Shown here: one piece after another, positions 1 to 64,000 of the stretch | How the letters are laid out: each line of letters starts with the position of its first letter | Position numbering within the stretch: the stretch's first letter is position 1 | Assembly: GCA_035531395.1 (NCBI GenBank) | Contig: DATKTA010000035.1 | Span: 72,736 to 136,735, forward strand | Origin: Bacteroidales bacterium | GTDB taxonomy: Bacteria; Bacteroidota; Bacteroidia; Bacteroidales; VadinHA17 | Length of the DNA: 64,000 nucleotides | Direction of reading: 5' to 3' | Program-made: the position numbers and the translations under genes | The notes under the pieces: model-generated | What the model was told of the DNA's origin: nothing | Seen by the model: the letters and a program-made list of their open reading frames with translations, nothing else | Databases searched by the model: none

Positions 1-1
1 C

Positions 2-637
2 CTTGAGATGGAACTCTTCCAGAATCCTATGTATAATACCTCAAAATCAGAAACATACCAATTCTGGAGAACAATTGCCCAGCATTTTTCAGGACACAAT
101 ACTGTAGCCTTTTATGAAATATTCAATGAACCAACAATTTATCGTGGACAACTAGGTTCGATGTCGTGGGCAGAATGGAAAAATATAAATGAAAAAATAA
201 TAAACCTGATGCGGGCATTTGATAAGGAGACAATCCCCCTTGTTGCTGGTCTTGACTGGGCATATGATCTTTCCCCGTTACATGATGATCCGGTAAATGC
301 AGAGGGAATAGCCTATGTTACACATCCTTATTCAAACAAAAGGAGTCAGCCCTGGGAACCAAAATGGGAAGAGAACTTTGGATTTGCTGCCAATAAATAT
401 CCTGTGGTTGCTACAGAGTTTGGATTTGGGGGTTTTCCCGGTCAGAAAACTGACAATGAATATGGAAACAGGATTATTAAGTACCTCGAGAGCAAAGGAA
501 TAAGCTGGATATGTTGGGTATTTGATCCGGAATGGGGCCCCAGATTATTGAAGTCATGGCAGTATGATCTGACAGAGAGCGGAATTTTCTTTAAGGATGC
601 TATGAGTGGAAAACTTGATTTTCAAAAGATTAAATGA
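2..637 (+). CDS. Glycoside hydrolase family 5 (clan GH-A), C-terminal part; 5' end outside window
   Basis: ORF is open to the window edge. It has the YEIFNEP acid/base motif and the ATEFG nucleophile motif typical of GH5. Confidence 0.75.
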   Translation, partial: LEMELFQNPMYNTSKSETYQFWRTIAQHFSGHNTVAFYEIFNEPTIYRGQLGSMSWAEWKNINEKIINLMRAFDKETIPLVAGLDWAYDLSPLHDDPVNAEGIAYVTHPYSNKRSQPWEPKWEENFGFAANKYPVVATEFGFGGFPGQKTDNEYGNRIIKYLESKGISWICWVFDPEWGPRLLKSWQYDLTESGIFFKDAMSGKLDFQKIK

Positions 638-657
638 CTGTAGAGAAATAATGCAAT

Positions 658-2196
658 ATGAAAATAAATCCATCATATAAAACCTCAATAGTTCTTGCTC
701 TATCGCTATTTTTATGCATTAGTGCAGCAGCAGTTGAACCCGTAACCCCAAATGCCTCACCAGAAGCAAAAGCCCTGCTTAAATACATCTATAGCATAAG
801 TGGAACTTATACTTTGTCAGGACAGCACAATTTCCCTGCTTCAGGTGAGAGAAACACACTTTTTGCAGCTGATTATATCGGAAAAACCCCTGTAGTTTAT
901 AGCCAGGATTTTGGCTTTGCAGCTGATGGCGACAAGGATTCATATCTCTCCCGGCCAGCTATAATTCAGGAGGTTATAAGGCAACATAAGAAAGGGGCAA
1001 TTGTTACTCTGTGCTGGCATGCAGTGCCTCCAACAGCCGAAGAACCTGTGACATTTCAACCTCTTCCGGGAAAAGACCCTGCTGAACCTCTTGCAAGTGT
1101 ACAGGGGAGATTGACAGACAAACAATTCAGGGATATTCTTACTCCCGGAACCGATCTCTATAAACAATGGATAAAACACGTAGACATAATTGCATCCTAT
1201 CTTAAACAGCTTCAGGATGCCAGGGTGCCTGTCCTATGGAGGCCTTATCATGAAATGAATGGGGACTGGTTCTGGTGGGGAGGAAGATATGAAGGCAAAT
1301 ATACCACTGCAGCCTTATACAGGCAGTTATTTGATCGTATGGTAAAATATCATAAGCTTAATAACCTGTTATGGGTATGGAGCGTAGACAGACCCAGCAG
1401 GGAAGGAAGGGAATTTGTTAAATATTATCCCGGGACAAAATACCTCGATATACTCGCAATTGATATCTACGGAAATGATTTTAACAAGTCTTATTACGAT
1501 GGATTACTTGCATTATCAGAAGGGAAACCTGTTACTTTAGGTGAAGTGGGTAACCCTCCTGCACCTGAAATACTTGAAGAACAACCTAATTGGTTTTACT
1601 GGGTTGTATGGTCAGGCATGGTCAGAGGAACCTCAGTTGATGATTATGAAAAACATACCAGGAGTAAACGCTCACTCTTTTTTGAAGATGAAGCTTACCT
1701 TAGGGGCATTAATGATTACAGGCAGGCCTGCGGACTTGATCCGGTTATTATCAGCAAAGCTGTTGATTTTTCAGGGGAATGGAGGCTTAATGAGTGCGAA
1801 AGCAGTACATCAGGTGGACGCGGATTATCAGCAGCTCCATATAAAATGATCGTCGCACAAAAAGATAATACATTGGAAATAAAATCATTCTCAGTTTCCG
1901 AATGGTCCGATGATGATATTAATGAACAATCTCTTACACTTGATGGAACAGATAATAAATCGGTCGCTTTCATGAATTCACCCCGCGTCCAGAATGCAAA
2001 CTGGTCTTCAGATAGAGATACCCTCACCATAACTTCAAAAGTGTCATTTAAGTTTGGTAACAATCAGTCGGAAATCAAATCAAAAGAGGTATGGACCGCG
2101 CAAAAGAGAGGGAAGAAACTGATAGTAGTCCAGACAAGTGACGGGTTTATGGGAAGAGGCCCGAGCACATCAAAAATGGTTTATAACAGATATTAA
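658..2196 (+). CDS. GH26 beta-mannanase-like enzyme with extra C-terminal domain
   Basis: N-terminal signal peptide. WRPYHEMNGDWFWWG matches the GH26 signature. About 150 aa of C-terminal extension has unknown function. Confidence 0.8.
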   Translation: MKINPSYKTSIVLALSLFLCISAAAVEPVTPNASPEAKALLKYIYSISGTYTLSGQHNFPASGERNTLFAADYIGKTPVVYSQDFGFAADGDKDSYLSRPAIIQEVIRQHKKGAIVTLCWHAVPPTAEEPVTFQPLPGKDPAEPLASVQGRLTDKQFRDILTPGTDLYKQWIKHVDIIASYLKQLQDARVPVLWRPYHEMNGDWFWWGGRYEGKYTTAALYRQLFDRMVKYHKLNNLLWVWSVDRPSREGREFVKYYPGTKYLDILAIDIYGNDFNKSYYDGLLALSEGKPVTLGEVGNPPAPEILEEQPNWFYWVVWSGMVRGTSVDDYEKHTRSKRSLFFEDEAYLRGINDYRQACGLDPVIISKAVDFSGEWRLNECESSTSGGRGLSAAPYKMIVAQKDNTLEIKSFSVSEWSDDDINEQSLTLDGTDNKSVAFMNSPRVQNANWSSDRDTLTITSKVSFKFGNNQSEIKSKEVWTAQKRGKKLIVVQTSDGFMGRGPSTSKMVYNRY

Positions 2197-2252
2197 GGTT
2201 ATTATTATTACTTTCTGAAATTATATTGGTTAATAACTAAATCAAAGAAATA

Positions 2253-3179
2253 ATGAATAATAGTGAGCAAAATTCAGGAAGGAGGGAATTCATCTCAAGG
2301 ATTTCCATGGTAGCAGCATTAGGTCTCATTAGCTCGAAGGGCATCAGGGCTTCAGTTCCGGAGGAACAGACTGTGTCAATGCCGGAAATAAATCTGGGCC
2401 CTCACAGGATCAGCAGGCTATTATGTGGCTCGAATCCTTTTCTCGGATATTCATATCTGGGCCAGCATACCGATAAACAGATGAAAGAATATTATACCAC
2501 AGAAAGAGCAGCAGAATTACTTCTCAAATGTGAACAGGCAGGTATAACGGCACACCAGTCATCATCAAGATCTGACTATATGAAGATCCTGAGGGAGAGG
2601 GGATCAAAAATTAAAATAATAACTCTGCAATCAGACAAGAAAGATATCAGCTCGGCTATTGAAAATGTCGATCCAATCGGGCTGGTTCATCATGGCGGGG
2701 TGACTGATCGCCTGTTTGCAGAAGGAAAATCCGAAATTGTACACGACTATGTAAAAAAGGTGAAAGATCAGGGAATTCTTGCCGGTGTTTCTGCTCATAA
2801 TCCGGATGTTATAAAAGAAATAGCTGATAAAGGGTGGGGGGTTGATTTCTTCATGACATGTTTTTATTTTCTGACCCGCAAAATGGATAAACCAGAAACT
2901 TTACCATCTCTTCCTGTCGGCAGTTACCAGTTCATGAGAGATGATCCGAAAATTATGACTGAAGTGATAAGGCAGGTAAAACAACCCTGCCTCGGATTTA
3001 AAATACTTGGTGCAGGCAGACTGTGTTCTAACCAGAAAGATGTCATGGCGGCTTTCAAATTTGCATTTGAGAATATAAAACCAACAGATGGAGTTATTGT
3101 TGGAATGTTCCCCTGGTTTTTCGATGAAGTCACTGCAAATTCTCAATATACAAGAGAACTCAGGGGCATCCGAATTTAA
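2253..3179 (+). CDS. Hypothetical exported protein with twin-arginine signal
   Basis: 308-aa ORF with GRREFISRISMVAALGL, a Tat-like signal. No catalytic motif recognised. It lies inside the glycan-utilisation gene block. Confidence 0.5.
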   Translation: MNNSEQNSGRREFISRISMVAALGLISSKGIRASVPEEQTVSMPEINLGPHRISRLLCGSNPFLGYSYLGQHTDKQMKEYYTTERAAELLLKCEQAGITAHQSSSRSDYMKILRERGSKIKIITLQSDKKDISSAIENVDPIGLVHHGGVTDRLFAEGKSEIVHDYVKKVKDQGILAGVSAHNPDVIKEIADKGWGVDFFMTCFYFLTRKMDKPETLPSLPVGSYQFMRDDPKIMTEVIRQVKQPCLGFKILGAGRLCSNQKDVMAAFKFAFENIKPTDGVIVGMFPWFFDEVTANSQYTRELRGIRI

Positions 3180-3220
3180 AAAGACTACCTGACAAACAAA
3201 CTGACAAACAGACAACCTAA

Positions 3221-4204
<984 letters not shown>

Positions 4205-4308
4205 TAATTAAGGCTGCCAGAAAGACACCAAGACACAAAGATCCACAAAATTAAATAACAATATATCTGCATGTTATACGAAATATTTATAGCTAAAATC
4301 ACTTTAAG

Positions 4309-5445
4309 ATGAAAAATCAGAGCAAAGCAATCAGGCATTGTTTGACATATTTGCTGCTAAGTCTGATTACAACAGTTATTTATGGGCAGAATATAATAAC
4401 TCCTGATAGTGTCTGGCAGGAACCATGGTATGGTGTGCCGGAGTATTATACAAAATGGAATTATCCTGATTATCAGATACCAGGATCACTTTCGAAATGG
4501 AATGATGAAAGGATAAAAATAAAGGAGACCCTTCAGAGTCTCCTTGGTGATATTCCAAAGCGCCCTGAGTCATTAAAAGTCAAGACAATATACCGGGAGC
4601 AGAAGAATGGTTATATTCTTGAGAAGTTTATAATCGACAATGGCATTGATTCATGGATTCCCGCATATCTAGCAATCCCTTCAAATGTAAAAGGTGAAGT
4701 GCCTGTCATCCTTGGTATGCATGGCCATAGCAGCAGCAAGGAGAATATATTTGGATATGATTCGAATACAGCACAGGATGTGCTTGCTCTTCTTATATCC
4801 AATGGTTATGCAGTAATGGCTATCGATAGTTATTTTAATGGGGAACGCCGCGGACAGGGTCCTGCAGGGGAGATTGAACGACAGAGTAATGGATCTGACC
4901 AGGAATTGTCACAGTTCAAGCTGAACCTGTGGTATGGCCGTTCATTATGGGGAATGCAACTACGTGATGAGCAGATCGCCATTGATTACCTTATGAGTCG
5001 CCCGGAAATAGATGGTAAAAGGATAGGAGTGGAGGGAATGAGCATGGGCAGCACACGTGCCTGGTGGGTTGCTGCCATTGACGACAGGGTAAAAGCAGTT
5101 GTTGGTGTAGCCTGTTTTACCAGATACAAAGAACTTATTGAACAGAGGCAGCTTAAGGCTCATGGCATCTATTATTTTGTTCCTGGCATCCTGAATCATT
5201 TTGATACTGAGGCTATTATGGGACTTATTGCTCCCAGGCCATTCCTGGTTCTGACGGGTGACAGTGATGCCGGATCTCCTTTATCCGGGATGCTTGTTCT
5301 TGAAAATAAGCTTAATAGTCTTTATTCACTTTATAAAAAGAATGAAAATTTCAGAAGCATAATCTACCGGAATACAGGTCATGTATATACTGATGAAATG
5401 AAGATTGAGATGCTTGACTGGTTCAATAAGTACCTTAAGAACTAA
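4309..5445 (+). CDS. Alpha/beta hydrolase (acetyl-xylan-esterase / dienelactone-hydrolase-like)
   Basis: Signal peptide. GMSMGS is a GxSxG nucleophile elbow, with a late HV(Y) histidine region. Sits in a carbohydrate gene context. Confidence 0.6.
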   Translation: MKNQSKAIRHCLTYLLLSLITTVIYGQNIITPDSVWQEPWYGVPEYYTKWNYPDYQIPGSLSKWNDERIKIKETLQSLLGDIPKRPESLKVKTIYREQKNGYILEKFIIDNGIDSWIPAYLAIPSNVKGEVPVILGMHGHSSSKENIFGYDSNTAQDVLALLISNGYAVMAIDSYFNGERRGQGPAGEIERQSNGSDQELSQFKLNLWYGRSLWGMQLRDEQIAIDYLMSRPEIDGKRIGVEGMSMGSTRAWWVAAIDDRVKAVVGVACFTRYKELIEQRQLKAHGIYYFVPGILNHFDTEAIMGLIAPRPFLVLTGDSDAGSPLSGMLVLENKLNSLYSLYKKNENFRSIIYRNTGHVYTDEMKIEMLDWFNKYLKN

Positions 5446-5465
5446 AATTTTTATATTTTAAGATA

Positions 5466-6572
5466 TTAAATATCAAAATGATGCAGATATTCTTTAAGGT
5501 CCCATGTATTACATAATCCCCTGAATTCTTCAAGCAGCTGATCGTTGAAAGGTACCCCTTTATCCTTGCGTTCCATCCATGTGTAATATTCTTTTTCACC
5601 TGCAGTAAATATCCTGTCCTGTCCGGGCATCTTCTTCGAAGCTCTTAGTTCACGAAGAATATCTCCTGTGGTCTTTTTAAAATCAGCTGGTTCGGTAAAT
5701 GCACTTATGTCGAATGCTATAAAGAAGTGTCCGATAGGATAGGGAACCTTTTTTCCATCCTTTATACCAAGCAGCATTTTCATAAAAGCACCCTGCTGTA
5801 GAGCAGCAGAAAGTATCTCAACTACAGTGGCATACCCATACCCTTTGTATCCTGCTGTCTCTTCCCCAACGCCTCCAAGAGGAGTTAGCGCAGCCTTACC
5901 CGATATAAGATCCTTAAGCACTTCAGCTGAATTTGTCTTACTCTCTCCATTTTCGTCAATAACCCATCCTTTTGGAAGATCTTTTCCCTCACGCGCATAA
6001 AGTTCCACTTTCCCTCTCTGGGTTATAGAGGTAGCACAGTCGAGAAGGAAAGGAAATGGCTCATCACTTGGTATCCCAAAAGTCATAGGATTTGTCCCCA
6101 GCATATTTTCAATGCCAAACGTTGGTGCAATGGAAGGTCTTGCATTTGTACCTGTAATCCCTATTATGTTATCTTTCACTGCCATCAGCGGATAATAGCC
6201 TGCAAAACCATAATGAGTTGAATTTCTTACAACTACCATACCCATTCCAAATTTTTTTGCCTTAGCAATGGCCAGTTTCATCGAGTTAAAACCTATTACA
6301 TGTCCCATCCCGTTATGACCATCAATCACAGCTGTGGTTGGACCCTCTTTTACAATCTCATATTCTGTTACCGGATTCAGTATACCATCCTTAATGCGGT
6401 CGAGATATATAGGTTTCAGCCTGTTGACCCCATGCGAATCAAAGCCCAGCTTATCAGCCTGTATTAAAACATCACATACAATTATGGCATCTGACTCAGG
6501 TATTCCTGCTTTTACCATCACAGCCACCATAAATTTCTCAATAATCTCAAAAGGAATAGCTTTATTACTCAT
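5466..6572 (-). CDS. Ldh_2 family malate/L-lactate/sulfolactate-type dehydrogenase
   Basis: 368 aa. DSHGVNRL and NSTHYGFAGYY motifs are characteristic of the Ldh_2 family. Confidence 0.75.
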   Translation of the reverse strand: MSNKAIPFEIIEKFMVAVMVKAGIPESDAIIVCDVLIQADKLGFDSHGVNRLKPIYLDRIKDGILNPVTEYEIVKEGPTTAVIDGHNGMGHVIGFNSMKLAIAKAKKFGMGMVVVRNSTHYGFAGYYPLMAVKDNIIGITGTNARPSIAPTFGIENMLGTNPMTFGIPSDEPFPFLLDCATSITQRGKVELYAREGKDLPKGWVIDENGESKTNSAEVLKDLISGKAALTPLGGVGEETAGYKGYGYATVVEILSAALQQGAFMKMLLGIKDGKKVPYPIGHFFIAFDISAFTEPADFKKTTGDILRELRASKKMPGQDRIFTAGEKEYYTWMERKDKGVPFNDQLLEEFRGLCNTWDLKEYLHHFDI

Positions 6573-6593
6573 AACACTTCTTTCTTTGGTTAA

Positions 6594-7238
6594 TTATTTA
6601 TCCATTAAATCAATACAATTTACATTGAAAACCATACCTGCCTCCTCGAGTCCAAGTTTTCTCGCTTTTTGAAGATCCAGACATCCACCTTCTTTGTCTC
6701 CTGTATCTATCTTTATTATGCCACTCCAATAAAACGCCTGGCTCTTTTGTAATCTGGTACTGTATATCGAGTTGGTCACCTGCTCAAAATCAGTCAGAGC
6801 GCCGTTAAAATCTCTTAGCTGATGTTTTGCCTGTCCCCTTACCAGGTAGTATTTTTCATTATCATTTCCTCCACTGATTGCTCTGGTAAAATCATTAACT
6901 GCGCCCTTGTAATCTCTTATACTGAATTCAGCCCAACCTCTTCTTCCATAAGTATTAAAATCATTAGGATTTATCTCCAGTGCTTTATTATAATCTTCAA
7001 TAGCTCCCCTGAAGTCATTAATATAGTACTTTGCCACTCCTCTGTTTTCATATGCCTCAAGAAAGGCTGGATTAAGCCTGATTGCCTCAGACAAATCAAT
7101 TATTGCTTCGGGATAATTTCTATTAGAAATCTTTTCTGTTCCGCTATAGAAATACCGCTTAGCCCTTATACCAGGAGTCTGACTATTTGCCGAAAAAAAT
7201 AATGACAACAACAACACCGCAATTGCAAGTTGTTTCAT
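6594..7238 (-). CDS. TPR-repeat secreted protein
   Basis: Signal peptide followed by repeated AxxxYxxAIxLNP-type TPR units. Confidence 0.8.
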   Translation of the reverse strand: MKQLAIAVLLLSLFFSANSQTPGIRAKRYFYSGTEKISNRNYPEAIIDLSEAIRLNPAFLEAYENRGVAKYYINDFRGAIEDYNKALEINPNDFNTYGRRGWAEFSIRDYKGAVNDFTRAISGGNDNEKYYLVRGQAKHQLRDFNGALTDFEQVTNSIYSTRLQKSQAFYWSGIIKIDTGDKEGGCLDLQKARKLGLEEAGMVFNVNCIDLMDK

Positions 7239-7301
7239 GTAAATTTAAATGCTGATTATCAATAATATATCTTTACTGATTCAGTTTGTTGCCAGATTTT
7301 T

Positions 7302-7733
7302 TTATTGTTTTTTATAAACACTCATGTAGTCTGTTCTCAGCAGATGTCCGTCTGAGGATCCCTCTATCGCCCATTTAATGCTAAGATCAGTTTCATTTAC
7401 TGTAAATGCTGTGTTAACAATTGTGCCGTTGCTCCCGGTCATTATAAGAAGATCACCTTCAACTTTCCAGTATAACTCATCTGAAATTTTCCCATCTAAA
7501 TACTTCTTTGCAGTTCCGTTATTATATATTTCCATAACGAGATATCCCGGTTCATATGTCCTGGTAGATTCATTTTGTTTCACATTATCGTAATAGTTTA
7601 TAGTTGTTGTTGAAACCTGATCCCAAACACCAACTAAAAGGGTTGTTGAATCAATTGGATCTTTTTCACAACCTGTGTTTGAAACAATAATAACTGAAAT
7701 CAAAATGATAATAAATGAATAGCTCTTCTTCAT
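7302..7733 (-). CDS. Small lipoprotein (lipocalin-like), function unknown
   Basis: Signal peptide with a lipobox-like SNTGC and a beta-rich sequence. No motif assigned. Confidence 0.55.
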   Translation of the reverse strand: MKKSYSFIIILISVIIVSNTGCEKDPIDSTTLLVGVWDQVSTTTINYYDNVKQNESTRTYEPGYLVMEIYNNGTAKKYLDGKISDELYWKVEGDLLIMTGSNGTIVNTAFTVNETDLSIKWAIEGSSDGHLLRTDYMSVYKKQ

Positions 7734-7802
7734 ATGACCTGATTTGTTTCTTCAAAAATACGAAAAAGAATTACTTCCTTCTTAAATCTTCTTCCTTTGT
7801 AT

Positions 7803-9206
7803 CTACTTTCCGATACAGAAATTCTTAAATATATTTCCCAGAATCTCATCTGATGTTATGACTCCTGTGATCTCCCCAAGATAATGTATTGCCTGACGAA
7901 TATCGGTAGCAATCAGATCGTCTGGTATTTTATTTTCAAGACCTTCAAGCACGCGTTCAAGACTTAATGAAACATTCCGCAATGCTTCATAATGCCTTAT
8001 ATTTGTGACTATTACGCTATCAGAACTTATCTTTTCCTTAACGACTGTTTCTATGAGCTTTTTTCTGAGATCTTCAAGACCTGTTTTTTCCTTTGCAGAA
8101 ATAAATAAAAGATCTTCATCAGGTGTTAAATCTATTCTGGCCGATAGCTGTTGCTGCTTAGCAGCATCTGAGGTGTCAGCCTTATTGACAAGAATTATCA
8201 ATTTCTTATCAGATTCTTTAATCTTGTCCTTTACAGATTTGATTCTCAGATTAATCTGTTCAGGAGTATCTGACACTTCATCAATCAGAAGAACAACAGA
8301 TGCCTGGGAAATCTTTTCAAAGGTTTTCTTAATTCCAAGTGATTCAATTACATCTGTTGTATCACGTAAACCGGCAGTGTCGATAAATCTGAACTCCAGT
8401 CCCTCAATTACAATTGTATCTTCTATGGTATCTCTGGTCGTCCCCGGAATATCTGATACAATTGCCTTATCCTCCATGAGAAGGGCATTCAGTAAGGTTG
8501 ACTTACCGGAATTTGGTTTTCCCACAATTACAACCGGAATACCATTCCTAACAGCATTACCTAAGCTGAATGACTCTGACAAGTTGTCCGCCAGGCCTTT
8601 AACTCTGATAATAATCTCCTTTAATTGCTTCCTGTCTGCAAATTCTACATCTTCTTCGCCGAAATCCAGCTCAAGTTCAATCAGTGAAGCAAAATTGAGC
8701 AGTTCAGATCTCAGCCTGGCAATCTCGGCAGAAAATCCACCCCGCATCTGATTTATTGAAACTCTGTGAGCTAATCGTGAAGAAGAGGCAATAACATCAG
8801 CAACCGCCTCTGCCTGTGACAGATCAAGCCGGCCATTCATGAAGGCTCTCTGTGTAAACTCACCAGGTAAAGCCAGCAATGCTCCATTTTGTGTCAATAG
8901 TTCAAGTATCTTACCAACTATATAAGGAGAAGCATGGCAAGATATCTCAACTGAGTTTTCCCCTGTATATGAATTAGGCGATCTGAATATACTCACCAGT
9001 ACCTCATCAATTACTTCACCTTCAGATCGAACCTCTCCGAACACAATCGTAAACCCCTTACTTACAATAAGGTTAACAGTTTTATCTAAAGGAAAGAAAA
9101 ACTTTGAGACAATGTTCAGAGCATCCTGACCACTTACCCTAATAATTGAAATTGCCCCTCCTGCTCCGGTAGCAGGAGCACATATTGTCTCTTCCGACCT
9201 GATCAT
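7803..9206 (-). CDS. mnmE: tRNA uridine-5-carboxymethylaminomethyl modification GTPase MnmE
   Basis: G-domain GKPNSGKSTLLN and DTAG motifs, plus the hallmark C-terminal CIGK. Start trimmed to the ATG at 9206 (MIRSEETICAPAT), matching the usual MnmE N-terminus. Confidence 0.92.
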   Translation of the reverse strand: MIRSEETICAPATGAGGAISIIRVSGQDALNIVSKFFFPLDKTVNLIVSKGFTIVFGEVRSEGEVIDEVLVSIFRSPNSYTGENSVEISCHASPYIVGKILELLTQNGALLALPGEFTQRAFMNGRLDLSQAEAVADVIASSSRLAHRVSINQMRGGFSAEIARLRSELLNFASLIELELDFGEEDVEFADRKQLKEIIIRVKGLADNLSESFSLGNAVRNGIPVVIVGKPNSGKSTLLNALLMEDKAIVSDIPGTTRDTIEDTIVIEGLEFRFIDTAGLRDTTDVIESLGIKKTFEKISQASVVLLIDEVSDTPEQINLRIKSVKDKIKESDKKLIILVNKADTSDAAKQQQLSARIDLTPDEDLLFISAKEKTGLEDLRKKLIETVVKEKISSDSVIVTNIRHYEALRNVSLSLERVLEGLENKIPDDLIATDIRQAIHYLGEITGVITSDEILGNIFKNFCIGK

Positions 9207-9377
9207 TCTTTTTACGATTATAAATAACAAATGTATGAAACTTAATCGAAGTGAGGATGACCAGATTTTGGCAGATGTCAGTTTAAATCAGAGAATATTT
9301 AACTTAGTCTTCCGCTTTATTACTTCAACAGAATGACTGAATAAATTAAAGAGCGTCTGCCACCGAGAGTCTATAGT

Positions 9378-9436
9378 CCTGAACCCTGAGCCCTGACCCT
9401 GAGCCCTGAGCCCTGAGCCCTGAGCCCTGAGTTCAG
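9378..9436. repeat. Heptanucleotide microsatellite (CCCTGAG)n, about 7 units
   Basis: Read directly: cctgaa ccctgag ccctga ccctgag x5. Lies in the gap between the LolA-like gene 3' end and the mnmE 5' end. Confidence 0.95.
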
Positions 9437-9461
9437 TGTCCATCGTCATACAATCCTTAAA

Positions 9462-10232
9462 TTAACGTTCCAGATTTTGAATACTGAATACAGAATCATC
9501 AACTTTTGCCCCTTCAGCAATATTTGTCATCTTAATTTCCGATTTTCGGTTTGTTCTCAGGTTGGAAGATAACATATCGCTTACAATGAATTTCCCTTCA
9601 GGGAGGTTATGAATTCCTTTAATCTCAATTATTTTGTAAATAACATTTTCAAAATTATAGATTTCCATCTTCTGTACCTGGTAATTCACCTTATCTATGT
9701 AACTCACCTTCTTTGAATAGCCATACTCATCAGCCTTATCCTCATCGACGGGTATGCTTTCAATGACAAACTGATTATTACTGCCCGATTGTGTTGTATG
9801 TTTATGGACAAAATCACTTACTGGTGGAGAACTCATATCGGCATTTGTAAACTCTGAATTCATAAAGCTCTTACCCTTCTCCGAGCTAACAATGCGACGG
9901 GTTTTTTTCAATGCTGGCAAATATATCCACATCTCATCTGCTGTTTTTAAGTTGTCAATTATCAACATTGCTGTCCCCTTTACGTCTGGTGGGGAGAGGA
10001 ATTTGATATATCTTTTCCCCACGTCTTCAGGAAAGCTTTTTGTTGACATAGCAAATGTCCTGTTCCTGGTGCTTCCATTCTTCTCTGTTATTGTCAGAGT
10101 TATATTGGCACTTATTGTACCTGCGATGCTTAGCTCCCTCGATTTGTCCATAATAATTTCAGGTTCAGGCAATTGAGCTGCTCCCTGTAGAATTGTCAGC
10201 AGGACGAATAATGCTGTTACTGATATTTTCAT
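9462..10232 (-). CDS. Outer-membrane lipoprotein-sorting (LolA-like) protein
   Basis: Signal peptide. The pattern RYIKFLSPPDVKGTAMLI..DEMWIYLPALKKTRRI..SFMNSEFTNADM is typical of the LolA_like family found next to MMPL exporters. Confidence 0.7.
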   Translation of the reverse strand: MKISVTALFVLLTILQGAAQLPEPEIIMDKSRELSIAGTISANITLTITEKNGSTRNRTFAMSTKSFPEDVGKRYIKFLSPPDVKGTAMLIIDNLKTADEMWIYLPALKKTRRIVSSEKGKSFMNSEFTNADMSSPPVSDFVHKHTTQSGSNNQFVIESIPVDEDKADEYGYSKKVSYIDKVNYQVQKMEIYNFENVIYKIIEIKGIHNLPEGKFIVSDMLSSNLRTNRKSEIKMTNIAEGAKVDDSVFSIQNLER

Positions 10233-10249
10233 GATCGTTTTCGTTTAAT

Positions 10250-12514
10250 TTATTTGCGTTCAAAATCTTTTTCAACAAATGATGGCCTGAACTTCAAAAT
10301 AAAGGCTGGAATGATAAGAAGAGCTCCAATGAGACACGAACCTATCGAAATGAATACCATGTACCCAAAAAACCTGATTGACAGGAATCCCGAAAACATA
10401 AGAACTGAGAAACCTGCCATGACTCCCATTGCATTTATAATAATACTCCTGCCTATTGTAGTTATTGCAGTTTGGGTAGCTTCAATATAACCTATCCCTT
10501 TTTTAAAATTCAGATTGAAGCACCATAAATACTGAATTGTAAAATCAACCCCAACACCAATCATTATTGATGAAAGCAAAGCTGTTGCTGCGTCAAGGGC
10601 TATACCGGTCAATCCCATGAACCCGAAACCTATCAATATAGAAAAAGCCAGAGGTATTGATCCTGTCATCCCTCCTTTGAATGATCTGAAGATAATGGAA
10701 AGTAGTATAAAAACCGTGAACAATGCCAGTATCAGCGAAGATGCCTGTCCCTTAATTATCTCTCCTGCAAAATCATCCATAATTATTGCATACCCTCCGG
10801 TTACTATTGTAGCAGGAAATAATCCGCTGAATCCTGAAATTTCTTTTTTGATCAGTTTAATATTGGCATTGCTTGCATCAGATAATTTGATAAGTACATG
10901 AGCTTTAGTGTTTTCAGGATTTATAAGTTGTTTAAAATCGTCAGGTTCACCGCTCATATAATAAAGCTCAAACATCTGGGAAATCGCTTCTTTTGAATCT
11001 GGTATTGAATTATAACCTTTCTCATCTTCCGAGAATATAGCTTTACTCATTTCCCTGATTGCAAGGGATATGGAATACACATCGCCAACTCCATCCATCT
11101 TTTCAATATCCCTTGTCATATTGTCAATACCTTTCATTACTTCAGGACTGAGGATGTCACCTTCGAGCATCACTGAAATGGTCTGTGATCCTCCGAATTT
11201 TTTGTTTATCAATTCAGATGTCATTTTAACAGGATGTTTTGCAGGGAAATAGTTCTCCTGATTTGTATCGATCCTGATAATCAATATTCCAGTTGACAAA
11301 ATTATTGTCACCAATGCAGAAATTATCAGTATTTTCCCACTATGCTTAATAATAAACCGGGATGTCGCTTTTAGTAGTTTATCAAGTAAAAGATTCTTAT
11401 TATCAGACTTGCTTATTCCTGAATCTCCCGGTCCTGTCTGATAAATCAATGAAGGAATCAACATCAGGCTCATAAACAGGGCAACTGCTACTCCTGTTGC
11501 AGCAAGTATTCCAACTTGCCTTGCAGGTATAATAGAATGAGTTAATAAGCCAAGTATTCCTGCAATTGTAGTCAATCCGCTGAAGAGGATGGGCATATTC
11601 AGTGACCTGTACAACCTGCGTAGAACTTCTCTGCCTGACAGTGATGGCTCGCTTCTGATAATTTCCTGCTGCCTGGCTGTCAGGTATATGCCATAGTTAT
11701 TAGCTACAGCTACCATTATAATAGGTAACAGCAATGTAATAATCGACATTTTCCATCCGATCAGGGGCAACAATCCCATGCTTACAAAGGTTGATATCAT
11801 TACAACAGAAAAAGGCATAATTACACTCCTCCATGAGCCAAGGGTAATTTTCAGAATTAAAAGCATTATGAGGAGTGCCAACGGAACCAGCTTGATTGCA
11901 TCTTTTCTGACATCAGAAATAATATATTTCCTGATATATGGAAGTCCTCCTGTCCTTATTTCCATCCTTGCAGGATTACATCTTATTATGGAATCTATTT
12001 TTCTGAGAGTTTCGGTCTCCGGTATATTCTTATCTATAAATGCTGTTATTGACGCCGAAGTCATATCATGGGAGAAGACAATATTTTCAGCAAACCTGTT
12101 TCCGGTAACTTTCTGCTGCAGTTCCCTGGTCTCATCACTGTCTTCAGGTATTCTTTTAATAAGTCTCTCAGCAATCATGGCACCTTCCTCACTTTTTATT
12201 GATCTGACTGTAAAAGGAGAGGTCCTGCTTGTTATTCCCGGCATGCGCGACAAGGCCCGATCGATATTCCTGATTACTTCAAGGTTTTCCCTTTCAAGAA
12301 TGGAACTGTCTGTAAACAAAATAACTACCATATCCTGAACGCCGAATTCATTTTCAATTGTATCAGTATCTATTCGTGATTTCATTGAGGCAGGAATGTA
12401 GTTCCTGATCTCCGGGTCGGTTTCCGAAAAAGGTATAATTATTCCGGAAATGATACCCAGAAGGATACATGAAGTGATTATTATCCAGCGATTCCGGATA
12501 ACAAAATCAGTCAT
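10250..12514 (-). CDS. MMPL/RND-superfamily membrane exporter (two 6-TM bundles)
   Basis: About 750 aa with two hydrophobic blocks separated by large soluble loops. Start moved to the ATG at 12514, 4 nt after the upstream gene's stop. Confidence 0.75.
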   Translation of the reverse strand: MTDFVIRNRWIIITSCILLGIISGIIIPFSETDPEIRNYIPASMKSRIDTDTIENEFGVQDMVVILFTDSSILERENLEVIRNIDRALSRMPGITSRTSPFTVRSIKSEEGAMIAERLIKRIPEDSDETRELQQKVTGNRFAENIVFSHDMTSASITAFIDKNIPETETLRKIDSIIRCNPARMEIRTGGLPYIRKYIISDVRKDAIKLVPLALLIMLLILKITLGSWRSVIMPFSVVMISTFVSMGLLPLIGWKMSIITLLLPIIMVAVANNYGIYLTARQQEIIRSEPSLSGREVLRRLYRSLNMPILFSGLTTIAGILGLLTHSIIPARQVGILAATGVAVALFMSLMLIPSLIYQTGPGDSGISKSDNKNLLLDKLLKATSRFIIKHSGKILIISALVTIILSTGILIIRIDTNQENYFPAKHPVKMTSELINKKFGGSQTISVMLEGDILSPEVMKGIDNMTRDIEKMDGVGDVYSISLAIREMSKAIFSEDEKGYNSIPDSKEAISQMFELYYMSGEPDDFKQLINPENTKAHVLIKLSDASNANIKLIKKEISGFSGLFPATIVTGGYAIIMDDFAGEIIKGQASSLILALFTVFILLSIIFRSFKGGMTGSIPLAFSILIGFGFMGLTGIALDAATALLSSIMIGVGVDFTIQYLWCFNLNFKKGIGYIEATQTAITTIGRSIIINAMGVMAGFSVLMFSGFLSIRFFGYMVFISIGSCLIGALLIIPAFILKFRPSFVEKDFERK

Positions 12515-12518
12515 TCTG

Positions 12519-13928
12519 TCAGAAATCAATCCTGATGGCTGCATAGAAGTTATTCATAAAATCATCAACCAGGTCATACAGCGACCCGTCAATACCTCTG
12601 TAATATTCAAAACCGGTAATAATGGAAAGTCTGTCTGACGGTTTTATTTTAATTTCAGGAATTAATACTAAATCCTTTGATGTTATATTGTACATTGCAT
12701 TAAGTGATGGAGCCAGCCTGCCATAGGCAAGATCAGTTTCAATTCTGGTTCCAAATGAATGGTAGCACCTTTCTATCTGATAATTATAAAGTCGGTTAAA
12801 GGCGCTTACCTGCTGTCGTATATACTCCCCGATGTCAAAACCCGGATCGGCAACAAGCTGTCCTATCATTGTAAAATCAAGCTCTGTACCAAATACTGGT
12901 TCCGCTGAAGGTGTTGTATAGTCAAGGACAGATTTTCCACTATATTCAATCATAAATCTCCAGTTGTTTATTGAATAATCAACTCCTGTGACCCATGAAA
13001 TTTCAGGCAGAGGGACATATTCAAACTCCTCGTATGAAAGTAAGGGATCAGACCAGGCTGTTTCGCCCCGTATGCCAAAATCAGCGATTGATGACTCAAA
13101 ATCAAATCCGATTACTCTTGTTTTGTAAGGTTTGAATGAGAACTCCACAAGCGGTTGAGGTACAGTACCTGATATCTCAAGTATAAAACTGGTAAGTTTC
13201 ATCCCGGGCATTGGATCAAATCCCTCAAACCATGAAATGCTTGCATCAATATGCTTAATACGTAAGTCTGTCTTCAGACCATAGGAGAACATCTCTTTAT
13301 CAGACAGAAGAGAGTTAATTTGATTAATTGTAACAAATTCAGGTATCGGGATCGGATCGATTAAAAGAACTGAAGACCTGTAATATGGCACTAATGCTGC
13401 CTCAAAGCTCATAAAATTAAATGGATGCAGCTTGAAATCTGCCATAATATTTCCCATATCCATATCTTCTCTTTCCGGAGATCTGATAATATAGTTTTGA
13501 GGATTTAATCTTGATACCGGGTTGACAAAATCAGTCTTTCCCCATTTAATTATCTGTTGTCCGGCAGCAATGTCCCATTTCTTTCCATATACCTTCACAT
13601 AAGCTTCATGTAAATATATTGAGCTGGCAGGTTCTTGAAATTCAACTCCATATCTGAATCTCATATCAGCAAATGCTCTGAAATTAACGTCATTGCTTGT
13701 GTTGATTTTAAGTGCCAAATCTGAAAAAGCACTAGGCATATATGGTGTGTTTGAATCATCCTTATCAAGGGCTGCATAACAACCGCCCCTGATAAAACCA
13801 TATATCTCAGTATTTTTGACTATTCCATCAGAAGAGATTTCCGGATTTTCAGTTTGTCCTGCAAGCGATTTATAACATGTCAGGAGAAGAAAAATCATGA
13901 GCATTCTAAAAACAATCCTCATAGTCAC
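12519..13928 (-). CDS. Outer-membrane beta-barrel protein (DUF1302-like), function unknown
   Basis: Signal peptide, alternating aromatic/polar beta-strand pattern, C-terminal ...AAIRIDF. First gene of the OMP-MMPL-LolA-like operon. Confidence 0.55.
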   Translation of the reverse strand: MTMRIVFRMLMIFLLLTCYKSLAGQTENPEISSDGIVKNTEIYGFIRGGCYAALDKDDSNTPYMPSAFSDLALKINTSNDVNFRAFADMRFRYGVEFQEPASSIYLHEAYVKVYGKKWDIAAGQQIIKWGKTDFVNPVSRLNPQNYIIRSPEREDMDMGNIMADFKLHPFNFMSFEAALVPYYRSSVLLIDPIPIPEFVTINQINSLLSDKEMFSYGLKTDLRIKHIDASISWFEGFDPMPGMKLTSFILEISGTVPQPLVEFSFKPYKTRVIGFDFESSIADFGIRGETAWSDPLLSYEEFEYVPLPEISWVTGVDYSINNWRFMIEYSGKSVLDYTTPSAEPVFGTELDFTMIGQLVADPGFDIGEYIRQQVSAFNRLYNYQIERCYHSFGTRIETDLAYGRLAPSLNAMYNITSKDLVLIPEIKIKPSDRLSIITGFEYYRGIDGSLYDLVDDFMNNFYAAIRIDF

Positions 13929-14032
13929 TTTTTGATATAAAGTAACTATTCAAAATTAAGCGCGTCGTCTGAGCCGCTTGTCCCGAACCAATAAAATGAT
14001 GAATTATGTTCGTCCCGAGCGGGAAGAACCTT

Positions 14033-15160
14033 TTACCTTGATACGCCTGTTATACTCTCCCTGTATTTACTTGGAGTCATCCCGGTTTGTGATTTGAAAA
14101 TTGAATTGAATGTTGTCTTTGAATTAAAACCTGAATCGTAGGCAATTGCAAGAATAGTAAAGCTATTATTCTTTGGGTCTTCAAATCTTTCAATTACTTC
14201 CTTTACCCGGTATTCATTTATAAAAAGGAAAAAACTCTTTCCATGACGCTCATTTAAAATCTGGGTGAGGTAGTGACGTGGAATATCTGTTAATTGTGAA
14301 AGATCATGTATGCTCAGATCCCTGTTAAGGTACGGCTTCTCAGATTCAACATAATTAATTAGCTTTTCCAGATAAGTTTCTGCCTGGCTCTCCTTAAGTC
14401 CGCTCCTTGCATACTTTTCAGTTTCTGCATCATTCTTGTCTTCCTCACTGAGATGTATCTTTTCTCCGAAAATTACAGGCTGTTTAATGCCATAAAAACT
14501 ATATACAAAGGTAAATAATGTTATGAATCCAAATATCACGAAATAGGGATCAAACGGGATGTAATTGCCAATCATGTTTATTCCGCCCAGAATAAACACA
14601 ATAAAATAAGCTGTATAGAAACTGATTGACAAAATTTTCAGCCAGTTAAGGGTTAACATGCCGGAAGTATAGGAAACAAAATTCTTCAGATTATCCTGGT
14701 GACGTCTTATCACTATAAATGATAGTATGCTGTATAAAGTAATTGAAAGAAAAAAGCATATTCCGTAGACTATCCTGAGCGATATCAACTTATCAGGAAC
14801 AAAAAAGCTTCTGAGATCCCTTACCAGAGGTTCGGTGCGGAATATTACCGATACAACAAAAAAGCCTGCAAAAGGAAGAAAGTGAAGCAGGGAAAACCAG
14901 TTGAATTTCCTGTCTGGCTTTGTTATATGGATCACATACAGATAGAGCAGTGGCCCATATGTAAATGTGATAAACTGGAATGAGTACATTTCGATCACCT
15001 TGCTGTTGATCAGGGCAAAAATCAGCTCTATACATATTAAAAACAGCCAGGCTGACATAACTCTTTTCGCAGTTGTAAGCGGCTTACTTGTTGCAATTAG
15101 CAGACCTGCAAAAAAAGACTGGGAAATTCCGATGTACAATACAGGATCTATATTAACCAT
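14033..15160 (-). CDS. AraC-family transcriptional regulator with N-terminal multi-TM domain
   Basis: C-terminal HTH (LSIHDLSQLTDIPRHYLTQILN...GFNSKTTFNSIFK). The N-terminal ~230 aa contain about 6-7 hydrophobic helices. Start set at the ATG at 15160. Confidence 0.8.
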   Translation of the reverse strand: MVNIDPVLYIGISQSFFAGLLIATSKPLTTAKRVMSAWLFLICIELIFALINSKVIEMYSFQFITFTYGPLLYLYVIHITKPDRKFNWFSLLHFLPFAGFFVVSVIFRTEPLVRDLRSFFVPDKLISLRIVYGICFFLSITLYSILSFIVIRRHQDNLKNFVSYTSGMLTLNWLKILSISFYTAYFIVFILGGINMIGNYIPFDPYFVIFGFITLFTFVYSFYGIKQPVIFGEKIHLSEEDKNDAETEKYARSGLKESQAETYLEKLINYVESEKPYLNRDLSIHDLSQLTDIPRHYLTQILNERHGKSFFLFINEYRVKEVIERFEDPKNNSFTILAIAYDSGFNSKTTFNSIFKSQTGMTPSKYRESITGVSR

Positions 15161-15301
15161 GGAACAATATTCTGTGATGATAATTATCACTCAAAGATAA
15201 CCAATACCCGACATTTATTAGGTATTTTTGAAAATGCAATCAGAGTAAATATTATATTGCACCCACAAATTTTTTTGAACAATTAACTAACTGTCACGTA
15301 T

Positions 15302-16180
15302 ATGAGCGTTCTTCTAAACAAAGATTCAAAAGTTATTGTACAGGGCTTTACCGGTAGCGAAGGTACATTTCATGCAACACAGATGATTGAATACGGAACT
15401 AATGTTGTAGGAGGAGTTACTCCGGGAAAAGGAGGCCAGAAGCATCTTGATCTGCCAGTCTTCAACACTGTAAGAGAAGCTGTTGAGGAAACAGGTGCTG
15501 ATGTTTCAGTAATCTTTGTACCACCGGCCTTCGCTGCTGATGCAATGCTTGAAGCTGCTGATGCCGGAATAATGCTCATTGTAACAATAACTGAAGGCAT
15601 TCCTGTATCAGATATGATTCTTGTTAAAAACCACATTAAATCAAAAAAATGTCGCCTGATAGGCCCTAACTGTCCTGGTGTTATAACTCCCGGAGAGGCA
15701 AAGGTTGGAATAATGCCGGGTTTTATACATAAAAAAGGTTCTGTGGGAATAATTTCACGATCAGGTACACTTACATATGAAGCTGTGGATCAGGTTACCA
15801 AGATGGGATTGGGGCAGTCAACCTGCATCGGTATCGGAGGAGATCCAATTGTAGGCACAACTACACTTGATGCAGTTAAACTCATGATGGAAGATGATGA
15901 AACGAAAGCAATTGTTGTTATAGGTGAAATCGGCGGAACAATGGAAACAGAAGCTGCTGAATGGATCAGGGAAAACGGGACAAAACCGGTTATTGGCTTT
16001 ATTGCCGGACAGACTGCACCTAAGGGTAGAAAAATGGGACATGCAGGTGCAATAATAGGAGGTAAGAATGATACAGCCAGCGCCAAGATGGAGATTATGA
16101 AGGAGTGTGGAATAAATGTGGTTCAATCACCTGCTGATATTGGTAGCACAGTCTTTAATGCTCTTAAGGAAAGGCAGTAA
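15302..16180 (+). CDS. sucD: Succinyl-CoA synthetase alpha subunit
   Basis: N-terminus [23 protein letters not shown] and the phospho-His region MGHAGAII. No sucC is adjacent. Confidence 0.92.
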
Positions 16181-16266
16181 AGGCTGTAAAGGCCATAGAG
16201 GCTGCAGGTTATGAAGTAAAATAGTCTCTAAAGCATTTAAAGCCTCTAAAGCATTTAAAGCTTTTT
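16171..16266 (+). terminator. Long imperfect hairpin with tandem 9-nt word arms plus T-run (sucD terminator candidate)
   Basis: 5' arm is aaaggctgt/aaaggccat/agaggctgc. 3' arm is an 18-mer (ctctaaagcatttaaagc) x2 followed by ttttt. tagaggct pairs with agcctcta, with further imperfect pairing beyond. Confidence 0.55.
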
Positions 16267-16299
16267 AATATATTTGCAGCAATTCTAAAAATAAAAAAG

Positions 16300-17046
16300 A
16301 TGAAATTACTTGAAGGAAAAACAGCGCTTATAACCGGAGCATCGCGTGGGATTGGTAAGGCAATAGCTTACAAATTTGCCATGGAAGGCGCTGACTTAGC
16401 CCTTACAAATATTGCTGATGATGAAGATTTCCAGGCTACAATCAAGGAACTTGGCAACCTGGGAGTTAAAGTGAAGGGATATGTATCCAATGCTGCAAGT
16501 TTCAGCGATTCGCAGCGTGTGGCTGATGATGTGGCAAAGGACTTTGGAAGAATCGATATCCTGGTTAACAATGCAGGTATCACAAGGGATACTCTTTTAA
16601 TGAGAATGACAGAAGATCAGTGGGATACAGTTATTGCTGTCAACCTTAAATCTGTTTTTAATCTCACAAAAGCTGTTCTCAATACAATGCTCAAGCAGAA
16701 GGGCGGTTCGATTATTAATATGAGTTCGGTTGTGGGAGTGTCGGGTAATGCAGGCCAGAGCAATTATTCTGCATCAAAAGCCGGAATACTGGGATTTACA
16801 AAAAGTGTTGCAAAAGAGGTAGGATCACGAAATATCCGATGTAATGCTATTGCCCCCGGATTCATCATCACAGAGATGACAGAGAAACTTCCTGAAGATG
16901 TTAAGACCGAATGGGCAAACAAAATACCGCTGAGAAGAGGTGGAACCCCTGAAGATGTAGCGAATACAGCTGTTTACCTTGCATCGGAACTTTCTTCATA
17001 TGTGAGCGGACAAACAATTCATGTATGCGGAGGTATGTTAACTTAA
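16300..17046 (+). CDS. fabG: 3-oxoacyl-ACP reductase (SDR)
   Basis: TGASRGIGKA cofactor motif, NNAG, and the YSASKAG catalytic region. 248 aa. Confidence 0.88.
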   Translation: MKLLEGKTALITGASRGIGKAIAYKFAMEGADLALTNIADDEDFQATIKELGNLGVKVKGYVSNAASFSDSQRVADDVAKDFGRIDILVNNAGITRDTLLMRMTEDQWDTVIAVNLKSVFNLTKAVLNTMLKQKGGSIINMSSVVGVSGNAGQSNYSASKAGILGFTKSVAKEVGSRNIRCNAIAPGFIITEMTEKLPEDVKTEWANKIPLRRGGTPEDVANTAVYLASELSSYVSGQTIHVCGGMLT

Positions 17047-17071
17047 AAATATTTATTATATTTACAAAACT

Positions 17072-17160
17072 GCAGGGCGCCTATCCTTTTAGCACGAGGA
17101 AATGCAGCGAGACATATTTATTCCACACTTATTTTAAACGGGCGCCCTGCTTCTTTTTTT
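17072..17160 (+). terminator. GC-rich 10-bp stem enclosing a 59-nt loop, followed by a T-run
   Basis: gcagggcgcc (17072-17081) pairs with ggcgccctgc (17141-17150), then ttcttttttttt. Lies between fabG and the M48 peptidase gene. Confidence 0.5.
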
Positions 17161-17166
17161 TATAGC

Positions 17167-18402
17167 ATGACAATGCATAATTTAATCTTCTACCTTGTAA
17201 TAATAATTCCTGTTGCAGGGTTTTCTATTGAAAGATATCTCGACTACCTTAATTCGAAAATGTGGTCAGATACTCTTCCGGATAAACTTATTGGGATAAT
17301 TGACCGGAATGAGTATAAAAAATCACAGAAGTATAATAAGGAAAATAAAAAGCTCTCTTTCTGGTCCTCTTCATTCAACCTGATTGTGATCCTTGCAATG
17401 ATACTGCTTGGCGGATTTTCATTAGTTGATACAGTTGCCAGGGAATTCAGCTCAAACATGATTGTAACTGCCCTGATCTTCTTTGGAATAATCGGACTTG
17501 GATCTGATATTATAAACATTCCGTTCAGCTATTTTGACAACTTTATCATAGAAAAAAAGTATGGATTTAATACAATGACAGTCAGAACATTTATTACTGA
17601 TCACTTCAAATCCTGGTTTATTGCTCTAATTGTTGGAATTCCTGTGCTTGGACTTATTACCTGGTTTTATTATATGACAGGGCCAAGCTTCTGGTTATTT
17701 GCCTGGGGACTGATAACCCTCTTCTCTGTTTTTATTAATCTCTTTTATTCAGAGCTAATTGTGCCTCTTTTCAACAAGCAGGTTCCTCTCAAGGATGGAC
17801 CTCTCAGAAGTATGATAGAAGAGTTCGCCGGTAAAACAGGTTTTAAACTCAGAAATATATATGTTATTGACGGATCAAAAAGAAGTACAAAAGCTAATGC
17901 CTACTTTTCAGGTTTCGGCCCAAAAAAAAGAATAGTGTTGTATGATACTTTGCAAGATGAATTGACTGACGAAGAGATAGTTTCTGTTCTTGCACATGAA
18001 ATAGGACATTACACCAAAAAGCATGTTCTGCAGACAATTGCCCTTTCCATAGCTGTTACAGGACTTATGCTCTTCCTTCTTTCACTTGTAGTAGATAAAC
18101 CTTTACTTTCAGGCGCTTTAGGATCAGACCAAACAAGTTTTCACCTCGGGTTAATAGTATTTGGGATACTCTACAGTCCCCTTTCTCTTATTATTGGCCT
18201 TGCCACAAATTATTATTCACGAAGAAATGAGTTCGAAGCAGACAGTTTTGTAAAGGATAATCTTAATCCTGAGATCCTTTCATCGGCATTGAAGAAACTC
18301 TCGGTTAAGAACCTTTCAAATATGATGCCGCATCCGGTATATGTTTTTTTCCATTATTCTCATCCCCCTTTGCTAAAGAGGTTGGAAAAATTAGAATCAT
18401 AG
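17167..18402 (+). CDS. M48 family zinc metalloprotease (Ste24/CAAX-protease-like)
   Basis: Multi-TM N-terminal half, HEIGH zinc motif (LAHEIGHYTKKH), 411 aa. Confidence 0.85.
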   Translation: MTMHNLIFYLVIIIPVAGFSIERYLDYLNSKMWSDTLPDKLIGIIDRNEYKKSQKYNKENKKLSFWSSSFNLIVILAMILLGGFSLVDTVAREFSSNMIVTALIFFGIIGLGSDIINIPFSYFDNFIIEKKYGFNTMTVRTFITDHFKSWFIALIVGIPVLGLITWFYYMTGPSFWLFAWGLITLFSVFINLFYSELIVPLFNKQVPLKDGPLRSMIEEFAGKTGFKLRNIYVIDGSKRSTKANAYFSGFGPKKRIVLYDTLQDELTDEEIVSVLAHEIGHYTKKHVLQTIALSIAVTGLMLFLLSLVVDKPLLSGALGSDQTSFHLGLIVFGILYSPLSLIIGLATNYYSRRNEFEADSFVKDNLNPEILSSALKKLSVKNLSNMMPHPVYVFFHYSHPPLLKRLEKLES

Positions 18403-18425
18403 ATTATATTTGCGCACTGTCACAA

Positions 18426-18498
18426 GCCTCCTTAGCTCAGCCGGTAGAGCAGCTCATTCGTAATGAGCAGGTCGTGGGTTCGAGTCCCATTGGAGGCT
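18426..18498 (+). tRNA. tRNA-Thr (anticodon CGU)
   Basis: Hand-folded cloverleaf: acceptor GCCTCCT/TGGAGGC (one T-T mismatch at 7:66), D arm GCTC..GAGC, anticodon loop TTCGTAA, T arm GTGGG TTCGAGT CCCAT. Confidence 0.85.
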
Positions 18499-18505
18499 CT
18501 CTTAA

Positions 18506-18603
18506 TTCGCTTTGCGGATTGACGATTGCAGATTATGGATTTATTAATAAATTTGGCAGACATTATTTATAAATCCGAAATCGGAAATCAAAAATCCGAA
18601 ATT
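18506..18603. repeat. Heptad-periodic imperfect hairpin between the two tRNA genes
   Basis: 5' arm is gcggatt gacgatt gcagatt atggatt (18514-18541). 3' arm is aatccga aatcgga aatcaaa aatccga aatt (18572-18603). The GATT/AATC cores are complementary. Confidence 0.7.
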
Positions 18604-18610
18604 GGTTAAT

Positions 18611-18682
18611 GCGGGAGTAGCTCAGTGGCAGAGCATCAGCTTCCCAAGCTGAGGGTCGCGGGTTCGACCCCCGTTTCCCGCT
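18611..18682 (+). tRNA. tRNA-Gly (anticodon CCC)
   Basis: Hand-folded cloverleaf: acceptor GCGGGAG/TTCCCGC, anticodon loop TTCCCAA, T arm GCGGG TTCGACC CCCGT. Confidence 0.88.
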
Positions 18683-18687
18683 CTTAT

Positions 18688-18719
18688 CCTCCGAAGCTGT
18701 AGCTAAGGAGGTTTTTTTT
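18688..18719 (+). terminator. Rho-independent terminator after the tRNA pair
   Basis: cctccgaagct gt agctaaggagg hairpin followed by tttttttt. Confidence 0.75.
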
Positions 18720-20511
18720 AATCTCTTGCTTTCACAAGTGTATCCGGAATCGAAACCAAAGTAATTCCATTCTTAAATCCCAGATTACCTGAATACTGCT
18801 TATCGTAAGGATTATTCCAGTGCTCATGAACACCAAGGCTTGGGATTGGCCTGCCGCTGTTATCAGGATCATAAACAATACCATCAGGCCAGTTTTTAGA
18901 ATCTGCAGCCTGATGGAGATGATCATCCACTCCGTACATATTTGGCCCTTCCTCGAATACACTGTTTGAAGCATCGTGTTTATTCTTCCCGTTCCATTCA
19001 TTCCTCAGAAAATCATAACAGACCGATTCAAGGGCAACCTGATCCTGTGAAATAAAAATTGAATTGCTCCAGTCATTACTGAAAGGGTCCATATAGTATT
19101 TAACAGGGCCTCTTGTTTCATCAGCGCCTCCTCCGAACAGGCCGTCAACAACATAAAGCATGGTATTCTGCCCAAGATAGCGGCTTCCCATAAGGTCAAC
19201 AAGCACACGGTACTTCATATATCCACCATTCGAAGCTTTCCCTGCCTGCCTTGGCGATTCCTCCCAAAGTGGGGCAATAAGTGCATAGTGGAGGTGGCTG
19301 GCACTTCTTCTGGCATGAGTTCCAAAATGATTCTTTGAGGTGAGGCTTATGCCTGCTGAACCATGTGGTTTCAGGCTGGCTACATTAATCATATAATCAG
19401 CCTGCACAATAACATCAAACAATTTGTCTTTTAGCTTTTTATCTGAATAGAAAAGAAAGTCCTCCTCTGTAGGCTTTATAAGAGTCCTTCCAAACTGATC
19501 AGAAAATTTGTCGACATACCTTACATCCGGAAATTCACTATGCCATACCTTGTAGTTGTGAGCGAAGATATGCGAAATAGGATCTCCGATATATATATCT
19601 TCCTGCTTAACACCTGCATAATTAACAAGTTCCCTAAGCAACTCCAGTACTACATACGGACCTGTTTCCGTGGCTCCGTTAAACCGGCCACGTCTTTGTC
19701 CTGGTTTAATCTCAGAAGGTACAGAGTATCCGTTATTCTGATCTTCCTTAGAGAGCCCCCAGGAGGCAGTCCCCTGGTTAATCTTGATAAAAATTCTTTC
19801 GCCCGTCACATATCCCTTCTTCTTTCCATGAATAGTCTTGTTATGCTGTATGAAAAGTGCATTCCAGGATTTTTTAAGATCACCTGAACCACCGAGTTTT
19901 TTTACTCCATCTGACACCATTTTGCTTACTACCAGACTGTTTGTATTAGCAGGAGAGAAGAACCAGTCGTTATTTTCAATAATATTTTTACAGTTTTCAT
20001 TCGTTGCATCAGGATTCCAGGTCCAAACAACAACCCCGGAATTTACACCTCTTCCTTTTCCGAATGGTGTATTAGGACCATCTCTGGGACCGGTAGGCAG
20101 ATCATCCTGAGCTGAGGTAACCGATGTATCGCTTGTTATGTTTATTCCTGCAAAAACAAAAAATGAAACTAATAAGACCACAGTTGTAAAAGATAATCTT
20201 CGTCTAATGCCTTCTCCTAGTCTTTTTATAACCAAAGACATACCACCTAGAGAAAGAAGGTAAAGAACAAAACCCGACATGAAGGGAGCCACAGCTCTTA
20301 CACAAGGGTATGCTGCTCTGGTAGGTTTAGGTATAACCCTGCCGAAAAACCAGATTGTAGAAGCAATCCCTAATAAAATAAAAACGAGTCTGTCCGGCAG
20401 CTTTCTGTTTTTAAGCCCTTCCTTCATTTTTCTGAACCAATCATTTTTATTTGATGAGTTCAACCTCCTGTCTTTAAACATTGTCGTGATAATTAATAAG
20501 TTATGAACCAA
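18718..20511 (-). CDS. Membrane-anchored DUF362-like protein, function unknown
   Basis: N-terminal TM helices. The central motif ASLKPHGSAGISLTSKNHFG resembles the DUF362 signature. The start may be the internal ATG (MFKDRRL). Confidence 0.45.
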   Translation of the reverse strand: MVHNLLIITTMFKDRRLNSSNKNDWFRKMKEGLKNRKLPDRLVFILLGIASTIWFFGRVIPKPTRAAYPCVRAVAPFMSGFVLYLLSLGGMSLVIKRLGEGIRRRLSFTTVVLLVSFFVFAGINITSDTSVTSAQDDLPTGPRDGPNTPFGKGRGVNSGVVVWTWNPDATNENCKNIIENNDWFFSPANTNSLVVSKMVSDGVKKLGGSGDLKKSWNALFIQHNKTIHGKKKGYVTGERIFIKINQGTASWGLSKEDQNNGYSVPSEIKPGQRRGRFNGATETGPYVVLELLRELVNYAGVKQEDIYIGDPISHIFAHNYKVWHSEFPDVRYVDKFSDQFGRTLIKPTEEDFLFYSDKKLKDKLFDVIVQADYMINVASLKPHGSAGISLTSKNHFGTHARRSASHLHYALIAPLWEESPRQAGKASNGGYMKYRVLVDLMGSRYLGQNTMLYVVDGLFGGGADETRGPVKYYMDPFSNDWSNSIFISQDQVALESVCYDFLRNEWNGKNKHDASNSVFEEGPNMYGVDDHLHQAADSKNWPDGIVYDPDNSGRPIPSLGVHEHWNNPYDKQYSGNLGFKNGITLVSIPDTLVKARD

Positions 20512-20595
20512 TAAATTAGTTACACCAGTACTGTGATTTTCAATGCAAAATAGTCAGAAAACTGATTAGAAGGATAATTAAACCATTAAAATTAG

Positions 20596-21219
20596 TTAAA
20601 ATGAACCAGCATTCCATTCTTTGTGAAACTGATCAAGAAAGATCTCCAGGAATACATGCCGTTCATGTGCCATTTTCTTTCCGGTTTCAGTATTCATCAT
20701 TGCACTGAGCAACAGAAGCTTTTCATAAAAATGATTTATGGTCGACATGGAATTTTCCTCAGCGACCGGACTATAAATAATATTATTCCTGTATCCGCCA
20801 TAACTGAATGCCCGTGCTATTCCTATAGCTCCAATCGCATCAAGTCTGTCAGCATCCTGAATGATACACAGGAGGCTATCATCCTTATTTACAGGTGTTT
20901 TACGACTGCTGAATGATACATTTCTCATTATTCCGGTTATTTCAGAATGACAATTTTCCATACCATTTTCAGCCAGGAATCTGCCTGCAATTTCATAGCC
21001 TTCTCCCGGCTTAGTACCATTGAATTTTGAATCGGCAAAATCATGAAAAAGAGCGGCCAGATCAACCAGAAATGGCTCCTCAAGATTTTCTTTCTCATTA
21101 ATAATCTTCGCAAGGTTCCTCACTCTTACTATATGCCACCAGTCATGTCCACTATCATATGTGCTTACCCTTGCTTTTATTAGCTTTTCAGCTCTTGAAA
21201 GTATTAACTCCTTACTCAT
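20596..21219 (-). CDS. HD-domain phosphohydrolase (YedJ-like)
   Basis: HDWWHIVRV, LFHDFAD and DADRLDAIGAIGIARAF motifs. Confidence 0.8.
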   Translation of the reverse strand: MSKELILSRAEKLIKARVSTYDSGHDWWHIVRVRNLAKIINEKENLEEPFLVDLAALFHDFADSKFNGTKPGEGYEIAGRFLAENGMENCHSEITGIMRNVSFSSRKTPVNKDDSLLCIIQDADRLDAIGAIGIARAFSYGGYRNNIIYSPVAEENSMSTINHFYEKLLLLSAMMNTETGKKMAHERHVFLEIFLDQFHKEWNAGSF

Positions 21220-21284
21220 TTCTTCTTATTAAATTGGTTGTTGAACTTACAAAATATATTTTTGCAATTGACATAAATGGAAAA

Positions 21285-22526
21285 ATGAAGGCTGCAATAG
21301 TAACAATAGGAGATGAGATACTTATAGGTCAGACAGTTGATACAAATTCGGCCTGGATAGGGTCTGAACTGAGCAAAAGAGGTTTTGATGTCTTCAGAAT
21401 AATTTCAGTGCACGATGCAAAGGATGATATCCTGTATTCACTTAATGATGTTCAGGGTAAATGCGAAGTGGTATTAATAACCGGGGGCCTCGGACCAACA
21501 AGCGATGATATTACAAAACCTGTTCTCTGTGAATACTTTAACACAAGACTAATTGAAAACATTGAAGTTCTTGGCATGATTGAAGAGAGGATAAAACGGA
21601 GAAATAATCAAATGAATGAAAATAACAGGAAACAGTCTCATGTACCTGAATCATGCAAAGTACTGACAAATGCAAGGGGCACTGCTCCTGGAATGTGGTT
21701 TGAAAAGAATGGGACTATTTTTGTTTCAATGCCAGGTGTCCCTTCTGAAATGAAATATATAATGACAGAGCATGTTATACCTGAACTTAACAAACGCTTT
21801 ACTTCACAGGTTATAATACACAGAAATATAATGACATATGGTACCTTTGAAGCTAAGCTAGCAGAAATACTAGCAGGTTTTGAAAAAGGACTTCCTCATA
21901 ATATCAAACTTGCATACCTTCCTTCATCAGGTATTATCAAGTTAAGGCTCACAGGTACCGGGAGGGAACAGTATGCGGTTGAGAAACAGATTTCTGAACA
22001 GGTTGATAATTTATATAGTACGATACCTGAATTTATCTATGGAGAAAATGAAGACTCACTTGAAATTGTGATTGGAAATCTTCTTAAAGAAAAGAAGAAG
22101 ACGTTATGCACTGCAGAAAGTTGTACTGGGGGAGAGATCGCCCACCTTATTACAAGTATTCCTGGCAGCTCAGCTTATTACAAAGGATCAGTAGTTGCAT
22201 ATTCAAATTCCGTGAAGAAGGGTTTATTAAAAGTGCCGGACGAATTAATTAATCTTCATGGTTCTGTAAGCGAAAAAGTTGTAACACATATGGCTGATGA
22301 AGCCAGGAAACTTTTGGATACAGATTACTGTATAGCAACATCGGGTATTGCAGGACCAGAAGGTGAAAGTGCTCTAAAACCGGTTGGAACCCTTTGGATG
22401 GCAGTTTCATCTGAAAAAATGACGATAGCTGAAAAAAGAGTCTTTGGAACAGAAAGAGAGGCCAATATAAAAAGGTTTTCATTAGCAGCCTTAAATCTGC
22501 TAAGGAAGCATATTATCAATTTTTAA
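21285..22526 (+). CDS. cinA: CinA-family protein (MoCF-binding domain + nicotinamide-nucleotide amidase PncC domain)
   Basis: MKAAIVTIGDEILIGQTVDTNS N-terminus and C-terminal CTAESCTGG motif. The ORF-track start at 21159 overlaps the HD gene and was replaced by the ATG at 21285. Confidence 0.88.
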   Translation: MKAAIVTIGDEILIGQTVDTNSAWIGSELSKRGFDVFRIISVHDAKDDILYSLNDVQGKCEVVLITGGLGPTSDDITKPVLCEYFNTRLIENIEVLGMIEERIKRRNNQMNENNRKQSHVPESCKVLTNARGTAPGMWFEKNGTIFVSMPGVPSEMKYIMTEHVIPELNKRFTSQVIIHRNIMTYGTFEAKLAEILAGFEKGLPHNIKLAYLPSSGIIKLRLTGTGREQYAVEKQISEQVDNLYSTIPEFIYGENEDSLEIVIGNLLKEKKKTLCTAESCTGGEIAHLITSIPGSSAYYKGSVVAYSNSVKKGLLKVPDELINLHGSVSEKVVTHMADEARKLLDTDYCIATSGIAGPEGESALKPVGTLWMAVSSEKMTIAEKRVFGTEREANIKRFSLAALNLLRKHIINF

Positions 22527-22708
22527 TACTTATTGTAAATTACTGTAATTCAAATAAATATTTTAATAAGAATTTCCCTCTGGCGGGGGTGGGTGGCAGC
22601 TTCGTAAAAAAAGTATTTGAAATATTTGTATAATCAGATAAAAATCACGTTCTTTGCGCTTCATTTTAAAAGGACAAACGTTAGTTAAAGAAGTAAAAAC
22701 AAACATCA

Positions 22709-22951
22709 ATGTCAAAGATTTGTCAGGTTACAGGGAAAAAGGCGATGGTAGGGAACAACGTTTCTCACTCAAAAAGGAGGACCAAGAGGAAGTTTTATCC
22801 AAATCTTTTTATGAAAAAATATTATCTGCCTGAAGAAGAGAGATGGATCTCACTTAAAATTTCAGCGGCAGGTATTCGCCTTATCAGCAAGAATGGTCTT
22901 ACACGTGTCCTTAAGGATGCCAAGGAAAAAGGTTACATTGTGAATTATTAA
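22709..22951 (+). CDS. rpmB: 50S ribosomal protein L28
   Basis: [29 protein letters not shown] is a typical bL28 N-terminus. Confidence 0.92.
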
Positions 22952-22964
22952 ACAAGGATAGAAA

Positions 22965-23153
22965 ATGGCAAAGAGAGCTAAAGGTAACAGACAGCAGGTA
23001 ATACTTGAATGTACCGAGCATAAGGAGAGCGGAGTGCCGGGAACATCAAGGTATATTACCACTAAAAACAGGAAAAATACTCCTGACCGTCTTGAAAGAA
23101 AAAAGTATAACCCGATTCTTAAGAAATATACTCTTCACAGAGAAATCAAGTAA
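22965..23153 (+). CDS. rpmG: 50S ribosomal protein L33
   Basis: 62 aa, [20 protein letters not shown]...[22 protein letters not shown]. Confidence 0.92.
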
Positions 23154-23164
23154 ATTTTTAAACC

Positions 23165-23320
23165 ATGGCAAAGAAAGTTGTTGCAACACTTAAGACAGGA
23201 ACTGGCAAGGCATTTACAAAGTGCATTAAAATGTCCAAGTCTGACAAATCAGGAGCTTACATATTTAAGGAAGAGATCGTTCATAATGATCATATCAAAG
23301 ATTTCTTCGCAAGGAAGTAA
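23165..23320 (+). CDS. Small conserved basic protein (DUF4295-like) downstream of rpmG
   Basis: Hand-translated 51-aa ORF absent from the track: MAKKVVATLKTGTGKAFTKCIKMSKSDKSGAYIFKEEIVHNDHIKDFFARK. The position rpmB-rpmG-small ORF-ftsY is the usual Bacteroidota arrangement. Confidence 0.7.
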   Translation: MAKKVVATLKTGTGKAFTKCIKMSKSDKSGAYIFKEEIVHNDHIKDFFARK

Positions 23321-23409
23321 AAGAGATCTGAAATATACATTTATGGCTTTCTTCTATTCTGAAGGAAGCCTTTTTTTTAATATCAACTTTAATATTCAAT
23401 AACTGAAAA

Positions 23410-24369
23410 ATGGCTTTATTTGGCTTTCTTGGGAAGGAGAAAAAGGAGAGTCTCGACAAAGGTCTGGAAAAAACTAAAGAGAGCGTATTTTTCAAGCTCT
23501 CACGGGCTGTTGCAGGAAAATCAAAGGTCGATGATGAGGTTCTTGATAACCTTGAAGAGGTGCTAGTATCATCAGATGTTGGGGTTGCCACCACACTAAA
23601 TATCATTGAAAGGATTGAAAAACGGGTTTCGCGTGATAAATACCTTAATACAGCTGAGTTAAATACAATACTCAAGGAGGAAATTGCAGGATTACTTGAG
23701 AAGAACCAGTCGGATTCTGATACAGATTTTTCTTCTCCTCTTAATAGCAAACCTTACGTTATAATGGTTGTAGGAGTAAATGGAGTTGGTAAAACGACCA
23801 CAATTGCCAAGCTTGCCTACCAGTTTAAGTCTGCCGGTAAAAATGTAATTGTTGGAGCTGCTGATACATTCAGGGCTGCTGCAATTGAGCAGATTGAGAT
23901 ATGGGCTGAAAGGGTAGGAGTTCCTGTTGTTAAACAGCAAATGGGCTCTGATCCGGCTTCTGTAGCATATGATACACTAAAATCTGCTGTCTCTGCCGGG
24001 ATGGATGTTGTGATAATTGATACTGCAGGAAGATTGCACAATAAAATAAATCTGATGACCGAGCTATCTAAAATAAAAAGGGTAATGGAGAAGGTTATTC
24101 CTGATGCTCCTCATGAGGTGCTTTTGGTTCTTGATGGTTCGACAGGGCAAAATGCATTTGAGCAGGCAAAACAGTTTACAGCAGCAACAGATGTGACTGC
24201 CCTCGCAATCACAAAACTTGACGGAACTGCTAAAGGTGGCGTTGTTATCGGAATCTCTGACCAGTTTAAGATACCTGTAAAATATATTGGTGTCGGGGAA
24301 AAACTTGATGACCTTCTTATTTTCAACAGATTCGATTTTGTTGATTCACTATTCAGTTCTAGGCAATAA
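23410..24369 (+). CDS. ftsY: Signal recognition particle receptor FtsY
   Basis: GVNGVGKTTTIAKLA, DTAGRLH and TKLDGTAKGG motifs. Confidence 0.93.
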   Translation: MALFGFLGKEKKESLDKGLEKTKESVFFKLSRAVAGKSKVDDEVLDNLEEVLVSSDVGVATTLNIIERIEKRVSRDKYLNTAELNTILKEEIAGLLEKNQSDSDTDFSSPLNSKPYVIMVVGVNGVGKTTTIAKLAYQFKSAGKNVIVGAADTFRAAAIEQIEIWAERVGVPVVKQQMGSDPASVAYDTLKSAVSAGMDVVIIDTAGRLHNKINLMTELSKIKRVMEKVIPDAPHEVLLVLDGSTGQNAFEQAKQFTAATDVTALAITKLDGTAKGGVVIGISDQFKIPVKYIGVGEKLDDLLIFNRFDFVDSLFSSRQ

Positions 24370-24387
24370 CCCGCCGAATACCCCTGA

Positions 24388-25707
24388 ATGAAAAACAGCA
24401 GAAAAATAAATGTAGTTACACTTGGTTGCTCCAAAAACGTTGTTGACTCTGAAAAACTTCTGAAGCAACTCACTTATGGAGGTTATGAAATATCCTATGA
24501 TTCATCAGAAACCGATGCAGGAACTGTTATTGTGAATACCTGCGGTTTTATCAACGATGCAAAGGAAGAAAGCATAGATACCATTTTGCGATATGTAAAA
24601 AAACAAAAATCCGGCACAATCGACAATTTGTATGTAATAGGTTGCCTTTCAGAAAGATATATGGATGCTCTTCAGTATGAGATTCCTGAAGTAAAAAAAT
24701 ATTTTGGGGTCAAAAATATGGCCGATATTCTTAATGAACTGGGAGTGAAGCAGAATATGGAGCTTCTTTCTGAAAGAATACTTACAGGCCCCGGGCACTA
24801 TGCCTATCTTAAAATAGCTGAAGGCTGCGACAGAACCTGCGCTTTCTGTGCAATTCCCCGGATAAGAGGGAGGTTCATTTCACAACCAGTTGAGGAACTT
24901 GTCAGGGAAGCTTCAAAACTGGCCGATAATGGCGTAAAGGAACTCATTTTAATTGCCCAGGACCTGAGTTATTATGGCCTTGATATCTACCGGAAACAGG
25001 CCCTGCCTGAACTGGTAAAAGAGTTGGTTAAGATTGAAAAGCTGGAATGGATTAGAATGCATTACCTCTATCCGGCCAACTTTCCATCAGAACTCATTCC
25101 TGTTATAAGAGACAATCCAAAAGTCTGCAATTATATCGATATACCAATTCAACATATTACCGATAAAATGTTAGGATTAATGAAGAGGTCTCATAACCGC
25201 AGTGAAACTGAAAAAATTCTGAACAGGCTGCGAAATGAAATACCTGATTCTGTGATCCGCACCACACTGATCGCTGGGCATCCCGGTGAAACCGAAAAGG
25301 ATTTTAACGCGTTAAGAGATTTTGTCAGGGATTTCAGATTTGACAGACTTGGAGTATTCAGGTATTCACATGAAGAAGATACAATTTCATTCAATAAATA
25401 TAATGACGACATACCTGAAGAAGTCAAGGAAGCGAGAGTAGCCGAACTGATGGAAATTCAACAGAACATCTCCTCAGAGATAAATAAAAAGTTTGTTGGC
25501 AAGGTACTAAAAGTACTTATTGACAGAAAAGAGGGCGAGTACTTTGCTGGCAGGAGTGAATATGATAGTCCGGAAGTTGACCAGGAAATACTTATTCCTT
25601 CAACATACAATCTTAAGGCAGGAAATTTCTACAATATTAGAATTGATCATTCAACTGATTTCGACCTTTTTGGTATTCCTGTCACCAGCCCAATTGACAA
25701 TAACTAG
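24388..25707 (+). CDS. rimO: Ribosomal protein S12 methylthiotransferase RimO
   Basis: N-terminal VVTLGCSKNVVDSE, radical-SAM CDRTCAFCAIP, C-terminal TRAM-like region. Confidence 0.9.
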   Translation: MKNSRKINVVTLGCSKNVVDSEKLLKQLTYGGYEISYDSSETDAGTVIVNTCGFINDAKEESIDTILRYVKKQKSGTIDNLYVIGCLSERYMDALQYEIPEVKKYFGVKNMADILNELGVKQNMELLSERILTGPGHYAYLKIAEGCDRTCAFCAIPRIRGRFISQPVEELVREASKLADNGVKELILIAQDLSYYGLDIYRKQALPELVKELVKIEKLEWIRMHYLYPANFPSELIPVIRDNPKVCNYIDIPIQHITDKMLGLMKRSHNRSETEKILNRLRNEIPDSVIRTTLIAGHPGETEKDFNALRDFVRDFRFDRLGVFRYSHEEDTISFNKYNDDIPEEVKEARVAELMEIQQNISSEINKKFVGKVLKVLIDRKEGEYFAGRSEYDSPEVDQEILIPSTYNLKAGNFYNIRIDHSTDFDLFGIPVTSPIDNN

Positions 25708-25766
25708 TATATTTTTTTCTACTCTGCGCCTCTAAGCCTTTTCGTCTTTGCGAGATATAAATTAAA

Positions 25767-28322
25767 TTAATTCTTTAGTTCTGCTGCATCATCAGAATTT
25801 TCTGACTTTTTCGTTTTTTTCTTCTGAATTTTAATTTTGATCTCAGATTTTTCACTATTGAAACCAACAAAGATTGATTCACCATCCTCTTTTGTTGCTT
25901 TAATCAAAACTTCAGCCATCGGATCTTCAAGGTATTTCTGGATAGCTCTTTTCAGAGGCCGTGCACCATAATTTGAATCAAATCCCTTTTCGGCAATATA
26001 ATCTCTCGCTTCAGAAGCAATTTTAAGAGTATACCCAAGCGACTTAACCCTGTCATATAAGCCTTTGAGTTCAAGATCAATAATCTTATTAATATCCTCT
26101 TTGTCAAGTGAATTAAACATTATTACATCGTCAATCCGGTTCAAAAATTCCGGTGCAAATGTCTTCTGCAATGCTTTCTGAAGAATGCTCTTTGTGTGTT
26201 CATCACGTGAAGCCATCTTAGCCTGTGTGTCGAATCCGATTCCATGTCCGAACTCTGATATCTGCCTTGTTCCTATGTTTGAGGTCAGTATTACGATTGT
26301 ATTCCGGAAATCAACTCTGCGACCCAGACTATCAGTAAGCTGCCCTTCATCAAGTACCTGCAGCATTATATGGAAAACATCAGGGTGTGCTTTTTCAATC
26401 TCATCAAGCAGAACAACAGAGTATGGTTTGCGTCTTACTTTTTCAGTCAGCTGACCACCTTCCTCGTAACCTACATATCCCGGAGGTGCACCCACCAGAC
26501 GAGATACGGAGAATTTTTCCATATATTCACTCATATCAATCCTTATCAGATTGTCTGTTGTGTCAAAGAGGAATTTTGCAAGAACTTTTGCAAGCTGTGT
26601 CTTACCCACACCTGTTGGTCCCAGAAAGATAAAGGTGCCTATTGGCTTATTTGGATCTTTTAGTCCTGCCCGGTTTCGCTGAATCGATTTAACAACTTTC
26701 TGAATAGCTTCATACTGACCTATGACACTTCCTTGAAGTTCTTCAGCCATCTGTAAAAGCCGGGTTCCTTCTGTCTGAGCGATCCTTTGTACGGGGACAC
26801 CTGTCATCATGGCAACAACTTCAGCAACTTTTTCAGCATCAACTATTTCCCTGTTAACAGAAAGCTCTTTTTCCCACTTTTTCTTTTCAACCTCGATCAA
26901 ATCCAGCAGATCTTTTTCACGATCACGGAAGCTTGCAGCTTTTTCAAAGTTCTGATTTTTAACAGCTGTCATCTTTTCTTTCTTTGTCTCTTCAAACTGT
27001 TTTTCAAGTGACAGAATCTTTTCAGGAACTACAATATTTGAAATATGAACTCTTGAGCCTGATTCATCAAGCGCATCAATTGCTTTATCCGGAAGATTCC
27101 TGTCGGAGATATATCTGTTTGTAAGTTTGACGCATGCGTCAATTGCATCATCAGTATAGCTTACATTGTGATGATCTTCATATCTCTCCTTGATATTATG
27201 AAGTATATGTATAGTCTCCTCTATAGAAGTAGGTTCAACAATAACTTTCTGGAACCGTCTTTCGAGAGCCCCGTCCTTTTCAATATGCTGTCTGTATTCA
27301 TTAAGCGTTGTTGCACCAATGCACTGTATCTCACCACGGGCAAGTGCAGGTTTCAGCATATTTGCCGCATCCAGCGACCCTGTTGCACCTCCGGCTCCTA
27401 CAATTGTATGTATTTCATCTATGAAGAGGATTATATTATCATTCTTTGATAACTCATTCAGAATTGCTTTCATTCTCTCCTCAAACTGTCCCCTGTACTT
27501 GGTACCTGCTACGATAGAAGCAAGGTCAAGCGCCACTACTCTCTTATTAAAAAGGACCCGTGATACATTCTTCTTCGTGATCCTTAAAGCAAGTCCTTCT
27601 GCAATTGCAGATTTACCTACACCCGGTTCTCCAATAAGTACAGGATTGTTCTTTTTCCTTCTGGAAAGTATCTGTGCCAGTCTCTCAATCTCTCGTTCCC
27701 GTCCGACAACAGGATCAAGTCTTGATTCCTCAGCAGCTTTAGTAAGGTCTATACCAAAATTATCAAGCACCGGTGTTTCTGAAGAGGATTTCGGCGAAGA
27801 GGAGGAGGATGACTGACCTTTGCCTGGTCCGCCAAGTCCCTGTCCTTCATCATCTTCATCCCTTGGAAAATCAGCCCTGGCACTTGGAATATCACTCTCC
27901 ACCATTCGTCTGACAGACTGATATGTCACATCCAGTTCAGTAAGAAATCTGGTAACAAGGGCATTATCATCCTTGAGGATTGCTAAAAGCAGATGCTCTG
28001 TATCAATTGTGGAACTTTTAAGTGATTTGGCTTCAAGATATACTAGTTTTAATATTCTTTCAGTACTCCTCAGGAGTGGAATAACTTCATGATCTGCAAC
28101 AGGTATCGGGTTTTCAACTTTTATGCTCTTCTCAAGTGAACCTTTTAATACCATAAGATCAATTCCCTGGTTAACAAGTATTTCTATCGCAACACTTTCT
28201 CCATCTCTCAGAATTCCGAGAAAGAGATGCTCAGGACTAATATGGCTGTTGCCAAGTCTGATTGCCTCTTCCTTCGAATATCCAAGTATATCTTTTACTC
28301 TTTGCGAAAATTGTGAATCCAT
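25767..28322 (-). CDS. clpC: Clp/Hsp100 ATPase, ClpC-type (two AAA+ modules, Clp_N repeats)
   Basis: Walker A motifs GEPGVGKSAIAEGLA and GPTGVGKTQLAKVLA, with a Ser-rich linker. Start placed at the ATG at 28322 (MDSQFSQRV); the ATG at 28364 is an alternative. Confidence 0.88.
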   Translation of the reverse strand: MDSQFSQRVKDILGYSKEEAIRLGNSHISPEHLFLGILRDGESVAIEILVNQGIDLMVLKGSLEKSIKVENPIPVADHEVIPLLRSTERILKLVYLEAKSLKSSTIDTEHLLLAILKDDNALVTRFLTELDVTYQSVRRMVESDIPSARADFPRDEDDEGQGLGGPGKGQSSSSSSPKSSSETPVLDNFGIDLTKAAEESRLDPVVGREREIERLAQILSRRKKNNPVLIGEPGVGKSAIAEGLALRITKKNVSRVLFNKRVVALDLASIVAGTKYRGQFEERMKAILNELSKNDNIILFIDEIHTIVGAGGATGSLDAANMLKPALARGEIQCIGATTLNEYRQHIEKDGALERRFQKVIVEPTSIEETIHILHNIKERYEDHHNVSYTDDAIDACVKLTNRYISDRNLPDKAIDALDESGSRVHISNIVVPEKILSLEKQFEETKKEKMTAVKNQNFEKAASFRDREKDLLDLIEVEKKKWEKELSVNREIVDAEKVAEVVAMMTGVPVQRIAQTEGTRLLQMAEELQGSVIGQYEAIQKVVKSIQRNRAGLKDPNKPIGTFIFLGPTGVGKTQLAKVLAKFLFDTTDNLIRIDMSEYMEKFSVSRLVGAPPGYVGYEEGGQLTEKVRRKPYSVVLLDEIEKAHPDVFHIMLQVLDEGQLTDSLGRRVDFRNTIVILTSNIGTRQISEFGHGIGFDTQAKMASRDEHTKSILQKALQKTFAPEFLNRIDDVIMFNSLDKEDINKIIDLELKGLYDRVKSLGYTLKIASEARDYIAEKGFDSNYGARPLKRAIQKYLEDPMAEVLIKATKEDGESIFVGFNSEKSEIKIKIQKKKTKKSENSDDAAELKN

Positions 28323-28581
28323 ATTTAGCTTCTCTAATTCTTTAATATTTCCAAAATAAGTCATAATGTCAGTAAAAAGCCTGACAAAAACACAATTGAC
28401 CCGATTTTCAAAGGTAAATCATGCATATTATCTATATGACAATTTCCATGCCCATTTATGAACAATTGTTGTTAAAAATTCACAGCTTATAAAGCTCAAA
28501 AATAGGCAAATTATAATTATTTTCGTATTTCCAATCCTCAGGGAGGAGTGTAGTTTATAAATACTTAATTAATAATCTGTT

Positions 28582-31107
28582 ATGTTGGATCAAGAGAGAA
28601 TCATCAAGGTGAATATTGAGGAGGAGATGAAATCGGCTTACATCGATTATTCAATGTCAGTTATTGTGTCGAGAGCTTTGCCAGATGTCAGGGACGGGCT
28701 GAAACCTGTTCATCGGAGGGTACTTTTTGGAATGTCTGAGCTTGGAGTTCAATCAAACAAGCCTTATAAAAAGAGTGCAAGAATAGTGGGAGAGGTGCTT
28801 GGAAAATACCACCCTCATGGTGACTCCTCAGTTTATGAAGCCATGGTCAGAATGGCACAGGAATGGTCATTGAGGTATCCTCTCGTTGACGGACAGGGTA
28901 ATTTCGGTTCTGTTGATGGCGATAGTCCTGCAGCTATGCGTTATACCGAAGCCAGGTTAAAGAAGATTGCTGAAGAGATCTTGGCCGATATCGACAAAAA
29001 TACTGTTGATTTTCAGCCAAATTTTGATGACTCACTTGAGGAACCTGTAATTCTGCCTACACGTATTCCAAACCTCCTTGTAAACGGTGCTTCAGGTATT
29101 GCTGTAGGTATGGCCACAAATATGCCTCCGCATAATATTACAGAGGTTGTGGATGCTACCATTGCCTACATAGATAATAATGATATAACAAACGATGAGA
29201 TACTACAATTCGTTAAAGGACCTGATTTCCCGACAGGAGGAATTATTTATGGCAGCCAGGGTATCAGGGATGCATGTGAGACCGGAAGAGGAAGAATAGT
29301 ACTCAGGGCAAAAACTGAAATAGAACTAACTCATTCAGGACGAGAGTGCATAATTGTGAATGAAATACCATATATGGTTAATAAAGCTGAGATGATCAGG
29401 AAAATTGCTGATCTGATCAATGAGAAAAAGCTTGAAGGTATTTCTTATATCAATGATGAATCTGACAGGAACGGAATGCGCATTGTGATTATTCTTAAAA
29501 AGGATGCAAGCGCTAATGTTGTTCTCAATAACCTTTACAAATATTCATCTCTGCAGACATCTTTTGGAGTAAATAATATTGCCCTGGTAAGAGGTCGTCC
29601 AAAAACACTAAATACAAAGGACCTTATTCATTATTTTGTAAATCACAGGCATGAGATTGTCCTCCGACGGACCAGGTTTGAATTGGATCAGGCAGAAAAA
29701 AGAGCTCATATACTTGAAGGACTGATAATTGCAAGTGACAATATTGATGAAGTAATTGCAATTATCAAAGCGTCACAGACACCTGATATGGCCAGGGAGA
29801 AGCTGATGGAACGTTTCGGTCTATCTGAAATACAGTCAAGGGCAATCGTCGAAATGAGATTAAGGCAGCTGACAGGTCTTGAGCAGGAGAAATTAAGGGC
29901 TGAATATCAGGAGGTAATGGCACTTATTGAACGACTGAAAAATATACTTTCCAGTACAGATCTCCAGATGCAGATAATAAAGGATGAGCTGCTTGAAATC
30001 AAGGAAAAATATGGTGATGCAAGAAGGACAGAGATAGTTCCAAATGCTGAAGAGTTCAATCCTGAGGATTTCTATGCTGACGAAGAGATGGTTATAACTA
30101 TTTCCCATATGGGTTATATAAAAAGAACACCGCTTACAGAATTCAGAAGGCAGGCACGCGGAGGTACAGGTGCAAAAGGGGGGACAACCAGAGATGAAGA
30201 TTTCATCGAACATCTCTATATAGCCACTATGCATAACACAATGCTTTTCTTTACCAGAAACGGGAAGTGTTACTGGCTTAAGGTATATGCTATTCCTGAA
30301 GGTTCAAGGACATCAAAGGGACGAGCTATGCAGAATCTGATAAATATTGAACCCAGTGACAGTGTAAGGGCCTTCATAAATGTCAGGAATCTGAACGACG
30401 AAGAATATATAAATAACAATTTTATTGTCCTTTGCACTACAAAGGGGATAATCAAGAAGACCTCACTGGAGGCCTATTCAAGACCACGGGTTAATGGAGT
30501 AAATGCAATTACCGTGAGAGAAGAGGATGAGCTTTTAGAGGCAAGGTTAACGAACGGACAACACCATATTATGCTTGCAATAAAATCAGGCAGAGCAATC
30601 CGTTTCCCCGAATCATCCGTCAGACCAATGGGACGAACAGCGTCAGGAGTAAGAGGAATAAGACTGGCCAGCGAAAAAACTGATTTTGTAATTGGTATGA
30701 TTACCGTTGAAGGTAAGGAAAAAGAGATACTGGTAGTGTCTGAGAAGGGATATGGAAAAAGATCTGATATTGATGAATACAGGATTACAAACCGAGGTGG
30801 AAAAGGTGTAAAAACAATAAATATCACCGAAAAAACCGGATCACTTATTGCTTTAAAAGATGTAACTGATAATCACGACCTTATGATAATAACCCAGTAC
30901 GGTAATATATTAAGATCGTCTGTAGCGGCACTCAGGGTTATGGGCAGGGCAACACAGGGTGTCAGACTTATTAATCTTAAAGAAAATGATATCATTGCAT
31001 CGGTGGCCTGCGTGCTGGTAAATGAAGATGAAGAAGCACAGGAAATGGACATTCCGGAAGAAAATAAACCGGATGGTCAGGAAAATGGCAAAGAATTTGA
31101 TGTTTAA
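28582..31107 (+). CDS. gyrA: DNA gyrase subunit A
   Basis: [21 protein letters not shown] and the [10 protein letters not shown] active-site region, with C-terminal beta-pinwheel repeats. Confidence 0.95.
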
Positions 31108-31164
31108 AAAGTAAAATTATACATTTGGGAAATTTTTTAAGAAATTAAAATTAAAATTATAACC

Positions 31165-32325
31165 ATGAAAAAGTTCATCCTGCTTTTAGCAGTGTTTAGT
31201 ATCACAATCGGAGCAATGTCCCAGAAGGGGAAGGTTACAAGCGCTCTCAGTTTAATTGATCAGGGTCAGCTTGATAAGGCAAAAGAAGCTATTGATCAGG
31301 CGCTTGTCCATGAAAAATCAGCCAACTGGCCAAATACTTTCTATGCAAAAGGAAGACTGGCACAGTCGTCATGGGAATCAGATAACCCTAAATTCAAGGA
31401 ATTTTATCAGAATCCTCTTGAAGAAGCTTATGCATCTTACCAGAAAGCAATGGAACTTGATCCTAAAGATCAGATTAAGAAAAAGATCATTACATCAATG
31501 ACATATAGTCAGCTGGCATCTGACCTGTATAATCAGGGAAGCGTACAGTTTGATGAAAAAGATTTCAAAGGAGCTTTAGAATCTTTTAGAACACAGATTG
31601 AAATTTCCGAAGGAGATATATATGTTGGTTCAATAGACACCGGAATGTATTATAATGCCGGCCTTGCAGCAACTAACTCAGGTAGTTATGAAGCAGCAAT
31701 CAAATATTTTCAGCAATGTGCTGATATGAAGTATATGGGAATTACTCCATATTATCAGATATATGAAGCTTATCTCGGGCAAGGCGATACAGTGAAAGCT
31801 GAGAATACTCTTACAGAACTGCCTAAACTATTCCCTGATGACAAAACCATAACTCTTCAGTTAATTGACCTTTATATTAAAAGTGGGAAAAATGCTGATG
31901 CCCTTAAACACATAAAGACAGCAAAAGCTGACGATCCTTCAAATTATACTCTGTACTTCGCAACAGGTATCATTTATCTGAATGATGAGAATTATGATGC
32001 AGCTATCGAAGAACTTCAGAAATCAATTGAGCTTAATGGAGAAGTTTTTGACACACAGTACGGAATAGGAGCGGCCTATATTAACAAAGCAGCTGAAATG
32101 TTCAAGGCAGCTAATGAAATAATGGATGTTAAAAAATATAGTGATGCTGTTGATGCTGCCAATGCAATTTATGCAAAAGCTCTTCCTTTTATGGAAAAAG
32201 CATACAAGCTCAGTCCGGATGATGTATATACGATGAGAAGCCTGAAGGAACTGTATTACAGAATGAAGCAGACTGATAAGTATGATGCAATAAATGCAAA
32301 ACTTGAAGCTGCAGAGAACAAGTAA
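31165..32325 (+). CDS. TPR-repeat secreted protein
   Basis: Signal peptide followed by TPR-like helical repeats. Confidence 0.75.
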   Translation: MKKFILLLAVFSITIGAMSQKGKVTSALSLIDQGQLDKAKEAIDQALVHEKSANWPNTFYAKGRLAQSSWESDNPKFKEFYQNPLEEAYASYQKAMELDPKDQIKKKIITSMTYSQLASDLYNQGSVQFDEKDFKGALESFRTQIEISEGDIYVGSIDTGMYYNAGLAATNSGSYEAAIKYFQQCADMKYMGITPYYQIYEAYLGQGDTVKAENTLTELPKLFPDDKTITLQLIDLYIKSGKNADALKHIKTAKADDPSNYTLYFATGIIYLNDENYDAAIEELQKSIELNGEVFDTQYGIGAAYINKAAEMFKAANEIMDVKKYSDAVDAANAIYAKALPFMEKAYKLSPDDVYTMRSLKELYYRMKQTDKYDAINAKLEAAENK

Positions 32326-32347
32326 GATTCTTTAAAGTTATTTATAA

Positions 32348-32379
32348 AGAGGGATAAATCAATATCCCTCTTTTTTTTT
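32348..32379 (+). terminator. Rho-independent terminator
   Basis: agaggga taaatcaata tccctct followed by a run of T. Confidence 0.85.
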
Positions 32380-32443
32380 GTGTGGACTGTATAGGGGAGA
32401 GTGAAACCAATATATGAGATTAACCGGATTATATATTGAATTA

Positions 32444-33056
32444 TTCTATTTGACATAATATTAATTATAGGCAAAACGTCCCGCACTCTTAATTATCCCG
32501 AAATTTGCGTTTAGCTCCGCTAATTGACATAATTTCAGATATGAGCCGCAAGGATCATATCGGTACCGAAATTATGTCAAAGCAAATTTCTTCCTTCTAT
32601 ATCGGCAACGATTTTATGTCAAAGGAATTTGCGGTTTACAGAGAAAGTAATTTTCTACAACGCCCTTCTGCCTCTTTTGCAGCGATAATTAATACTATAT
32701 CAAATAGAATTGGCGACCGGCATCCCATCTTCGCCAAGGCTACGATGGACAAGACAGGCTTCCGGCAACTGGCTTTAATTCATCCAGAATCAATTATTTC
32801 GATCCAGGTAGTATATCTGTTCGGAAAAATGCTGTGGAGGCTGGAGATACTTTATAGGCTGTAAAAGCAATAGCTGGTTGAAAAAGCTGAAAGGTTGAAA
32901 AGTTGAAAGGTTTAAGCGTTATTAAAGTGCAGTACTTAGTTCTTTCCATTCGCATTCTCCACAAAATATTTTGAGCAATTAAGTCCAGCCGTTGAGCCAT
33001 TGTCCCATTGCGCCATTGCGCCTTTAATTTGCTTTAAAACATTATGTCAAATAGAA
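32444..33056. repeat. 613-bp non-coding segment bounded by perfect 16-bp inverted repeats (MITE-like or invertible-segment-like)
   Basis: ttctatttgacataat (32444-32459) is the exact reverse complement of attatgtcaaatagaa (33041-33056). Internal copies of the core occur at 32524-32533 (ttgacataat), 32571-32580 (attatgtcaa) and 32614-32622 (ttatgtcaa). No convincing ORF lies inside. Confidence 0.6.
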
Positions 33057-33117
33057 ACAAAGAATCACGTGATTAATCCCGGAATTAATGCTGTGATAAA
33101 CTGGAGGGTAAGCGTGA

Positions 33118-33777
33118 TTAAACTGCCTTTTTATACTCAAAAGTAAATGTCTGATTATAATTACCTGTAAACTCCCAGTACTCTTCAATAAGCCTGGCTT
33201 CACTATCGTAACTGAAATTGATGAATCCTATCACTTTCTTATCCTGGATTATACTCCCCTTACTAAGCTTACCGGTACTGTCGTAAACAAAACTGATCTG
33301 TCCGGTAAACCAACCATGATAGCCTTCCCATTCAGCCTTAATGACCTCTCCCTCTGCATTATACAAATAATTTGCTTTATTGCTGTAACCATCTGATCTA
33401 TGAAATTTTTCAGTTAGTAATTGATTATCTGAGTCATACTCAAAGGTTTCAGTTGAAGTCAATCCATCAGAAAACTCCCTGTACTTTTCGATAATATTAC
33501 CATTAAAATCATATTTATAGATGTTAACAGAACTCCTGCTGTTATCTAATTGCTTCCAGGTTGATCTGCTAAGCCGGCCATCTTCACCATACTCAAAAAG
33601 AGAAATGCCATTTTCTCCTGAAGAACTAGAATAAGGCATACCTGAAAATCCACATTCTGCAAATCTTCTCTGTAACTCCTTCAGATTATACTGAGAAAAT
33701 GAAGTATTTGAAATAATGATGAGCAGAACAGACATTATTAATAAAAGTCTTACATAGATCTTTTTATCTGAAACCAT
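33118..33777 (-). CDS. Secreted repeat protein (YD/MORN-like repeats), function unknown
   Basis: Signal peptide, then repeated Y.YD..G.l..e units (FEYGEDGRL, YKYDFNGNI, FEYDSDNQL, YLYNAEGEV, FVYDSTGKL, FSYDSEARL). Confidence 0.5.
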   Translation of the reverse strand: MVSDKKIYVRLLLIMSVLLIIISNTSFSQYNLKELQRRFAECGFSGMPYSSSSGENGISLFEYGEDGRLSRSTWKQLDNSRSSVNIYKYDFNGNIIEKYREFSDGLTSTETFEYDSDNQLLTEKFHRSDGYSNKANYLYNAEGEVIKAEWEGYHGWFTGQISFVYDSTGKLSKGSIIQDKKVIGFINFSYDSEARLIEEYWEFTGNYNQTFTFEYKKAV

Positions 33778-33994
33778 AATACAACTATTTACTCTTTTGC
33801 AACAAAGTAAAAATAGTTCATTCTATAGATAATATAATATTTCTTATACCTATGGGCGGTTTGATCATACGAATAGCATATTTTAAAGAATGCAGTAAAG
33901 GCTATATTTTCAGTTGTGAATAATTCAATACCAAAAGAATTGGAGTCTGACAAAAGAGCAACTGAATCCCACCATTGAGCCTTTGCGCCAATTA

Positions 33995-35566
33995 TTACAA
34001 GTCGCCAGATATTGGTACTAATCTGGCCTTGAGATCAGGATCCTTCATATCCTTATCTAAAGGAAACATTGGCCGAATGATCCTCTTATAAGGAAGTTGT
34101 TCAATATTCTGGTCAACACCTCCCGGAGTCAAAGCCATTATCCAATCTTTCCTCATATCATAAAGCTCAGGAACTAAATAACCAATTTTAACTACGACTA
34201 TATCGGTTTGCCTGGGATTAAGACCCAGCCGTGTGAAATCAACTTCCCTGTGATATGGTTTACGCTTCTTCGTAACTATGACATTTACACTTCCAATTCT
34301 TACAACAACTTCATTTTCAGCATATTCATCGCCATTCCTAATAGATTTCACGATTCCGGACAGTTTAATTGGAGGTGCAAAACGATTATCAATGTCTGCC
34401 CCTGCATATGCTTCAACTTTTCCACCAACACCTGCTGCAATTGCCTTTTCTACAAAACCGGGTCCCGGAATAGAGGCATAAATCAGAGATGGTCCTTTAT
34501 CAGATTTAAACTCGGGACGAGAGAGTATCTCCTGTAAAGTCCAGGTCACATCCCCTGCTCCACCGGCAGTCGGATTATCTCCCATATCGCTGATAATAAA
34601 AGGATGTTTGGTACTGGAAATTGCTTTTTCAATACATTCATCGAAAGAAGCTGTCGGGGCTACAAAAACAAACTCTGATCTGACATCCCAAAAGGCTTTT
34701 GCTAAATGTTCAGCTCCACTTATTACTTTCTCTTTATCGTCTCCGGTTACCATAACTACAGCATGATTGCGGGGTTCGTCAGCCCATGCATATCCAATCC
34801 ATATTGCAGCATCAACTATTCCTTCCTGGTTGGCAACAGGTGCAACCTTCTCATATAAGCTCTTCCCAGGTTCTATTCTTGTACTTGTTTTTTCTCCCGG
34901 CAGCAGAATCGGAACAGGAATCCATGCCTTGAATGCAGGTTTCCCTTTTCCACTTTCTAATCTGTCTAAAAGATTATCAACAGTCCTTTTTTTAGATTCT
35001 ATTGCATCTTCATGGGGTGCCATCCGATAGCAAGTTATAAGGTCACTATTTTGAGCCAGCCTCCAGGAGACATTGCCGTGCAAATCCATTGAAGTTGAAA
35101 TTATTGTCTTTTTACCTACCACCTCACGTACACGAACAATAAAATCACCCTCCGGATCGTCCATCCCTTCAACACTCATAGCACCGTGAATGTCAAAAAA
35201 GAGTCCATCGTATGGAACACTTTCTCTTAGTAGTTCAAGAGTCTTTGTTACCAGCGATTCATAAGCCTCTCTTGTCACAGTACCTCCCGGCAGTGCATGG
35301 CCATTTAACGTCGGAATCCAAGTAGCCCGCTTCCTGTCAACTGAGTCGGCTGCTAAAAAAGGATAATATGAGAAAACATCATCACCAGTTTTTGCATGGA
35401 ATGCTTCTTCATGCGTAAATGCGGGTGAAAATGTGCTTGATTCAATTGCTAATCCGGCAATAGCAATACGTGGCAGATTTTTTTCCTTTAGCTTGTTGTT
35501 TCTGTTCTGCTGAACACATCCCAATAAGGCTGCTATTGCGATAATGCTTATGAGTACTTTTTTCAT
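33995..35566 (-). CDS. M81 family metallopeptidase (MlrC-like)
   Basis: Lipoprotein-type signal (LLGC). N-terminal RIAIAGLAIESSTFSP is typical of the MlrC/DUF1485 N-domain. 523 aa. Confidence 0.7.
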   Translation of the reverse strand: MKKVLISIIAIAALLGCVQQNRNNKLKEKNLPRIAIAGLAIESSTFSPAFTHEEAFHAKTGDDVFSYYPFLAADSVDRKRATWIPTLNGHALPGGTVTREAYESLVTKTLELLRESVPYDGLFFDIHGAMSVEGMDDPEGDFIVRVREVVGKKTIISTSMDLHGNVSWRLAQNSDLITCYRMAPHEDAIESKKRTVDNLLDRLESGKGKPAFKAWIPVPILLPGEKTSTRIEPGKSLYEKVAPVANQEGIVDAAIWIGYAWADEPRNHAVVMVTGDDKEKVISGAEHLAKAFWDVRSEFVFVAPTASFDECIEKAISSTKHPFIISDMGDNPTAGGAGDVTWTLQEILSRPEFKSDKGPSLIYASIPGPGFVEKAIAAGVGGKVEAYAGADIDNRFAPPIKLSGIVKSIRNGDEYAENEVVVRIGSVNVIVTKKRKPYHREVDFTRLGLNPRQTDIVVVKIGYLVPELYDMRKDWIMALTPGGVDQNIEQLPYKRIIRPMFPLDKDMKDPDLKARLVPISGDL

Positions 35567-35626
35567 AAGGTTTATAAAATTAGCTATTTATTATTCTTTG
35601 ATACTGATTATTGCATAAGCAAAGTC

Positions 35627-36769
35627 TTATACCTTCTTAATTATTCCAATTCCCGGTCTGTCTGGCAGTTTTAGCTTTCCATCCACTACAGTCACACCTT
35701 CATATATATCATTTGAGATAAGCAGATTTCCGTCCAGGTCGGCCCAGTCTACCATTGGCGAAAGCTGCGCAGCAGCTGAAACAGCACATGAAGTCTCTGT
35801 CATGCATCCTATCATTACCTTCATGCTCAGAGCCCGGGCTGTATTGATCATCTTAAATGCAGAGCGCATACCTCCACACTTCATCAGCTTTATATTTATA
35901 CCGCTATAAACTCCATCAGCCTTTTTAATATCTCCAATGGTCTGAACAGCTTCATCAGCAATTACAGGTAATGGGCTATTCTGAGTAAGCCAGGCGATCT
36001 CTTCAACCATAGCTTTTGGCATAGGTTGTTCAACAAAGATAACTCCCTGTTCTTTAAGCCAATATATCATATCCTGGGCCATCTTCTTATCTTTCCAGCC
36101 CTGATTCACATCAACACATAATGGAGTATCCGTTACACTTCTGATAGCCTCAATCATCTCTTTATCAGTGTCTTGCCCAAGCTTGACCTTAAGAATCCTG
36201 TATGGTGAAGCTTCCTTAACCTTTTGCTTAACAACATCAGGCGTATCAATTCCGATAGTGAAAGATGTAAAAGGTGTTTTTCCAGGATTCAGGCCCCATA
36301 TCCTGTACCATGGCTGGTTCATTAATTTTCCTACAAGATCATGAAGGGCGATATCTACTGAAGCCTTGGCAGCATAATTTCCCGGAGCCAGTTGATCAAT
36401 ATAATTCAAGATCTCCTCTATAAGGAATGGACTCGAGAATTGTGATAAATCAACCTTATTAAGAAAATTATTAACTGTCTCATGGCTCTCTCCCAGATAT
36501 GGCGGCATTGATGCTTCTCCAAAACCTGTCACTCCGTCATAATCTATTTCTGTCAACATAACAGGCGTTGACGTACGCGAATTAGTAGCTATTGTAAAGA
36601 CATGCTTCAATTGCAAATCATAAGGTCTGAACCTCAGAATCAGTCCCCTTCCTGCTCTCCTTTCAGATTTTCTTTTAGTTATAATCTCACTTCTCAGCCC
36701 TAAATATGAAAAACCCGCTGCTCCTGTCATTCTACCACAATTTTTTAAAAAATCTCTTCTGCTTGCCAT
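35627..36769 (-). CDS. Dipeptide (L-Ala-D/L-Glu-type) epimerase, enolase superfamily, with Tat-like signal
   Basis: Catalytic pattern ILKVKLG, DVNQGW, VEQP, ADE, KLMKCGG. The N-terminus MASRRDFLKNCG matches the Tat consensus. Confidence 0.8.
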   Translation of the reverse strand: MASRRDFLKNCGRMTGAAGFSYLGLRSEIITKRKSERRAGRGLILRFRPYDLQLKHVFTIATNSRTSTPVMLTEIDYDGVTGFGEASMPPYLGESHETVNNFLNKVDLSQFSSPFLIEEILNYIDQLAPGNYAAKASVDIALHDLVGKLMNQPWYRIWGLNPGKTPFTSFTIGIDTPDVVKQKVKEASPYRILKVKLGQDTDKEMIEAIRSVTDTPLCVDVNQGWKDKKMAQDMIYWLKEQGVIFVEQPMPKAMVEEIAWLTQNSPLPVIADEAVQTIGDIKKADGVYSGINIKLMKCGGMRSAFKMINTARALSMKVMIGCMTETSCAVSAAAQLSPMVDWADLDGNLLISNDIYEGVTVVDGKLKLPDRPGIGIIKKV

Positions 36770-36788
36770 AATTTATAATGATTACATC

Positions 36789-37988
36789 TTAATACCAGTG
36801 ATGATCTTTAATAGCTGTAATACCTGTAGTGCCAACAGATCCGATTATTCTACGTGCTGAAAGAAGTGTATTCTTTCTGTAACTGCTGAAATTTATTCTT
36901 GTTGAATCAAGACTATTTACCTTTACCATTCCGGCTGAGTTAATAAACTCGCTATCTCCTTTATATATAGCTACATGCGTAACGCGTGGCTTGGAATTTC
37001 TGACCGATCCGAAGAAAAGTAGATCTCCTGTCTCCAAATTATTCCATCCGTTCGAAATATCAACCTCATTCCCATGCAATGCCTGCAAAGATGCATCCCT
37101 CGACAGAATAATACCATTCATGAAATAAACAGTCTGGACAAAACCACTGCAGTCGACTCCTTTTGCAGATCTGCCTCCCCAAAGATAAGGCAGCCCCATC
37201 AGCGAAGACGCTACTCTGTAAAGTTCCCTACCGGAAGGTTTTAGTTCATTTATCCATTTTTTATACTCCCTTACTGCTTTGCTTTTTAAATATCCCTCCC
37301 GTCCGTCAGCCAGAATTACCTTTTCAAATGATCCTTTCCTGCCATCGCTTTTTAATATGCATCCAGCCACAACATCTCCCACAACGCCCTCTTCTTTAAT
37401 ATTTTCATATATCCAACCTGAATTATCAATGAAGATAACCTTTTCAGATTCTTTCCATTCCTTAAATTCAGATTCAGTCATTAATTGTACTGAACCTGCT
37501 TCAGTCCAGGCAATATAATTGTCGGGAGTCTGTATTAACATCCAGTAACCTGTATTTTTAAGAATCCTAACCGGTGTTCCCATAATTGACTGGGATACCA
37601 GTTCTTCACTATGAGCGGGTTTTTGGCGCAAGTTTATAACACTCATTATTACAACACCATATGTCTTATCACCTACATCATTACCTGGCAGCACCAAAAC
37701 ACTGTCAATAATTGTAAAACCTCGTGCAGAAACTGAGTCAATTACCTCATTTTTAAATTGCAGACAATCTGTTTCCCCTTTTAGAATTATTGAATTATTG
37801 TCAGCCCTGGCAATAAATATCTCTGCAACACCCTCCCTCTGATCGGGAACCCATTTTTCAGATATAACGTCGATTGTATTTTGTAGTCCTTCAGGCGGAT
37901 AATTATTACACGATGAACAGGTAATCAGCATGGTAAGCATAAAAACTACAGGCAGATACTGAAGAAATCTAATTGGTAATGCTTTCAT
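36789..37988 (-). CDS. NlpC/P60 peptidase with N-terminal SH3-like domains (YkfC-like gamma-D-Glu-diamino-acid endopeptidase)
   Basis: Signal peptide. Catalytic GVDCSGFVQ Cys and the HVAIY His region. Confidence 0.8.
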   Translation of the reverse strand: MKALPIRFLQYLPVVFMLTMLITCSSCNNYPPEGLQNTIDVISEKWVPDQREGVAEIFIARADNNSIILKGETDCLQFKNEVIDSVSARGFTIIDSVLVLPGNDVGDKTYGVVIMSVINLRQKPAHSEELVSQSIMGTPVRILKNTGYWMLIQTPDNYIAWTEAGSVQLMTESEFKEWKESEKVIFIDNSGWIYENIKEEGVVGDVVAGCILKSDGRKGSFEKVILADGREGYLKSKAVREYKKWINELKPSGRELYRVASSLMGLPYLWGGRSAKGVDCSGFVQTVYFMNGIILSRDASLQALHGNEVDISNGWNNLETGDLLFFGSVRNSKPRVTHVAIYKGDSEFINSAGMVKVNSLDSTRINFSSYRKNTLLSARRIIGSVGTTGITAIKDHHWY

Positions 37989-38142
37989 GTCGAAATAAAT
38001 AAAATGTGACTCAAATTTACCCTTTTATGCTTTTAAACATGACAGTTTCGTTAAAAAGTTTTAGTTCCGCCCCTCTCCTTTCACTTTAATAAGTAAATTA
38101 GAGACACTTTTTTTTAAATGAACCTTTTTAAAAAACTTACCG

Positions 38143-40158
38143 ATGAAAAGAATCTTACACATGGCAAAAATAAAAGTGCCTTCAATTAAAATTCTGAGAA
38201 TTTTAATTATTACTGGTTTTCTTATACCGGGGTCCCTTAATAACGGCAAACTTGTTGCCCAGACTGAAGTTATGGCATGGAGCAACATTACCGGAATTCG
38301 GGTTGATGGTCAGTTAATGGAGTTTGAATCAAGCCTCAGGGTTGTTTCAGGCAACTGGATGAATATTAATTCTACAAACAGGGAAAGGCAGAGACCAAAA
38401 TATGACCGTGATGGAAACAAGCAAACTGTCAACACCAAAATCGGGGCGATAAGTTTCAGCCAGATCGTTGAAGATATAGGAATAGGAAGTACAAAGGTTA
38501 CAATAAATGCCTCTTCCGAAGCTGATACCACAATCGAAGGAGCGTTCTTTTCAATCTATTTACCTGACCGGATTTATTCTGACGGAGAGATAAGAGTTAA
38601 AAATGGTTCATCTTCAGGTAAATCACTTAAGATATCTTCCATCAAGCCAGTTGACAATGCCAGACCATTTAAGGTCTCTTCAAAAGGATTGATAGTTGAA
38701 ACGGGCAAAATAAAGCTGGATATTGATTTTGATAAAACAAGTAATATTTTAATTAGAAACGAACCTGGTACAGATGGCATACAATTGTATATCAGGCTGC
38801 TCAATTCCAGGATAAAGAAAGGTGATTCATCTGCAAAGACAATTACAATTAAAAGTTCCGGGGAGATAGACCATTCTCCTGTTGAGATAGCTATTAATTC
38901 ACATAATCCCGGGCGTAAATTTGAAGGCCTTGGCGGTAACTTCAGGCTGCAAAATCCGACAACTGACCCTCAGGTCATTGACTATTGTCTTGATAATATG
39001 CGTGTTGCATGGGGCCGTGTTGAAATGCCCTGGGCATTCTGGCATCCTGATGAAAACAGTGATCCGATTGGAGAAGCAGAGGCTGGCAAGCTTAATCCAC
39101 GAGTACATGCTGCCATGATGATGGCCCAGAGACTGACAAAGACAGGTATGCCAGTAATTATCAGTGACTGGTCAGCACCTGCCTGGGTTATACTTGGTGA
39201 TCCGAGGGATGCTTTCAGAAACCGGTCAAAGGGGATTTATGGTTACCAGCTGAATCCGGATAAAACTGAAAAAATATACAGATCGATCGGTGACTATATC
39301 CAATATATGAAAGATAACTACGGTGTTGAAGCAGATATGTTTTCATTCAATGAATCAGATCTGGGAATCAATGTACGGCATACTGGTAAAGAACATGCAG
39401 AGTTTATTAAAGGACTGGGAGCACATCTCTCAAAGCGCGGCCTGGCAACCAAACTGCTGCTTGGAGATAATTCAGACGCCACTACATTTGATTTTATTAT
39501 TCCGGCCATGAATGATCCGGAGACACATAAATATATTGGAGCCGTCTCCTTTCATTCGTGGAGAGGATGCACAGATGAGACACTGAAAAAATGGGCCGGT
39601 GCTGCCAGGGAATTAAATCTCCCTCTTATTGTCGGAGAAGGAAGTACAGACGCAGCAGCCTGGAACTACCCGGAAATATTCTCTGAAGAGTCTTTTGCAT
39701 TCTATGAGATTAATCTCTATACAAGGATTTTATCAACCTGTGAACCAATCTCAATTCTTCAGTGGCAGCTGACAGCAGACTATTCATTATTAACCGGTGC
39801 CGGTATTTTCGGTACCCAGGGTCCTCTGCTTCCAACCCAGCGATTCTGGAACCTTAAGCAATTGTCTGCCACACCGTCAGAATCATTTGCACTGCCACTT
39901 AAAAGCAGTAAGGATGGAATAAACTGTGCAGCATTTGGTAATATTGCCCGCGGTGAATACACCCTTCACATTGTAAATAACGGAGCTTCCTGCCAGGCTT
40001 CTGTAACGGGTATCCCTGAAGGAGTATCTTCATTAGAGATATTTGTTACAGACAAAACAAAAGGAATGGAAAAAGTTGGTGAAGCTATTGTCACTGATGG
40101 CAGAACTGAATTTACTCTGCAAAAAGCCGGCTTCACAACCCTGATTGGCAGGAAATAG
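38143..40158 (+). CDS. Putative secreted glycoside hydrolase (clan GH-A / GH30-like catalytic region plus N-terminal beta domain)
   Basis: Signal peptide. FEGLGGNF, SFNESDLG and VGEGSTD segments resemble GH30-type motifs. Family not verified. Confidence 0.4.
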   Translation: MKRILHMAKIKVPSIKILRILIITGFLIPGSLNNGKLVAQTEVMAWSNITGIRVDGQLMEFESSLRVVSGNWMNINSTNRERQRPKYDRDGNKQTVNTKIGAISFSQIVEDIGIGSTKVTINASSEADTTIEGAFFSIYLPDRIYSDGEIRVKNGSSSGKSLKISSIKPVDNARPFKVSSKGLIVETGKIKLDIDFDKTSNILIRNEPGTDGIQLYIRLLNSRIKKGDSSAKTITIKSSGEIDHSPVEIAINSHNPGRKFEGLGGNFRLQNPTTDPQVIDYCLDNMRVAWGRVEMPWAFWHPDENSDPIGEAEAGKLNPRVHAAMMMAQRLTKTGMPVIISDWSAPAWVILGDPRDAFRNRSKGIYGYQLNPDKTEKIYRSIGDYIQYMKDNYGVEADMFSFNESDLGINVRHTGKEHAEFIKGLGAHLSKRGLATKLLLGDNSDATTFDFIIPAMNDPETHKYIGAVSFHSWRGCTDETLKKWAGAARELNLPLIVGEGSTDAAAWNYPEIFSEESFAFYEINLYTRILSTCEPISILQWQLTADYSLLTGAGIFGTQGPLLPTQRFWNLKQLSATPSESFALPLKSSKDGINCAAFGNIARGEYTLHIVNNGASCQASVTGIPEGVSSLEIFVTDKTKGMEKVGEAIVTDGRTEFTLQKAGFTTLIGRK

Positions 40159-40186
40159 AATAAATCTGCATTCAACAGGCAGGAAA

Positions 40187-40453
40187 CTACTTATGCTTCC
40201 ATCTATCGAGCTTGCTGATATGGGATGTATAAAACCATCTTTTTATTGGACCTACACCCATCTCCTTCAGTTTTTCTTTTACAAGTTTTACCATTTCTGC
40301 TGAAGTGGTAAAATTATCTTTAAAGGAACCTCCCTCATAACAAAAACTGCAGTATTTAACTGTTATTGAGCCATCTGCATTAGTTCCTCCCCTGGCTGGA
40401 TCTTTTTCCATTGGCATTCCGCAACTCTGGCAGAACTTATCAAATTTTTCCAT
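40187..40453 (-). CDS. Small zinc-ribbon domain protein
   Basis: CQSCGMP...CSFC cysteine pairs. 88 aa. Confidence 0.6.
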   Translation of the reverse strand: MEKFDKFCQSCGMPMEKDPARGGTNADGSITVKYCSFCYEGGSFKDNFTTSAEMVKLVKEKLKEMGVGPIKRWFYTSHISKLDRWKHK

Positions 40454-40669
40454 AAGTCATGTAATATGATTAGTTTTTAATCAAAGAACTGACTATAATT
40501 TAAACCTTTTCAAATAAATAGCATCATTGTCAATTGTTTTTTTCTAATTTTATATGAAAACCTGCTTTTATATATATAAATCAGACACCTTAAATCCATT
40601 AACATTAATCTTTATTAAATTTGAAAATGCTCTTTTTCGTATCTCACTTTAATTTTGATTGCCAATAAA

Positions 40670-41332
40670 ATGATACAGATACAAACCACTACTCTTGACT
40701 TTCTCAACTTGCTAATGCGTAATAATAATAAGGAATGGTTCGATAAACACAGGACTGATTATCTTGCTGCTAAAGCCAACTTTGAAAGTTTTGTGCAGGC
40801 ACTTTTAAATGAAATAACTGGTTTTGATCCGATTATGAAAGGACTTGAAGCTAAAAGCTGCATTTTCAGAATAAACAGGGATATAAGATTTTCTCATGAC
40901 AAATCTCCTTATAAAACCAATATGGGTGCATTCATGGTTAAGGGAGGCAAAAAGAACGGAGACAAATTTGCAGGATACTATTTCCACATAGAACCAGGAA
41001 AAAGCATGCTTGCTGGTGGTGCATATTTACCTCCTGCTCAATGGCTTACTGCAATAAGGGAGAAAATAGATGATGAACCTGCCACTCTTCTAAAGGCAAT
41101 TAATACCCCGGAATTCAAAAAGTATTTCGGACAGCTTGAGGGAGAAAAATTAAAAAAAGCACCAAAGGGCTTTGATCCCGGACACAAATACATTGAACTA
41201 CTTAAGTTCAAAAGTTTTTTAGCAATCCATAACCCACTTGATAAACAAATACTTGGATCTGATTACCTGAAGTATTCTGCTGAAGTATTCAGAGCCATGA
41301 AACCATTGAATGATTTTCTGAATGAGTACTAA
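40670..41332 (+). CDS. DUF2461 (TIGR02453) family protein
   Basis: FLNLLMRNNNKEWFDKHRTDY and RINRDIRFSHDKSPYKT motifs. The TTG at 40655 was replaced by the ATG at 40670. Confidence 0.75.
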   Translation: MIQIQTTTLDFLNLLMRNNNKEWFDKHRTDYLAAKANFESFVQALLNEITGFDPIMKGLEAKSCIFRINRDIRFSHDKSPYKTNMGAFMVKGGKKNGDKFAGYYFHIEPGKSMLAGGAYLPPAQWLTAIREKIDDEPATLLKAINTPEFKKYFGQLEGEKLKKAPKGFDPGHKYIELLKFKSFLAIHNPLDKQILGSDYLKYSAEVFRAMKPLNDFLNEY

Positions 41333-42929
41333 GTACCTTACAAGGATTACCCTTGTAGCCACTCTGGGTGGCTTCCTGTTTGGTTTTGATACGGCAGTTG
41401 TCAATGGTGCTGAAAAATCTCTTGTCGGCTTGTTTATTTCAAAAGCGCTTGATCCATCAAACTATGAATATGCACGAATACTGATAACTCAGTACAGGTG
41501 GCTTGTCACATCTGTCTTCCTGGTAATTTATTTTATTGTAACAGGACAATTGTTAAGGCTTTTGGGATTCCGGCGCGGCGTAATATCAGGCATCATCATA
41601 CTAATTCCACTGGTAATTTTCCTTTCAGGATATTTAAGTAAGTCTGTGCCATTACAGGAAAATACAGATTCGATCAGGGACATAACCGATTCAGTCAAAG
41701 GTTTTGTGGTCTCCAGCGCTCTTGTAGGATGTATTATCGGAGCAGCATTATCAGGTTTTATTGCAAAAGCATTAGGCAGGAAAACCGGGCTGATAATAAC
41801 GGCCCTTTTCTTTTCAATCTCTGCATTTGGTGCATGGCAGCCTGAAGCACTTAACATTTTCGGAACACTCGATGTTTATTCATTTATAATCTACAGAATT
41901 TTGGGAGGCATAGGTATTGGACTTGCTTCGATCCTATCCCCGATGTATATAGCTGAAATTTCTCCTGCGCAGATCCGTGGAAGACTGGTTTCATGGAACC
42001 AGTTTGCAATTATTTCAGGAATGGTATTAATATACTTCGTTAACTACCTGATTGCCAGGAGTGGCAACGATGATTGGCTGATTAACGTCGGCTGGAGATG
42101 GATGTTCTTTTCCGGTGTAATTCCTGCAGTACTCTTTCTGGTTCTTTTGTTTTTTATCCCTGAGACTCCGCGATACCTGATGATAAAAAACAGGAAACTC
42201 AAGGCTCTTGAAACTATTGTCAGGATTTCAGGACCTGAACATGCAACAAAAATCCAGTCAGAAATAGAATCAACTCTTCATGAAAAGAATGCACCCTGGC
42301 TTTCATTTGGTCACACGGTAATAATAATTGGAATAATATTATCTGTATTTCAACAATTTGTAGGGATCAATGTTGTAATGTACTATGCAGCAAACATTTT
42401 CAGGAATATGGGTGCCAGCACTGATTCTTCACTGCTGCAGACCATAATAGTTGGAATAATAAATATGCTGTTTACAATAATTGCAATATTTACGGTCGAC
42501 CGTTTCGGCAGAAAACCGCTTATGATTGCAGGAGCTTTGATAATGAGTATTTCAATGCTATCTTTAGGATTCTCATTTTATTCAGGCAGTACAGGACTAA
42601 CAGCTCTTGTATTCATGCTGCTCTATATTGCGGGATTTGCAATGAGCTGGGGTCCGGTAACATGGGTTCTTCTATCCGAAATATTCCCAAACAGTATACG
42701 TGGTGCAATGTCTATACCAGTTTCCACCCTGTGGATTTCAAACCTTATTGTTTCATGGACATTTCCCATGATGAATGACAACGTATGGCTTACTGGGAAG
42801 TTCAACCATGGTTTTTCCTACTGGATCTATGGAATAATGTGCCTTGCGGCCCTCTTTTTTGTCTGGAAATTTATTCCTGAAACAAAAGGAAAATCACTGG
42901 AGGAGATTGAAAAATTCTGGAAAAAGTGA
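41322..42929 (+). CDS. MFS sugar-porter family transporter with an insertion after TM1
   Basis: GGFLFGFDTAV, PETPRYL and PETKGKSLEEIE signatures. Overlaps the upstream gene by 11 nt. Confidence 0.85.
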   Translation: MSTKYLTRITLVATLGGFLFGFDTAVVNGAEKSLVGLFISKALDPSNYEYARILITQYRWLVTSVFLVIYFIVTGQLLRLLGFRRGVISGIIILIPLVIFLSGYLSKSVPLQENTDSIRDITDSVKGFVVSSALVGCIIGAALSGFIAKALGRKTGLIITALFFSISAFGAWQPEALNIFGTLDVYSFIIYRILGGIGIGLASILSPMYIAEISPAQIRGRLVSWNQFAIISGMVLIYFVNYLIARSGNDDWLINVGWRWMFFSGVIPAVLFLVLLFFIPETPRYLMIKNRKLKALETIVRISGPEHATKIQSEIESTLHEKNAPWLSFGHTVIIIGIILSVFQQFVGINVVMYYAANIFRNMGASTDSSLLQTIIVGIINMLFTIIAIFTVDRFGRKPLMIAGALIMSISMLSLGFSFYSGSTGLTALVFMLLYIAGFAMSWGPVTWVLLSEIFPNSIRGAMSIPVSTLWISNLIVSWTFPMMNDNVWLTGKFNHGFSYWIYGIMCLAALFFVWKFIPETKGKSLEEIEKFWKK

Positions 42930-42938
42930 TTTTCACTC

Positions 42939-43595
42939 TTACAGAGCACCGCCAAGATTAGTCAGTATCCATTTTACACTGGCTCTGCTCCGGTAATCAG
43001 GATTAAAATATACAGCTGTAATTATTCCGTCCTTATTCATAATATAGGTTGCAGGAACAGGCAAATTTGCAGCTTCCCTCCCATTGTTCTTTGCAATATC
43101 AATCGAATACCCTTTTGCCAGCTTATCCTGGTAATCCTTTGTAACACTGAACATTACATCGTAATCCTTCATGATTTTTTCCTGACAGTCGTAAATCACT
43201 GTATAAGTAAGGTTGTGCATTTTTACTGTCTGCTCAACATTCTCTATTGATTCCGGAGTTATTGCAATAACCCTGAATCCCATACCTGTTATTACATTCA
43301 GTGAATCCTGATAATCATTAAGTACCTTACTGCAGACAGTACACCACTTTCCCCGATAAAAAAACAGAACAACCGGCCCTTCCTTCAGCAGTTCGTTTAA
43401 CTCAACCTGTATTCCGTTCTGGTCATAACCAACGAAATCAGGAGCTTTGTCTCCGGGCTGCAGCCCTGCTGGTGCAGTTTCTTCTGAAACATTCATACCA
43501 AAACGGGCGTAGTCAAATGCCTGTCCGTAAGTGAAAGCAGAAAAAGAGATAATAGTAAATACCAAAGCAAGTCTTAAAACATTCTTCATTTGCAT
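42939..43595 (-). CDS. Thioredoxin-fold redoxin (AhpC/TSA family) with signal peptide
   Basis: FFYRGKWCTVCSK is a CxxC-type motif. 218 aa. Confidence 0.75.
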   Translation of the reverse strand: MQMKNVLRLALVFTIISFSAFTYGQAFDYARFGMNVSEETAPAGLQPGDKAPDFVGYDQNGIQVELNELLKEGPVVLFFYRGKWCTVCSKVLNDYQDSLNVITGMGFRVIAITPESIENVEQTVKMHNLTYTVIYDCQEKIMKDYDVMFSVTKDYQDKLAKGYSIDIAKNNGREAANLPVPATYIMNKDGIITAVYFNPDYRSRASVKWILTNLGGAL

Positions 43596-43614
43596 ACCTG
43601 TTAATTCTTAATAG

Positions 43615-45396
43615 TCAACTAAATTTATAGGTAGGTATCTTTCTCATTCTTAGATTAAGAGGAGTAACCTCAAGGTACTCGTCTTCCTTAATCTGTTCCA
43701 TTGCTTCCTCCAGTGAGAACTTGAGCTTTGGTGCAATCCTGAGTCCTTCATCTGATCCTGAGGCCCTCATATTTGTAAGCTTTTTTCCCTTTATAATATT
43801 TACTTCAAGGTCACCCTGCCTGGTGTGTTCTCCAACAACCTGTCCCCTGTAAACCTGCTCACCCGGATCAATATAAAACCGTCCCCTGTCCTGCAGTCGG
43901 TCAATAGCATAACCGGTAGCCATTCCCATGTCAAGAGATATCAGAGATCCGTTTTGTTTTGGGAGCAGATCATCGCCCTTGTATTTATCATATGCACGGA
44001 ACCGGTGATGCATAACAGCTTCTCCAGCAGTTGCAGTAAGCATGTTGTTCCTCAGGCCTATCAGCCCCCTTGAAGGAATGTCAAATTCCAGGTGGATGAG
44101 ATCGCCTTTCGGCTCAATTATTATCATCTCCCCTTTTCGCTGAGTGACTAATTCAATTGCTTTTCCTGAAAAATCAGGTGGAAGATCAATAGTCAGGGTC
44201 TCATATGGCTCCGATTTTATCCCCTCTATGTCTTTAAGGATTACCTGTGGTTTGCCTACCTGGAACTCAAATCCTTCGCGCCGCATTGTTTCAATAAGAA
44301 TTGAAAGATGAAGTATGCCCCGGCCAAAAACATTAAATGTGTCTTCAGATTTTGTCTCCTCAACTTTTAAAGCAAGATTCTTTTCAGTTTCACGTAAAAG
44401 CCTGGTTCTGAGATGTCTTGAAGTAACTAATTTACCTTCCTTACCGAATAAAGGTGAATTGTTGATTGTAAAGACCATACTCATTGTAGGTTCATCAACT
44501 TCAATTCTTTTCAGCGCCTCTGGGGCGATCAGATCTGCAAGCGTATCTCCAATTTCAAAGTCTTCAAGACCAATGACTGCACATAAGTCTCCACAGCGGA
44601 CACTTGAAGTTTTTACCCGCCCCAGTCCCTCAAAAACATATAATTCTTTTACCCTTACTTTATTTACTTTCCCGTCCCTTTTACACAACGTATAATCAGA
44701 ACCTACATTAATATCTCCTCTGAAAACGCGACCTATAGCAATTCTTCCTACATAGCTTGAGAAATCAAGAGAGGCAATCTGCATCTGAACAGTACCGGGA
44801 ATATACTCTGGTCCCTGGATTTCCCTGATTATAATATCGAGCAAATACCTGATATCAGTACCTGGGTTTTTCCAGTCACTACCCATCCATCCAAGTTTAG
44901 AAGAGCCAAAGACAGTCTCAAAATTCAGCTGGTCATCTGAAGCGTCAAGGTTAAACATCAATTCATACACATCCTGCTGCACTTCATCAGGCCTGCAGTT
45001 TTCCTTGTCAACCTTATTGACAACCACAATTGGTTTAAGGCCAAGAGCAATCGCCTTTCCAAGAACAAACCTTGTCTGAGGCATAGGACCTTCAAGTGCA
45101 TCAACAAGCAGGAGAACACCGTCAGCCATTTTGAGAACCCGCTCCACCTCACCTCCGAAATCAGCATGTCCGGGAGTATCAATTATATTGATCTTTACTC
45201 CTTTGTAGTTAACTGCAACATTCTTTGATAGAATGGTAATACCCCGTTCCCGCTCAAGATCATTATTGTCGAGGATAAGATCACCCGCATCTTTTCTTTT
45301 ATCCAAAACCTGGCATTCCTGTATTATTCTGTCTACCAGAGTGGTCTTCCCATGGTCGACATGAGCTATGATAGCTATATTTCGTATTAATTGCAT
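43615..45396 (-). CDS. typA: Translational GTPase TypA/BipA
   Basis: [19 protein letters not shown] and [14 protein letters not shown]. Start trimmed to the ATG at 45396. Confidence 0.93.
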
Positions 45397-45511
45397 ATAA
45401 GTAAATAAGACCGCAAAAGTAATATTGTTCACCGGATTAATGTTAAAATTCATAAAAATTAATTAATGATAAAAAATTCATATATTCGGCGTAAACTTAA
45501 AAGACAGACTT

Positions 45512-46051
45512 ATGAAAAAAATGATCATCATTCTCGTTATCAGTTTATTTACTGTTCCAGGCATCTTTGCACAGGGTAATGTGAAGCTGGCTGTAGGGGT
45601 TAAAGCACCTGACTGGATGTTCACAGATTCTGAAAAGAAAGAGTTTACAATGAATTCCTGGGCGGGGAAAGTAATGCAGATCAATTATGTTGACCCGGAT
45701 GAATCAGAATTGAATGAGCCTTTTAATGAAGCAGTTAATAAAGCTGTTGATGTTGAAAAGAGAATAACCCGCGATCTCTTCAAGGGAATTGGAATAGTTG
45801 ACTGCAAGTCGACATGGAAGCCAAATGGCTTAATACGTATAATTGCAGGGAACAAAGCAAAGAAATTCAATACCACCATACTTTTTGATTATGATGCCAA
45901 ACTGCAGGAGCTATGGGGTATGCCACAGGATAACTATACGGTTGTAATTGTTGATAAGAACAGAATCTGCAGGGCTCTGTATGTCGGCAAGATCCCGGAA
46001 TCAGATAATGAGAAGATAATCAAGATGATAATTGAGTTAACAAAAGAATAA
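45512..46051 (+). CDS. Periplasmic YtfJ-like thioredoxin-fold protein
   Basis: Signal peptide. Overall colinearity with my memory of E. coli YtfJ (WAGKV..INYVD ... VVIVDKN). Not verified. Confidence 0.45.
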   Translation: MKKMIIILVISLFTVPGIFAQGNVKLAVGVKAPDWMFTDSEKKEFTMNSWAGKVMQINYVDPDESELNEPFNEAVNKAVDVEKRITRDLFKGIGIVDCKSTWKPNGLIRIIAGNKAKKFNTTILFDYDAKLQELWGMPQDNYTVVIVDKNRICRALYVGKIPESDNEKIIKMIIELTKE

Positions 46052-46128
46052 TAACTTCCAATATCCTGATACCATTACCAAATCTCCTCATAATTTCCGG
46101 CACAGGAAACAAAGCAGGCAAGACAAGC

Positions 46129-46617
46129 ATGGTTTGCAGGATTATTGAAAATTTTCCTGAGCTTGACATAACTGCAATTAAAATTACTCCGCACTTTCAT
46201 GAAACCACTGATGGTTTGATTGTTATTGATGAAGGAGATGGATATGCTATATACAGTGAGACCAATCCCGGAAGCAATAAAGATTCTTCCCGAATGTTGA
46301 GTTCAGGTGCTGTAAAAGTATATTTTGCAAAAGTCTGGGATGAAAAGCTATTGACTGTATTCAACAAGATAATGAATTACATTGAGGCTGGGAGTCCCGT
46401 AGTCTGTGAATCCCCTGCCCTCCGAAACTATATTGAACCTGGAGCATTTATTTTAATGAATTCAGATTTGCAATATAATAAAAAGAATATAAGCCATTTA
46501 CAAACATTACCTCATTTAATGATAAAACTTGAGGAGCTTGACAATATAGATTCAATATCAATTGGATTTGAAGATGGGAAATGGTTTGTTAAGCCGGAAG
46601 ACAGAAGTCAGAAGTAG
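46129..46617 (+). CDS. MobB-like P-loop protein; annotated ATG probably truncates the N-terminus
   Basis: The in-frame upstream sequence (open from 46036) reads NLLIISGTGNKAGKTS before the ATG. IKITPHFH resembles MobB IKHTHH. Confidence 0.45.
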   Translation: MVCRIIENFPELDITAIKITPHFHETTDGLIVIDEGDGYAIYSETNPGSNKDSSRMLSSGAVKVYFAKVWDEKLLTVFNKIMNYIEAGSPVVCESPALRNYIEPGAFILMNSDLQYNKKNISHLQTLPHLMIKLEELDNIDSISIGFEDGKWFVKPEDRSQK

Positions 46618-46650
46618 ATTAAATCTTCGGTCTTCGGACTTCAGTCTTCC
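46596..46650. terminator. Heptad-word hairpin between convergent genes (bidirectional terminator candidate)
   Basis: 5' arm is gaagaca gaagtca gaagtag. 3' arm is cttcggt cttcgga cttcagt cttcc. ggaagac pairs with gtcttcc at the base. Confidence 0.55.
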
Positions 46651-46652
46651 AG

Positions 46653-47480
46653 CTATTTCTCCTCATCTATATCTGAAATGTCACTTCCAAGCCTGGCCTT
46701 GATACGCTGAAGGTCATGTTTCATTCCAGCTACGGCCTGTATGAGCTGTTTCTCAGGTAAAACAGGGTCCGGCAGCTCGTTACTTATGTAATTAACAAAC
46801 TTCCATATCTCCTTTACCTCATTTATATGAACCTCATATGGTTCATAAATAGGATTAAGTGAATAAAGAACAAGTTTCCCATCCTTTCTCAGGGTATTTT
46901 CAACCACCTTGAAGACAATCCCATCATCAAGAGTAAAGACTATATAAGCTTTTCCGCTTATTATCTCCATCCAGTCCTGCACATATTCACCTGTGACCCA
47001 TGATCCATCCGGTATTGGCAGCATGGAATCGCCCTTGAGCTGGAATGTTCTGTATTTCTTCCTGTCAGACAGGAATGGCAGGGTAAATACCGGCAGTTCT
47101 CCAATATATTCAGGGTCAGCATATCCTGTTGCATAGCCGGCTTTTGCCTTTTCAGGTACCAGCTCGATGTTTTCCCTGTTCTGAGAGTTTACCGTGGTAG
47201 TTAATACTCTCAGATTACTACCTTTTACATAAGCATCATATCCGCGTTCCAGTTCACCAAGCTGACTCTCTGACAGTTTTGAGATATCAAGCTTCAGTAT
47301 TGTATCGATGGATATATTAAAATACCCTGAAAATGAGATAAGTATCTCTATCCCAGGCTGAGCTACACCGTTCTCATAGCCACTTAGCGTTGAACGTTTG
47401 AGGTTAAGGGCAAATGCTACATCATCCTGTGTACGCCCTCTCCTTTTTCTTAGAAATTTTATGTTGGAAGCAAAATACAT
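46653..47480 (-). CDS. LexA-like repressor: XRE-type HTH plus S24 autopeptidase domain
   Basis: N-terminal HTH (RGRTQDDVAFALNLKRSTLSGYENG). C-terminal LKGDSMLP serine motif and a downstream Lys region. Divergent from the polymerase genes. Confidence 0.8.
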   Translation of the reverse strand: MYFASNIKFLRKRRGRTQDDVAFALNLKRSTLSGYENGVAQPGIEILISFSGYFNISIDTILKLDISKLSESQLGELERGYDAYVKGSNLRVLTTTVNSQNRENIELVPEKAKAGYATGYADPEYIGELPVFTLPFLSDRKKYRTFQLKGDSMLPIPDGSWVTGEYVQDWMEIISGKAYIVFTLDDGIVFKVVENTLRKDGKLVLYSLNPIYEPYEVHINEVKEIWKFVNYISNELPDPVLPEKQLIQAVAGMKHDLQRIKARLGSDISDIDEEK

Positions 47481-47491
47481 AATAAAATATT

Positions 47492-47533
47492 TGATTATAT
47501 TGTAATCATTGATTTGATTAATTTCTAATCAAA
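47492..47533. promoter_or_regulatory. Two tandem palindromes TGATTA-N5-TAATCA (candidate operators); the second overlaps a TAnnTTTG-type -7 box on the minus strand
   Basis: tgatta tattg taatca at 47492-47508. tttgatta atttc taatcaaa at 47513-47533. The minus strand reads TACTTTTG at 47537-47530. Confidence 0.5.
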
Positions 47534-47580
47534 AGTAAAATATATAATCTAATTATCCAAGATATTAATGGAAAAAGTTT

Positions 47581-47640
47581 GGAGTGAGCTAAAGTCTGGA
47601 GTACTTAAAGTCACAACAACTTTAGGCACTTTAGGCACTT
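47581..47640 (+). promoter_or_regulatory. Imperfect hairpin module ending 11 nt before the Y-family polymerase start codon
   Basis: ggagtgagctaaagt / ctggagtacttaaagt pairs with ctttaggcact x2 (ctaaagt:actttag plus gagtg:cact). Confidence 0.55.
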
Positions 47641-47651
47641 AAAACTACAAA

Positions 47652-48911
47652 ATGTTTTTAATCGGCAACATAGAACGTTCCATCCTGCATCTCGATCTCG
47701 ACACCTTCTTTGTATCGGTTGAGAGGCTCAGGAACAGCAGGCTCCTCGAAAAGCCGGTGATAATAGGCGGCATGTCGGACCGTGGAGTGGTATCAAGCTG
47801 CAGCTATGAGGCCCGCAAATACGGTGTAAGCTCAGCAATGCCCATGAAACTGGCCCGTAATATGTGTCCTGATGCGATCATAATACGAGGCGATATGGAA
47901 CTTTACAGTAATTACTCAAACATTGTAACAGATATAATAGCTGAAAGATCACCACTTTATGAAAAGTCATCGGTTGATGAGCACTATATCGATCTTACAG
48001 GCATGGATCGTTTCTACGGATGCTACAAATGGTCACATGAGCTGAGGCAGTATATAATAAAAGAGACCGGGCTGCCTATTTCAATAGGATTATCGGTAAA
48101 TAAGACTGTATCGAAAATAGCAACAGGAGAAGCAAAACCGAACGGGGAGATAGAAGTGCAGAAAGAAATAGTCCTCCCCTTTCTCGATCCGCTTTCAATA
48201 AACAAGATCCCGATGATAGGTCAGAAGACTTACCATCTGCTCCGTTCAATGGGAATAGCAAAAATCTACACACTCAGGAATATTCCTCCGGAAATGCTTG
48301 AAAAGCTTATGGGCAAAAATGGTATTGATATATGGAAGAAAGCCAATGGCATTGATTCAACACCTGTTTTCAGCTACTCGGAACAGAAATCAATAAGTAC
48401 AGAGCATACATTTGAGAAGGATACTACCGATATGGCTCGGCTTAACCAGCTGCTTGTAAGCATGATAGAAAAGATCTCATTTGAGATGAGGAAGCAGGAG
48501 AAGCTCACATCGTGCATCACAGTTAAAATAAGATATTCAAATTTTGATACCCACACCCTGCAGAAACGTATACCCTACACATCTTTCGACCATGTGCTTG
48601 CCGATGTTGCCAAGGAGCTCTTCACAAGGCTGTACCAGCGGCGTATGCTCATAAGACTGATCGGGGTCAGGTTCAGCCATTTGGTCAGGGGAGTACAGCA
48701 ACTCGACATGTTTGACGATACCCCTGAAAAGGTAAGTCTCTACCTGGCTATGGATAGTCTGCGGAAGCGTTTCGGGCGAAATGCAGTAGAAAGGGCCTCA
48801 GGTGTGATGACAATAAGAGAAAGGGAGGAGAAAGTGCTTAAACAGCTCGAAAATGCTATCAAAGAACAGAATATGATGGAGGAACGAATAAGAAAGTATG
48901 GAGTGAGCTAA
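47652..48911 (+). CDS. dinB: Y-family DNA polymerase (DinB/Pol IV-like, catalytic residues present)
   Basis: LHLDLDTFFVSVE and SVDEHYIDLTG align to DinB IHVDMDCFFAAVE and SLDEAYLDVT. 419 aa. Confidence 0.85.
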   Translation: MFLIGNIERSILHLDLDTFFVSVERLRNSRLLEKPVIIGGMSDRGVVSSCSYEARKYGVSSAMPMKLARNMCPDAIIIRGDMELYSNYSNIVTDIIAERSPLYEKSSVDEHYIDLTGMDRFYGCYKWSHELRQYIIKETGLPISIGLSVNKTVSKIATGEAKPNGEIEVQKEIVLPFLDPLSINKIPMIGQKTYHLLRSMGIAKIYTLRNIPPEMLEKLMGKNGIDIWKKANGIDSTPVFSYSEQKSISTEHTFEKDTTDMARLNQLLVSMIEKISFEMRKQEKLTSCITVKIRYSNFDTHTLQKRIPYTSFDHVLADVAKELFTRLYQRRMLIRLIGVRFSHLVRGVQQLDMFDDTPEKVSLYLAMDSLRKRFGRNAVERASGVMTIREREEKVLKQLENAIKEQNMMEERIRKYGVS

Positions 48912-49019
48912 AGTGTGGAGTGAGCTAGAGTTAAAAATAATAAGAATAATATGAGAACCAAAACTCTAAGTACTCTAGGCACTTAGGCACTCTAGGCACT
49001 CTAGGCACTCTAGGCACTC
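48900..49019 (+). promoter_or_regulatory. Second copy of the hairpin module, spanning the polymerase stop codon and ending 6 nt before the dnaE2-like start
   Basis: Same 15-nt 5' word ggagtgagctaaagt, then gtggagtgagctagagt. The 3' arm is ctaggcact repeated about 4.5 times. ctagagt pairs with actctag. Confidence 0.55.
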
Positions 49020-49025
49020 AAAACT

Positions 49026-51962
49026 ATGTATTTAAACTGCCATTCATACTACAGCCTTCGCTACGGAACAATGTCTGTTGAACAGCTTGTGCAGAAAGCA
49101 GTTGCCGGATCGGCTGAAACCATTGTGCTTACCGATATCAATAACTCAACAGCCATACCTGACTTTGCCGCAGAATGCAGAAAGAATGGAATAAGACCTG
49201 TTGCCGGTATCGAATTCCGTAATGAAAATGAACTTCTTTACATATGTATTGCGCGCAATAACAATGGATTAAGAGAACTCAATGAATTTCTCTCAGATTC
49301 TAACTTCAGCAAAACACCGGTCCCCTTCCCTGCTCCACGCTTCGATGAAGCCTATACAGTCTATTCACTGAAGAAAATTCCTTCAAGAGAACTATTTGAT
49401 AATGAGAGAATAGGAATAAAAACTAATGAGCTTAACAGGCTTATCTCTATTAATTCCTCATTTATAAGGAACCGCATGGTACTGCTTCATCCGGTAACAT
49501 TTGCAGAGCCAAATGATATATTTATTCACCGCAGCCTGAGGGCTGTTGACAATAATATCCTGCTCAGCCATTTAAAACCCTCACAGCATGCAGGTGAGGA
49601 TGAGTTTTTCAGGAATCCGGAATATTTTGAAAAATTGAAGAAGGAACATCCATGGCTATTTGAAAATACAGGAAAGCTTATTAATGACTGTAATCTTTAC
49701 TTTGACAGTGAAAGTCTCAAAAACAAGAAGTTATACTCCGCCAGCAGATATGACGATAAGTTGCTGCTTGAGAAGCTTGCATGGGACGGAATGACTTACA
49801 GGTACGGTAAAAAAAACTATGAGGCTAAAAAAAGAATTACACATGAACTTGAGATAATTGACAGGCTGGGTTTTTCTGCCTACTTCCTGATTACCTGGGA
49901 TATTGTAAGGTACTCGATGGCCCGGGGTTTTTATCACGTCGGCAGAGGCAGCGGAGCAAATTCTGTTGTTGCTTACTGCCTGAAAATCACCAATGTTGAC
50001 CCTATTGACCTGAACCTTTACTTTGAGCGCTTCATCAACCCCAAACGAAGTAGTCCGCCTGATTTTGACATCGATTATTCATGGAAAGAAAGGGATGAGG
50101 TGATCGATTATATTTTTAAGCGGTATGGTTACAGCCATACTGCGCTTCTCGGCACTATCAATACATTCCGTGGAAAGTCGATAGTAAGGGAACTGGGCAA
50201 GGTACACGGACTTCCAAAGGAAGAGATCGATTCTCTGATCGATAACCCGTCATCAGAAACCAACAGGAATGAAATAACCGAAACCATTTTCTCAACAGGA
50301 CTCAGGATTGCTGACTTTCCAAATATGAGAAGCATTCATGCAGGAGGCATACTTATATCAGAGGAACCGATCACCTGCTATACTGCTCTGGATATGCCGC
50401 CAAAAGGATTCCCCACAACACAGTGGGACATGTACACTGCTGAGGAAATAGGCTTTGAGAAGCTCGATATACTTAGTCAGAGGGGCATTGGCCATATCCG
50501 TGAGAGCACCGAGATAATACTGCAGAACAGGGCTATTGAAGTTGATGTCCATGCCATTCAGAAATTCAAGGAGGACAGTAAAGTAAGGGAATACCTGCGT
50601 AACGGTGAGACCAAGGGATGCTTTTATATAGAGAGCCCGGCAATGAGAGGATTGCTGAAAAAGCTGAAGTGTGACACCTACACTACCCTTGTTGCTGCCA
50701 GCTCGGTCATCAGGCCCGGAGTAGCACGATCCGGGATGATGAAGCAATATATATACAGGTTCCATAATCCCGATAAATTCGAATATATACATCCTGTGAT
50801 GAAAGAACAGCTCGAAGAGACATTCGGCGTAATGGTATACCAGGAGGATGTTCTGAAGGTATGCCATCACTTTGCAGGACTCGATCTGGCTGATGCCGAT
50901 ACGTTAAGGAGAGCCATGAGTGGTAAATACAGGTCTAAACAGGAAATGAAGCGCATAGTTGACAAGTTCTTCTATAACTGCCGTCAGAAGGGATACAGCG
51001 AAGAGGTGACACAGGAGGTATGGCGACAGATCGAATCGTTTGCCGGTTACTCGTTCTCCAAAGCGCACTCAGCATCATATGCTGTTGAGAGCTTCCAGAG
51101 CCTGTACCTCAAGACGCACTTTCCACTGGAATTCATGGTTGCTGTCATCAATAATTTCGGTGGTTTTTACCGTACATGGGTATATGTGCATGAAGCGCGA
51201 AGGTTCGGTGCAAGCATCGAACTCCCATGCGTCAATAAAAGCAAATACAAGACAACTATTTATGGAACAGTTATATACATAGGGTTTATACATATCATGA
51301 GCCTTGAATTCAGCCTTGCACAATCGATCGAGACTATACGTGCCGAGGAAGGGCCTTTCAAAGATCTGAATGATTTTGTAACCAGGGTTGCTCCGGGTCT
51401 TGAACAGTTGATCCTCCTGATAAGAGCAGGTGCTCTCAGGTTCACAGGGAAAAAAAAGTCTGTACTTCTATGGGAGGCTCATATGATGATAAACAAGAAC
51501 AAGACTGAAAACATCAGGCCCCTCTTCTCTCCTCCTGTTAAAAACTTTACACTTCCTGAACTGGTTCAGGGTAAGATGGAAGACGTATATGATGAGATTG
51601 AACTATTTGGTTTCCCTGTTACTGTAAGCTGGTTCGATATGCTTGAAACATCATTCAGGGGCGAGATTACTTCTCAGAAAATGATTGAATCTGTCGGTAA
51701 AACTGTACGTATGGTAGGTCACCTGGTTACAGTCAAATATATTAAAACAGTAAAAAATGACTGGATGAACTTTGGCTGCTTCATTGATGCCGAAGGAAGC
51801 TTCTTTGACACAGTGCATTTTTCAAATTCACTCAAATTATGGCCATTCAAGGGAAGCGGGACATACCTGCTCCTCGGAAAAGTTGTTGAAGATTTTGGTT
51901 TTCCGTCACTCGAGGTTGAAAAAATGGCTAAGCTTCCCATAAAGCCTGACCAGAGATATTAG
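49026..51962 (+). CDS. dnaE2: Pol III alpha-subunit paralog, DnaE2-like error-prone polymerase
   Basis: PHP N-terminus MYLNCHSYYSLRYGT. Polymerase core motifs (PDFDIDY, GFEKLDILSQRG, SFAGYSFSKAHSASYA). 978 aa, shorter than a typical replicative DnaE. Positioned after the Y-family polymerase. Confidence 0.8.
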   Translation: MYLNCHSYYSLRYGTMSVEQLVQKAVAGSAETIVLTDINNSTAIPDFAAECRKNGIRPVAGIEFRNENELLYICIARNNNGLRELNEFLSDSNFSKTPVPFPAPRFDEAYTVYSLKKIPSRELFDNERIGIKTNELNRLISINSSFIRNRMVLLHPVTFAEPNDIFIHRSLRAVDNNILLSHLKPSQHAGEDEFFRNPEYFEKLKKEHPWLFENTGKLINDCNLYFDSESLKNKKLYSASRYDDKLLLEKLAWDGMTYRYGKKNYEAKKRITHELEIIDRLGFSAYFLITWDIVRYSMARGFYHVGRGSGANSVVAYCLKITNVDPIDLNLYFERFINPKRSSPPDFDIDYSWKERDEVIDYIFKRYGYSHTALLGTINTFRGKSIVRELGKVHGLPKEEIDSLIDNPSSETNRNEITETIFSTGLRIADFPNMRSIHAGGILISEEPITCYTALDMPPKGFPTTQWDMYTAEEIGFEKLDILSQRGIGHIRESTEIILQNRAIEVDVHAIQKFKEDSKVREYLRNGETKGCFYIESPAMRGLLKKLKCDTYTTLVAASSVIRPGVARSGMMKQYIYRFHNPDKFEYIHPVMKEQLEETFGVMVYQEDVLKVCHHFAGLDLADADTLRRAMSGKYRSKQEMKRIVDKFFYNCRQKGYSEEVTQEVWRQIESFAGYSFSKAHSASYAVESFQSLYLKTHFPLEFMVAVINNFGGFYRTWVYVHEARRFGASIELPCVNKSKYKTTIYGTVIYIGFIHIMSLEFSLAQSIETIRAEEGPFKDLNDFVTRVAPGLEQLILLIRAGALRFTGKKKSVLLWEAHMMINKNKTENIRPLFSPPVKNFTLPELVQGKMEDVYDEIELFGFPVTVSWFDMLETSFRGEITSQKMIESVGKTVRMVGHLVTVKYIKTVKNDWMNFGCFIDAEGSFFDTVHFSNSLKLWPFKGSGTYLLLGKVVEDFGFPSLEVEKMAKLPIKPDQRY

Positions 51963-51966
51963 ATGT

Positions 51967-54165
51967 TCATGAGGAACCGTCAATTCGGGTAGCTTTTACA
52001 ATACCTTTTATACTTTGTATTTTACGTATAATTGTATGAAGAATATCACTATTAGGTACCATTATATTAAGTATTCCTTCAAATAATCCATCATTCATAT
52101 TATAATTGAAACTGCGCATCGCAACCTTATGATCAGCAATAATATCTGCAATTTTGTTTACCATCCCAATATCCTCTACCCCGGTTATTTTAACTGAAGC
52201 TATGAATGAAGGAATATTTGATGACTTTGACCATTTTGCTGCAATCAGTCTGTATGGATACCTTGAAAGCATATTCCTTGCATTCGGACAACTGCTCCTG
52301 TGAATCTTAATCCCTTCAGATATTGTCACAAATCCGAAAATGGCATCTCCGAACACCGGGTTGCAGCATTTGGATAATCTATAATCAAGTCCTTCAACTT
52401 TATCCTGAATTATAAGATAATCTGCATACTGTGGACTCTTTAACTCTCTGGTTTCTTTTTCTTCTGACACAACTGCTTCAACAATCGGTTCAGAGGTTTC
52501 TGCCTTTAGTAAAACATTTTTTATCTCAAGTAGTTCAAGTTTTTCTATCGCAATAAAATAGTACAGATCAATTGCATATTTCAGACGATAATGATTAAGA
52601 AGGCTTTGAATAACTGTATCATTATAGGCAATTTTCCAGTTTTTCATTCTCCTCATCAATATTTCCTTACCTTCAGCTGCAGCTTTAGTCTTCTCCTCAT
52701 TCAGTACCTGTCTGATCTTTGTTTTTGCCTTATTTGTGACCACGAAAGAAAGCCAGTCCTGTTTCGGCTTCTGGCTTTTTGACCTTAAAATTGAAACATG
52801 ATCACCATTTTGCAGGATATACCTGATTGTCACATTCTTTCCGTTTACTTTTCCACCGACACATGAAGCCCCGACAGCTGTATGAATATCAAAGGCAAAA
52901 TCGAGAAGCGTTGCACCTGCAGGCAACTGTAGAAGATCGCCTTTAGGGGTGAAAACAAAAACTTCATCTGTATATAGCCCTGATTTTACATGGTCCAGAA
53001 AAGCAGTATCCTCTTTTTCAGATGATTCAAGTATCTCACGCATTTTTGAAAGCCAGGTATCAAGACCGCCTTCCCCCTTTATTCCCTTATATTTGAAATG
53101 AGCAGCCAGGCCCTTTTCGGCAATCTCATCCATCCTGACTGATCGTATCTGAACTTCTACCCATTTACCTCTGGGACCAACAACTGTTGTATGCAGTGAT
53201 TCATAACCATTCGATTTTGGAACAGATATCCAGTCTCGCATCCTGCTTGGATTTGGCTGATAAAGATCAGTAACAACAGAATATACTCTCCAACAGTCTG
53301 ATTTTTCGTTTTCCGGTTCGCTGTCAATTATAATCCTGATAGCAAAAAGATCATAAACTTCTTCAAATTCCACACCCTGCTTTTTCATCTTAAGCATTAT
53401 GGAATGAATTGATTTTGTGCGACTTTTAATAGTTAACTTGAAGTTTATCTTCAGAAGCTTCTCTTTCAAGGGGGTTGAAAAATCACGGATCAGCTTATTT
53501 CTTGATGCTGTGGTTTGCCTGAGTTTACACTCTATCTCATTATATTGTTCAGGTTCAAGATACTTTACTGCCAGATCTTCCATTTCCGACTTGATATTGT
53601 AGAATCCAAGCCGGTGTGCCAATGGAGCATAAAGAAAATATGTTTCGGACGCCAGTGGCAGCCTCTCCTTTTCCGGGGCATTATCAAGATTCCTCATATA
53701 CTCCATTCTTTCAACAAGCTTAATGAGGATAACCCGGACATCGTCGGCCAGACTTAAGAGAAGCTTACGGAAGTTTTCAGCCTGATATGACGACTGCATT
53801 GAATCTATGTCTGTTATTCTGGAAAAACCCTGAAGTATTTCAACTACTTTACTCCCAAACTCTTTTTCAAGCTCTTTGTGACTGACTGGCAGATTATTAT
53901 ATGAATCATGCAACAAGGCTGTTATTATCGCAGTAAGACCCAACCCCATTTCACCTGCAATGATTCTTGCCACTGATAAAGCATGAAGTATCTCGGGCTC
54001 ACCGGTAATTGTTATTTTATCGCCACTTGCCTTCACTGCAAACTCAAGCGCTTTTCTGATCTTTGAGTTATCTTCATGACTTACAGAGTTTCTGGCAGCC
54101 AGCAGCAGCGCTCTGTAAGCTGAATATATTTTTTGCTTGTTTGAAGTCATGGTTTTCCTGATCAT
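51967..54165 (-). CDS. relA: Bifunctional (p)ppGpp synthetase/hydrolase RelA/SpoT homolog
   Basis: HD region (ALLHD), the synthetase region RMRDWISVPKSNGYESLHTTV, and TGS and ACT-like C-terminal domains. The TTG at 54189 was rejected in favour of the ATG at 54165. Confidence 0.9.
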   Translation of the reverse strand: MIRKTMTSNKQKIYSAYRALLLAARNSVSHEDNSKIRKALEFAVKASGDKITITGEPEILHALSVARIIAGEMGLGLTAIITALLHDSYNNLPVSHKELEKEFGSKVVEILQGFSRITDIDSMQSSYQAENFRKLLLSLADDVRVILIKLVERMEYMRNLDNAPEKERLPLASETYFLYAPLAHRLGFYNIKSEMEDLAVKYLEPEQYNEIECKLRQTTASRNKLIRDFSTPLKEKLLKINFKLTIKSRTKSIHSIMLKMKKQGVEFEEVYDLFAIRIIIDSEPENEKSDCWRVYSVVTDLYQPNPSRMRDWISVPKSNGYESLHTTVVGPRGKWVEVQIRSVRMDEIAEKGLAAHFKYKGIKGEGGLDTWLSKMREILESSEKEDTAFLDHVKSGLYTDEVFVFTPKGDLLQLPAGATLLDFAFDIHTAVGASCVGGKVNGKNVTIRYILQNGDHVSILRSKSQKPKQDWLSFVVTNKAKTKIRQVLNEEKTKAAAEGKEILMRRMKNWKIAYNDTVIQSLLNHYRLKYAIDLYYFIAIEKLELLEIKNVLLKAETSEPIVEAVVSEEKETRELKSPQYADYLIIQDKVEGLDYRLSKCCNPVFGDAIFGFVTISEGIKIHRSSCPNARNMLSRYPYRLIAAKWSKSSNIPSFIASVKITGVEDIGMVNKIADIIADHKVAMRSFNYNMNDGLFEGILNIMVPNSDILHTIIRKIQSIKGIVKATRIDGSS

Positions 54166-54184
54166 CTGTTTTAAAATCCATCGG

Positions 54185-54223
54185 AACAAAAAATCCCCGG
54201 AAGTACGAGAACCCCGGGGATTT
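54185..54223 (-). terminator. Rho-independent terminator (minus strand)
   Basis: aaatccccgg / ccggggattt forms a 10-bp stem. On the minus strand it is followed by uuuuuug. Confidence 0.8.
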
Positions 54224-54243
54224 CAGAAAAATTTTATCTATAA

Positions 54244-55332
54244 TTATCTGAACGAGATTCCCAGTCCTGTTGAAACAATATTATATTGTGCCCTGGTATA
54301 GTCAGCATGAATGGTGATTACAGCAAACTTGAGCCTTATTCCAATATTTGCTCTAAGTCCTGAAAAGTTCTCAATATCAATCTCAGGAAAATCTGTAGCA
54401 GTTTTTACCCCTGAATTATTATATTCGGCATACGGTACCTGAGGGAGGGCCGGAGTAACAAGAACCGGTGTGGGGAAGTTACCAGTGATTTTCATTGTGG
54501 TTTTTGTTTTACTATAGCCAAGTCCTCCATAAAAGGTCACCACAGGTAGGTTAAAGGATGCTATTGCACTAAGATTTAACCCTTTAACAGTTACATTAAG
54601 ATTTTGATCATCAAAAGCTCCACTGGTATTAAAGGGGCTTGTATAATTCTGTGGAATGGACATATCTGGACTGAGACCTAAAGGTACATTGCTCTCAAGT
54701 TTTGTATACCCCCCAAATACTGAAACATCGAACGGAAGCAGTTTATCTCCGGGTAAATATTGCGTTATACTATGCATTAATCCAACTCCCCATAATGAAA
54801 TATCACCATCCTTAATGCTAATCTTTGGAATAAATCGTCCCTTTATTTCTGTCCCCAAAGGCAGGCCGATCCCAACCTGAGCTACAGGAACAGGAATATA
54901 TTTCCAGCCTGTCCCCTGTGGGGCATTGAAAGATGCTAAAGTATAAGATCCTGCCTTATAAGACATTACAGGGCCAGACTCACTTGGGCCTGAAATTGTT
55001 GATGTCATTCCAGTAGCAGCAAGTGAAGAAGAAAGACCTATTTTTGAAACATCAAACTGATCATCGGATGTTGGGATCATCCCAACGTTTATACTGGTTG
55101 TAATATCAAAACCTCCCAGTTTATGAGGCTTTGCCGTATTATACCACCCGCTGCTCAGACCGGCACCGAAGGCATTTGTCCAGGGAGCAATATAGGCCTG
55201 AAGAAACTTGGCCCCATCAGATGGTGCACTACGTAGAAAATCAACATCATCAAACTGTGCATGAGATACAGTTGTAAATAATGACAGGATGACTGAGGTT
55301 ATCAATAATTTTCTGGTCCAGGGTCTGTTCAT
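54244..55332 (-). CDS. Outer-membrane beta-barrel-like protein, function unknown
   Basis: Signal peptide MNRPWTRKLLITSVILSLFTTVSHAQ from the ATG at 55332, with a beta-strand-rich Gly/Ser/Thr sequence. Confidence 0.55.
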   Translation of the reverse strand: MNRPWTRKLLITSVILSLFTTVSHAQFDDVDFLRSAPSDGAKFLQAYIAPWTNAFGAGLSSGWYNTAKPHKLGGFDITTSINVGMIPTSDDQFDVSKIGLSSSLAATGMTSTISGPSESGPVMSYKAGSYTLASFNAPQGTGWKYIPVPVAQVGIGLPLGTEIKGRFIPKISIKDGDISLWGVGLMHSITQYLPGDKLLPFDVSVFGGYTKLESNVPLGLSPDMSIPQNYTSPFNTSGAFDDQNLNVTVKGLNLSAIASFNLPVVTFYGGLGYSKTKTTMKITGNFPTPVLVTPALPQVPYAEYNNSGVKTATDFPEIDIENFSGLRANIGIRLKFAVITIHADYTRAQYNIVSTGLGISFR

Positions 55333-55468
55333 AGCTATCAGTATTAATTTTTTTCTCGAACAAATATAGTAAAAATAGGATACCCGGTCAACCTTGAGTA
55401 TCTCTGCTTTGAGATAGACCAAAATCTTTACATGAAGGTTGCGTCGGAATTGCGACACAATAGATATT

Positions 55469-55993
55469 TTATTTTTTATTCTTATTTTCGATGTTGTCCA
55501 GACTCTCCAACTCGTGAATTCCTGTATTTTTTGAAAGCTCTGAAAGATTTTTCATATTCAATTCACCCCTTATTGAAATAAGTGAATTACCCGAAGGACC
55601 TCCTGTTATTACCAGAAGTTCCTTAATAATGTCTCCTTTCTGGATTGTAAGAAACTTTGTGGTATTTCTGCCTTCCTTAACCACCATTAACTCTTCATAA
55701 GCAGAAAATTCAAGCTTCTTTTCAAGCTCCTTATAAAAGTTAATATTCACATTGAGAGTAGAATCTTCCACGGATAGTATCCTGATTGATTTAAGGTTAC
55801 TTATTACCTTTTCTCCATCATTTTTTGATCCTTCCATTTCAGAAAACATGTTGAACATCTTCCCTGATATCGAAACAACAGTAAATCCATCTCTTTCCGA
55901 ATATTTTTCAAAAAGATCATCTACAGCACTTCTCTGTCCATAAATAAGAGTGGTGAGACTTAAAATCCAAATAAGTGAAAATACCCTTTTCAT
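55469..55993 (-). CDS. DUF4252 family secreted protein
   Basis: Signal peptide plus LFEKYSERDGFTVVSISGKMFNM, a typical DUF4252 N-terminus. Confidence 0.7.
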   Translation of the reverse strand: MKRVFSLIWILSLTTLIYGQRSAVDDLFEKYSERDGFTVVSISGKMFNMFSEMEGSKNDGEKVISNLKSIRILSVEDSTLNVNINFYKELEKKLEFSAYEELMVVKEGRNTTKFLTIQKGDIIKELLVITGGPSGNSLISIRGELNMKNLSELSKNTGIHELESLDNIENKNKK

Positions 55994-56011
55994 ATAGCAT
56001 ATATTATTTAT

Positions 56012-56599
56012 TTATTTATTCATTGATCCCGTATCAGTTTTATTTTCTGACGATACTGTTTCTACAATGTGGTTAACCTTCAAAAATGATCTGTTCATAA
56101 GTGAAGATGATTCAGTTATCTTCTCTATGCTCTTTTCAGTCACCCCGCTTAGTTTACCTATTGGTGTTAGCTTACTGGTACCTTTGTTTAGCCTTGAAGA
56201 AACATCCATAAGTATCTTCATTGTTTCAGCATAGGCAACAGCAGGATCAGAGAAAGTGTCAACCTGGTCTGACTTCTGAATAAAAAAGAAATATGAACCA
56301 ATTAACAACAGCAAGGCAGCTGCTGAGCTTATTGCTGAATATAGAATTCTTCTTCTGTGTTTAAGCTCCTTGTCCCTTTCAAGATCATCAATTGAAGCAA
56401 TAATTCTGTTTTCAAATCCTTGTGAAGGCAGAGGTACCTCCCCTTCACTGACATAGAAATTAAAAATTTCCTTCTCGCTTTCAAGTTCAGGAGGCACAGA
56501 AGCTTCGCTAAATACCTTTTTAAGCAGGGTTTCTTCTTCATCTGAAGTCTCCCCTTTGTAGTATTTATCGAGAAGTGCGGATAATTCCTGCGTTTTCAT
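56012..56599 (-). CDS. Putative anti-sigma factor (single-pass membrane protein)
   Basis: Lies directly downstream of, and overlaps, the ECF sigma gene. One TM helix (ILYSAISSAAALLLLIGSYFFFI). Start chosen at the ATG at 56599. Confidence 0.5.
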   Translation of the reverse strand: MKTQELSALLDKYYKGETSDEEETLLKKVFSEASVPPELESEKEIFNFYVSEGEVPLPSQGFENRIIASIDDLERDKELKHRRRILYSAISSAAALLLLIGSYFFFIQKSDQVDTFSDPAVAYAETMKILMDVSSRLNKGTSKLTPIGKLSGVTEKSIEKITESSSLMNRSFLKVNHIVETVSSENKTDTGSMNK

Positions 56600-57107
56600 A
56601 TTTATATTTTTTATATTCATCACGTATCATCACTCTAGCACGTGAGAGGGTTACCCTCAATGTGTTTATATTCTGACCGGTGATTCCAGCTATCTCTTCA
56701 TAAGATAAGCCATCAATCTCTTTCATTATAATTACTGACCTGTATAAATCAGGTAATCTTTCTATTATACTGTTCAGGATCGATGAGGATTCCTTTCTTT
56801 CCATAGCCTCCTCCGGTGAAGGTTCCTTATCATGAATTTCTTTGTGGCTCTCCTGATCTTCAATTATCATTAATTTTTTCCTGCGAAGAATATCAATGCT
56901 ATAGTTCTTTACAGTTGTTATTGCAAAAGCTTCAAGGCTATTGTACCTGTCAAGTTCGTCAACCTTATTCCAGAGTCTGATAAATACCTCCTGAACAGCA
57001 TCTTCAGCTTCATCCTTTCTTTTGAGCAGACGGTAAGCAACCAGATATAGGTTTCGGCTTAACTGCATTACCTGGTTATTGAATTCAATTCTTGTCATCT
57101 GGCTCAC
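56565..57107 (-). CDS. ECF-type RNA polymerase sigma-70 family factor
   Basis: Region 2 (AEDAVQEVFIRLW) and region 4 (SYEEIAGITGQNINTLRVTLSRAR). Confidence 0.88.
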   Translation of the reverse strand: MSQMTRIEFNNQVMQLSRNLYLVAYRLLKRKDEAEDAVQEVFIRLWNKVDELDRYNSLEAFAITTVKNYSIDILRRKKLMIIEDQESHKEIHDKEPSPEEAMERKESSSILNSIIERLPDLYRSVIIMKEIDGLSYEEIAGITGQNINTLRVTLSRARVMIRDEYKKYKYENAGIIRTSR

Positions 57108-57139
57108 CCTGTTTTTGCAAAGATAAGTCTGAAGAATGA

Positions 57140-57637
57140 CTAATCCTTATTGCCCAGGATATTTGTGCCATGTTCCTTTTTTGCGCCTTCTGAAAATTTC
57201 CTTGCTTCTTTAAGGCTCATATTGCCTTTTATCTGGATGAGTGCATTATCATCTCCACCTGCAATAAGCAGGAATTCAGAAAATTTGTCTCCATCCATCT
57301 TTACAAGCATCCTTAGATCCTGGCGAGCTTCCTTAACCCTCATAAATTCCTCGTATTGTGACAGGTCAATATCCTTTATAACAAAGTCATAAAAGTTTCC
57401 TGATTTCTCTTTACTATTATCATCTTCAACAAGAATCCTGAGTGATGTGATGTTTTTTGGCATACCTACATCATTATCTTCATCACATGATAACATTTTC
57501 ATAAGGTCTCCGCTTATGGATACTGTTACAAATCCATCTTTACCTGCGTACTTATCAAACAGATTATCAAATGATTTCTGTCCATAAATTATTGTTCCGC
57601 TGATCATTAAAACGATAACAAATATTAGTCTTTTCAT
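57140..57637 (-). CDS. DUF4252 family secreted protein
   Basis: Signal peptide plus LFDKYAGKDGFVTVSISGDLMKML. Paralog of 55469-55993. Confidence 0.7.
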   Translation of the reverse strand: MKRLIFVIVLMISGTIIYGQKSFDNLFDKYAGKDGFVTVSISGDLMKMLSCDEDNDVGMPKNITSLRILVEDDNSKEKSGNFYDFVIKDIDLSQYEEFMRVKEARQDLRMLVKMDGDKFSEFLLIAGGDDNALIQIKGNMSLKEARKFSEGAKKEHGTNILGNKD

Positions 57638-57753
57638 GATATTAGTTTTTTAAATTTTTAAACTACTCTGAATACATGACGAGACTAGCGACATTTCATT
57701 ACAAAGAAATCCGGAAACTTTACGATTCCGGAATTAATTTAATAAAATGACTA

Positions 57754-58569
57754 TTATTTTAAAAGTGATTTTGGTTCTCTTGACATCTCATAATAGTATA
57801 CCCAGTCGACAAATGAAGGAACAATACGTTGAAAAAGGGCTGTCAGTCTTGCCTCCCAGGTAAGCAACTTATTCCTCTTTTTCTTTCTTATACCCTTTAT
57901 AACCCATTTGGCAACATATTGTGCCGGCATCAGTTTATGTTCATTCCTTGGTGATTCACCCTGTTCTTCACCATTTGCCAGAAGAGCATGCTTTCTGATA
58001 TCAGTAGTTGTAAATCCAGGTGCAATGATCATAACATGCAAACCTTTCTTGAGATTCTCTATTCTTATTGTTTCAAGAAAACCGTGAATAGCAAATTTTG
58101 ATGCTGAATAACCAGTTCTTCCTGGCAATCCGTGAAATCCGGCTACTGAAGAAACTCCAATAAGAGATCCTTTATTTTGTATTAAAAATGGAAGTGCATA
58201 CTTAGTGCAATATACCGTTCCCCAGAAATTGACATCCATTAATCGATGAAGTACTTTAAGATCAACATCAAGAAATGATGCTCTCATTGATATCCCCGCA
58301 TTATTTACAAGGATATCAATTGTCCCAAATCTCTCAATTGTTTTTTCAATAAGATTTTTGCATTCTTCTTCAATACTGACATCCGTTTTCACAAAGAATA
58401 CGTTCTGATTTGACATTTTCAATTCTTCAGAAATTTTAATTAGTTTTTCCTCAGTCCGTGCTGCCATAACAACCCTGCTTCCTTTGAATGCAAATTCCCG
58501 GGCGATCGCTTTTCCAATACCTGACGATGCACCGGTCACTATTACCACTTTGTCTTTTAATGACTTCAT
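57754..58569 (-). CDS. Short-chain dehydrogenase/reductase
   Basis: VTGASSGIGKA, NNAG and YSASKFA motifs. Start at the ATG at 58569. Confidence 0.85.
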   Translation of the reverse strand: MKSLKDKVVIVTGASSGIGKAIAREFAFKGSRVVMAARTEEKLIKISEELKMSNQNVFFVKTDVSIEEECKNLIEKTIERFGTIDILVNNAGISMRASFLDVDLKVLHRLMDVNFWGTVYCTKYALPFLIQNKGSLIGVSSVAGFHGLPGRTGYSASKFAIHGFLETIRIENLKKGLHVMIIAPGFTTTDIRKHALLANGEEQGESPRNEHKLMPAQYVAKWVIKGIRKKKRNKLLTWEARLTALFQRIVPSFVDWVYYYEMSREPKSLLK

Positions 58570-58745
58570 AATATAATTGTTAATTAACAATGGGTTGAAA
58601 TGCTAAGGTACTTAAATTGAAAAATATCTGGCTAAAATGTGAATCACTTTTGGTTAAAAAGAACCGGACCGAGCGTTAAGAAATTGCCCGTTGGGCAATT
58701 TTAGCGATGGAGACAGTCTGCCGCGCAGGCGGGTTCGAGATATAC

Positions 58746-58773
58746 AATAAAAAAAGCAGCCGTTTGGCTGCTT
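58746..58773 (-). terminator. Rho-independent terminator after tRNA-Lys (minus strand)
   Basis: aagcagcc gttt ggctgctt hairpin. On the minus strand it is followed by a U-run. Confidence 0.8.
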
Positions 58774-58775
58774 TG

Positions 58776-58848
58776 TGATCCAGCTGGGTCTCGAACCCAG
58801 GACCCCATCCTTAAAAGGGATGTGCTCTACCAACTGAGCTACTGAATC
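58776..58848 (-). tRNA. tRNA-Lys (anticodon UUU)
   Basis: The reverse complement folds as GATTCAG TA GCTC AGTTGGTA GAGC A CATCC CTTTTAA GGATG GGGTC CTGGG TTCGAGA CCCAG CTGGATC A. Confidence 0.9.
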
Positions 58849-58988
58849 CTCCTTTGTTTTTGCGAGTGCAAATGTAAGATAAAAATATTTTAAATCAAAA
58901 ATATGAATTACTTTTTAAAATCAGAATTCAACATCTTCTGATTAAACAAAATTACAATTTTCATGAAGGCATAATATTCAGGCATTTA

Positions 58989-59459
58989 CTACCTTGACAA
59001 AACAGGTATCTGCCTATTTATAGACTCCTCAAGTGAGATAAGTGTCTCTGTTCTGACTATACCTGAAATATTCTGAATAGTATCAGTAAGAATCATCCTA
59101 AGATGCTCATTATCACGCGTATAAACCTTTATGAAGAGAGAATAATTTCCTGTTGTATAATGACATTCAATGATTTCAGGTATATCCCTGAATTTATTTA
59201 TAACGTCCCTGAAATGTCCGGGATGATCGAGAAATATTCCAATATAGGCACATGTTTTAAATCCTACCATCACCGGATCAACCTTAAATTCAGATCCTTT
59301 AATCACTCCTATCTTTATAAGGCGCTGTACCCTTTGATGAATTGCTGCGCCAGAGACACCACATTCACGAGCAACTTCCAGATATGGAATCCTTGCATTT
59401 TTTGTGATGATATCAAGTATCTTCTTATCAAGATTATCTATATGCGTATTTTCTGACAT
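58989..59459 (-). CDS. Lrp/AsnC family transcriptional regulator
   Basis: LDKKILDIITKNARIPYLEVARECGVSGAAIHQRVQRL HTH plus a RAM-like C-terminal domain. Confidence 0.88.
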   Translation of the reverse strand: MSENTHIDNLDKKILDIITKNARIPYLEVARECGVSGAAIHQRVQRLIKIGVIKGSEFKVDPVMVGFKTCAYIGIFLDHPGHFRDVINKFRDIPEIIECHYTTGNYSLFIKVYTRDNEHLRMILTDTIQNISGIVRTETLISLEESINRQIPVLSR

Positions 59460-59561
59460 ACTTAATTGTTTAAAATTGATGCAAATAATATTTAAAAACT
59501 TACAAATTTAAAGATAAAATAAATTTACTATACTTATTATTTAAAGTAATAATCTAATAAA

Positions 59562-60473
59562 TTACTTATTGAGATAACCTATTATCTCTCTTATGTCAGA
59601 AAATCCTTTATCAATCATATATTTTTCAATTCCCTCAAGAATTTTCACAGGAGCTACAGGATCAATAAAAGTTACTGTACCGACCTGAATGGCACTTGCT
59701 CCTGCCAGAAAGAATTCAATAGCATCCGTGGCATTCATTATTCCACCCATCCCAATCACCGGTACTTTAACAGCTTTTGCGACCTGCCATACCATCCTAA
59801 GAGCCACAGGTTTAATTGCGGGACCAGAAAGACCTCCAGTAATTGTAGAAAGGGATGGCCTCATTTTATTCACATCTACTGCCATACCAAGCAGCGTATT
59901 AATAAGCGATACGGAATCAGCACCCTCCTCTTCAACCACCCTGGCAAAGTCAACAATACTGGTAACATTAGGTGAAAGCTTAACTATCAGGGTTTTCTTA
60001 TATACTGACCTTACAGCTTTTGTAACCTCTCGTGCAGAATCGAGATTTGTGCCGAATACCATCCCGCCCCTCTTTACATTGGGACATGAAATATTGAGTT
60101 CGATGGCAGGTATTCCTTCAAGTCTATTAATCCTCTCAGAAAGAGAAACATAATCATCTATTGTATTACCATTTACATTTACAATAATATGGGTGTCATA
60201 ACGGACTATTTCAGGATATATATGTTTTTCAAAATAATCAATTCCTTTATTCTGTAATCCAACCGCATTCAGCATCCCGGAAGGAGTTTCAGCCATTCTC
60301 GGATATGCATTTCCCTCCCTGGGTTCTATTGTAGTTCCCTTAACAACAATTCCACCCAGTCGTGAAACATCAAAAAAATCATCAAGCTCAGGTCCGTATC
60401 CACATGTGCCTGAGGCAGTAAGCACAGGATTTTTAAAATTCAGATTTCCGATATCTATTCCCAGGTTCACCAT
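59562..60473 (-). CDS. pyrD: Dihydroorotate dehydrogenase catalytic subunit (class 1B)
   Basis: [17 protein letters not shown] and [10 protein letters not shown] motifs. Overlaps pyrK by 7 nt. Confidence 0.92.
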
Positions 60474-61234
60474 TTTAATTCCCTGATATTAAAAACTGGT
60501 CCTTCCGTACATGTGCAGATATTTCCTCTGGTCGTTTCAACAATGCAGCAGAGGCAGATTCCAAAACCGCATGCCATCAGATTTTCAAGTGATACTTCAC
60601 AGTTGATATTGTTTTTTCGACAGTAATCTGCAATGGAATGCATCATCGGATCAGGTCCGCAACAATATATTATACTTATATTTTCTGACTTTAGTGCCGA
60701 ATGTGAGGTAACCAGTCCTTTTTCTCCAACGGAACCATCTTCTGTAGCTATATGGACTTTCCCCACATTGGTATACTCCTCAACGAGAATAACCCGGGTT
60801 TTATTTCTGAAACCAAGAAGATACTCAATTTCAAATCCTCTGTTTTTCAAATATTTACCAAGAAACAGAAGTGGTGCTATACCCGTACCACCGCCAACCA
60901 GAAGAATTTTTTGCTTACCGGCAGGTATGCTGAATGAATTTCCAAGGGGATGAACAACATTAAGATAATCTCCTTTTTTCAGATTATAAAGCATTGCTGT
61001 TCCTTTTCCAAGCACCTGAATCAGCATTTTGAATCTGTTTCGGATAAAATCAACATCGTGAACTGAAATAGGCCTTCGAAGAAAAGTATCAGGGCTGCCT
61101 TCGATTTTTACCTGGACAAACTGTCCTGGTTTGAAATCAGGAATCTTACTCATTGATTCCAGTTCCATAACGCAGAAATCATCTGTAAGAAGCTTATTTT
61201 CAACTATTTTTAAATCCTCAACCCTTTTTGTCAT
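60467..61234 (-). CDS. pyrK: Dihydroorotate dehydrogenase electron-transfer subunit
   Basis: FAD/NAD-binding fold ([14 protein letters not shown]) and a C-terminal Cys cluster ([11 protein letters not shown]...CTC). Confidence 0.88.
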
Positions 61235-61333
61235 TCAACACTGGTTTAAGGCAAAGATAATTTTAAAGTAGGATTTCAGGAAATATGAAGTACTGTTATT
61301 TCCAATTGTTTTTAACATTCTGAAAAGATTACT

Positions 61334-61771
61334 TTATTTTCTTGGCAAAAATTCTTCAAAACTGTTATTGTCATAGAACCATACTATCTTAACTACCTTA
61401 TTTCTTCCGTGTCCGGGTAATTGTTCTTTGTCTGTGAAAGTCTTAAATTGTTCGATACCATCAGTTTTAGTCTCTCCTTCAGAAATTGTACTGTCCTCAA
61501 GACCAGAATCAGTTACTCTGTTTACAGGGGCAGAGTTGTCAAACAACGATTGTATTTTACCTTCCTTGTACATTGGACCGTTCCCGAACAGGAGCCAGTC
61601 TGTCGAAATGTTCCTGTATTTCTCCAGCATCTTAAGGACAAAATCAAGACTTGGATTATTCCTTCCGGAAAGAATGTGAGAGATACCTGAAGGCTGTACA
61701 CCGATCTCTTCAGCGAATTGTGCTGACGATTTGTTTTCTGACATTAAAAATTCACGGATTCGTTCATTCAT
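61334..61771 (-). CDS. Small XRE/Cro-type HTH transcriptional regulator
   Basis: HTH QFAEEIGVQPSGISHILSGRNNPS. The C-terminal ~70 aa have no recognised motif. The ATG at 61771 is preferred over the TTG at 61780. Confidence 0.8.
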   Translation of the reverse strand: MNERIREFLMSENKSSAQFAEEIGVQPSGISHILSGRNNPSLDFVLKMLEKYRNISTDWLLFGNGPMYKEGKIQSLFDNSAPVNRVTDSGLEDSTISEGETKTDGIEQFKTFTDKEQLPGHGRNKVVKIVWFYDNNSFEEFLPRK

Positions 61772-61789
61772 TTTTGGCAAGTATTGATA

Positions 61790-61847
61790 TTACAAATGTA
61801 AATATTAATTAATTTACACATGTAAATATATTTAATTACAAATGTAA
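61790..61847. promoter_or_regulatory. Three perfect TTACA-N2-TGTAA palindromes spaced 24 and 22 bp apart, directly upstream of the XRE gene
   Basis: Sites at 61790-61801, 61814-61825 and 61836-61847, read directly. Confidence 0.55.
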
Positions 61848-62117
61848 TTTTACTGTATTCACCATTTGAGAATAATATAAAAATATTCTTCAAATTACTG
61901 ATTATTAATATCTTAATTAAAGCATGTATTTAATCATTTACTTTAGTTTAGATATATATGTATCTGGTAAATAGATATATATACTAAATATCTAATTAAA
62001 TAAGCATGCTCCACGCAATATATTTTTGTATTTAGCTATATCTATTAATTATATAGAATCTTATATAATACTGATTATTAATTCTATATGATTGATAAAA
62101 CTAATTTTAAAAAACAA

Positions 62118-62197
62118 TTACCTGTGTAACTATTAAAAGTAGTAATTATGGTTACATCTGTACATATTTACTTATGTAAATGGGGTTACAGTTGTAA
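62118..62197. promoter_or_regulatory. Second cluster of the same palindrome (one perfect, three with a single mismatch)
   Basis: 62118-62129 ttacc tg tgtaa. 62152-62163 ttaca tc tgtac. 62168-62179 ttact ta tgtaa. 62186-62197 ttaca gt tgtaa. Confidence 0.5.
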
Positions 62198-62420
62198 ATA
62201 ATGTCTTCATGGATATATTTTACTATGATGTCAATATTTTTTCATTTTTCTGATTTTTACCAATTCCAATTTCCTTTGCTAAATTCAATTTTCACTAATA
62301 CTCCTGTCCTATTATTCAAATATTCAATTCTCACGGGGTTATGAGTAATTTAAAAAAAATGGATTTTTTGAATTGATTTATCAGTTAGATTGTATTTCTT
62401 TAAAAGTTTAAATTTTCTGT

Positions 62421-63656
62421 ATGCAAAAAATTAAGATTGCTTTACCCTTGCACTACCAGATCCTTATTGCACTTATTGCAGGAGGTTTCTTTGGTTATTT
62501 ATTCCCTGACAAGGTTATATACACAAACTGGGCTGGTGAAGTCTTTCTCAGGGGATTAAATATGATTATCATCCCATTAATATTGTTTTCTATAACAACT
62601 GGTGTTGCAAGTGTTGGCTCGGGAGGCAATCTGGGACGTCTCGGACTAAAGACAATGGGATTTTATTTCCTTTCCACATTCCTGGCAATTATTACAGGAT
62701 TCTTCTTTGTTTCAGTAATTAAGCCTGGTATAGGTGCCGACCTTGGTTTTAAAATGCCGGTTGAGAATATTTCTGCGCTTTCAGATAGCTTTGGCAGAAC
62801 ACTTATAAAGATAGTCCCGACGAATATTTTTGAATCGCTGATGCAGGGTCAGATGTTATCTATAATATTTTTCGCAATCCTGTTCGGCTTTTTCCTCACA
62901 AAAATCAATGAAAATTCACGTATTCTTTTATTGGATGTATTTAATGGAGCCTTTGAAGTTGTGATGAAAATGACCTTGTTCATAATCCGGTTTACTGCCA
63001 TTGGAATCTTCAGTATTACGGCAAAGGTTATTGCTCAACAGGTTGTGATGGGAAACCAGATCAGTGAAGTAATCAGCAGGTTGGGATTATACGTGGTCAC
63101 AGTGCTTGCAAGCCTGATTATTCATGGAGCAATTACACTTCCTATGATGGTCAAGGTACTTGGCCGTTCTAATCCGCTGAAGCATTTCAGGAATATGGCC
63201 ACTCCTCTTCTTACTGCATTTTCTACATCCTCATCAAATGCTACACTGCCGCTTACAATGGAGGCAGTTGAAGATAAAGACGGAGTTTCAAACAAGATAG
63301 CAAGTTTCACCCTTCCGCTGGGGGCAACAGTAAATATGGACGGGACAGCTTTATATGAATGTGTGGCTGTGATGTTTATAGCCCAGGCATATGGGATTGA
63401 ACTTACCTTTGTTCAACAGATGGTTGTTGTATTTACTGCACTTCTTGCTTCAATAGGGTCAGCAGGTATTCCAATGGCAGGACTTGTTATGATGGCAGTT
63501 GTTCTGAAAGCTGTAGGCTTACCTTTGGAAGGCATAGGTCTTATACTGGCAGTTGACAGAATCCTGGATATGTTCAGAACTACAATAAATGTTTATGGTG
63601 ATACTTGTTGTGCAGTTATTATTGCAAGGTCAGAGGGAGAAAATCTGAATATATAA
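62421..63656 (+). CDS. Dicarboxylate/amino acid:cation symporter (DAACS family)
   Basis: 411 aa, multi-TM. SSSNATLP and GATVNMDGTALYE motifs are typical of GltP/DctA/SstT-type carriers. Confidence 0.85.
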   Translation: MQKIKIALPLHYQILIALIAGGFFGYLFPDKVIYTNWAGEVFLRGLNMIIIPLILFSITTGVASVGSGGNLGRLGLKTMGFYFLSTFLAIITGFFFVSVIKPGIGADLGFKMPVENISALSDSFGRTLIKIVPTNIFESLMQGQMLSIIFFAILFGFFLTKINENSRILLLDVFNGAFEVVMKMTLFIIRFTAIGIFSITAKVIAQQVVMGNQISEVISRLGLYVVTVLASLIIHGAITLPMMVKVLGRSNPLKHFRNMATPLLTAFSTSSSNATLPLTMEAVEDKDGVSNKIASFTLPLGATVNMDGTALYECVAVMFIAQAYGIELTFVQQMVVVFTALLASIGSAGIPMAGLVMMAVVLKAVGLPLEGIGLILAVDRILDMFRTTINVYGDTCCAVIIARSEGENLNI

Positions 63657-63696
63657 CAATCCAGATACATATTTCCCGTATTAATTATTTATCTTC

Positions 63697-64000
63697 TTAA
63701 CTACATGAACCTGAGCATACTGAATGTTCATCTGAACTTCCGCATGAGGAACATGAATGGTTCAAACCGGCAATCTCTTCAGCAGTAGCTTCACGGACAT
63801 CAATGATCTTACCAGTAAAATGGAGACCTATTCCGGCCATAGGATGGTTGAAATCCATTCTTACATGGTTATCAGTGATTTCATTTATGATACCGTTTAG
63901 CGGATTACCTTCACTATCCATCATAGGAACTTCATTTCCCACAAAGCAGATGTCTTCATTGAGTTTACCGTCTGTTTCAAATACAGAAACCGGTACATTA
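63697..64000 (-). CDS. slyD: FKBP-type peptidyl-prolyl isomerase (SlyD-like) with Cys/His-rich tail; N-terminus outside window
   Basis: The ORF stays open to the window edge (..NVPVSVFETDGKLNEDICFVGNEVP..). FNHPMAGIGLHFTGKIIDVREAT is FKBP-like. The tail is HSCSSCGSSDEHSVCSGSCS. Confidence 0.7.
   Translation of the reverse strand, partial: NVPVSVFETDGKLNEDICFVGNEVPMMDSEGNPLNGIINEITDNHVRMDFNHPMAGIGLHFTGKIIDVREATAEEIAGLNHSCSSCGSSDEHSVCSGSCS

Follow-up and report, generated by a model that had tools for sequence, protein, structure and literature searches.

Gene context and repeat structure of the segment

The window analyzed here is a 64-kb stretch of DNA from an uncultured Bacteroidales chromosome. 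It covers a housekeeping region with the gene order clpB-gyrA-TPR, followed by a predicted dif site and then by variable genes. The genes flanking this site are convergent and leave a gap of 792 bp (32326-33117), in line with the ~790 bp given in an earlier note on this DNA. Within the gap lies a 613-bp segment delimited by the 16-bp sequence TTCTATTTGACATAAT (left repeat, 32444-32459, plus strand) and its exact reverse complement (right repeat, 33041-33056). This pair, which the earlier note had already recognized, is the sole perfect inverted repeat of at least 16 bp with arms no more than 1 kb apart in the 64-kb window; such a repeat is expected by chance 0.02 times per window (2 of 100 first-order Markov simulations). 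The core sequence TTGACATAA occurs seven times in 64 kb, compared to 1.19 expected copies, and five of the seven are located within the segment, at 32450 (+), 32524 (+), 32572 (-), 32614 (-) and 33042 (-). The internal copies previously placed at 32524 and 32614 were recovered, while the one placed at 32571 was off by a single nucleotide. The sequences directly outside the repeats (gaatta and acaaag) do not form a target-site duplication, as had been stated.

The largest open reading frame of the segment, and the only sizeable one, is located at 32505-32864 (119 aa, TTG start). It has no Pfam match and homologous loci do not preserve it as an open frame, and a protein-coding role of the segment was ruled out, in agreement with the earlier view that no credible ORF is present. 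A cluster of DnaA boxes marking an oriC was also rejected, with 18 TTATCCACA-like boxes compared to 22 expected. A check of 20 of the ~50 window ORFs turned up no recombinase, which is consistent with the earlier note. The segment is non-coding, is made almost wholly of Xer-site-like pieces, and recurs in several related lineages.

The left repeat is part of a predicted dif site

dif is the 28-bp site at which the XerC and XerD tyrosine recombinases resolve chromosome dimers. To our knowledge, every circular chromosome with XerCD has a dif, so the presence of such a site is in itself ordinary. In the window it was identified at 32448-32475 on the minus strand, with the sequence TTTGCCTATAA-TTAATA-TTATGTCAAAT. 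Read on the plus strand, it consists of the XerD arm ATTTGACATAA (32448-32458), the central region TATTAA (32459-32464) and the XerC arm TTATAGGCAAA (32465-32475).

The site was scored with a dif weight matrix derived from 11 published sites predicted for Bacteroidetes (Kono 2011 supplement, PMC3025954). It reached 30.8 bits, the best value among 128,000 positions and within the range of the training sites (27-40 bits), compared to 12.2 bits for the runner-up and a background of -30.6±9.2 bits; it is the one strong site in the 64-kb window. In the form carried by the related loci, the site matches the Gramella forsetii dif at 21 of 22 positions. The window's own copy matches at 20 of 22, with a C in the XerD arm where Gramella has an A, and this arm is identical to the XerD arm of Capnocytophaga.

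The site is ~100% conserved after the TPR gene in loci L001-L014 and in the metagenome loci, and is found at the same spot after the gyrA-TPR pair in about 60 related Bacteroidales metagenome loci. L001-L014 and no fewer than 45 metagenome loci each have a single copy after gyrA-TPR, and the site is invariant across loci whose TPR proteins share just 57-92% identity. It is intergenic and its flanking genes are convergent. When GC skew was regressed on gene strand and side, the best switch was located at 30-33 kb and had the sign of a terminus, with a weak effect over only 64 kb (the residual sum of squares fell from 226 to 205); the signal was too weak in 64 kb for GC skew to be accepted as proof of the terminus. 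The single outstanding matrix hit, the conserved synteny, the match to Gramella and Capnocytophaga, the convergent intergenic position and the weak support from the skew together indicate that 32448-32475 is very probably the dif site of the chromosome.

Of the 16 nt of the left repeat, 4 belong to the outer flank, 11 make up the XerD arm of dif and one comes from the central region of the site. It is, in other words, the predicted XerD-binding arm of the chromosome's own dif.

A three-way-junction hairpin on the XerC side of dif

Folding and covariation delimit a DNA hairpin unit of 91 nt at 32500-32590, without preference for either strand, in the form of a three-way junction. It comprises a closing stem P1 (32500-32508/32582-32590), a side hairpin P2 (32511-32523), a stem P3 (32524-32536/32568-32580) containing the XerD-arm-like sequences TTGACATAA/TTATGTCAA and followed by a 1x6 internal loop, and a stem P4 (32538-32544/32555-32561) with the apical loop GCAA (32548-32551). 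The unit folds as DNA at -25 kcal/mol on either strand, with a z score of about -7. The nested repeat described earlier, aaatttgc/gcaaattt around gatatga..tcatatc, is thus real and folds with z = -7. A covariance model of the hairpin scored 105.7 bits at 32500-32590, its sole match in the window, and in 527 kb of window and related loci it gave only dif-adjacent matches.

An identical fold was found in 53 unique units. Over 40 aligned units, 96.8% of the cells were paired and 13 pairs had changed on both sides; the cells changed on both sides numbered 119, compared to 38±6 in shuffles of the hairpin alignment. It should be noted that the metagenome set was gathered with a pattern fixing 28 nt, so that P3 and part of P4 are invariant by construction, and the covariation evidence therefore comes from P1, P2, the apical stems and the loci found via protein (L007-L013). 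The compensatory changes in P1, P2 and the apical stems point to selection for intrastrand pairing. The helices are ~99% Watson-Crick, internal G·T pairs were counted 10 times for one strand and 17 times for the other, and neither strand is more stable than its complement. The scarcity and strand symmetry of the G·T pairs, together with the equal stability, argue for DNA rather than RNA as the folding molecule. An attempt to determine the folding strand from G·T asymmetry was abandoned, as there was no asymmetry.

The long stem consists of two inverted half-sites, each with a XerD-like arm, then 6 or 11 nt, then a weak XerC-like core, ATAT(A/G). Scored with the XerD-arm matrix, the half-sites come 6th to 8th among 128,000 positions, and the 5' half is 9th when the full dif matrix is applied (6.9 bits). 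The XerC-like core agrees with just 4-5 of the 11 positions of the XerC arm, and a functional XerC-binding arm of the CTXphi attP type was not recognized in the hairpin.

Further Xer-site-like pieces and repeat arrays

Downstream of the complete hairpin, at 32599-32636, lies a half unit, TATATC-GGCAAC-GATTTTATGTCAA-AGGAATTTGCGG, which forms a direct repeat. It represents a second hairpin, of the other ('AA') type, of which only the 3' half is present: it aligns with the corresponding portion of the complete hairpins in L057 and L046, and is 87% identical to its counterpart in L033.

An inverted, degenerate, full-length copy of dif, named dif', follows at 32678-32710 on the plus strand (TGCAGCGATAA-TTAATA-CTATATCAAAT plus the outer flank AGAAT). 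It is the second-best matrix match in the window (12.2 bits) and has degenerate arms. dif' and dif have an identical 6-bp spacer in inverse orientation and form a 26-nt inverted repeat at 92% identity (32443-32468 and 32685-32710), so that the left arm has a longer and better partner within the segment than the right repeat. Neither this pairing nor the 28-bp dif site was recorded in the earlier note. dif' is conserved in L033/L070, L044, L065 and L068, with variant forms in L057, L046 and L030. An alignment of six loci revealed a further conserved block at 32757-32805 (GGCTTCCGGCAACTGGCTTTAATTC...GAATC(A/G)ATTATTT).

Two 8-bp tandem arrays, both noted before and both real, occupy 32875-32915 and 32989-33022. 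The former consists of direct repeats of the GTTGnAAA type and has positionally conserved counterparts in L033, L065, L030, L046 and L044; the latter, of the CCATTGNG type, is loosely conserved (59% compared to L033). A KOPS-like role of these arrays was rejected, as their words have no strand polarity across the window and differ between loci.

The right repeat (33041-33056, plus strand) is a copy of the XerD arm only (TTATGTCAAAT, 33042-33052) with the outer flank AGAA. Its 15.1 bits with the XerD-arm matrix place it joint top with dif. No XerC arm adjoins it, there being no ..ATAA XerC arm 6 nt away, and it is thus a putative XerD half-site without a XerC half-site in the terminus region. 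An inverted copy of the XerD arm was found 250-600 nt from dif on its XerC side in 13 loci, and never on the TPR side. Directly outside the right repeat is a 41-nt block (33057-33097, ACAAAGAATCACGTGATTAAT...GCTGTGATAA), with 88-92% identity in L057, L030 and L066 and 78-80% in L065 and L046. This block is conserved in some related loci regardless of the gene that follows, and the downstream genes differ.

Distribution, constraint and turnover in related loci

Among 57 hairpin matches in metagenomes, 45 have a recognizable dif 55-75 nt upstream in the same orientation (153 nt in L061, where the match is the second tandem unit). The remaining 12 comprise two contig ends without upstream sequence, eight cases with a variant, split or truncated dif, an inner tandem unit (L034), and one chance match in coding sequence. 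Every copy of the module is at one and the same locus, and the orientation and position of the hairpin are identical in every locus. The apparent occurrence of two inverted dif sites in L028 was dismissed, since the whole contig is a 98.5% fold-back, that is, an assembly artefact.

Homology between the window and L033 begins and stops at the two repeats (32445-33057). Within these limits, dif is 97%, the hairpin 98% and dif' 97% identical. The spacers are 59-75% identical, compared to 59% in a control with unrelated spacers, and the TPR gene reaches 45% at its four-fold degenerate sites. Judged from these alignments, constraint falls on the Xer-like pieces and the spacers decay.

The hairpin type is nearly uncorrelated with the TPR identity of the hosts (r = 0.28). 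The window and L065 share 61% TPR and 96% hairpin identity, whereas the corresponding values for L065 and L077 are 88 and 71%. The number of tandem hairpin units per locus varies from 0 to about 4. L002, L003, L005 and L014 have an 'empty' dif with no module, L001, the closest relative, has a truncated hairpin, and L010 carries a 2.1-kb insert between direct repeats of dif plus 19 nt, whose small ORFs have no PHROG family match. AA-type hairpins begin 3-6 nt past the XerC arm, and loci of the TT type carry half of an AA-type unit. In other loci, defence genes adjoin the module.

A 661-bp region had no match in phage or plasmid collections, and the stem pattern of the hairpin had none in 2.9 million IMG/VR contigs. 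A phage origin of the hairpin was rejected, as three scans of viral contigs yielded chance coding matches or nothing and BLAST against phages and plasmids gave no match. Likewise, no circular ssDNA replicon bearing the hairpin, as expected from CTXphi attP, was found in the IMG/VR, phage and plasmid collections.

A proposed Xer-dependent module

We give about even odds (a probability of roughly 0.5) to the segment being a gene-less module that depends on Xer recombination and is acted on in trans by the XerC and XerD of the host. Its pieces would then be substrates and products of such recombination. In single-stranded or cruciform DNA the hairpin could fold so as to imitate dif and bind XerD, perhaps also XerC, and recombination or unequal exchange with dif may insert hairpins, multiply them and swap their types beside the XerC arm. 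The boundary sites would be dif' and the right repeat, as in the dif modules of Acinetobacter, and the XerC side of dif would be where accessory and defence genes come and go. The broad idea of the earlier note, a non-autonomous element on which a recombinase works in trans, is compatible with this reading; its 'terminal repeats' are instead predicted XerD-binding arms, of which the left one belongs to dif.

Several points count against the Xer-dependent module. No donor was found in the phage, plasmid and IMG/VR searches. The XerC-like core is weak, and in CTXphi it is XerC that catalyzes integration. Xer integration yields direct repeats, while the repeats flanking this segment are inverted and the right one has no XerC arm; neither direct dif or dif-like repeats around the segment nor replication or other genes of its own, the hallmarks of a Xer-integrated element, were found, and no ORF is conserved. 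Moreover, the fixed orientation and position, together with strong purifying selection on the key pieces, are at least as compatible with a host function as with a selfish module. Since TT loci carry half of an AA unit, ancestral mixed arrays followed by differential loss could mimic horizontal exchange.

It is a speculative and rather unlikely proposition that the locus is a Xer-based integron-like platform at the terminus in an uncultured Bacteroidales family. dif would be its primary site, and self-folding hairpins would insert at a distance of 3-25 bp from the XerC arm, multiply, and be passed from one lineage to another. Sites of the XerD-only and the degenerate inverted kind would delimit modules beside swapped defence and accessory genes, which may include restriction-modification systems, a NOV_C nuclease, Fic, and the 219-aa and M81 genes of the window.

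Alternative explanations

An alternative to which we assign a low probability is that the extra copies of the XerD arm (the hairpin arms, dif' and the right repeat) are part of the host's terminus architecture and act as XerD-only sites in chromosome management. Candidate roles are SMC unloading, as with XerD/XDS of B. subtilis, a stop or orientation signal for FtsK, or accessory sequences on the XerC side comparable to cer and psi. The strong conservation of the Xer-like pieces amid decaying spacers, the position and orientation fixed in every locus, and the failure to find a mobile donor would all be expected of such sites, and the right repeat keeps a XerD arm and a conserved outer flank without a XerC arm, as a XerD-only site would. 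Unloading of Smc-ScpAB at XerD/XDS in the terminus is established in B. subtilis (Karaboja 2021, as summarized in PMC11894783). However, the close relatives L002-L005 and L014 have a bare dif, which indicates that the module is dispensable; the hairpin type is incongruent with host phylogeny, and the copy number ranges from 0 to about 4. The compensatory changes in the stems also speak against this alternative, as duplex XerD sites would need no intrastrand pairing. In addition, the Bacillus XDS sites are reportedly spread over hundreds of kb, whereas the copies here are clustered in 600 bp.

Less probable still is that the segment is a relic of one or more integrated ssDNA phages or other Xer-exploiting elements. 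The coding part would have been deleted, the hairpin would be a leftover attP(+) or minus-strand origin, and dif' and the right repeat would be decayed junctions, none of them with a present function. Precedents exist in Bacteroidales microvirus proviruses, which have dif-like sites at their flanks and in some cases an additional inverted copy (PMC3091885), and the insertion between dif repeats in L010, at the same site, the CTXphi attP-like geometry of the hairpin and its truncation in L001 are compatible with such a history. Decay, however, would not leave 97-98% identity while neighbouring four-fold sites are saturated, and the fold has been kept through 13 compensatory pair changes across dozens of lineages. 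The hairpin is absent from every phage and viral contig in the collections scanned, and the lack of PHROG matches for the L010 insert is a further point against a phage relic.

That the hairpins are structured non-coding RNA genes, with the proximity of dif being incidental, was among the suggestions of the earlier note and is improbable. The fold is stable and covaries significantly, and its apical GCAA and GAA loops, like its tandem G·A mismatches, are motifs frequent in RNA as well; C-GAA-G triloops and Y-GA-R tandem G·A pairs are, however, also classic motifs of stable DNA hairpins. The Rfam search that the note had proposed gave no match at the gathering threshold or at E values up to 10. 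No TAnnTTTG -7 box was present on either strand in 32330-33130 and no internal terminator was found; a search of the segment for sigma-70 and Bacteroidetes promoters and for terminators returned only the terminator of the TPR gene. With ~1% G·T pairs, no strand bias and both strands folding equally, the unit does not resemble an RNA, and an RNA role would leave unexplained why the stem sequence is that of the XerD arm of the neighbouring dif. An RNA gene is thus probably excluded.

The invertible switch put forward in the note is not supported: the module is not a promoter switch, and inversion of the 230 bp between dif and dif', or of the whole 613 bp, by XerC/XerD or another recombinase is highly improbable. 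The inverse orientation and identical 6-bp spacers of dif and dif' are the condition for inversion of Acinetobacter pdif (PMC13141974), and the outer arms form a perfect 16-bp repeat. Nevertheless, the hairpins are found beside the TPR-proximal dif in the same orientation in 13 of 13 loci with the outer copy and 7 of 7 distinct loci with dif', and the only apparent inverted duplicate is the fold-back artefact of L028. The arms of dif' are degenerate (12 compared to 31 bits), the right repeat has no XerC arm, and no recombinase was identified nearby among the ORFs checked. In addition, the segment has no internal promoter and is not bordered by a gene start, as both neighbouring genes end here.

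Nor is the module a transposon: a MITE-like element mobilized by a transposase encoded elsewhere, as the perfect 16-bp termini, the non-coding interior and the L033 homology stopping exactly at the repeats might suggest, is effectively refuted by the missing target-site duplication, the lack of a second copy in the window and in the 527 kb of related sequence scanned, the constant location beside dif, and the presence of the left 'terminus' in relatives without the element, which assigns it to the host site and not to an insertion.

Implications

These results pin down a very probable dif site for a poorly known Bacteroidales lineage; the dif predictions published for the class Bacteroidia are unreliable. 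They also reveal a structured DNA module that is conserved, contains no genes and is tightly joined to dif on its XerC side, and whose types do not track host phylogeny. A 613-bp module built of hairpins and partial dif sites does not seem to have been described previously in the literature searched. The locus suggests that exploitation of Xer, known from the dif-integrating elements of Vibrio and Neisseria and from the Acinetobacter dif modules, may extend to Bacteroidota chromosomes, and such a module may help to move defence genes at the terminus. If the integron-like platform were real, it would represent a new class of non-autonomous mobile DNA needing only the housekeeping XerC/XerD of the host, and the first non-phage system of its sort outside Proteobacteria.

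Comparison with known systems

The predicted dif has the same 28-bp layout of two 11-bp arms and a 6-bp center as the Bacteroidetes sites of Kono et al. 2011, and is near-identical to their Flavobacteria/Sphingobacteria consensus ..CTATAA-TTwATA-TTATGTnAAAT (PMC3025954). Those sites, too, are intergenic, located between convergent genes and conserved across relatives (PMC3025954). The predictions for Bacteroidia in the same study (Bacteroides, Porphyromonas, Parabacteroides) are heterogeneous and several are far from the skew switch (PMC3025954). In contrast to them, the present Bacteroidales lineage carries a predicted dif of the Flavobacteria type, at a putative terminus position judged from 64 kb.

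Integron attC sites are imperfect palindromes of ~60-140 nt whose structure is conserved above their sequence. A Xer-related tyrosine recombinase acts on them in the form of folded single strands, and they form arrays beside a fixed primary site. The hairpins beside dif are similar in being structured palindromic arrays next to a fixed site, but there is no intI and no cassette ORF between them, a XerD arm takes the place of the R''/R' core, and the arrays do not exceed about 4 units.

Insertion sequences of the IS1202 family have dif/pdif as their target and insert 5 bp away from the XerC arm (PMC10132070). They resemble the module in their target specificity, fixed orientation and insertion a few bp outside this arm. 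They differ in being 1.5-kb elements with a transposase and target-site duplications (PMC10132070), while the module has neither gene nor duplication.

The right repeat and the hairpin arms are also reminiscent of the XDS of Bacillus subtilis, as terminus-region XerD half-sites without a proper XerC partner; the B. subtilis sites, which unload SMC at the terminus (Karaboja 2021; summarized in PMC11894783), are single, duplex, shown to bind XerD and reportedly dispersed. The putative sites described here are clustered within 600 bp, are partly contained in self-pairing hairpins, and are absent from close relatives.

In CTXphi attP(+), two inverse dif-like half-sites pair within one strand and leave a central unpaired bulge (PMC4246890), an arrangement also seen in the modelled hairpin. 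The central regions are unequal in both cases, with 6 and 11 nt in the window hairpin compared to 5-7 and 12 bp for attP2 and attP1 in the folded attP(+) (Val 2005; Das 2014, PMC4246890), and both systems are located at dif and have no recombinase of their own. The hairpin differs in keeping the XerD-like arm well and the XerC-like core weakly, whereas CTXphi relies on XerC. Its half-sites are 20-45 nt apart, compared to 90 in CTXphi, and it has an additional P2 side hairpin and P1 closing stem. It occurs in tandem chromosomal copies, with no phage genome attached and no viral contig carrying it.

The dif (pdif) modules of Acinetobacter are found on Rep_3 plasmids, whereas the module described here is on what appears to be a bona fide chromosomal Bacteroidales dif. 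Its second sites are degenerate (dif') or XerD-only (right repeat), it has no orientation variants, and it contains folded hairpins. The Acinetobacter modules are discrete segments bounded by inverse Xer sites (PMC13141974, PMC6449649, PMC12907356), a plan that the present locus may share, and the stretch from dif to dif' would correspond to a 'C module', with the XerC sides internal and identical spacers. As in this locus, ORF-free modules exist in Acinetobacter and toxin or defence cargo is found nearby; module content is shuffled there independently of the backbone, as may also be the case here.

The dif site and its genomic setting

The sequence TTCTATTTGACATAAT at 32444-32459 and its exact reverse complement at 33041-33056 enclose a 613-bp segment, as described in the earlier note, within the 792 bp that separate two convergent genes, encoding a TPR protein to the left (31165-32325, + strand) and a 219-aa protein to the right (33118-33777, - strand). 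In the 64-kb window this is the only pair of perfect inverted repeats of at least 16 bp with arms at most 1 kb apart, compared to a chance expectation of 0.02 per window in first-order Markov simulations. The recurring core TTGACATAA was found seven times in the window (1.19 expected), with five of the seven copies in the segment, and the nested repeat, the gatatga/tcatatc hairpin and both 8-bp tandem arrays were also confirmed. Two features had been overlooked: the left arm (32443-32468) has a longer internal partner at 32685-32710 (26 nt, 92%), and it forms part of a conserved site that is longer than the repeat. In content, the window is an ordinary stretch of chromosome (G+C ~39%), with housekeeping genes including clpB, gyrA, tRNAs, FtsY (SRP-receptor GTPase) and succinyl-CoA ligase.

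Searched with the TPR protein, species-representative genomes yielded 14 syntenic loci (L001-L014) in MAGs of uncultured Bacteroidales/Bacteroidetes, with TPR identities to the window of 57-92%. Their common gene order is clpB-gyrA-TPR, dif site, variable genes, a mandelate-racemase-family gene and an NlpC/P60 gene. A stretch of ~31 nt, tattctattt(t/g)acataatattaattataggc, is almost invariant and occurs once per locus, 100-200 bp past the TPR stop; in L002, L003, L005 and L014 nothing else lies between the convergent genes.

In the window, this site reads TTTGCCTATAA-TTAATA-TTATGTCAAAT on the minus strand, and the left repeat is its XerD arm. Among the dif sites predicted for 19 Bacteroidetes (Kono et al. 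2011, PMC3025954), that of Gramella is TTGTACTATAA-TTTATA-TTATGTAAAAT, that of Pedobacter has the centre TTAATA, and that of Capnocytophaga has the XerD arm TTATGTCAAAT. With a weight matrix built from 11 non-Bacteroidia sites of these predictions, positions 32448-32475 scored 30.8 bits, within the range of the training sites (27-40); the second-best match in the window scored 12.2 bits and the background -30.6±9.2. Once gene strand had been accounted for by regression, GC skew in the window switched best at 30-33 kb, with the sign expected at a terminus; the effect is weak. On this sequence evidence, we regard 32448-32475 as dif with a probability of about 90%. The presence of dif is to be expected in any genome of this kind. 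The predictions for class Bacteroidia (Bacteroides, Porphyromonas, Parabacteroides) are mutually discordant, and several lie far from the skew switch (Kono et al. 2011). The Flavobacteria-type motif of these Bacteroidales MAGs might be a better seed for re-predicting Bacteroidia dif sites.

A conserved hairpin next to dif

DNA folding of positions 32500-32590 predicted a three-way junction on either strand (-25 kcal/mol on both, z ~ -7). It consists of the P1 stem GAAATTTGC/GCAAATTTC, a side hairpin of 5 bp (P2), the 13-bp stem P3 (TTGACATAATTTC/GAAATTATGTCAA), a 1x6 internal loop, P4 of 7 bp and a GCAA apical loop. One metagenome scan with the hairpin pattern yielded 57 loci, almost all syntenic. 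In 45 of them a dif match was present 55-75 nt upstream of the hairpin in the same orientation (153 nt in L061, where the hairpin is a second tandem unit). As for the remaining 12, the contigs of L049 and L067 end before the upstream region, the hairpin of L034 is an inner unit of a tandem array with dif outside the stretch inspected, and L074, within coding sequence, is the sole chance match. The dif of L081 has a one-base insertion in its XerD arm, and that of L046 is reduced to centre and XerC arm. L041, L042 and L071 carry a variant with a longer centre, ACATAA-TGCAATNCA-TTATAGG (9 instead of 6, +3 nt), at the usual place beside a normal hairpin. In L051, L057 and L047, dif is split exactly at the boundary of XerD arm and centre by an insertion of 21-33 nt (in L057, ctattttacataa / caattattatcacacctctcc / taatattaattatagg); either a further, functional dif exists in these genomes, or the insertion is the footprint of an aberrant XerD-side strand exchange.

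The individual folds of the 53 unique hairpin units are nearly all alike. In 40 aligned units, 96.8% of cells were paired under the structure described, and both-sided changes were found in 13 pairs (119 cells, compared to 38±6 in shuffles and at most 21 in slid controls). Because the search pattern had fixed P3 and part of P4, the covariation signal is that of P1, P2 and the apical stems. The same fold was found in L007-L013, which were reached via the protein, and a covariance model recovered L009 and L013 at 88-92 bits. Its matches in 527 kb were confined to dif-adjacent copies, and in the window to 32494-32596. The pairs are ~99% Watson-Crick, with 10 internal G·T pairs on one strand versus 17 on the other and equal stability of the two strands, and no promoter, terminator or Rfam match was found in the hairpin region; these properties favour a structure that forms in DNA.

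On the strand reading dif as XerD arm, centre and XerC arm, the 5' half of the hairpin is (A)ATTGACATAA, TTTCAG, ATATGAG: a XerD-like arm (10/11 positions), a 6-nt spacer and a core that weakly resembles that of XerC sites. It is paired with the 3' half, an inverted counterpart whose spacer measures 11 nt. Judged by these half-sites, the hairpin is a putative dif mimic.

The remaining parts of the module and their conservation

The hairpin is followed by half a unit (32599-32636), namely the 3' half of a second hairpin, which differs in sequence type, and by dif' (32678-32710), an inverted, degenerate full-length copy of dif with flank, TGCAGCGATAA-TTAATA-CTATATCAAAT, which has the same 6-bp spacer as dif and is the second-best weight-matrix match in the window. 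Further on are a conserved block (~32757-32805), the two 8-bp tandem arrays and the right repeat (33041-33056), comprising a XerD arm (33042-33052) and its outer flank with no adjoining XerC arm; its XerD-arm score ties with that of dif for the top. Just beyond the right repeat, a 41-nt block (33057-33097) with AATCACGTGATT and a repeated GTGAT(T/A)AA word is conserved in some loci regardless of the downstream gene (88-92% in L057 and L030/L066, 78-80% in L065 and L046).

The L033/L070 sequence aligned to the window over 32445-33057, exactly from repeat to repeat, with 76% identity. Between the window and L033, identity was 45% at four-fold degenerate sites of the TPR gene and 59% in the spacer between the TPR stop and dif (noise control), compared to 97% for dif plus flank, 98% for the hairpin, 87% for the half unit, 97% for dif', 79% for the right end and 59-75% for the other blocks. 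This uneven conservation indicates that selection acts on the Xer-like pieces. L065, L057, L030/L066, L046, L044 and L068 share the window's arrangement, in which dif is followed in turn by hairpin, half unit, dif', block, 8-bp array and inverted XerD arm, and in 13 loci the inverted copy of XerD arm plus flank is located 250-600 nt from dif, always on the XerC side. The locus is a dif site with an adjoining conserved module, whose parts resemble Xer sites and include a covarying DNA hairpin.

Short tandem arrays of 7-8 bp period and mutually unrelated sequence recur around the module (L006:6610-6665; downstream of the hairpins in L061 and L069; after dif' in L046, L047 and L033), for example GTTTCTCG x6, TTATTTC x3, TGGCGTC x3 and GTCATGCAG x3. 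They could reflect slippage at the terminus or be protein-binding arrays. The 2294-bp contig L028, the sole locus that seemed to carry an inverted dif duplicate, is a palindrome over its whole length (arms 98.5% identical, the TPR gene end on both sides) and almost certainly a fold-back assembly artefact, so that it does not count as a case of two inverted dif sites.

Turnover and possible gene exchange

The number of tandem hairpin units per locus ranges from 0 to ~4, and in L001, the closest relative, only a truncated remnant is left. Exchange of hairpins between lineages is suggested by the near absence of correlation between hairpin type and host TPR identity (r = 0.28): the window and L065 share 61% TPR and 96% hairpin identity, L065 and L077 88% and 71%, respectively. 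Ancestral mixed arrays followed by differential loss are a possible alternative, since loci with one sequence type of the unit (TT-type) hold half a unit of the other (AA-type).

The genes adjacent to the module are accessory or defence-like. Defence or toxin genes were found immediately past it: L033:11415-13446 encodes a BsuBI/PstI-type restriction enzyme and a C5 methylase, and L030:5812-6666 and L065:2170-4089 encode NOV_C-domain proteins that share 93% identity across the two hosts, adjoined in L065 by a Fic protein. The 219-aa and M81 genes of the window are arranged differently in L001. A gene-exchange hot-spot seems to lie on the XerC side of dif.

In L010:7351-9500, an insertion of 2.1 kb holds four small ORFs of 99, 142, 79 and 82 aa; two look membrane-anchored, and none matched a PHROG family. 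The insertion is bounded by direct repeats, each made up of dif and 19 nt from the start of the adjacent hairpin. This layout, found here at this very site, is classic for a Xer-integrated element, and the insertion looks like a small one of that kind. No carrier of the module was found in the phage, plasmid or viral contigs searched. The dif motif is also present in the viral-flagged contigs L022:3199-3420, L023 and L026:2150-2700, where palindromes of another family (GAGTAGTTTTATTACTCA-type) follow it, with an inverted XerD arm, TTATGTAAAATAG, ~170 bp away in L022; these palindromes may represent another family of hairpin elements next to dif.

In the window, a weak, gapped direct repeat of ~115 bp (32915-33030 and 33875-33994; for example, CCATTGCGCCATTGCGCC and CCATTGAGCCTTTGCGCC) encloses the right repeat, the 41-nt block and the 219-aa gene. 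Its local score of 48 was attained by 3 of 485 random window pairs, and it may be a trace of the insertion of this gene.

Possible origin of the module

We propose that XerC/XerD, acting in trans, would make and maintain the module, and that its location would be a hot-spot at the terminus where genes are exchanged. In the main rival reading, clustered XerD-only sites would serve the host, either in XDS-like SMC unloading or as accessory sequences on the XerC side, in the manner of cer and psi. The strong constraint and the fixed layout favour such a function; its absence from close relatives, its incongruent phylogeny and the selection for intrastrand pairing, all properties of the module, speak against it. 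The three proposals of the earlier note fare worse. A structured RNA is at best a minor reading of a hairpin with these DNA-like properties, and an invertible switch is not demonstrable, as the orientation is the same in all loci, no promoter is present and the genes on either side both terminate here. A MITE-like element is rejected: as already noted, there is no target-site duplication, nor is there dispersal, and the left 'terminus' is present in relatives without the segment. The segment was likewise rejected as a protein gene and as oriC.

In the literature on Bacteroidetes dif, Xer-exploiting elements and pdif modules, nothing resembling the hairpin module was found, and it appears to be undescribed so far. 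If made by XerC/XerD as proposed, it would be a gene-less relative of the CTXphi-type attP hairpins and of the Acinetobacter dif modules. In the attP(+) of CTXphi, two inverted sites pair intrastrand in single-stranded DNA and leave a bulge; their central regions measure 5-7 bp and 12 bp (PMC4246890). The window hairpin has the same geometry, since it too consists of inverted half-sites, with spacers of 6 and 11 nt; the well-kept arm, however, is that of XerD in the hairpin and that of XerC in CTXphi.

Follow-up and report, generated by a model that had tools for sequence, protein, structure and literature searches.

Organization and conservation of the locus

Three genes make up the locus, which lies in the 64-kb window (the whole stretch of DNA that was analyzed, to whose positions all coordinates refer). 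A gene for a 275-aa repressor of the non-canonical LexA type (46653-47480, minus strand; ORF call, Pfam, and ortholog alignment) is transcribed divergently from two plus-strand genes encoding a 419-aa DinB-type Y-family polymerase, PolY (47652-48911; ORF call, Pfam, NCBIfam, and alignment to 4ir1), and a 978-aa DnaE2-type C-family polymerase (49026-51962; ORF call, Pfam, NCBIfam, and alignment to 2hpi), with a 114-nt spacer (48912-49025) between the polymerases. An earlier note on this DNA had given the same coordinates for the repressor, Y-family, and DnaE-like reading frames, and our ORF calls agree exactly for all three. The motifs it quoted are also present, with HLDLDTFF at residue 13 and SVDEHYIDLTG at residue 107 of PolY, and GDSMLP at residue 150 of the repressor.

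Between lexA and relA/spoT, polY and dnaE2 are the sole genes. No match to RecA-like Pfam families was found within 10 kb on either side, and the claimed absence of ImuA stands at the scale of the locus, with no RecA-like or ImuA-like gene called over the same distance. DnaE, Y-family, and S24 homologs each occur just once in the 64-kb window, and neither imuA, imuB, nor a separate replicative DnaE1 was found in the window or in the relatives, which were compared over about 17 kb each.

The arrangement lexA(-)/polY(+)/dnaE2(+)/relA-spoT(-) is common to 80 species of an uncultured Bacteroidales lineage, with protein identities of 82-95% (LexA), 86-92% (PolY), and 77-90% (DnaE2), and in all 80 the locus is placed between typA/bipA and relA/spoT. 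Its base composition is not atypical. Species carrying this layout are uncultured and come from soil, peat, and sediment.

Assignment of the three proteins

The 419-aa protein matches the Pfam families IMS (4.3e-45) and IMS_C (6e-26) and scores 277 bits on the NCBIfam Pol IV model PRK02406 (cut-off 256). In an alignment to E. coli DinB (4ir1), positions D8/D10, F12/F13, and D103/E104 are all matched, with catalytic D15, D109, and E110 of PolY aligning with D8, D103, and E104 of DinB. The alignment and the above-cut-off score bear out the claim that the acidic catalytic residues of the Y-family member are intact, and we assign the protein from its sequence as a DinB-type polymerase retaining the catalytic Asp/Asp/Glu. 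Only ~70 residues follow the little finger, consisting of a clamp-binding motif (QQLDMF, at 349), a RecA-like motif, and a short conserved helical tail. Residues 356-381 align without gaps to residues 4-29 of E. coli RecA, with a score reached by 5 of 1000 shuffles. As an identity for this protein, a catalytically dead ImuB with an ImuB-C region was ruled out by the intact catalytic residues and the ~70-residue tail.

The 978-aa protein contains PHP, DNA_pol3_alpha (1.1e-65), finger, and HHH_6 domains (Pfam), in keeping with its earlier description as a PHP-domain Pol III alpha paralog, although the PHP domain is degenerate: compared with Taq DnaE (2hpi) it is ~50 residues short, and the metal ligands HxH and Asp are replaced by Y-L-N and Y. 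Catalytic aspartates are found in PDFDIDY (345) and EKLDIL (478). On NCBIfam models the protein scores 541 for DnaE1 (cut-off 1002) and 466 for the error-prone polymerase (cut-off 939), the match stops at model position 1027 of 1146, and the tau-binding C-terminal domain is absent. Because the DnaE1 model scores slightly above the error-prone one, classification was based on architecture, genomic context, and literature rather than on a tree, and by these the protein fits the DnaE2B group. Published surveys report no bacterial genome with DnaE2 alone, and Bacteroidetes DnaE2 are marked by reduced PHP and thumb regions (PMC3919608).

The 275-aa protein combines an HTH_3 domain (PF01381, 1.1e-13, residues 7-60) with a Peptidase_S24 domain (30.9 bits, cut-off 23.3); the LexA winged HTH (PF01726, LexA_DNA_bind) had no Pfam match. 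Its PDB matches are XRE-family repressors, while the S24 domain is divergent and had no PDB sequence match, and a single-sequence AlphaFold model was unusable (pLDDT 35). Twenty orthologs all share A114-G115, S152, and K191, and we predict Ala114-Gly115 as the cleavage bond and Ser152 with Lys191 as the catalytic dyad. The repressor shares 45% identity over 160 aa without gaps with the EMSA-validated P. actiniarum protein WP_025606010.1, and 35% identity with S. agarivorans WP_075324850.1. In the published non-canonical LexA alignment, the Ala-Gly, Ser, and Lys residues of the repressor line up with KASAGY, GDSM, and VFKR. On these similarities we place the protein in the non-canonical LexA family of Bacteroidetes.

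Candidate operators and regulon

The lexA-polY intergenic region contains two exact palindromes, TGATTA-TATTG-TAATCA (47492-47508) and TGATTA-ATTTC-TAATCA (47515-47531), spaced 23 bp start-to-start and located 11 and 34 nt from the repressor start codon, respectively. Boxes of the form TGATTA-N5-TAATCA are present in this spacer in 72 of 73 species, and the box nearest the repressor gene is near-invariant across 67 species, its N5 spacer included. Related loci totalling 1.2 Mb contain 134 exact matches, 132 of them in the lexA-polY intergenic region. In two species (L069 and L079) this whole region spans only 92-93 nt, so that both divergent promoters must overlap the boxes. Neither of the published boxes (CTAA-N5-TTAG and GGA-N5-TCC) occurs in the conserved spacer core of any of the 73 species, and the operator assignment is therefore drawn entirely from conservation. 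Since diverged boxes have been recorded within the family (PMC8565304), we regard TGATTA-N5-TAATCA as a variant rather than as grounds for exclusion, and propose it as a lineage-specific candidate operator palindrome.

Elsewhere in the 64-kb window there is a single exact match, TGATTA-GTTTT-TAATCA (40467-40483), which lies 7 kb from the repressor locus, in the spacer between a gene for an 88-aa Zn_ribbon_2 protein (40187-40453, minus strand; PF12674, 1.8e-19) and a divergent DUF2461 gene. It precedes the zinc-ribbon gene by 13 nt, and six of seven relatives have a box 10-18 nt upstream of the orthologous gene, so that the repressor probably controls this gene too. Within the window, the box is thus carried by three promoters, namely those of the repressor itself, of polY-dnaE2, and of the zinc-ribbon gene. 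The polY-dnaE2 spacer has neither a box nor a plus-strand terminator-like site, which fits co-transcription of the two polymerases.

Comparison with known systems

The earlier note had presented this arrangement as a variant module. Sequence bears out its components, namely an S24 repressor predicted to be cleavable, a DinB-like polymerase with intact catalytic residues where ImuB would be, and a DnaE2-type polymerase, but such arrangements have already been described. An active PolY with DnaE2 and without ImuA or ImuB-C was reported from Bacteroidetes in 2019 (Timinskas and Venclovas, PMC6511836), with Cellulophaga algicola as the example of "Bacteroidetes PolY2 + DnaE2"; S24/HTH LexA proteins were found in 2021 to repress mitomycin C-induced dinB-dnaE operons (Sanchez-Osuna et al., PMC8565304); and a 2026 survey described DnaE2B-PolY-RecA in genomes without imuA and imuB (PMC12926913). 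The locus is a fresh example of a known Bacteroidetes system, not a new system.

The resemblance to the DnaE2B-PolY-RecA module extends to the absence of ImuA, ImuB, and ImuB-C beside an adjacent lexA-type gene, to the catalytic Asp/Asp/Glu and RecA-N-terminus-like motif of PolY, and to a neighboring DnaE2 that keeps its catalytic aspartates but has a degenerate PHP and lacks the tau-binding domain. It differs from the known examples in its host, an uncultured Bacteroidales lineage known from metagenome-assembled genomes (MAGs) only, and in the PF05635 cassettes inserted in the operon in about a quarter of the lineage's species. As in published non-canonical LexA systems, the repressor has a CI/XRE-type HTH in place of the LexA winged HTH, its gene and an error-prone polymerase gene are transcribed divergently, and a dyad-N5-dyad operator lies in its own promoter, although here the box is TGATTA-N5-TAATCA. 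Among complete genomes, neither non-canonical LexA ortholog group was found in the order Bacteroidales (PMC8565304), whereas the MAGs studied here are labelled Bacteroidales or Rikenellaceae, labels that may follow a different taxonomy. With the canonical LexA-regulated imuA-imuB-dnaE2 cassettes of Proteobacteria and Actinobacteria, the locus shares a pair of Y-family protein and second Pol III alpha paralog, here putatively damage-regulated, with a presumed translesion or mutagenic role. Unlike in those cassettes, the Y-family member is catalytically intact and without ImuB-C, no ImuA is nearby, the lexA-relA/spoT interval being limited to polY and dnaE2, and both the DNA-binding domain of the repressor and the DnaE2 group are different.

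The locus represents a well-conserved example, across 80 uncultured species, of a putative ImuA-less mutasome with two active polymerases, and it widens the range of the non-canonical LexA family to include MAGs labelled as an order from which the family had been reported missing. TGATTA-N5-TAATCA also offers a clean candidate operator, with which MAGs alone would suffice to reconstruct the SOS regulon of these organisms.

Proposed mechanism and alternatives

From gene content, intact catalytic residues, repressor family membership, operator conservation, and synteny, we infer repression, cleavage, induction, and a PolY-RecA-DnaE2 complex, and consider it likely that the locus is a chromosomal SOS-type module in which a non-canonical LexA represses polY-dnaE2 until DNA damage. 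The repressor, with its phage-CI-like HTH and self-cleaving S24 domain, would bind as a dimer to two TGATTA-N5-TAATCA palindromes overlapping the divergent promoters, shutting down its own gene and the polY-dnaE2 operon, and would also act on at least one distant promoter, that of the zinc-ribbon gene. Upon DNA damage, RecA filaments would prompt the Ser152/Lys191 dyad to cut the Ala114-Gly115 bond, which would derepress the operon and yield a DnaE2B-type polymerase together with a catalytically active, DinB-like polymerase of the Y family. These two may form a translesion mutasome with RecA, which would be bound through the RecA-N-terminus-like motif of PolY, standing in for ImuA.

The repressor had been called dedicated to the polymerase pair; on that view it would be a local regulator and would not govern a broader damage regulon in the manner of LexA. 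The concentration of 132 of 134 exact boxes in the lexA-polY spacer is consistent with this, as is the lack of a boxed recA, uvr, or other classic SOS gene in the DNA covered (64 kb of this genome and the relatives' loci). Nevertheless, the third exact box upstream of the zinc-ribbon gene, kept in six of the seven relatives holding that gene, and the membership of the protein in a family that controls multi-operon SOS regulons (PMC8565304), in a genome searched over 64 kb, make exclusive dedication rather unlikely. Far less plausible is that the 978-aa protein is the replicative DnaE: its top NCBIfam score is indeed on the DnaE1 model and no other dnaE lies in the 64-kb window, but that score is about half the cut-off, ~50 PHP residues and the HxH and Asp ligands are gone, nothing corresponds to the final ~120 model positions, where E. 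coli DnaE has its tau-binding domain, and the gene lies behind that of a Y-family polymerase under an SOS-type candidate operator. The surveys cited above, in which DnaE2 never occurs alone and a reduced PHP and thumb typify Bacteroidetes DnaE2 (PMC3919608), likewise point to a specialized polymerase. We give least credence of all to a prophage or other mobile element bearing its own CI-type repressor and polymerases. The HTH is CI/XRE-like and its best NCBIfam match is the phage RstR family, albeit below cut-off, yet 80 species have the locus in one place, flanked by typA/bipA and relA/spoT, phage genes such as those for integrase or capsid are lacking within 10 kb, and base composition is unexceptional.

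Repeat arrays upstream of both polymerase genes

Each polymerase gene is preceded by tandem repeat arrays whose arms can pair, which we interpret as ORF-less cassette remnants. In the polY leader (47574-47640, plus strand), the left arm is a GGAGTGAGCTAAAGT-type array and the right arm, (ACTTTAGGC)n, stops 11 nt before the polY ATG; pairing of the arms is predicted at -23 kcal/mol (z = -4.2, all z-scores being computed against shuffles). In the polY-dnaE2 spacer (48893-49019, plus strand), the left arm, (AAAGTRTGGAGTGAGCT)x2.3, overlaps the final 19 nt of polY and the right arm, (ACTCTAGGC)x6.4, stops 6 nt before the dnaE2 ATG. The duplex between these arrays (-37 kcal/mol, z = -4.9) justifies the earlier description of the 114-nt spacer as structured, but the spacer is not conserved as part of the module: in 71 related species it ranges from 0 to 1400 nt with unrelated inserts. 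One additional 9-nt unit is present in the spacer array of a strain whose PolY is identical.

The PF05635 family includes ORFs of 23S rRNA intervening sequences and Avd of diversity-generating retroelements. Relatives carry a PF05635 four-helix-bundle ORF at both positions (63-67 bits on PF05635, 82 bits on TIGR02436), and in several of them (L008, L032, L035, and others) the same polY-leader arms flank an ORF of 119 aa. Intact cassettes in relatives form stems of -37 to -67 kcal/mol, mostly with z = -6 to -10. Such an ORF inside complementary arms forming a very stable stem resembles 23S rRNA intervening sequences; these elements differ in belonging to the mRNA of an SOS operon, in its leader or between its cistrons, rather than to rRNA, in having arms of tandem 9-mers, and in lacking the ORF in both window copies (no 23S_rRNA_IVP/PF05635 ORF in the window; best tblastn E = 6.7).

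As part of the explanation that we favor overall, the hairpins most probably remain from a facultative intervening-sequence-type cassette and are dispensable to the module. The arrays could instead be functional post-transcriptional elements, acting as RNase III sites or translation-masking stems with repeat number tuning expression. Their good pairing, their ends 6-11 nt from the start codons, the hairpin-forming inserts, albeit of unrelated sequence, found at both positions in most relatives, and the single-unit difference between strains with identical PolY would all suit such a role, but two species (L069 and L079) have no insert at all, with 92-93 nt between lexA and polY and 0 nt between polY and dnaE2. 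Similar arrays are also present at other, unrelated intergenic sites in the window, and they therefore look like a genome-wide repeat class; Rfam returned no match for them. We accordingly hold a control function to be improbable. The same degree of doubt applies to the cassette as a facultative fourth operon component rather than a purely selfish insert, one whose stem-forming and slippage-prone arms abut the polY and dnaE2 start codons. On this reading the arms, even without the ORF as in the window, would help to process the RNA of both polymerases or to control its translation, with the Avd-like protein, where present, working with them. The link between PF05635 cassettes and an SOS polymerase operon is previously unreported and constitutes a small extra lead.

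Gene content and conservation of the locus

The locus consists of a repressor gene (46653-47480, minus strand), encoding a 275-aa protein with HTH_3 and Peptidase_S24 Pfam domains, and two divergently oriented polymerase genes on the plus strand, polY (47652-48911; 419 aa; Pfam IMS and IMS_C) and dnaE2 (49026-51962; 978 aa; Pfam PHP, DNA_pol3_alpha, finger, and HHH_6). An earlier note made from the sequence alone had placed all three open reading frames (ORFs) exactly, the 114 nt it claimed between polY and dnaE2 was also the distance measured, and every peptide motif it quoted was found in the predicted proteins. Across a comparative set of 80 loci, obtained from a scan with one genome per species, the order lexA-like (−), polY (+), dnaE2 (+), relA/spoT (−) was kept at every locus, contig extent permitting. 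All 80 loci derive from uncultured MAGs labeled Bacteroidales, Bacteroidia, or Rikenellaceae, with soil, fen, peat, and lake sediment as the sampled environments. Protein identity among relatives reaches 82-95% for the repressor, 86-92% for PolY, and 77-90% for DnaE2, compared to merely 41-67% for an adjoining 162-aa ORF, indicating that the three genes of the module are strongly constrained. This fast-evolving ORF (46129-46617, +), syntenic in most relatives, and a 179-aa ORF (45512-46051, +) lie directly downstream of the repressor gene, and neither has a Pfam or NCBIfam match. The locus is flanked by typA/bipA on one side and relA/spoT on the other, and is chromosomal rather than part of a prophage. 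Overall, the locus is real and well conserved, and the earlier account of it is essentially correct, for a kind of system that is already known.

Two polymerases of a known Bacteroidetes module

PolY scored above the cut-off of the NCBIfam DNA polymerase IV model PRK02406 (277 bits, cut-off 256), and reached just 88 bits against the NCBIfam UmuC model. When aligned to E. coli DinB (4ir1), D15/D17 correspond to D8/D10, F19-F20 to F12-F13, and D109-E110 to D103-E104, hence the catalytic triad and steric-gate region are intact and PolY is not ImuB-like, as anticipated by the proposal of a catalytically intact DinB-like Y-family enzyme at this position. The ImuB-C domain is absent from PolY. Instead, the little finger is followed by a clamp-binding-type motif (QQLDMF, residue 349), a stretch (residues 356-381) aligning gap-free with E. 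coli RecA 4-29 at a score reached by 5 of 1000 shuffles, and a conserved helical tail of ~35 residues. The RecA-like stretch corresponds to the RecA-N-terminus-like motif described by Timinskas and Venclovas.

The catalytic aspartates of the 978-aa protein are found in PDFDIDY (345) and EKLDIL (478), which align with PDIDTDF and KMDFL of Taq DnaE. Its PHP domain is degenerate and shortened, with the Taq H-L-H replaced by Y-L-N and the Asp of Taq SLLDG by Tyr. The tau-binding domain is C-terminal in E. coli DnaE, and the match of the 978-aa protein to the DnaE1 model extends from model position 200 to 1027 of 1146, with 41 residues remaining, so that this domain has no counterpart here. The protein is also below both relevant NCBIfam cut-offs (DnaE1, 541 vs. 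1002; error-prone, 466 vs. 939). A reduced PHP and thumb have been reported for Bacteroidetes DnaE2 (PMC3919608), and the predicted architecture of the 978-aa protein is the one reported there.

A Bacteroidetes PolY2 and DnaE2 module without ImuA or ImuB-C, for which RecA was proposed as a partner through the RecA-NT-like motif, has previously been described (PMC6511836), and a 2026 survey introduced the name DnaE2B-PolY-RecA for it and described imuA and imuB as missing from genomes of this kind (PMC12926913). With the repressor family also published (PMC8565304), the suggestion that this locus is a variant, i.e., a new arrangement, does not hold. What appears new is more modest: the lineage, the box sequence, and the presence of PF05635 cassettes in the operon.

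A non-canonical LexA-type repressor and its candidate operators

In the repressor, Pfam identified a CI/XRE-type HTH, followed by an S24 domain that scored over the cut-off. PDB sequence and profile searches matched the HTH only and missed the S24 domain in every case, hhalign likewise aligned nothing but the HTH to lambda CI, and pairwise comparisons of the C-terminal domain were weak (z = 1.9 vs. lambda CI, z = 2.5 vs. E. coli LexA). A single-sequence AlphaFold model (pLDDT 35) was uninformative for the C-terminal half. Family placement of this domain was thus based on a published alignment, taken from the supplement of a study on non-canonical LexA proteins of the Bacteroidetes, which gives their C-terminal sequences (Sanchez-Osuna et al. 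2021, PMC8565304). The repressor shares 45% identity over 160 gap-free residues with the EMSA-validated Pseudarcicella/P. actiniarum WP_025606010.1 (CTAA-N5-TTAG group), and 35% with S. agarivorans WP_075324850.1 (GGA-N5-TCC group). Its KAKAGY, GDSMLP, and IVFKV motifs share the columns assigned by the authors of that study to the Ala-Gly bond, Ser119, and Lys156 of LexA, and A114-G115, S152, and K191 are invariant across 20 orthologs. At the sequence level, this identity and these shared catalytic columns place the repressor in the non-canonical family. The same study described the family, demonstrated binding to operators as well as induction by mitomycin C, and noted dinB-dnaE operons within the regulon. 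It reported both LexA ortholog groups as absent from Bacteroidales, whereas the repressor found here is encoded in MAGs labeled Bacteroidales, a label that may follow another taxonomy.

The lexA-polY spacer is conserved solely in its first ~95 nt, which include two 17-bp palindromes, TGATTA-N5-TAATCA, located 23 bp apart (operator 1, 47492-47508; operator 2, 47515-47531). This box is present in 72 of 73 species, and 132 of the 134 exact matches in 1.2 Mb of related loci fall within the lexA-polY spacer. Neither of the published motifs, CTAA-N5-TTAG and GGA-N5-TCC, was found in the conserved part of the spacer in these 73 species. The candidate operator resembles those of the non-canonical LexA family in geometry (dyad, 5-bp spacer, dyad) but not in sequence. 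The operator motif is known to drift within the family, and one predicted ATTA-N5-TAAT dyad is listed in Table S10 of the same study (PMC8565304). In two species, the entire spacer is 92-93 nt long, a length at which the two divergent promoters necessarily overlap the boxes. Across L001-L080 (the related loci), the 5 bp between the half-sites of operator 1 (TATTG) vary as little as the half-sites themselves, while the spacer of operator 2 is variable; this could reflect an overlapping promoter element or additional contacts at operator 1. Sigma-70-type promoter-like sites were not more common than in shuffled sequences, in a scan that does not cover Bacteroidetes promoters.

The repressor had been proposed to be dedicated to the polymerase pair, which is argued against by a third box at 40467-40483, the sole further exact match in the 64-kb window. 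This box precedes an 88-aa Zn_ribbon_2 gene (40187-40453, −) by 13 nt, in a spacer shared with a divergent DUF2461/TIGR02453 gene (40655-41332, +). In the related loci, the two exact matches outside the lexA-polY spacer occupy the orthologous position, and the box is kept, with at most one mismatch, in 6 of the 7 relatives whose locus extends to the zinc-ribbon gene. This conservation suggests at least three predicted target promoters for the repressor, and the two proteins, both of unknown function, are candidate products of damage-response genes.

The sequences themselves show which genes are present, that the active sites are intact, to which family the repressor belongs, and that the operator is conserved at three promoters. 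Based on the published behavior of the family, a dimeric repressor would occlude the divergent promoters until RecA filaments trigger its cleavage at A114-G115, upon which polY and dnaE2 would be co-transcribed; box and terminator scans detected no box or plus-strand terminator-like site between the two genes. PolY, RecA, and DnaE2 could then assemble as a mutasome, following literature models.

PF05635 cassettes and repeat arrays in the operon spacers

A common sequence module is located ahead of each polymerase gene: a left GGAGTGAGCTAAAGT-type array and, to its right, an array of CTYTAGGCA 9-mers stopping 6-11 nt before the ATG. In relatives, identical array types form the two ends of a cassette around a 119-aa ORF assigned to the 23S_rRNA_IVP / four-helix-bundle family (PF05635, 63-67 bits; TIGR02436, 82 bits), to which the Avd protein of diversity-generating retroelements also belongs. 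In the two arms, the 9-mers are mutually reverse-complementary (AGTGACTAG vs. CTAGTCACT), with predicted arm duplexes of −37 to −67 kcal/mol (mostly z = −6 to −10) in ORF-bearing cassettes, and of −23 and −37 kcal/mol (z = −4.2 and −4.9) in the two ORF-less copies of the window. Across the 80 loci, the 119-aa ORF had 28 tblastn matches, each of them located in one or the other spacer and on the operon strand, and three independent context look-ups of protein-database homologs all led to the same operon type. The ORF is under purifying selection (median dN/dS 0.09, with dS saturated). A literature search linking PF05635/TIGR02436 to SOS or DnaE2 returned nothing relevant. Only two leads deserve follow-up: the association of this cassette with the operon, and the new operator.

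The polY-dnaE2 spacer had been described as structured, and it does fold (−37 kcal/mol, z = −4.9), but it is not a conserved part of the module. Spacer lengths range from 92 to 954 nt for lexA-polY and from 0 to 1400 nt for polY-dnaE2; in most species both spacers contain different, unrelated hairpin inserts, and a few species have none. A riboswitch or attenuator was therefore dismissed, the spacer being hypervariable and missing in some species; no Rfam match was obtained in 47400-49100, even at E = 1. Similarly, the shared repeats were rejected as repressor binding sites since they constitute, in relatives, the ends of an ORF-carrying cassette. Taken together, the variable or missing spacers and the ORF-bearing cassettes of relatives indicate that the window spacer is what remains of a facultative insert that has decayed, rather than a regulatory element conserved in the module.

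About one in four related species has an operon that reads lexA, IVP-polY-(IVP)-dnaE2, where IVP is the 119-aa protein (e.g., L008:7560-7919 and 9336-9695; also L032, L035, L041, L048, L051, L064, and L071, with further loci L010, L016, L037, L038, L060, and L082-L090). Both spacers are strongly expanded (954 and 1400 nt) in a complete genome (chromosome OY970276.1, L054:7046-10661), and contain several PF05635 ORF copies in tandem, partial and complete.

Repeat number also differs in a metagenome contig (L081) with an identical PolY and a lexA-polY spacer 100% identical to the window: L081:11310-11383 includes, compared to window positions 48963-49019, one additional 9-nt unit (CTCTAGGCA) just before the dnaE2 start codon. 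Either near-identical strains are polymorphic in repeat number, or the difference stems from the assembly. In two MAG contigs (L064:7693-7970 and L016:9729-10020), the 9-mer arrays are broken by runs of N, which look like masked stretches or assembly gaps within repeats, so MAG-derived array lengths need caution. Tandem arrays are also found in unrelated intergenic regions of the window, including eight CCTGAGC units (9378-9431), AAAGGCNGT and TAAAGCATT (16170-16265), and GTTGAAAA and GCCATTGC (32877-33022). Unit types of these arrays recur in polymerase-operon spacers of other species (e.g., GGGCTCA in L004 and GTTGAAAA in L036), which points towards a genome-wide class of repeats in this lineage, in which tandem arrays are paired with complementary arrays.

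Follow-up and report, generated by a model that had tools for sequence, protein, structure and literature searches.

The two copies of the palindrome TGATTA-N5-TAATCA that lie between a repressor gene and a divergently transcribed polymerase operon are probably tandem operators of the adjacent non-canonical LexA, by which the repressor would repress its own gene and very probably shut off the polymerases until it is removed by RecA-stimulated cleavage. Shown by the analysis are the motif and its statistics, its conservation and fixed geometry, its overlap with a promoter, the homology of the repressor and the catalytic residues of the latter. The features concerned are listed in Table 1, where all positions refer to the window, i.e. 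the whole 64-kb stretch of DNA that was analysed.

Table 1. Features of the repressor/polymerase locus and of the unlinked third site
Feature	Position	Strand	Description
Proximal operator O1 (predicted)	47492..47508		TGATTA-TATTG-TAATCA, exact palindrome
Distal operator O2 (predicted)	core 47515..47531, extended 47513-47533		ttTGATTA-ATTTC-TAATCAaa, exact palindrome
Third operator O3 (predicted)	40467..40483		taTGATTA-GTTTT-TAATCAaa, exact match
Repressor gene	46653..47480	-	275 aa; N-terminal XRE-type HTH and C-terminal S24 peptidase
-7 box of the repressor promoter (predicted)	47530..47537	-	TACTTTTG, fits the Bacteroidota consensus TAnnTTTG
-33 element (predicted)	47557..47560	-	TTGG; TTG, then 20 nt to the -7 box
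Y-family polymerase gene	47652..48911	+	DinB-like, apparently active; Pfam IMS and IMS_C
DnaE2-like second polymerase III alpha gene	49026..51962	+	Pfam PHP, DNA_pol3_alpha, finger, HHH_6; same operon, downstream
Zn_ribbon_2 (PF12674) protein gene	40187..40453	-	88 aa; Pfam 1.8e-19

Palindromic sites and their conservation

Reading of the sequence confirmed what the initial annotation had described, namely twin palindromes 23 bp apart in the 171-bp intergenic gap (47481-47651) that separates the repressor gene from the Y-family polymerase gene. O1 and O2 are 17-bp sites with centres at 47500 and 47523 and a gap of 6 bp between them, and O1 is located 11 nt 5' of the repressor ATG, in what is predicted to be the 5' UTR of the repressor transcript. 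Such a pair had been judged very unlikely to occur by chance, a view borne out by dinucleotide shuffles of the window: three exact matches to the pattern are present versus 0.02 expected, and three matches were reached in 0 of 100 shuffles. The third exact copy, O3, had been missed before.

A position weight matrix derived from the orthologous sites only (maximum score 25.7) gave scores of 25.7 for O2, which equals the maximum, 24.0 for O3 and 23.6 for O1, while the next-best match in the window scored 12.7 and the best match among 40 shuffles 15.1. As the version of the pattern with up to two mismatches shows no enrichment in the window (10 versus 8.3 matches), only near-perfect sites count. 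The match at 35603 (score 12.7), 5' of a gene for an M81/MlrC peptidase, lies under the shuffle maximum, is not related to repair and was rejected, as was the match at 12963 (score 8.0), which is sub-threshold and within a coding region. No further strong sites were found in the 1.7 Mb of flanks that were scanned with the matrix.

The comparison of orthologous intergenic regions that had been proposed as a check was run on 146 non-identical upstream regions from uncultured Bacteroidales-type genomes, with repressor identities of 71-95%. Both sites are kept in 144 of these 146 regions. In 143 of the 144 loci the two lie 23 bp apart, and the distance from O1 to the repressor ATG is 5-12 nt in 142 of them. 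Flanking DNA and the spacer of O2 drift among the orthologues, while the paired sites stay. Each position of the O1 arms is kept in 50-54 of 54 orthologues and each position of the O2 arms in 49-54; the O2 spacer is variable, and the O1 spacer TATTG is kept in all 54. The invariance of this non-palindromic spacer is not explained by simple binding of a dimer. Arm substitutions within the clade number 54; all of them change a single arm and none has a compensating partner, as would be expected if a protein recognises half-sites. The computational checks put forward in the initial annotation, to the extent that they could be run, all turned out in its favour.

In sister clades (56% and 46% identity) TGATTA-N5-TAATCA or TGATGA-N5-TAATCA is found 5' of the repressor gene, and in one sister locus (L171) both O1 arms are altered symmetrically to GACTA-CAATA-TAGTC. 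A genome scan with a 7-sequence alignment as query, a 17-sequence alignment being too diverse for this, returned more than 589 genome matches, the best 80 of which are all from separate species. The carriers are uncultured bacteria of the Bacteroidales type that come from wetlands, sediments and digesters.

The repressor, its promoter and the proposed circuit

Pfam recognises HTH_3 (1.1e-13) and Peptidase_S24 (2.4e-7) in the 275-aa protein, without PF01726, and no LexA-type model of NCBIfam is passed. Comparison with the validated regulators, which covers their C-terminal halves as given in the supplement of PMC8565304, yielded 45% identity (E = 2e-49, S24 half) to WP_025606010 of Pontibacter actiniarum and 35% identity (E = 3e-25) to WP_075324850 of S. 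agarivorans. Its sequence thus makes the protein a clear homologue of the validated 'non-canonical LexA' repressors of Bacteroidota. Seventeen homologues with 41-91% identity all retain Ala114-Gly115, Ser152 and Lys191. The C-terminal domain of an AF2 model matches the C-terminal domains of LexA and CI with a TM of about 0.7 (Foldseek), and the N-terminal domain superposes on SinR, P22 c2, ImmR and DdrO with a TM of 0.83-0.87; PDB sequence matches of the N-terminal domain are to XRE-family proteins only.

The neighbourhood of the repressor gene comprises typA-like, redoxin, relA/spoT-like, dinB-like and dnaE2-like genes. Synteny of repressor and polymerase extends over at least 80 species-level genomes in a chromosomal setting, and no partner protease adjoining the repressor gene was seen in the window. 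A prophage CI or an immunity repressor of the ImmR type from an ICE was rejected on the basis of this chromosomal context and synteny and of the lack of mobile-element genes among these neighbours; a repressor of the ImmR type would also require the ImmA anti-repressor.

Promoters of Bacteroidota have the -7 consensus TAnnTTTG. The box TACTTTTG (47537-47530, minus strand) overlaps the second palindrome and has TTGG (47560-47557) 19 nt upstream, just as the initial annotation had it. The TTTG of this box is made up of the flank and the first bases of O2, so that TACTTTTG continues directly into ATTA, and O2 overlaps this box as well as the start site predicted for the repressor promoter. This joining of TAnnTTTG to the distal operator is seen in 143 of 144 unique orthologous regions. 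The TTG at the -33 position is about 99% conserved in the anchored consensus, and every one of the 144 loci has a TTG 17-24 nt 5' of the -7 box, a finding that taken alone is weak evidence in AT-rich DNA.

According to the circuit that we propose, one repressor dimer would occupy each 17-bp site, with one HTH on each arm. The lambda operators O_R2 and O_R3 are likewise 17 bp long, are separated by a 6-bp AT-rich spacer and lie 23 bp apart from centre to centre, and this identical geometry suggests that O1 and O2 may be bound pairwise and cooperatively. Bound repressor would switch off its own gene, since O2 is joined to the -7 box and covers the predicted start site and O1 is situated in the short leader. 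Autoregulation by the 275-aa repressor through these sites, as put forward in the initial annotation, is a well supported prediction, for which conservation, homology and recurrence of the motif at a second gene all speak. The divergent operon for the dinB-like and dnaE2-like mutagenic polymerases would very probably be off as well. When DNA is damaged, RecA-ssDNA filaments would prompt the Ser152/Lys191 dyad to cut the protein at Ala114-Gly115, and the operators would be freed. We infer that the repressor binds the sites and does so cooperatively, that it co-represses the polymerases, and that the switch depends on RecA and is induced by damage, and it is the homology and the polymerase cassette that suggest the label 'SOS-type'.

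Predicted regulated genes and rival explanations

O3 is a single predicted operator copy, placed downstream of the promoter of the unlinked Zn-ribbon gene and 13 nt 5' of its ATG. Orthologous sites were found at 12 further distinct loci (13 in total), 7-12 nt 5' of the gene and with scores of 15.9-24, and they are kept whatever gene neighbours upstream; their proximal half is invariant and their distal half degenerate. As the motif precedes a second, unlinked gene in 13 loci it behaves as a regulon operator, and its presence marks the Zn-ribbon gene as the second conserved member of the predicted regulon. The regulon was viewed in the 64-kb window and the fetched flanks, which do not include recA, uvr or ruv. 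In the Zn-ribbon protein two CxxC pairs are invariant; it has no PDB sequence match and no NCBIfam model, its best Foldseek hit has E = 2.4, and a literature search on PF12674 found nothing. This gene, the only extra target detected, has no known link to DNA damage. One may speculate that the system is a small circuit of the LexA kind that has an operator of its own, bound as a lambda-like cooperative pair, in which the Zn-ribbon gene is the only conserved target apart from the mutagenic polymerase cassette and encodes a new damage-response effector of 87-88 aa. If this tentative suggestion is true, the protein could act, for instance, to inhibit division or to modulate RecA or the polymerases.

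The first polymerase gene of the divergent operon passes the NCBIfam DNA polymerase IV model NF002677 with 277 bits (cut-off 256), and all 62 genome loci whose flank reaches 5 kb or more carry the DnaE2-like gene. It is likely from our analysis that the operators also control this operon, which is suggested by two things, the invariant divergent arrangement and published precedent. Repressor and polymerase genes are divergent in 128 of 128 loci with enough flank (57/57 metagenome, 71/71 genome) and also in the sister clade at 56% identity, and where the spacers are shortest (83-100 bp) the polymerase promoter must overlap the block of operators and repressor promoter, there being no other room. 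Furthermore, mitomycin C induces both genes of a homologous divergent pair in E. anophelis, and error-prone polymerases are a conserved core of SOS regulons (PMC8565304). All this argues against the assumption, which we regard as unlikely, that the operators serve the repressor and Zn-ribbon genes only and that the polymerase operon has an independent promoter with some other control, such as leaders with repeats and hairpins. Such independence would agree with the anchoring of the operators to the repressor ATG, while their distance to the polymerase ATG ranges from ~35 to ~800 nt, and with the conserved repeat/hairpin elements directly 5' of both polymerase ATGs. Moreover, what speaks against co-repression of the polymerases is that no canonical Bacteroidota promoter is recognisable on their strand and no operator lies near their ATG: 91 of 127 loci have no TAnnTTTG on the polymerase strand and none has one with a -33 element at the proper spacing, a sigma-70 consensus scan of the promoter is not informative for Bacteroidota, and extra operators near the polymerase ATG amount to sporadic matches with two mismatches, with none in long-spacer loci either.

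Two other readings concern the repressor and the sites themselves. It is improbable that the repressor binds the palindromes but has no RecA-dependent damage switch, responding instead to another signal or a partner protease (as in ImmR/ImmA or DdrO/PprI) or being a domesticated immunity repressor. The nearest relatives of its N-terminal domain, which are HTH domains of the ImmR, CylR2, DdrO and SinR type, would fit such a switch, as would the tiny known regulon without a classical repair gene and the 2021 survey in which Bacteroidales were scored as lacking orthologues (PMC8565304). However, the invariant Ala-Gly together with the Ser/Lys dyad is the signature of self-cleaving S24 repressors, one of the validated SOS regulators is 45% identical, the partner operon is a mutagenic polymerase cassette, and the system is chromosomal and syntenic with typA and relA/spoT-like flanks and no adjacent partner protease in the window. 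Even less probable, and to be given very little weight, is the idea that the palindromes are kept as hairpins (RNA leader or DNA cruciform), as AT-rich promoter architecture or as the site of an unrelated factor. O1 would indeed become part of the transcribed leader, a 6-bp stem could arise from each palindrome, the unvarying O1 spacer hints at an added constraint, and the change in L171 is symmetric. Within the clade, however, 54 of 54 arm substitutions are one-sided, the stems would be weak AU-only 6-mers and most of O2 is at the start site or 5' of it; the recurrence of the motif at an unlinked gene with one half degenerate and the other invariant is typical of protein operators, and the architecture is the same as that of validated operators of the family (PMC8565304). 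An Rfam search gave no family match, and together with the absence of compensated arm changes this led us to reject RNA structure.

Relation to known repressors and implications

The initial annotation had treated the kind of operator as unknown, a point that does not stand, since both the regulator family and the operator architecture were published in 2021 (PMC8565304). There, Sanchez-Osuna et al. (NAR 2021) described non-canonical LexA repressors, validated by EMSA, which bind dyad-N5-dyad palindromes in their own promoters; the length of the spacer is essential, and CTAA-N5-TTAG and GGA-N5-TCC are motif groups within the family. Membership of the present sites in either group was rejected, as the arms are TGATTA/TAATCA in 144 loci and no register aligns; the 'CTAA' in the distal site of the window is owed to a single variable base of the spacer. 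The promoter sets of PMC8565304 do not contain the full palindrome, Table S10 listing just one unvalidated ATTA-N5-TAAT dyad, and a literature search on the motif or on a Bacteroidales SOS regulon found nothing beyond that paper.

The validated P. actiniarum regulator WP_025606010 resembles the window repressor in its PF01381 HTH and PF00717 S24 domains, in the common cleavage-site block ENIELVP.KA.AGY, in having two short arms with a 5-bp spacer in its own promoter and several sites per promoter, and in its association with error-prone polymerase genes. The window system differs in its TGATTA arms, with six conserved positions and ATTA versus CTAA as the inner four, in its strictly fixed tandem pair, in its occurrence in uncultured Bacteroidales-type MAGs and in its minimal visible regulon, the Zn-ribbon gene of which is not mentioned in PMC8565304. 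The nearest precedent for a locally acting pair of autoregulated repressor and polymerase is the E. anophelis paralogue WP_078407279, whose operator TTAC-AAATT-GTAA is bound in EMSA and lies ~15 bp 5' of the start codon, and whose gene is 'tandem opposite' an error-prone polymerase gene, both being induced by mitomycin C (PMC8565304, Fig. 8, Table S10). Common to both systems are a diverged dyad with N5 near the start codon and the position opposite an error-prone polymerase; in contrast to the window system, the E. anophelis operator is a single site with another arm sequence, and its repressor is one paralogue among several family members.

With phage lambda the window system shares the combination of an HTH with a self-cleaving S24 domain (Foldseek 7jvt, 1f39, 2hnf; the fold of the AF2 model matches the lambda/186 repressor), the 23-bp operator geometry and, as predicted here, the overlap with promoters of divergent units and the autoregulation of the repressor. 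Unlike the phage, it is chromosomal and non-prophage, has two sites instead of three and gives no indication that the repressor activates its own gene or is opposed by a Cro-like protein, and in the structural alignment the sequence similarity is only 10-13%, which is very low. Canonical LexA has the same C-terminal catalytic and dimerisation fold (TM about 0.7 to 1jhc, 7ocj and 8trg) and presumably the same logic, in which it represses its own gene and those of translesion polymerases until RecA stimulates its self-cleavage. It differs in its PF01726 winged helix, in place of which the window repressor has a five-helix HTH of the XRE/CI type. Identity with canonical LexA was rejected, there being no PF01726, no NCBIfam LexA match and an operator unrelated to CTGT-N8-ACAG and GAAC-N4-GTTC; on the unlikeness to these classical boxes we agree with the initial annotation.

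The polymerase cassette matches the putative 'PolY2 + DnaE2' mutasome of Bacteroidetes (Timinskas and Venclovas, NAR 2019, PMC6511836), whose regulator and operator in Bacteroidales-type genomes were not identified in that study. What is new here is the sequence of the motif and the lineage only, the family and the dyad-N5-dyad architecture having been known since 2021. As the concept of such switches is unchanged, the value of the finding is incremental rather than surprising. It widens the known range of the non-canonical LexA repressors by a very large and uncultured group of Bacteroidales-type bacteria and supplies for this group a concrete and highly conserved operator, from which the regulon can be predicted by simple genome scanning. 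It also offers a clean case of motif turnover within one repressor family, in which the dyad-N5-dyad arrangement stays and the arms change. Finally, it names a probable regulator for the unusual cassette of an active Y-polymerase and DnaE2 in Bacteroidota and points to the small Zn-ribbon protein as a candidate damage-response effector.

Three copies of the palindrome and their conservation

Two palindromes TGATTA-N5-TAATCA, O1 and O2, had been reported in the initial annotation to lie 23 bp apart (centre to centre) in the 171-bp gap between the repressor gene and the divergent 419-aa gene, and the sequence is exactly as claimed. Their chance occurrence had been considered very unlikely, which agrees with the three exact copies found in the 64-kb window, where dinucleotide shuffles predict 0.02; the third copy, O3, had been overlooked. 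When up to two mismatches are allowed the enrichment disappears (10 copies observed, 8.3 expected), therefore only near-perfect copies are meaningful. With a PWM built from orthologue sites only (maximum score 25.7), the three sites score 25.7, 24.0 and 23.6, the next-best match in the window 12.7 and the best match among 40 shuffles 15.1. The observation is real and highly non-random.

Features of the window around the candidate operators and elsewhere
Feature	Positions	Strand	Remark
O1, TGATTA-tattg-TAATCA	47492-47508		read in sequence
O1 spacer TATTG	47498-47502		CAATA on repressor strand
O2, ttTGATTA-atttc-TAATCAaa	47513-47533		read in sequence
O3, third exact copy	40467-40483		13 nt upstream of Zn-ribbon gene
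Predicted -7 box TACTTTTG	47537-47530	minus	overlaps O2
Repressor gene, 275 aa	46653-47480	minus	
dinB-like gene, 419 aa	47652-48911	plus	
Zn_ribbon_2 (PF12674) gene, 88 aa	40187-40453	minus	
typA-like GTPase ORF	43615-45453		named from reading translation
relA/spoT-like ORF	51967-54189		named from reading translation
tRNA gene (RF00005)	18426-18498	plus	
tRNA gene (RF00005)	18611-18682	plus	
tRNA gene (RF00005)	58776-58848	minus	
Composite repeat elements	47574-47640, 48893-49019		each directly upstream of a polymerase-gene ATG
Other 7-9-nt tandem arrays	9378-9431, 16170-16265, 18571-18602, 32877-33022, 46597-46649		between longer ORFs

Homologous loci were obtained by a metagenome scan with the repressor (80 loci, protein identity 82–95%) and by a scan with one genome per species, which yielded more than 589 relatives; the top 80 are all uncultured MAGs (identity 71–95%), labelled by their submitters mostly as Bacteroidales, some as Rikenellaceae or Marinilabiliaceae. 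Pooling of both scans resulted in 146 non-identical upstream sequences. The comparison of orthologous intergenic regions, proposed earlier as a check, found the motif kept, with both sites present in 144 of the 146. Among these 144 sequences the 23-bp spacing is retained in 143, O1 ends 5–12 nt from the repressor ATG in 142, and a TAnnTTTG box is fused to O2 in 143, with a TTG about 20 nt farther upstream in all of them. Sequence outside this operator/promoter block drifts among orthologues.

Conservation of an inverted repeat might also reflect selection for a hairpin. Arm substitutions within the clade are, however, one-sided in 54 cases and compensated in none, which speaks against a selected hairpin and in favour of a protein that recognises each half-site. 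Counted position by position in 54 loci, every arm base is retained in 49–54 of them, and the O2 spacer is free to vary. The non-palindromic O1 spacer is invariant in about 140 diverged loci and likewise in a sister clade of 56% identity; this is unexpected and is not explained by simple recognition of the arms by a dimer.

In this sister clade (L171) one site is retained as TGATTA-AATAT-TAATCA, and the other, 23 bp off, reads GACTA-CAATA-TAGTC with both arms altered symmetrically. A repressor homologue of 46% identity without linkage to a polymerase (L173) is preceded by TGATGA-TATTT-TAATCA, so that the motif characterises a broad family branch beyond one species group.

Some loci are rearranged. 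A G/C-rich palindromic insertion parts the block from the repressor ATG by 30–223 nt in L166 (2698-2741), L168, L169 and L171, which places about 50 nt between the operators and the polymerase ATG; promoter and operators shift as a single unit. Another locus, L094 (positions 898-941 and 1238-1756), carries, at a distance of 2.4 kb upstream from its complete repressor locus, a second operator pair in opposite orientation together with a truncated dinB-like fragment, the result of either partial inverted duplication or chimeric assembly.

Promoter layout and the divergent polymerase operon

The TAnnTTTG -7 box belongs to the established promoter consensus of Bacteroidota. The minus-strand box TACTTTTG described as overlapping the second palindrome is present, as is the TTGG 19 nt upstream of it. 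On the repressor strand the order is TTG, 20 nt, TAnnTTTG fused to O2, 6 bp, O1, about 10 nt and ATG, so O2 would extend over both the -7 box and the predicted start site, with O1 in the leader. Judged by this consensus, the predicted layout is a classic autorepression arrangement. The operators are anchored to the repressor gene: across orthologous loci the intergenic region is 83–827 bp long, and O2 lies between about 35 and about 800 nt away from the polymerase ATG. Much of this variation is due to insertion of a GC-rich palindromic element of type GTCATTGCGAGGAGCGAAGCGACGAAGCAATC, seen between operators and polymerase ATG in many genomes (for example L003, L007, L009, L011, L014 and L017).

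The polymerase strand shows no consistent canonical promoter; TAnnTTTG is absent in 91 of 127 loci, a properly spaced -33 was found in none of the 127, and no second operator set occurs near the polymerase ATG in orthologous loci. Repressor and polymerase genes are divergent in all loci with enough flank (57/57 and 71/71), dnaE2 is present in 62/62 such loci, and the 56%-identity sister clade has the divergent arrangement as well. Where the spacer is shortest, a polymerase promoter could only be placed so that it overlaps the operator block. Conserved divergence, short spacers and the E. anophelis precedent discussed below make co-repression of the polymerase from O1/O2 likely.

The divergent gene encodes a DinB-like Y-family polymerase with IMS and IMS_C domains, which passes the NCBIfam DNA polymerase IV model NF002677 (277 bits, cut-off 256), followed by a 978-aa DnaE-type polymerase with PHP, pol3_alpha, finger and HHH_6 domains. 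The pair corresponds to the unusual Bacteroidetes system of an apparently active 'PolY2' and DnaE2, without ImuA or ImuB-C (Timinskas and Venclovas 2019, PMC6511836). Farther out lie the typA-like and relA/spoT-like ORFs besides unassigned ones. Among the window ORFs examined none was recognised as a phage or ICE gene, and an Rfam scan of the whole window gave no family at gathering score apart from RF00005.

Each of the two composite elements consists of AAAGTnTGGAGTGAGCT repeated about 2.3 times, a spacer, ACT(C/T)TAGGC repeats (x 2.4 before the dinB-like, x 6.4 before the dnaE2-like gene) and AAAACT...ATG. Since the 17-mers match, imperfectly, the reverse complement of two 9-mers, long imperfect hairpins are expected (RNA dG -22.7, z -2.05; and -37.5, z -2.64). 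The 64 kb contain no further exact copy of TTAGGCACT, and orthologous loci contain the same or quite different 7–9-nt tandem repeats in this place (GGACTTC x5, CTCCAAA x6, CTCTAAGTA x3). These repeats are possibly leader structures or REP-like elements. Similar arrays lie between longer ORFs, for example CCTGAGC x7.9, and a pair of GAAGTCA x2.7 and TCTTCGG x3.7 fills the gap from a 162-aa ORF to the repressor stop codon; the lineage seems rich in short tandem arrays.

The Zn-ribbon gene as a probable second target

In the flanks of the repressor loci (0.39 Mb and 1.33 Mb) the other strong PWM matches lie upstream of orthologous Zn-ribbon genes (L054, L070, L075, L098, L117 and L130, of which L130 has two sites in tandem at a distance of 24 bp), apart from the second pair of L094 and the repressor operators displaced in L166. 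Zn-ribbon homologues (69–79% identity) led to six more distinct loci, and all six have the site (score 15.9–23.6) about 7–12 nt upstream of the ATG. Including the window, the gene thus carries the site in 13 distinct loci (other handles: L081-L089), whatever the upstream neighbour, be it DUF2461, a PQQ beta-propeller gene or another. Of the two halves, the ATG-proximal one, TAATCAAA, never varies and the distal one is degenerate (TGATTA, TGATCA, TGACTA or TGATGA), a pattern typical of operators. This independent evidence from other loci argues that O3 is a real operator.

Two CxxC pairs are invariant in the Zn-ribbon protein. A sequence search gave no solved relative, a fold search no meaningful match (best E = 2.4), and no literature on the PF12674 family was found. 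In many genomes a DUF2461/TIGR02453 gene precedes the Zn-ribbon gene and a Memo-like gene comes after it.

The repressor and its relation to non-canonical LexA

The 275-aa protein combines an XRE-type HTH (PF01381, 1.1e-13) with a Peptidase_S24 domain (2.4e-7). Ala114-Gly115, Ser152 and Lys191 are invariant in homologues down to 41% identity. A PDB sequence search returned XRE-type HTH proteins only. The AlphaFold model (mean pLDDT 74.6, N-terminal domain about 90) matches the lambda/186 hybrid repressor and LexA over its full length, LexA and CI catalytic domains with its C-terminal domain (TM ~0.7) and the HTH domains of SinR, P22 c2, ImmR and DdrO with its N-terminal domain (TM ~0.85).

Homology and anatomy suggest the following model of binding, cooperativity, RecA dependence and induction. 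One repressor dimer would bind each 17-bp site, O1 and O2 being separated by a 6-bp AT-rich spacer. The lambda operators O_R2 and O_R3 are likewise 17 bp long and 23 bp apart centre to centre, a geometry identical to that of O1/O2, and the strictness of the spacing (143/144) suggests cooperative binding via the C-terminal domains. Bound repressor would block RNA polymerase at the repressor promoter and probably also at the back-to-back polymerase promoter, and the single O3 site would have an equal role at the Zn-ribbon gene. Upon DNA damage, RecA-stimulated self-cleavage at Ala114-Gly115 would relieve repression.

The 'non-canonical LexA' of Bacteroidetes comprises COG2932-type HTH_XRE and S24 repressors which bind GGA-N5-TCC or CTAA-N5-TTAG, with both arms and the spacer length essential in EMSA, and which control themselves and SOS genes including error-prone polymerases (Sanchez-Osuna et al. 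2021, PMC8565304). Paralogues evolve new dyads with the N5 spacer unchanged; one in E. anophelis has the operator TTAC-AAATT-GTAA, located 15 bp from the start codon, and mitomycin C induces it together with a divergent gene for an error-prone polymerase (PMC8565304). In the S24 half, the window repressor shares 45% identity with the validated regulator of P. actiniarum (E = 2e-49) and 35% with that of S. agarivorans (E = 3e-25). It agrees with the family in domain architecture, in cleavage-site and catalytic residues, in sequence homology and in a dyad-N5-dyad palindrome at its own predicted promoter; its arms TGATTA/TAATCA belong to neither motif group. The full palindrome is absent from the promoter sets of that study, whose Table S10 lists a single, unvalidated ATTA-N5-TAAT dyad. 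Bacteroidales were scored there as without orthologues, the present clade having been missed because it is known from MAGs only.

The earlier proposal that the palindromes are operators of the adjacent S24 repressor is thus supported by conservation, promoter overlap and homology to non-canonical LexA. The type of system has already been described; new are the lineage, the arm sequence and the small target gene.

Follow-up and report, generated by a model that had tools for sequence, protein, structure and literature searches.

The window (the whole 64-kb stretch of Bacteroidales DNA analyzed here) contains two adjacent polymerase genes and, upstream of them, a divergently transcribed repressor gene. 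The first codes for a Y-family (DinB-like) DNA polymerase (47652–48911, plus strand; an ORF with Pfam domains IMS and IMS_C), and the second for a DnaE2-like error-prone polymerase III alpha (49026–51962, plus strand; Pfam PHP, DNA_pol3_alpha, finger, and HHH_6 domains). The repressor gene (46653–47480, minus strand; Pfam HTH_3 and Peptidase_S24) is of the non-canonical Bacteroidetes LexA type, a family described previously (PMC8565304). Two perfect TGATTA-N5-TAATCA dyads, which belong to neither strand in particular, lie 23 bp apart at 47492–47531 (47492–47508 and 47515–47531), outside the hairpin modules described below. The dyad has five matches in the window against 0.67 expected, and the pair with its 23-bp spacing is found upstream of the polymerase in 76 of 78 species, in the inter-polymerase spacer in 0 of 74, and elsewhere at eight sites per 714 kb searched. 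The published Bacteroidetes LexA motifs (GGA-N5-TCC, CTAA-N5-TTAG, and TTAC-N5-GTAA; PMC8565304) share with this locus the divergent repressor/error-prone polymerase layout and the dyad-N5-dyad format, although TGATTA-N5-TAATCA is not among them. The pair are likely the operators of the divergent LexA-like repressor and would control transcription of the operon, and we suggest that they be annotated as a 'probable SOS operator'.

Two hairpin modules of a single family, both on the plus strand, are placed at the polymerase genes. Module 1 (47575–47646), an ORF-less palindromic element recognized from its sequence, its TRF arrays, its fold, and comparison with an empty site, occupies the leader of the Y-family polymerase gene, where it is very probably part of the 5′ UTR, and ends 5 nt upstream of the polymerase ATG (47652). 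It is composed of a 5′ terminal repeat AAGTTTGGAGTG (47575–47586), a 5′ arm extending to 47611, a 7-nt loop (47612–47618), a 3′ arm of 9-mers (47619–47639), and a degenerate 3′ terminal repeat CACTTAAAACT (47636–47646). Module 2 (48894–49025; recognized from sequence, ORF, TRF, and fold) takes up the spacer that separates the Y-family polymerase gene from the DnaE2 gene and directly adjoins the dnaE2 ATG (49026); its corresponding parts are the 5′ terminal repeat AAGTATGGAGTG (48894–48905), a 5′ arm to 48931, a 31-nt loop (48932–48962), a 9-mer array (48963–49019), and the degenerate 3′ terminal repeat CACTCAAAACT (49015–49025). Neither loop contains an ORF. The terminal inverted repeat of the family is 12 nt long, AAGTTTGGAGTG at the 5′ end and its complement CACTCCAAACTT at the 3′ end. 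In module 2, the polymerase ORF runs through the 5′ terminal repeat and the first arm unit, which provide its 3′ end, including the last codons and the stop (..KYGVS*, TAA at 48909–48911); in other species the ORF ends ..MYGR* and is followed by aagtttggagtg. A search of the 64-kb window revealed no member of the family beyond these two copies.

An earlier note on this DNA had reported a 15-nt word shared by the two modules, and GGAGTGAGCTAAAGT is indeed present at 47581–47595 and at 48900–48914, the second copy spanning the polymerase stop codon as described; a third copy with one mismatch lies at 48917–48931. The tandem 9-mer 3′ arms that it described are also real, with 2.4 copies of period 9 at 47619–47640 in module 1; for module 2, however, TRF counts 6.4 copies (48963–49019, degenerate units included) in place of the approximately 4.5 given in the note. 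Both regions fold better than shuffled controls, module 1 into an imperfect stem of ~26 bp (−21.4 kcal/mol, z −3.2) and module 2 into one of ~37 bp (−35.7 kcal/mol, z −2.3). The modules are genuine fold-back structures situated right at both polymerase start codons.

Other parts of the earlier description have to be corrected or found no confirmation. The A-rich leaders thought to separate each module from its ATG (cacttaaaact and cactcaaaact) are not independent features, because they are degenerate copies of the element's own 3′ terminal inverted repeat CACTCCAAACTT. The helix was said to change in a compensatory way between the copies, but the outer 5′ unit of copy 2 is still CTAAAGT, standing opposite ACTCTAG, and an A is left unpaired in the minimum free energy (MFE) structure. 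We assessed covariation more broadly by pattern scans and arm-swap tests, since variable repeat numbers make alignment for a covariance model unreliable. The A/G state of the 5′ unit and the T/C state of the 3′ unit are uncorrelated among 22 modules (rho 0.21, p 0.34), and swapping arms between modules makes no difference to duplex stability (native −23.4 versus chimeric −23.2 kcal/mol; 73 modules, permutation p 0.40). There is no asymmetry between sense and antisense folding (27 versus 25 loci, p 0.56) and no G-U excess, the equal folding of both strands being what a palindrome at the DNA level would give. No match was found in an Rfam scan of 46500–49300 at E ≤ 1.

With one stable stem directly following a stop codon in module 2 and another lying in a leader in module 1, the modules could be taken for an intrinsic terminator or attenuator acting between and ahead of the polymerase genes. 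We consider this extremely unlikely; a terminator scan identified no plus-strand site, what comes after the AT-rich stems is A-rich sequence instead of a T-run, and module 1 has no upstream co-directional gene. The modules lack a U-tract and are not intrinsic terminators, in line with the earlier note, which argued that copy 1 is not simply a terminator.

For comparison, we used the orthologous positions in loci from 80 related Bacteroidales species, with site 1 defined as a few nucleotides upstream of the Y-family polymerase ATG and site 2 as the junction between the polymerase stop and the dnaE2 start. The window's repeat family is present at site 1 in 18 of 76 species and at site 2 in 16 of 72. 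The remaining species have at site 2 a repeat from one of six or more unrelated families, sequence left unclassified, or no insert at all (empty junction, 7/72); several species lack any element at site 1, and at least seven unrelated hairpin families occur over both sites. In species L080, site 1 is empty and reads '...atattaaaaaaATG' where the window has '...atattaatggaaa[72 nt]acaaaATG'. Direct comparisons of empty and filled junctions (L080, L043, and L026 versus the window) gave no evident target-site duplication, and the L067 junction, 'aagtttgg|cact', is footprint-like. Non-systematic inspection of the species loci brought no transposase to notice. The site states are scattered on the polymerase neighbor-joining tree, and no clean history of gain and loss can be read from it.

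The arms change length in 9-nt steps, and the family is dispersed over many unrelated intergenic sites. A near-identical contig (L001) has one extra CTCTAGGCA unit in module 2, a 9-nt indel that substantiates the copy-number variation anticipated for the 9-mers, and array length across species ranges from 2 to more than 20 units. The 9-mer array occurs at no fewer than 120 metagenome loci, only one of those listed being this operon, and metagenome contigs contain at least 70 complete modules; those listed are intergenic in 69 of 70 cases, represent all gene-orientation classes, and lie in contigs of 33–63% GC. The full cassette described below, used as a query, gave no match in plasmid and phage collections. 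The earlier note had proposed a conserved, covarying element dedicated to the two polymerases, to be refuted if its words turned up at many unrelated 3′ ends. Essentially this is what we see, the words recurring at many unrelated intergenic sites: among the at least 70 complete metagenome modules listed, just one is this operon. The modules are moreover patchy at the orthologous sites and show no covariation, strand bias, or Rfam match, and the reading of a conserved riboregulator specific to the polymerases does not hold.

Slippage of the 9-mers could in principle act as a contingency switch resembling phase variation, in which stem length, and hence polymerase expression, is tuned within populations. 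The single-unit difference between near-identical contigs and the wide range of array lengths across species are compatible with such a switch, but we regard it as very unlikely, as array length is not known to be linked to expression, variation of the same arrays is also seen at unrelated loci, and slippage shifts no reading frame because the arrays are non-coding. Alternatively, the 9-mers could form a protein-binding array at the DNA level, with iteron- or operator-like units bound by the LexA-like repressor or some other factor that controls the polymerases, in keeping with short units repeated directly and inverted beside a divergent repressor gene and with the equal symmetry of both strands. 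This is scarcely likely: the conserved sequences that are candidate operators differ from the 9-mers, lie upstream, and do not occur in the inter-polymerase spacer; the three published dyads all differ from the 9-mers as well; and the 9-mers are missing from most orthologous sites while being common at unrelated loci. The more specific proposal that the hairpins are LexA operators is ruled out, the conserved dyads lying elsewhere and the published motifs failing to match; the module sequences contain no dyad-N5-dyad LexA-type palindrome. Judged by sequence conservation, the candidate control element of the locus is the upstream TGATTA-N5-TAATCA pair rather than the hairpin modules.

The relatives reveal the family to which the modules belong. 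In ~20 species, the same arms surround a 119-amino acid PF05635 gene at these two sites, and the full-length cassette is ~430–540 nt long, with this single gene (PF05635/TIGR02436, the 23S rRNA intervening-sequence, four-helix-bundle protein, here IVP) lying between inverted arrays of tandem 9-nt units (AGTGnCTAnAGT / ACTnTAGnCACT) and between the terminal inverted repeats of 12 nt (AAGTTTGGAGTG...CACTCCAAACTT). The ORF between identical arms scores E 1.5e-18 against PF05635 and E 7e-25 against TIGR02436. Across the loci of the 80 species, IVP homologues are found at site 1 or site 2 only and on the polymerase strand, and some metagenome contigs have the order IVP-polY-IVP-dnaE2; in the metagenome modules, loops of 350–500 nt contain the IVP gene. 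The copies form site-specific lineages, with the nearest neighbor coming from another genome at the same site in 13 of 14 cases, and have dN/dS values of 0.09–0.10 with dS similar to that of polY. Truncated intermediates also exist, with frameshifted or truncated IVP remnants in four species (L028, L030, L050, and L024). Neither tblastn nor inspection of the module loops uncovered an IVP coding remnant in the window.

Because IVP-bearing cassettes reside at the same sites in ~20 species and truncated intermediates occur, the window modules are most likely gene-less 'solo stems' of this fold-back cassette family, from which the IVP gene has been deleted at both sites. As the modules have no recognizable IVP remnant, we infer the deletion at these particular sites from the relatives, and an already miniature copy may instead have inserted independently at the window sites. 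In related species of this Bacteroidales clade, cassettes reside at two fixed places of the SOS mutagenesis operon, and under the solo-stem reading, gene loss at both places in the window's genome would have left the arms alone. Once transcribed, the arms would pair into the imperfect stem of 26–37 bp, looping out the insertion and bringing its flanks together, which would make an insertion tolerable at both positions. By analogy with rRNA intervening sequences, RNase III would be likely to act on the stem. If polymerase expression is affected at all, this would be a by-product, arising because the stem modestly occludes the start region or because the transcript is cleaved, rather than sequence-specific control. 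For the window the result is deflationary, and the hairpins are best labeled 'repeat-element relics' in annotation.

The closest known counterparts are the intervening sequences (IVS) of 23S rRNA with an S23p/PF05635 ORF found in Coxiella, Leptospira, and Salmonella (PMC4990558); the Coxiella element is selfish, measures 428 nt, carries an S23p ORF, and has a terminal stem of 28 bp that RNase III cleaves (PMC4990558). The full-length cassettes of the relatives resemble these in size and in the gene family of the loop, as well as in the stem of at least 25 bp to which their terminal inverted repeats give rise, and IVS are likewise regarded as selfish insertions tolerated through looping-out. 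They differ in location, with IVS lying in helix 25 or 45 of 23S rRNA and the present family in mRNA, at the polymerase leader and the intercistronic polY-dnaE2 spacer. IVS arms are of unique sequence, whereas here they are tandem 9-mer arrays of variable length, and the PF05635 ORF is carried by relatives with the same arms but is lacking in the window copies.

A purely neutral relic model fails to account for all of these observations, because hairpins of many unrelated families are enriched ~9-fold at both sites. We scored hairpin occupancy with a fold-based detector, ungapped pairing of TRF arrays having failed to detect the polymerase modules, whose arms repeat with periods of 17 nt and 9 nt. 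Tandem-repeat-armed hairpins are present in 26 of 64 regions at site 1 and 33 of 66 at site 2, together 59 of 130, compared with 34 of 419 other intergenic regions of the same loci (odds ratio 9.4, p 5.6e-20). This strong concentration of several hairpin families on two exact positions of the mutagenic-polymerase operon speaks for a cis-regulator selected for structure. In such a regulator, a fold-back RNA, whatever its sequence, would link dnaE2 translation to termination at the upstream polymerase gene, or else occlusion or processing would set the stoichiometry or basal level of the mutagenic polymerases; the modules of the window would in that case be functional yet interchangeable with other repeat families. 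The presence of at least seven unrelated families at the same two sites also favors it, as does the MFE structure of module 2, where the polymerase stop codon sits in the lower stem, 8 bp of helix from the base, and the dnaE2 ATG adjoins the base. The mean unpaired probability of positions −18 to +3 is slightly lower at occupied than at empty junctions (0.46 versus 0.57), but this difference in accessibility is small. The structure is dispensable, because 7 of 72 junctions are empty and several species have no element at site 1; covariation, sense-strand preference, and G-U excess are lacking; and the enrichment could stem from relaxed constraint or insertion preference at a normally repressed operon. 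We regard structural selection as possible but unlikely.

A further possibility, to which we give a small chance, is that the LexA-controlled dinB-dnaE2 operon ancestrally included one or two Avd-like PF05635 genes, with the arrays serving as RNA processing or looping signals and the protein as an accessory of the mutagenic polymerases, much as Avd serves the reverse transcriptase of diversity-generating retroelements (DGRs). Avd, the four-helix-bundle DGR accessory protein, is linked to PF05635 in Pfam (PMC10053308), and the likeness extends to the adjoining mutagenic polymerase; here, however, there is no reverse transcriptase and there are no template or variable repeats, and the window lacks the IVP gene. 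A functional link of IVP to DinB or DnaE2 is speculation. Were it true, the fold-backs would be selected for structure, accounting for the convergence of unrelated hairpin families on both positions, and the window genome would represent a naturally occurring 'gene-less' variant with stems only.

Correia (NEMIS) hairpins are cleaved by RNase III. Together with REP/REPIN (PMC3116915) and MITE-like repeats, they resemble the solo stems in being short, ORF-less, intergenic, multi-copy fold-backs with terminal inverted repeats, often co-transcribed with flanking genes and variably present among relatives, as here. The many copies at unrelated intergenic sites in the metagenome scan are a MITE/REP-like trait of the module family. 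The differences from REP/REPIN and Correia elements are that neither a RAYT/IS transposase partner nor a target-site duplication came to notice in the loci and junctions inspected here, that the partner is a four-helix-bundle protein without known catalytic activity, and that the arms are internally tandem-repetitive. A literature search for a named family of tandem-repeat-armed hairpins, or of IVP cassettes in mRNA, returned related phenomena only. Three aspects, without precedent in the literature searched, are of interest for the study of bacterial repeats and SOS mutagenesis: IVS-type cassettes occur outside rRNA, in an mRNA operon; they have tandem arrays as arms, which can expand; and they most likely decay to solo hairpins. 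The arrays also have the traits of long simple-sequence repeats (units of 5–11 nt, head-to-tail arrangement, and whole-unit polymorphism). In Beggiatoaceae, Cyanobacteria, and some Bacteroidetes, for example, TAACTGA repeats lie a short way upstream of start codons (PMC4679880), and such heptamer-to-nonamer (STRR) arrays are like those described here in their 7–9-nt units, their intergenic placement near a start codon or over an upstream stop, their whole-unit indels, and their patchy phylogenetic distribution. They are described, however, as direct repeats without a complementary array (PMC4679880), whereas this family has a pair of inverted arrays that fold into a hairpin and are associated with a gene cassette.

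The 15-mer GGAGTGAGCTAAAGT occurs at 47581-47595 and 48900-48914, with a third copy, carrying one mismatch, at 48917-48931; the coordinates bear out the earlier note's observation that the second copy overlaps the end of the Y-family polymerase gene, as it includes the TAA at 48909-48911 that ends the ORF 47652-48911. These copies lie in two hairpin modules, module 1 (47575-47646) before the polymerase ATG and module 2 (48894-49025) before that of dnaE2, each of which Tandem Repeats Finder resolves into a 5′ array with a period of 17 nt and a 3′ array with a period of 9 nt (47574-47612 and 47619-47640 in module 1; 48893-48931 and 48963-49019, the latter with 6.4 copies, in module 2). Folding, which the earlier note had suggested as a check, predicts long imperfect stems for both (−21.4 kcal/mol, z −3.2, and −35.7 kcal/mol, z −2.3, respectively). 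In the minimum free energy (MFE) structure of module 2 the polymerase stop codon is in the lower stem, 8 bp of helix from the base, and the dnaE2 ATG adjoins the stem base. The last codons of the window polymerase (..KYGVS*) come from the first arm unit of module 2; in relatives the protein ends ..MYGR*, followed by aagtttggagtg. We refer to this hairpin repeat family as W, and found no member of it elsewhere in the 64-kb window. The feature is therefore real and was well observed, but reading it as a dedicated covarying riboregulator is a mistake: the modules most probably represent ORF-less remnants of a family of tandem-repeat-armed cassettes resembling intervening sequences (IVS), and the supposed A-rich leaders, cacttaaaact and cactcaaaact, are degenerate copies of the W element's 3′ terminal repeat.

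Domain matches identify the Y-family polymerase gene (47652-48911) and a DnaE2-like polymerase gene (49026-51962), both on the plus strand, and a minus-strand gene (46653-47480) coding for an HTH_3 and Peptidase_S24 protein. A divergent repressor and error-prone polymerase layout has been described for Bacteroidetes non-canonical LexA, whose operators are dyad-N5-dyad palindromes, and the window locus has the gene layout of those loci (PMC8565304). The Y-family protein retains the DinB-type catalytic motifs LDLDTFF and SVDEHY and no imuA gene is present, so the cassette is dinB-dnaE2 and not the classical imuA-imuB-dnaE2. Two perfect TGATTA-N5-TAATCA dyads (47492-47508 and 47515-47531) lie upstream of the polymerase gene. 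In the orthologous locus, taken from 80 species-level genomes of uncultured Bacteroidales (polymerase 86-92% identical in protein sequence), the dyad pair is present upstream of the polymerase at a spacing of exactly 23 bp in 76 of the 78 usable loci, and in none of 74 inter-polymerase spacers; dyad sites are uncommon elsewhere (8 in 714 kb). Judged by this sequence conservation, the pair is a real conserved control element of the locus. Because it is kept upstream and never found in the spacer, the hairpin modules can be ruled out as the repressor's operators. The dyad differs from the published Bacteroidetes LexA motifs GGA-N5-TCC, CTAA-N5-TTAG, and TTAC-N5-GTAA. A third perfect site (40467-40483) precedes, by 14 nt, a small gene on the minus strand, annotated Zn_ribbon_2 in the near-identical contig L001, and this gene may be a further regulon member.

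Across all species we compared the ~110 nt before the polymerase ATG (site 1) and the entire polymerase-dnaE2 spacer (site 2). The earlier note had proposed a conserved RNA, but these sites are hypervariable, contrary to what a conserved leader RNA would show. W (AGTGnCTAnAGT / ACTnTAGnCACT) occupies site 1 in 18 of 76 species and site 2 in 16 of 72. The distance from operator to ATG is anywhere between 38 and 905 nt, the spacer measures −10 to at least 539 nt, and the site states are scattered over the polymerase tree. Site 2 also hosts inverted tandem 7-9-mers from five or more further families (for example, GGCGCAAnG/CnTTGCGCC, GGTGCTG/CAGCAnC, and GGCGACG/CTGACGC), and G/C-rich hairpin repeats are likewise found at these positions. 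Empty site-2 junctions (7/72) have spacers of −10 to 19 nt, with the polymerase stop and dnaE2 start codons overlapping or adjoining. At site 1, the empty locus of one related species, L080, reads ...atattaaaaaaATG, and the filled site in the window reads ...atattaatggaaa, then 72 nt, then acaaaATG. The 12-nt spacer of another species, aagtttggcact in L067, is made up of just the initial 8 nt and the final 4 nt of the W element, and looks like a deletion footprint.

Eight species have a site-2 spacer of ~485-540 nt (longer in one locus containing an assembly gap), and between W-type arms these spacers contain an ORF, MENKEFSKKLE..., coding for a 23S rRNA intervening-sequence/four-helix-bundle protein (IVP; PF05635, E 1.5e-18; TIGR02436, E 7e-25). 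Complete elements end in 12-nt terminal inverted repeats, AAGTTTGGAGTG...CACTCCAAACTT. In a tblastn search of the 80 loci, all IVP homologues were at site 1 or site 2 (~10 species each) and shared the strand of the polymerase; close homologues from the protein database are also located in this operon, and L009 and metagenome contigs L202-L204 have the order IVP, Y-family polymerase, IVP, DnaE2. Some copies are frameshifted (L028 and L030) or internally deleted (L050 and L024). The copies group by site, with the nearest neighbour from another genome occupying the same site for 13 of 14, and their dN/dS of 0.09-0.10 indicates purifying selection; the site clustering, together with a dS comparable to the polymerase value, argues that they are old residents of the operon and not recent arrivals. 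Two copies within one genome are just 75% identical. The data show that modules 1 and 2 are W-family members, that they are linked to IVP cassettes resident at these two sites, and that the arms slip in 9-nt steps. Both sites in the window genome are most simply read as places where the IVP gene has been lost and the arms left behind. L055, from a complete MAG chromosome, shows extreme expansion (5165-8705): between the polymerase genes lie three copies or fragments of IVP together with 22 tandem ACTTTAGTC units, and site 1 extends over 905 nt. On contig L208 (1700-3030), a gene of a more distant PF05635 subfamily (2160-2567, minus strand) is flanked by inverted arrays with a tandem unit of ~61 nt, which hints at a general design in which inverted tandem arrays enclose an IVP gene.

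The claim of covariation rested on a compensatory change from ctaaagt:actttag to ctagagt:actctag, which in module 2 is seen in the inner unit but not in the outer one, where the 5′ unit is still CTAAAGT opposite ACTCTAG and the A is unpaired in the MFE structure. More broadly the claim fails: over 22 W modules, the state of the 5′ units (A or G) is uncorrelated with that of the 3′ units (T or C) (rho 0.21, p 0.34), and in 73 modules true arm pairs gain no stability over swapped ones (−23.4 vs −23.2 kcal/mol, permutation p 0.40). Sense and antisense folding do not differ at site 2 (27 vs 25 loci favour sense, p 0.56) or at site 1 (p 0.44), and G-U usage is equal between the strands. The hairpin region has no Rfam match, and the plus strand lacks terminator-like stems ending in a U-tract, in keeping with the earlier view that this is not simply a terminator. 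Between occupied and empty junctions the computed accessibility of the start site shows only a slight difference (0.46 vs 0.57), which does not allow a claim of strong regulation.

Scanning metagenome contigs with an exact pattern of two consecutive 3′ units identified at least 120 loci. Among the matches listed, only one is the orthologous operon and one precedes a distant Y-family polymerase; 69 of 70 distinct complete modules are intergenic, with neighbouring genes in co-directional, convergent, or divergent orientation; the contigs have a GC content of 33-63%, and loops are mostly 7-200 nt, with an IVP gene in those of 350-500 nt. W thus behaves as a generic repeat at many unrelated intergenic sites, the outcome named beforehand as contradicting a dedicated element, though it is not a terminator. 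Plasmid and phage collections gave no match to the W cassette. On the unrelated contig L117 (1489-1540), a W-type 3′ array and terminal repeat (..CACTCCAAACTTCTTC) abut the ATG of a distant Y-family polymerase (33% identity), a possible second, independent link of the repeat to a translesion polymerase. The suspected copy-number variation of the 9-mers was confirmed: the metagenome contig L001, whose polymerase is identical, has one extra CTCTAGGCA unit before dnaE2 and otherwise matches the window over both aligned regions, and array length across species varies from 2 to >20 units.

The closest precedent for the W cassettes would be the 23S rRNA IVS, such as that of Coxiella, which is 428 nt long, contains the S23p ORF, has a 28-bp terminal stem cut by RNase III, and is considered selfish (PMC4990558). 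By analogy, transcribed arms would pair to form a 26-37-bp stem, looping out the insert and juxtaposing its flanks. Since stop and start codons overlap or adjoin in empty junctions, a fold-back insert would be the type of insertion least disturbing to coupled polymerase-dnaE2 expression.

Counting hairpins in which both arms overlap tandem arrays, we found them at site 1 in 26/64 and at site 2 in 33/66, compared with 34/419 other intergenic regions of the same loci (odds ratio 9.4, p 5.6e-20); operator pairs and extensions of site 1 inflate this background count. Several unrelated hairpin families converge on exactly these two positions. Relaxed constraint in an operon that is normally repressed, or an insertion preference, could explain this; selection for structure seems to us an unlikely cause. 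The main interest lies in the cassette family and in this hairpin hotspot within a mutagenesis operon. Elsewhere in the window, a tandem 7-mer-armed hairpin (GAAGTCA.. / ..TCTTCGG; −29.7 kcal/mol, z −6.4) lies between convergent genes at 46597-46649; it has the same design with another unit, and a similar unit fills site 1 in the related species' locus L044. An inverted tandem-heptamer hairpin (GCGGATT GACGATT.. / AAATCCG AAATCGG..; z −3.5) at 18510-18600 is flanked by tRNA-Thr (18426-18499) and tRNA-Gly (18611-18683). An intergenic 9-mer array (16165-16265) overlaps the stop of the ORF at 15302-16180 and folds weakly (z −0.7), and further intergenic tandem arrays are at 9378-9431 (CCTGAGC, 7.9 copies), 32877-32912, and 32988-33022. 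Among these arrays, the 8-mer array GCCATTGC is similar to 3′ arms in the polymerase spacer of other species.
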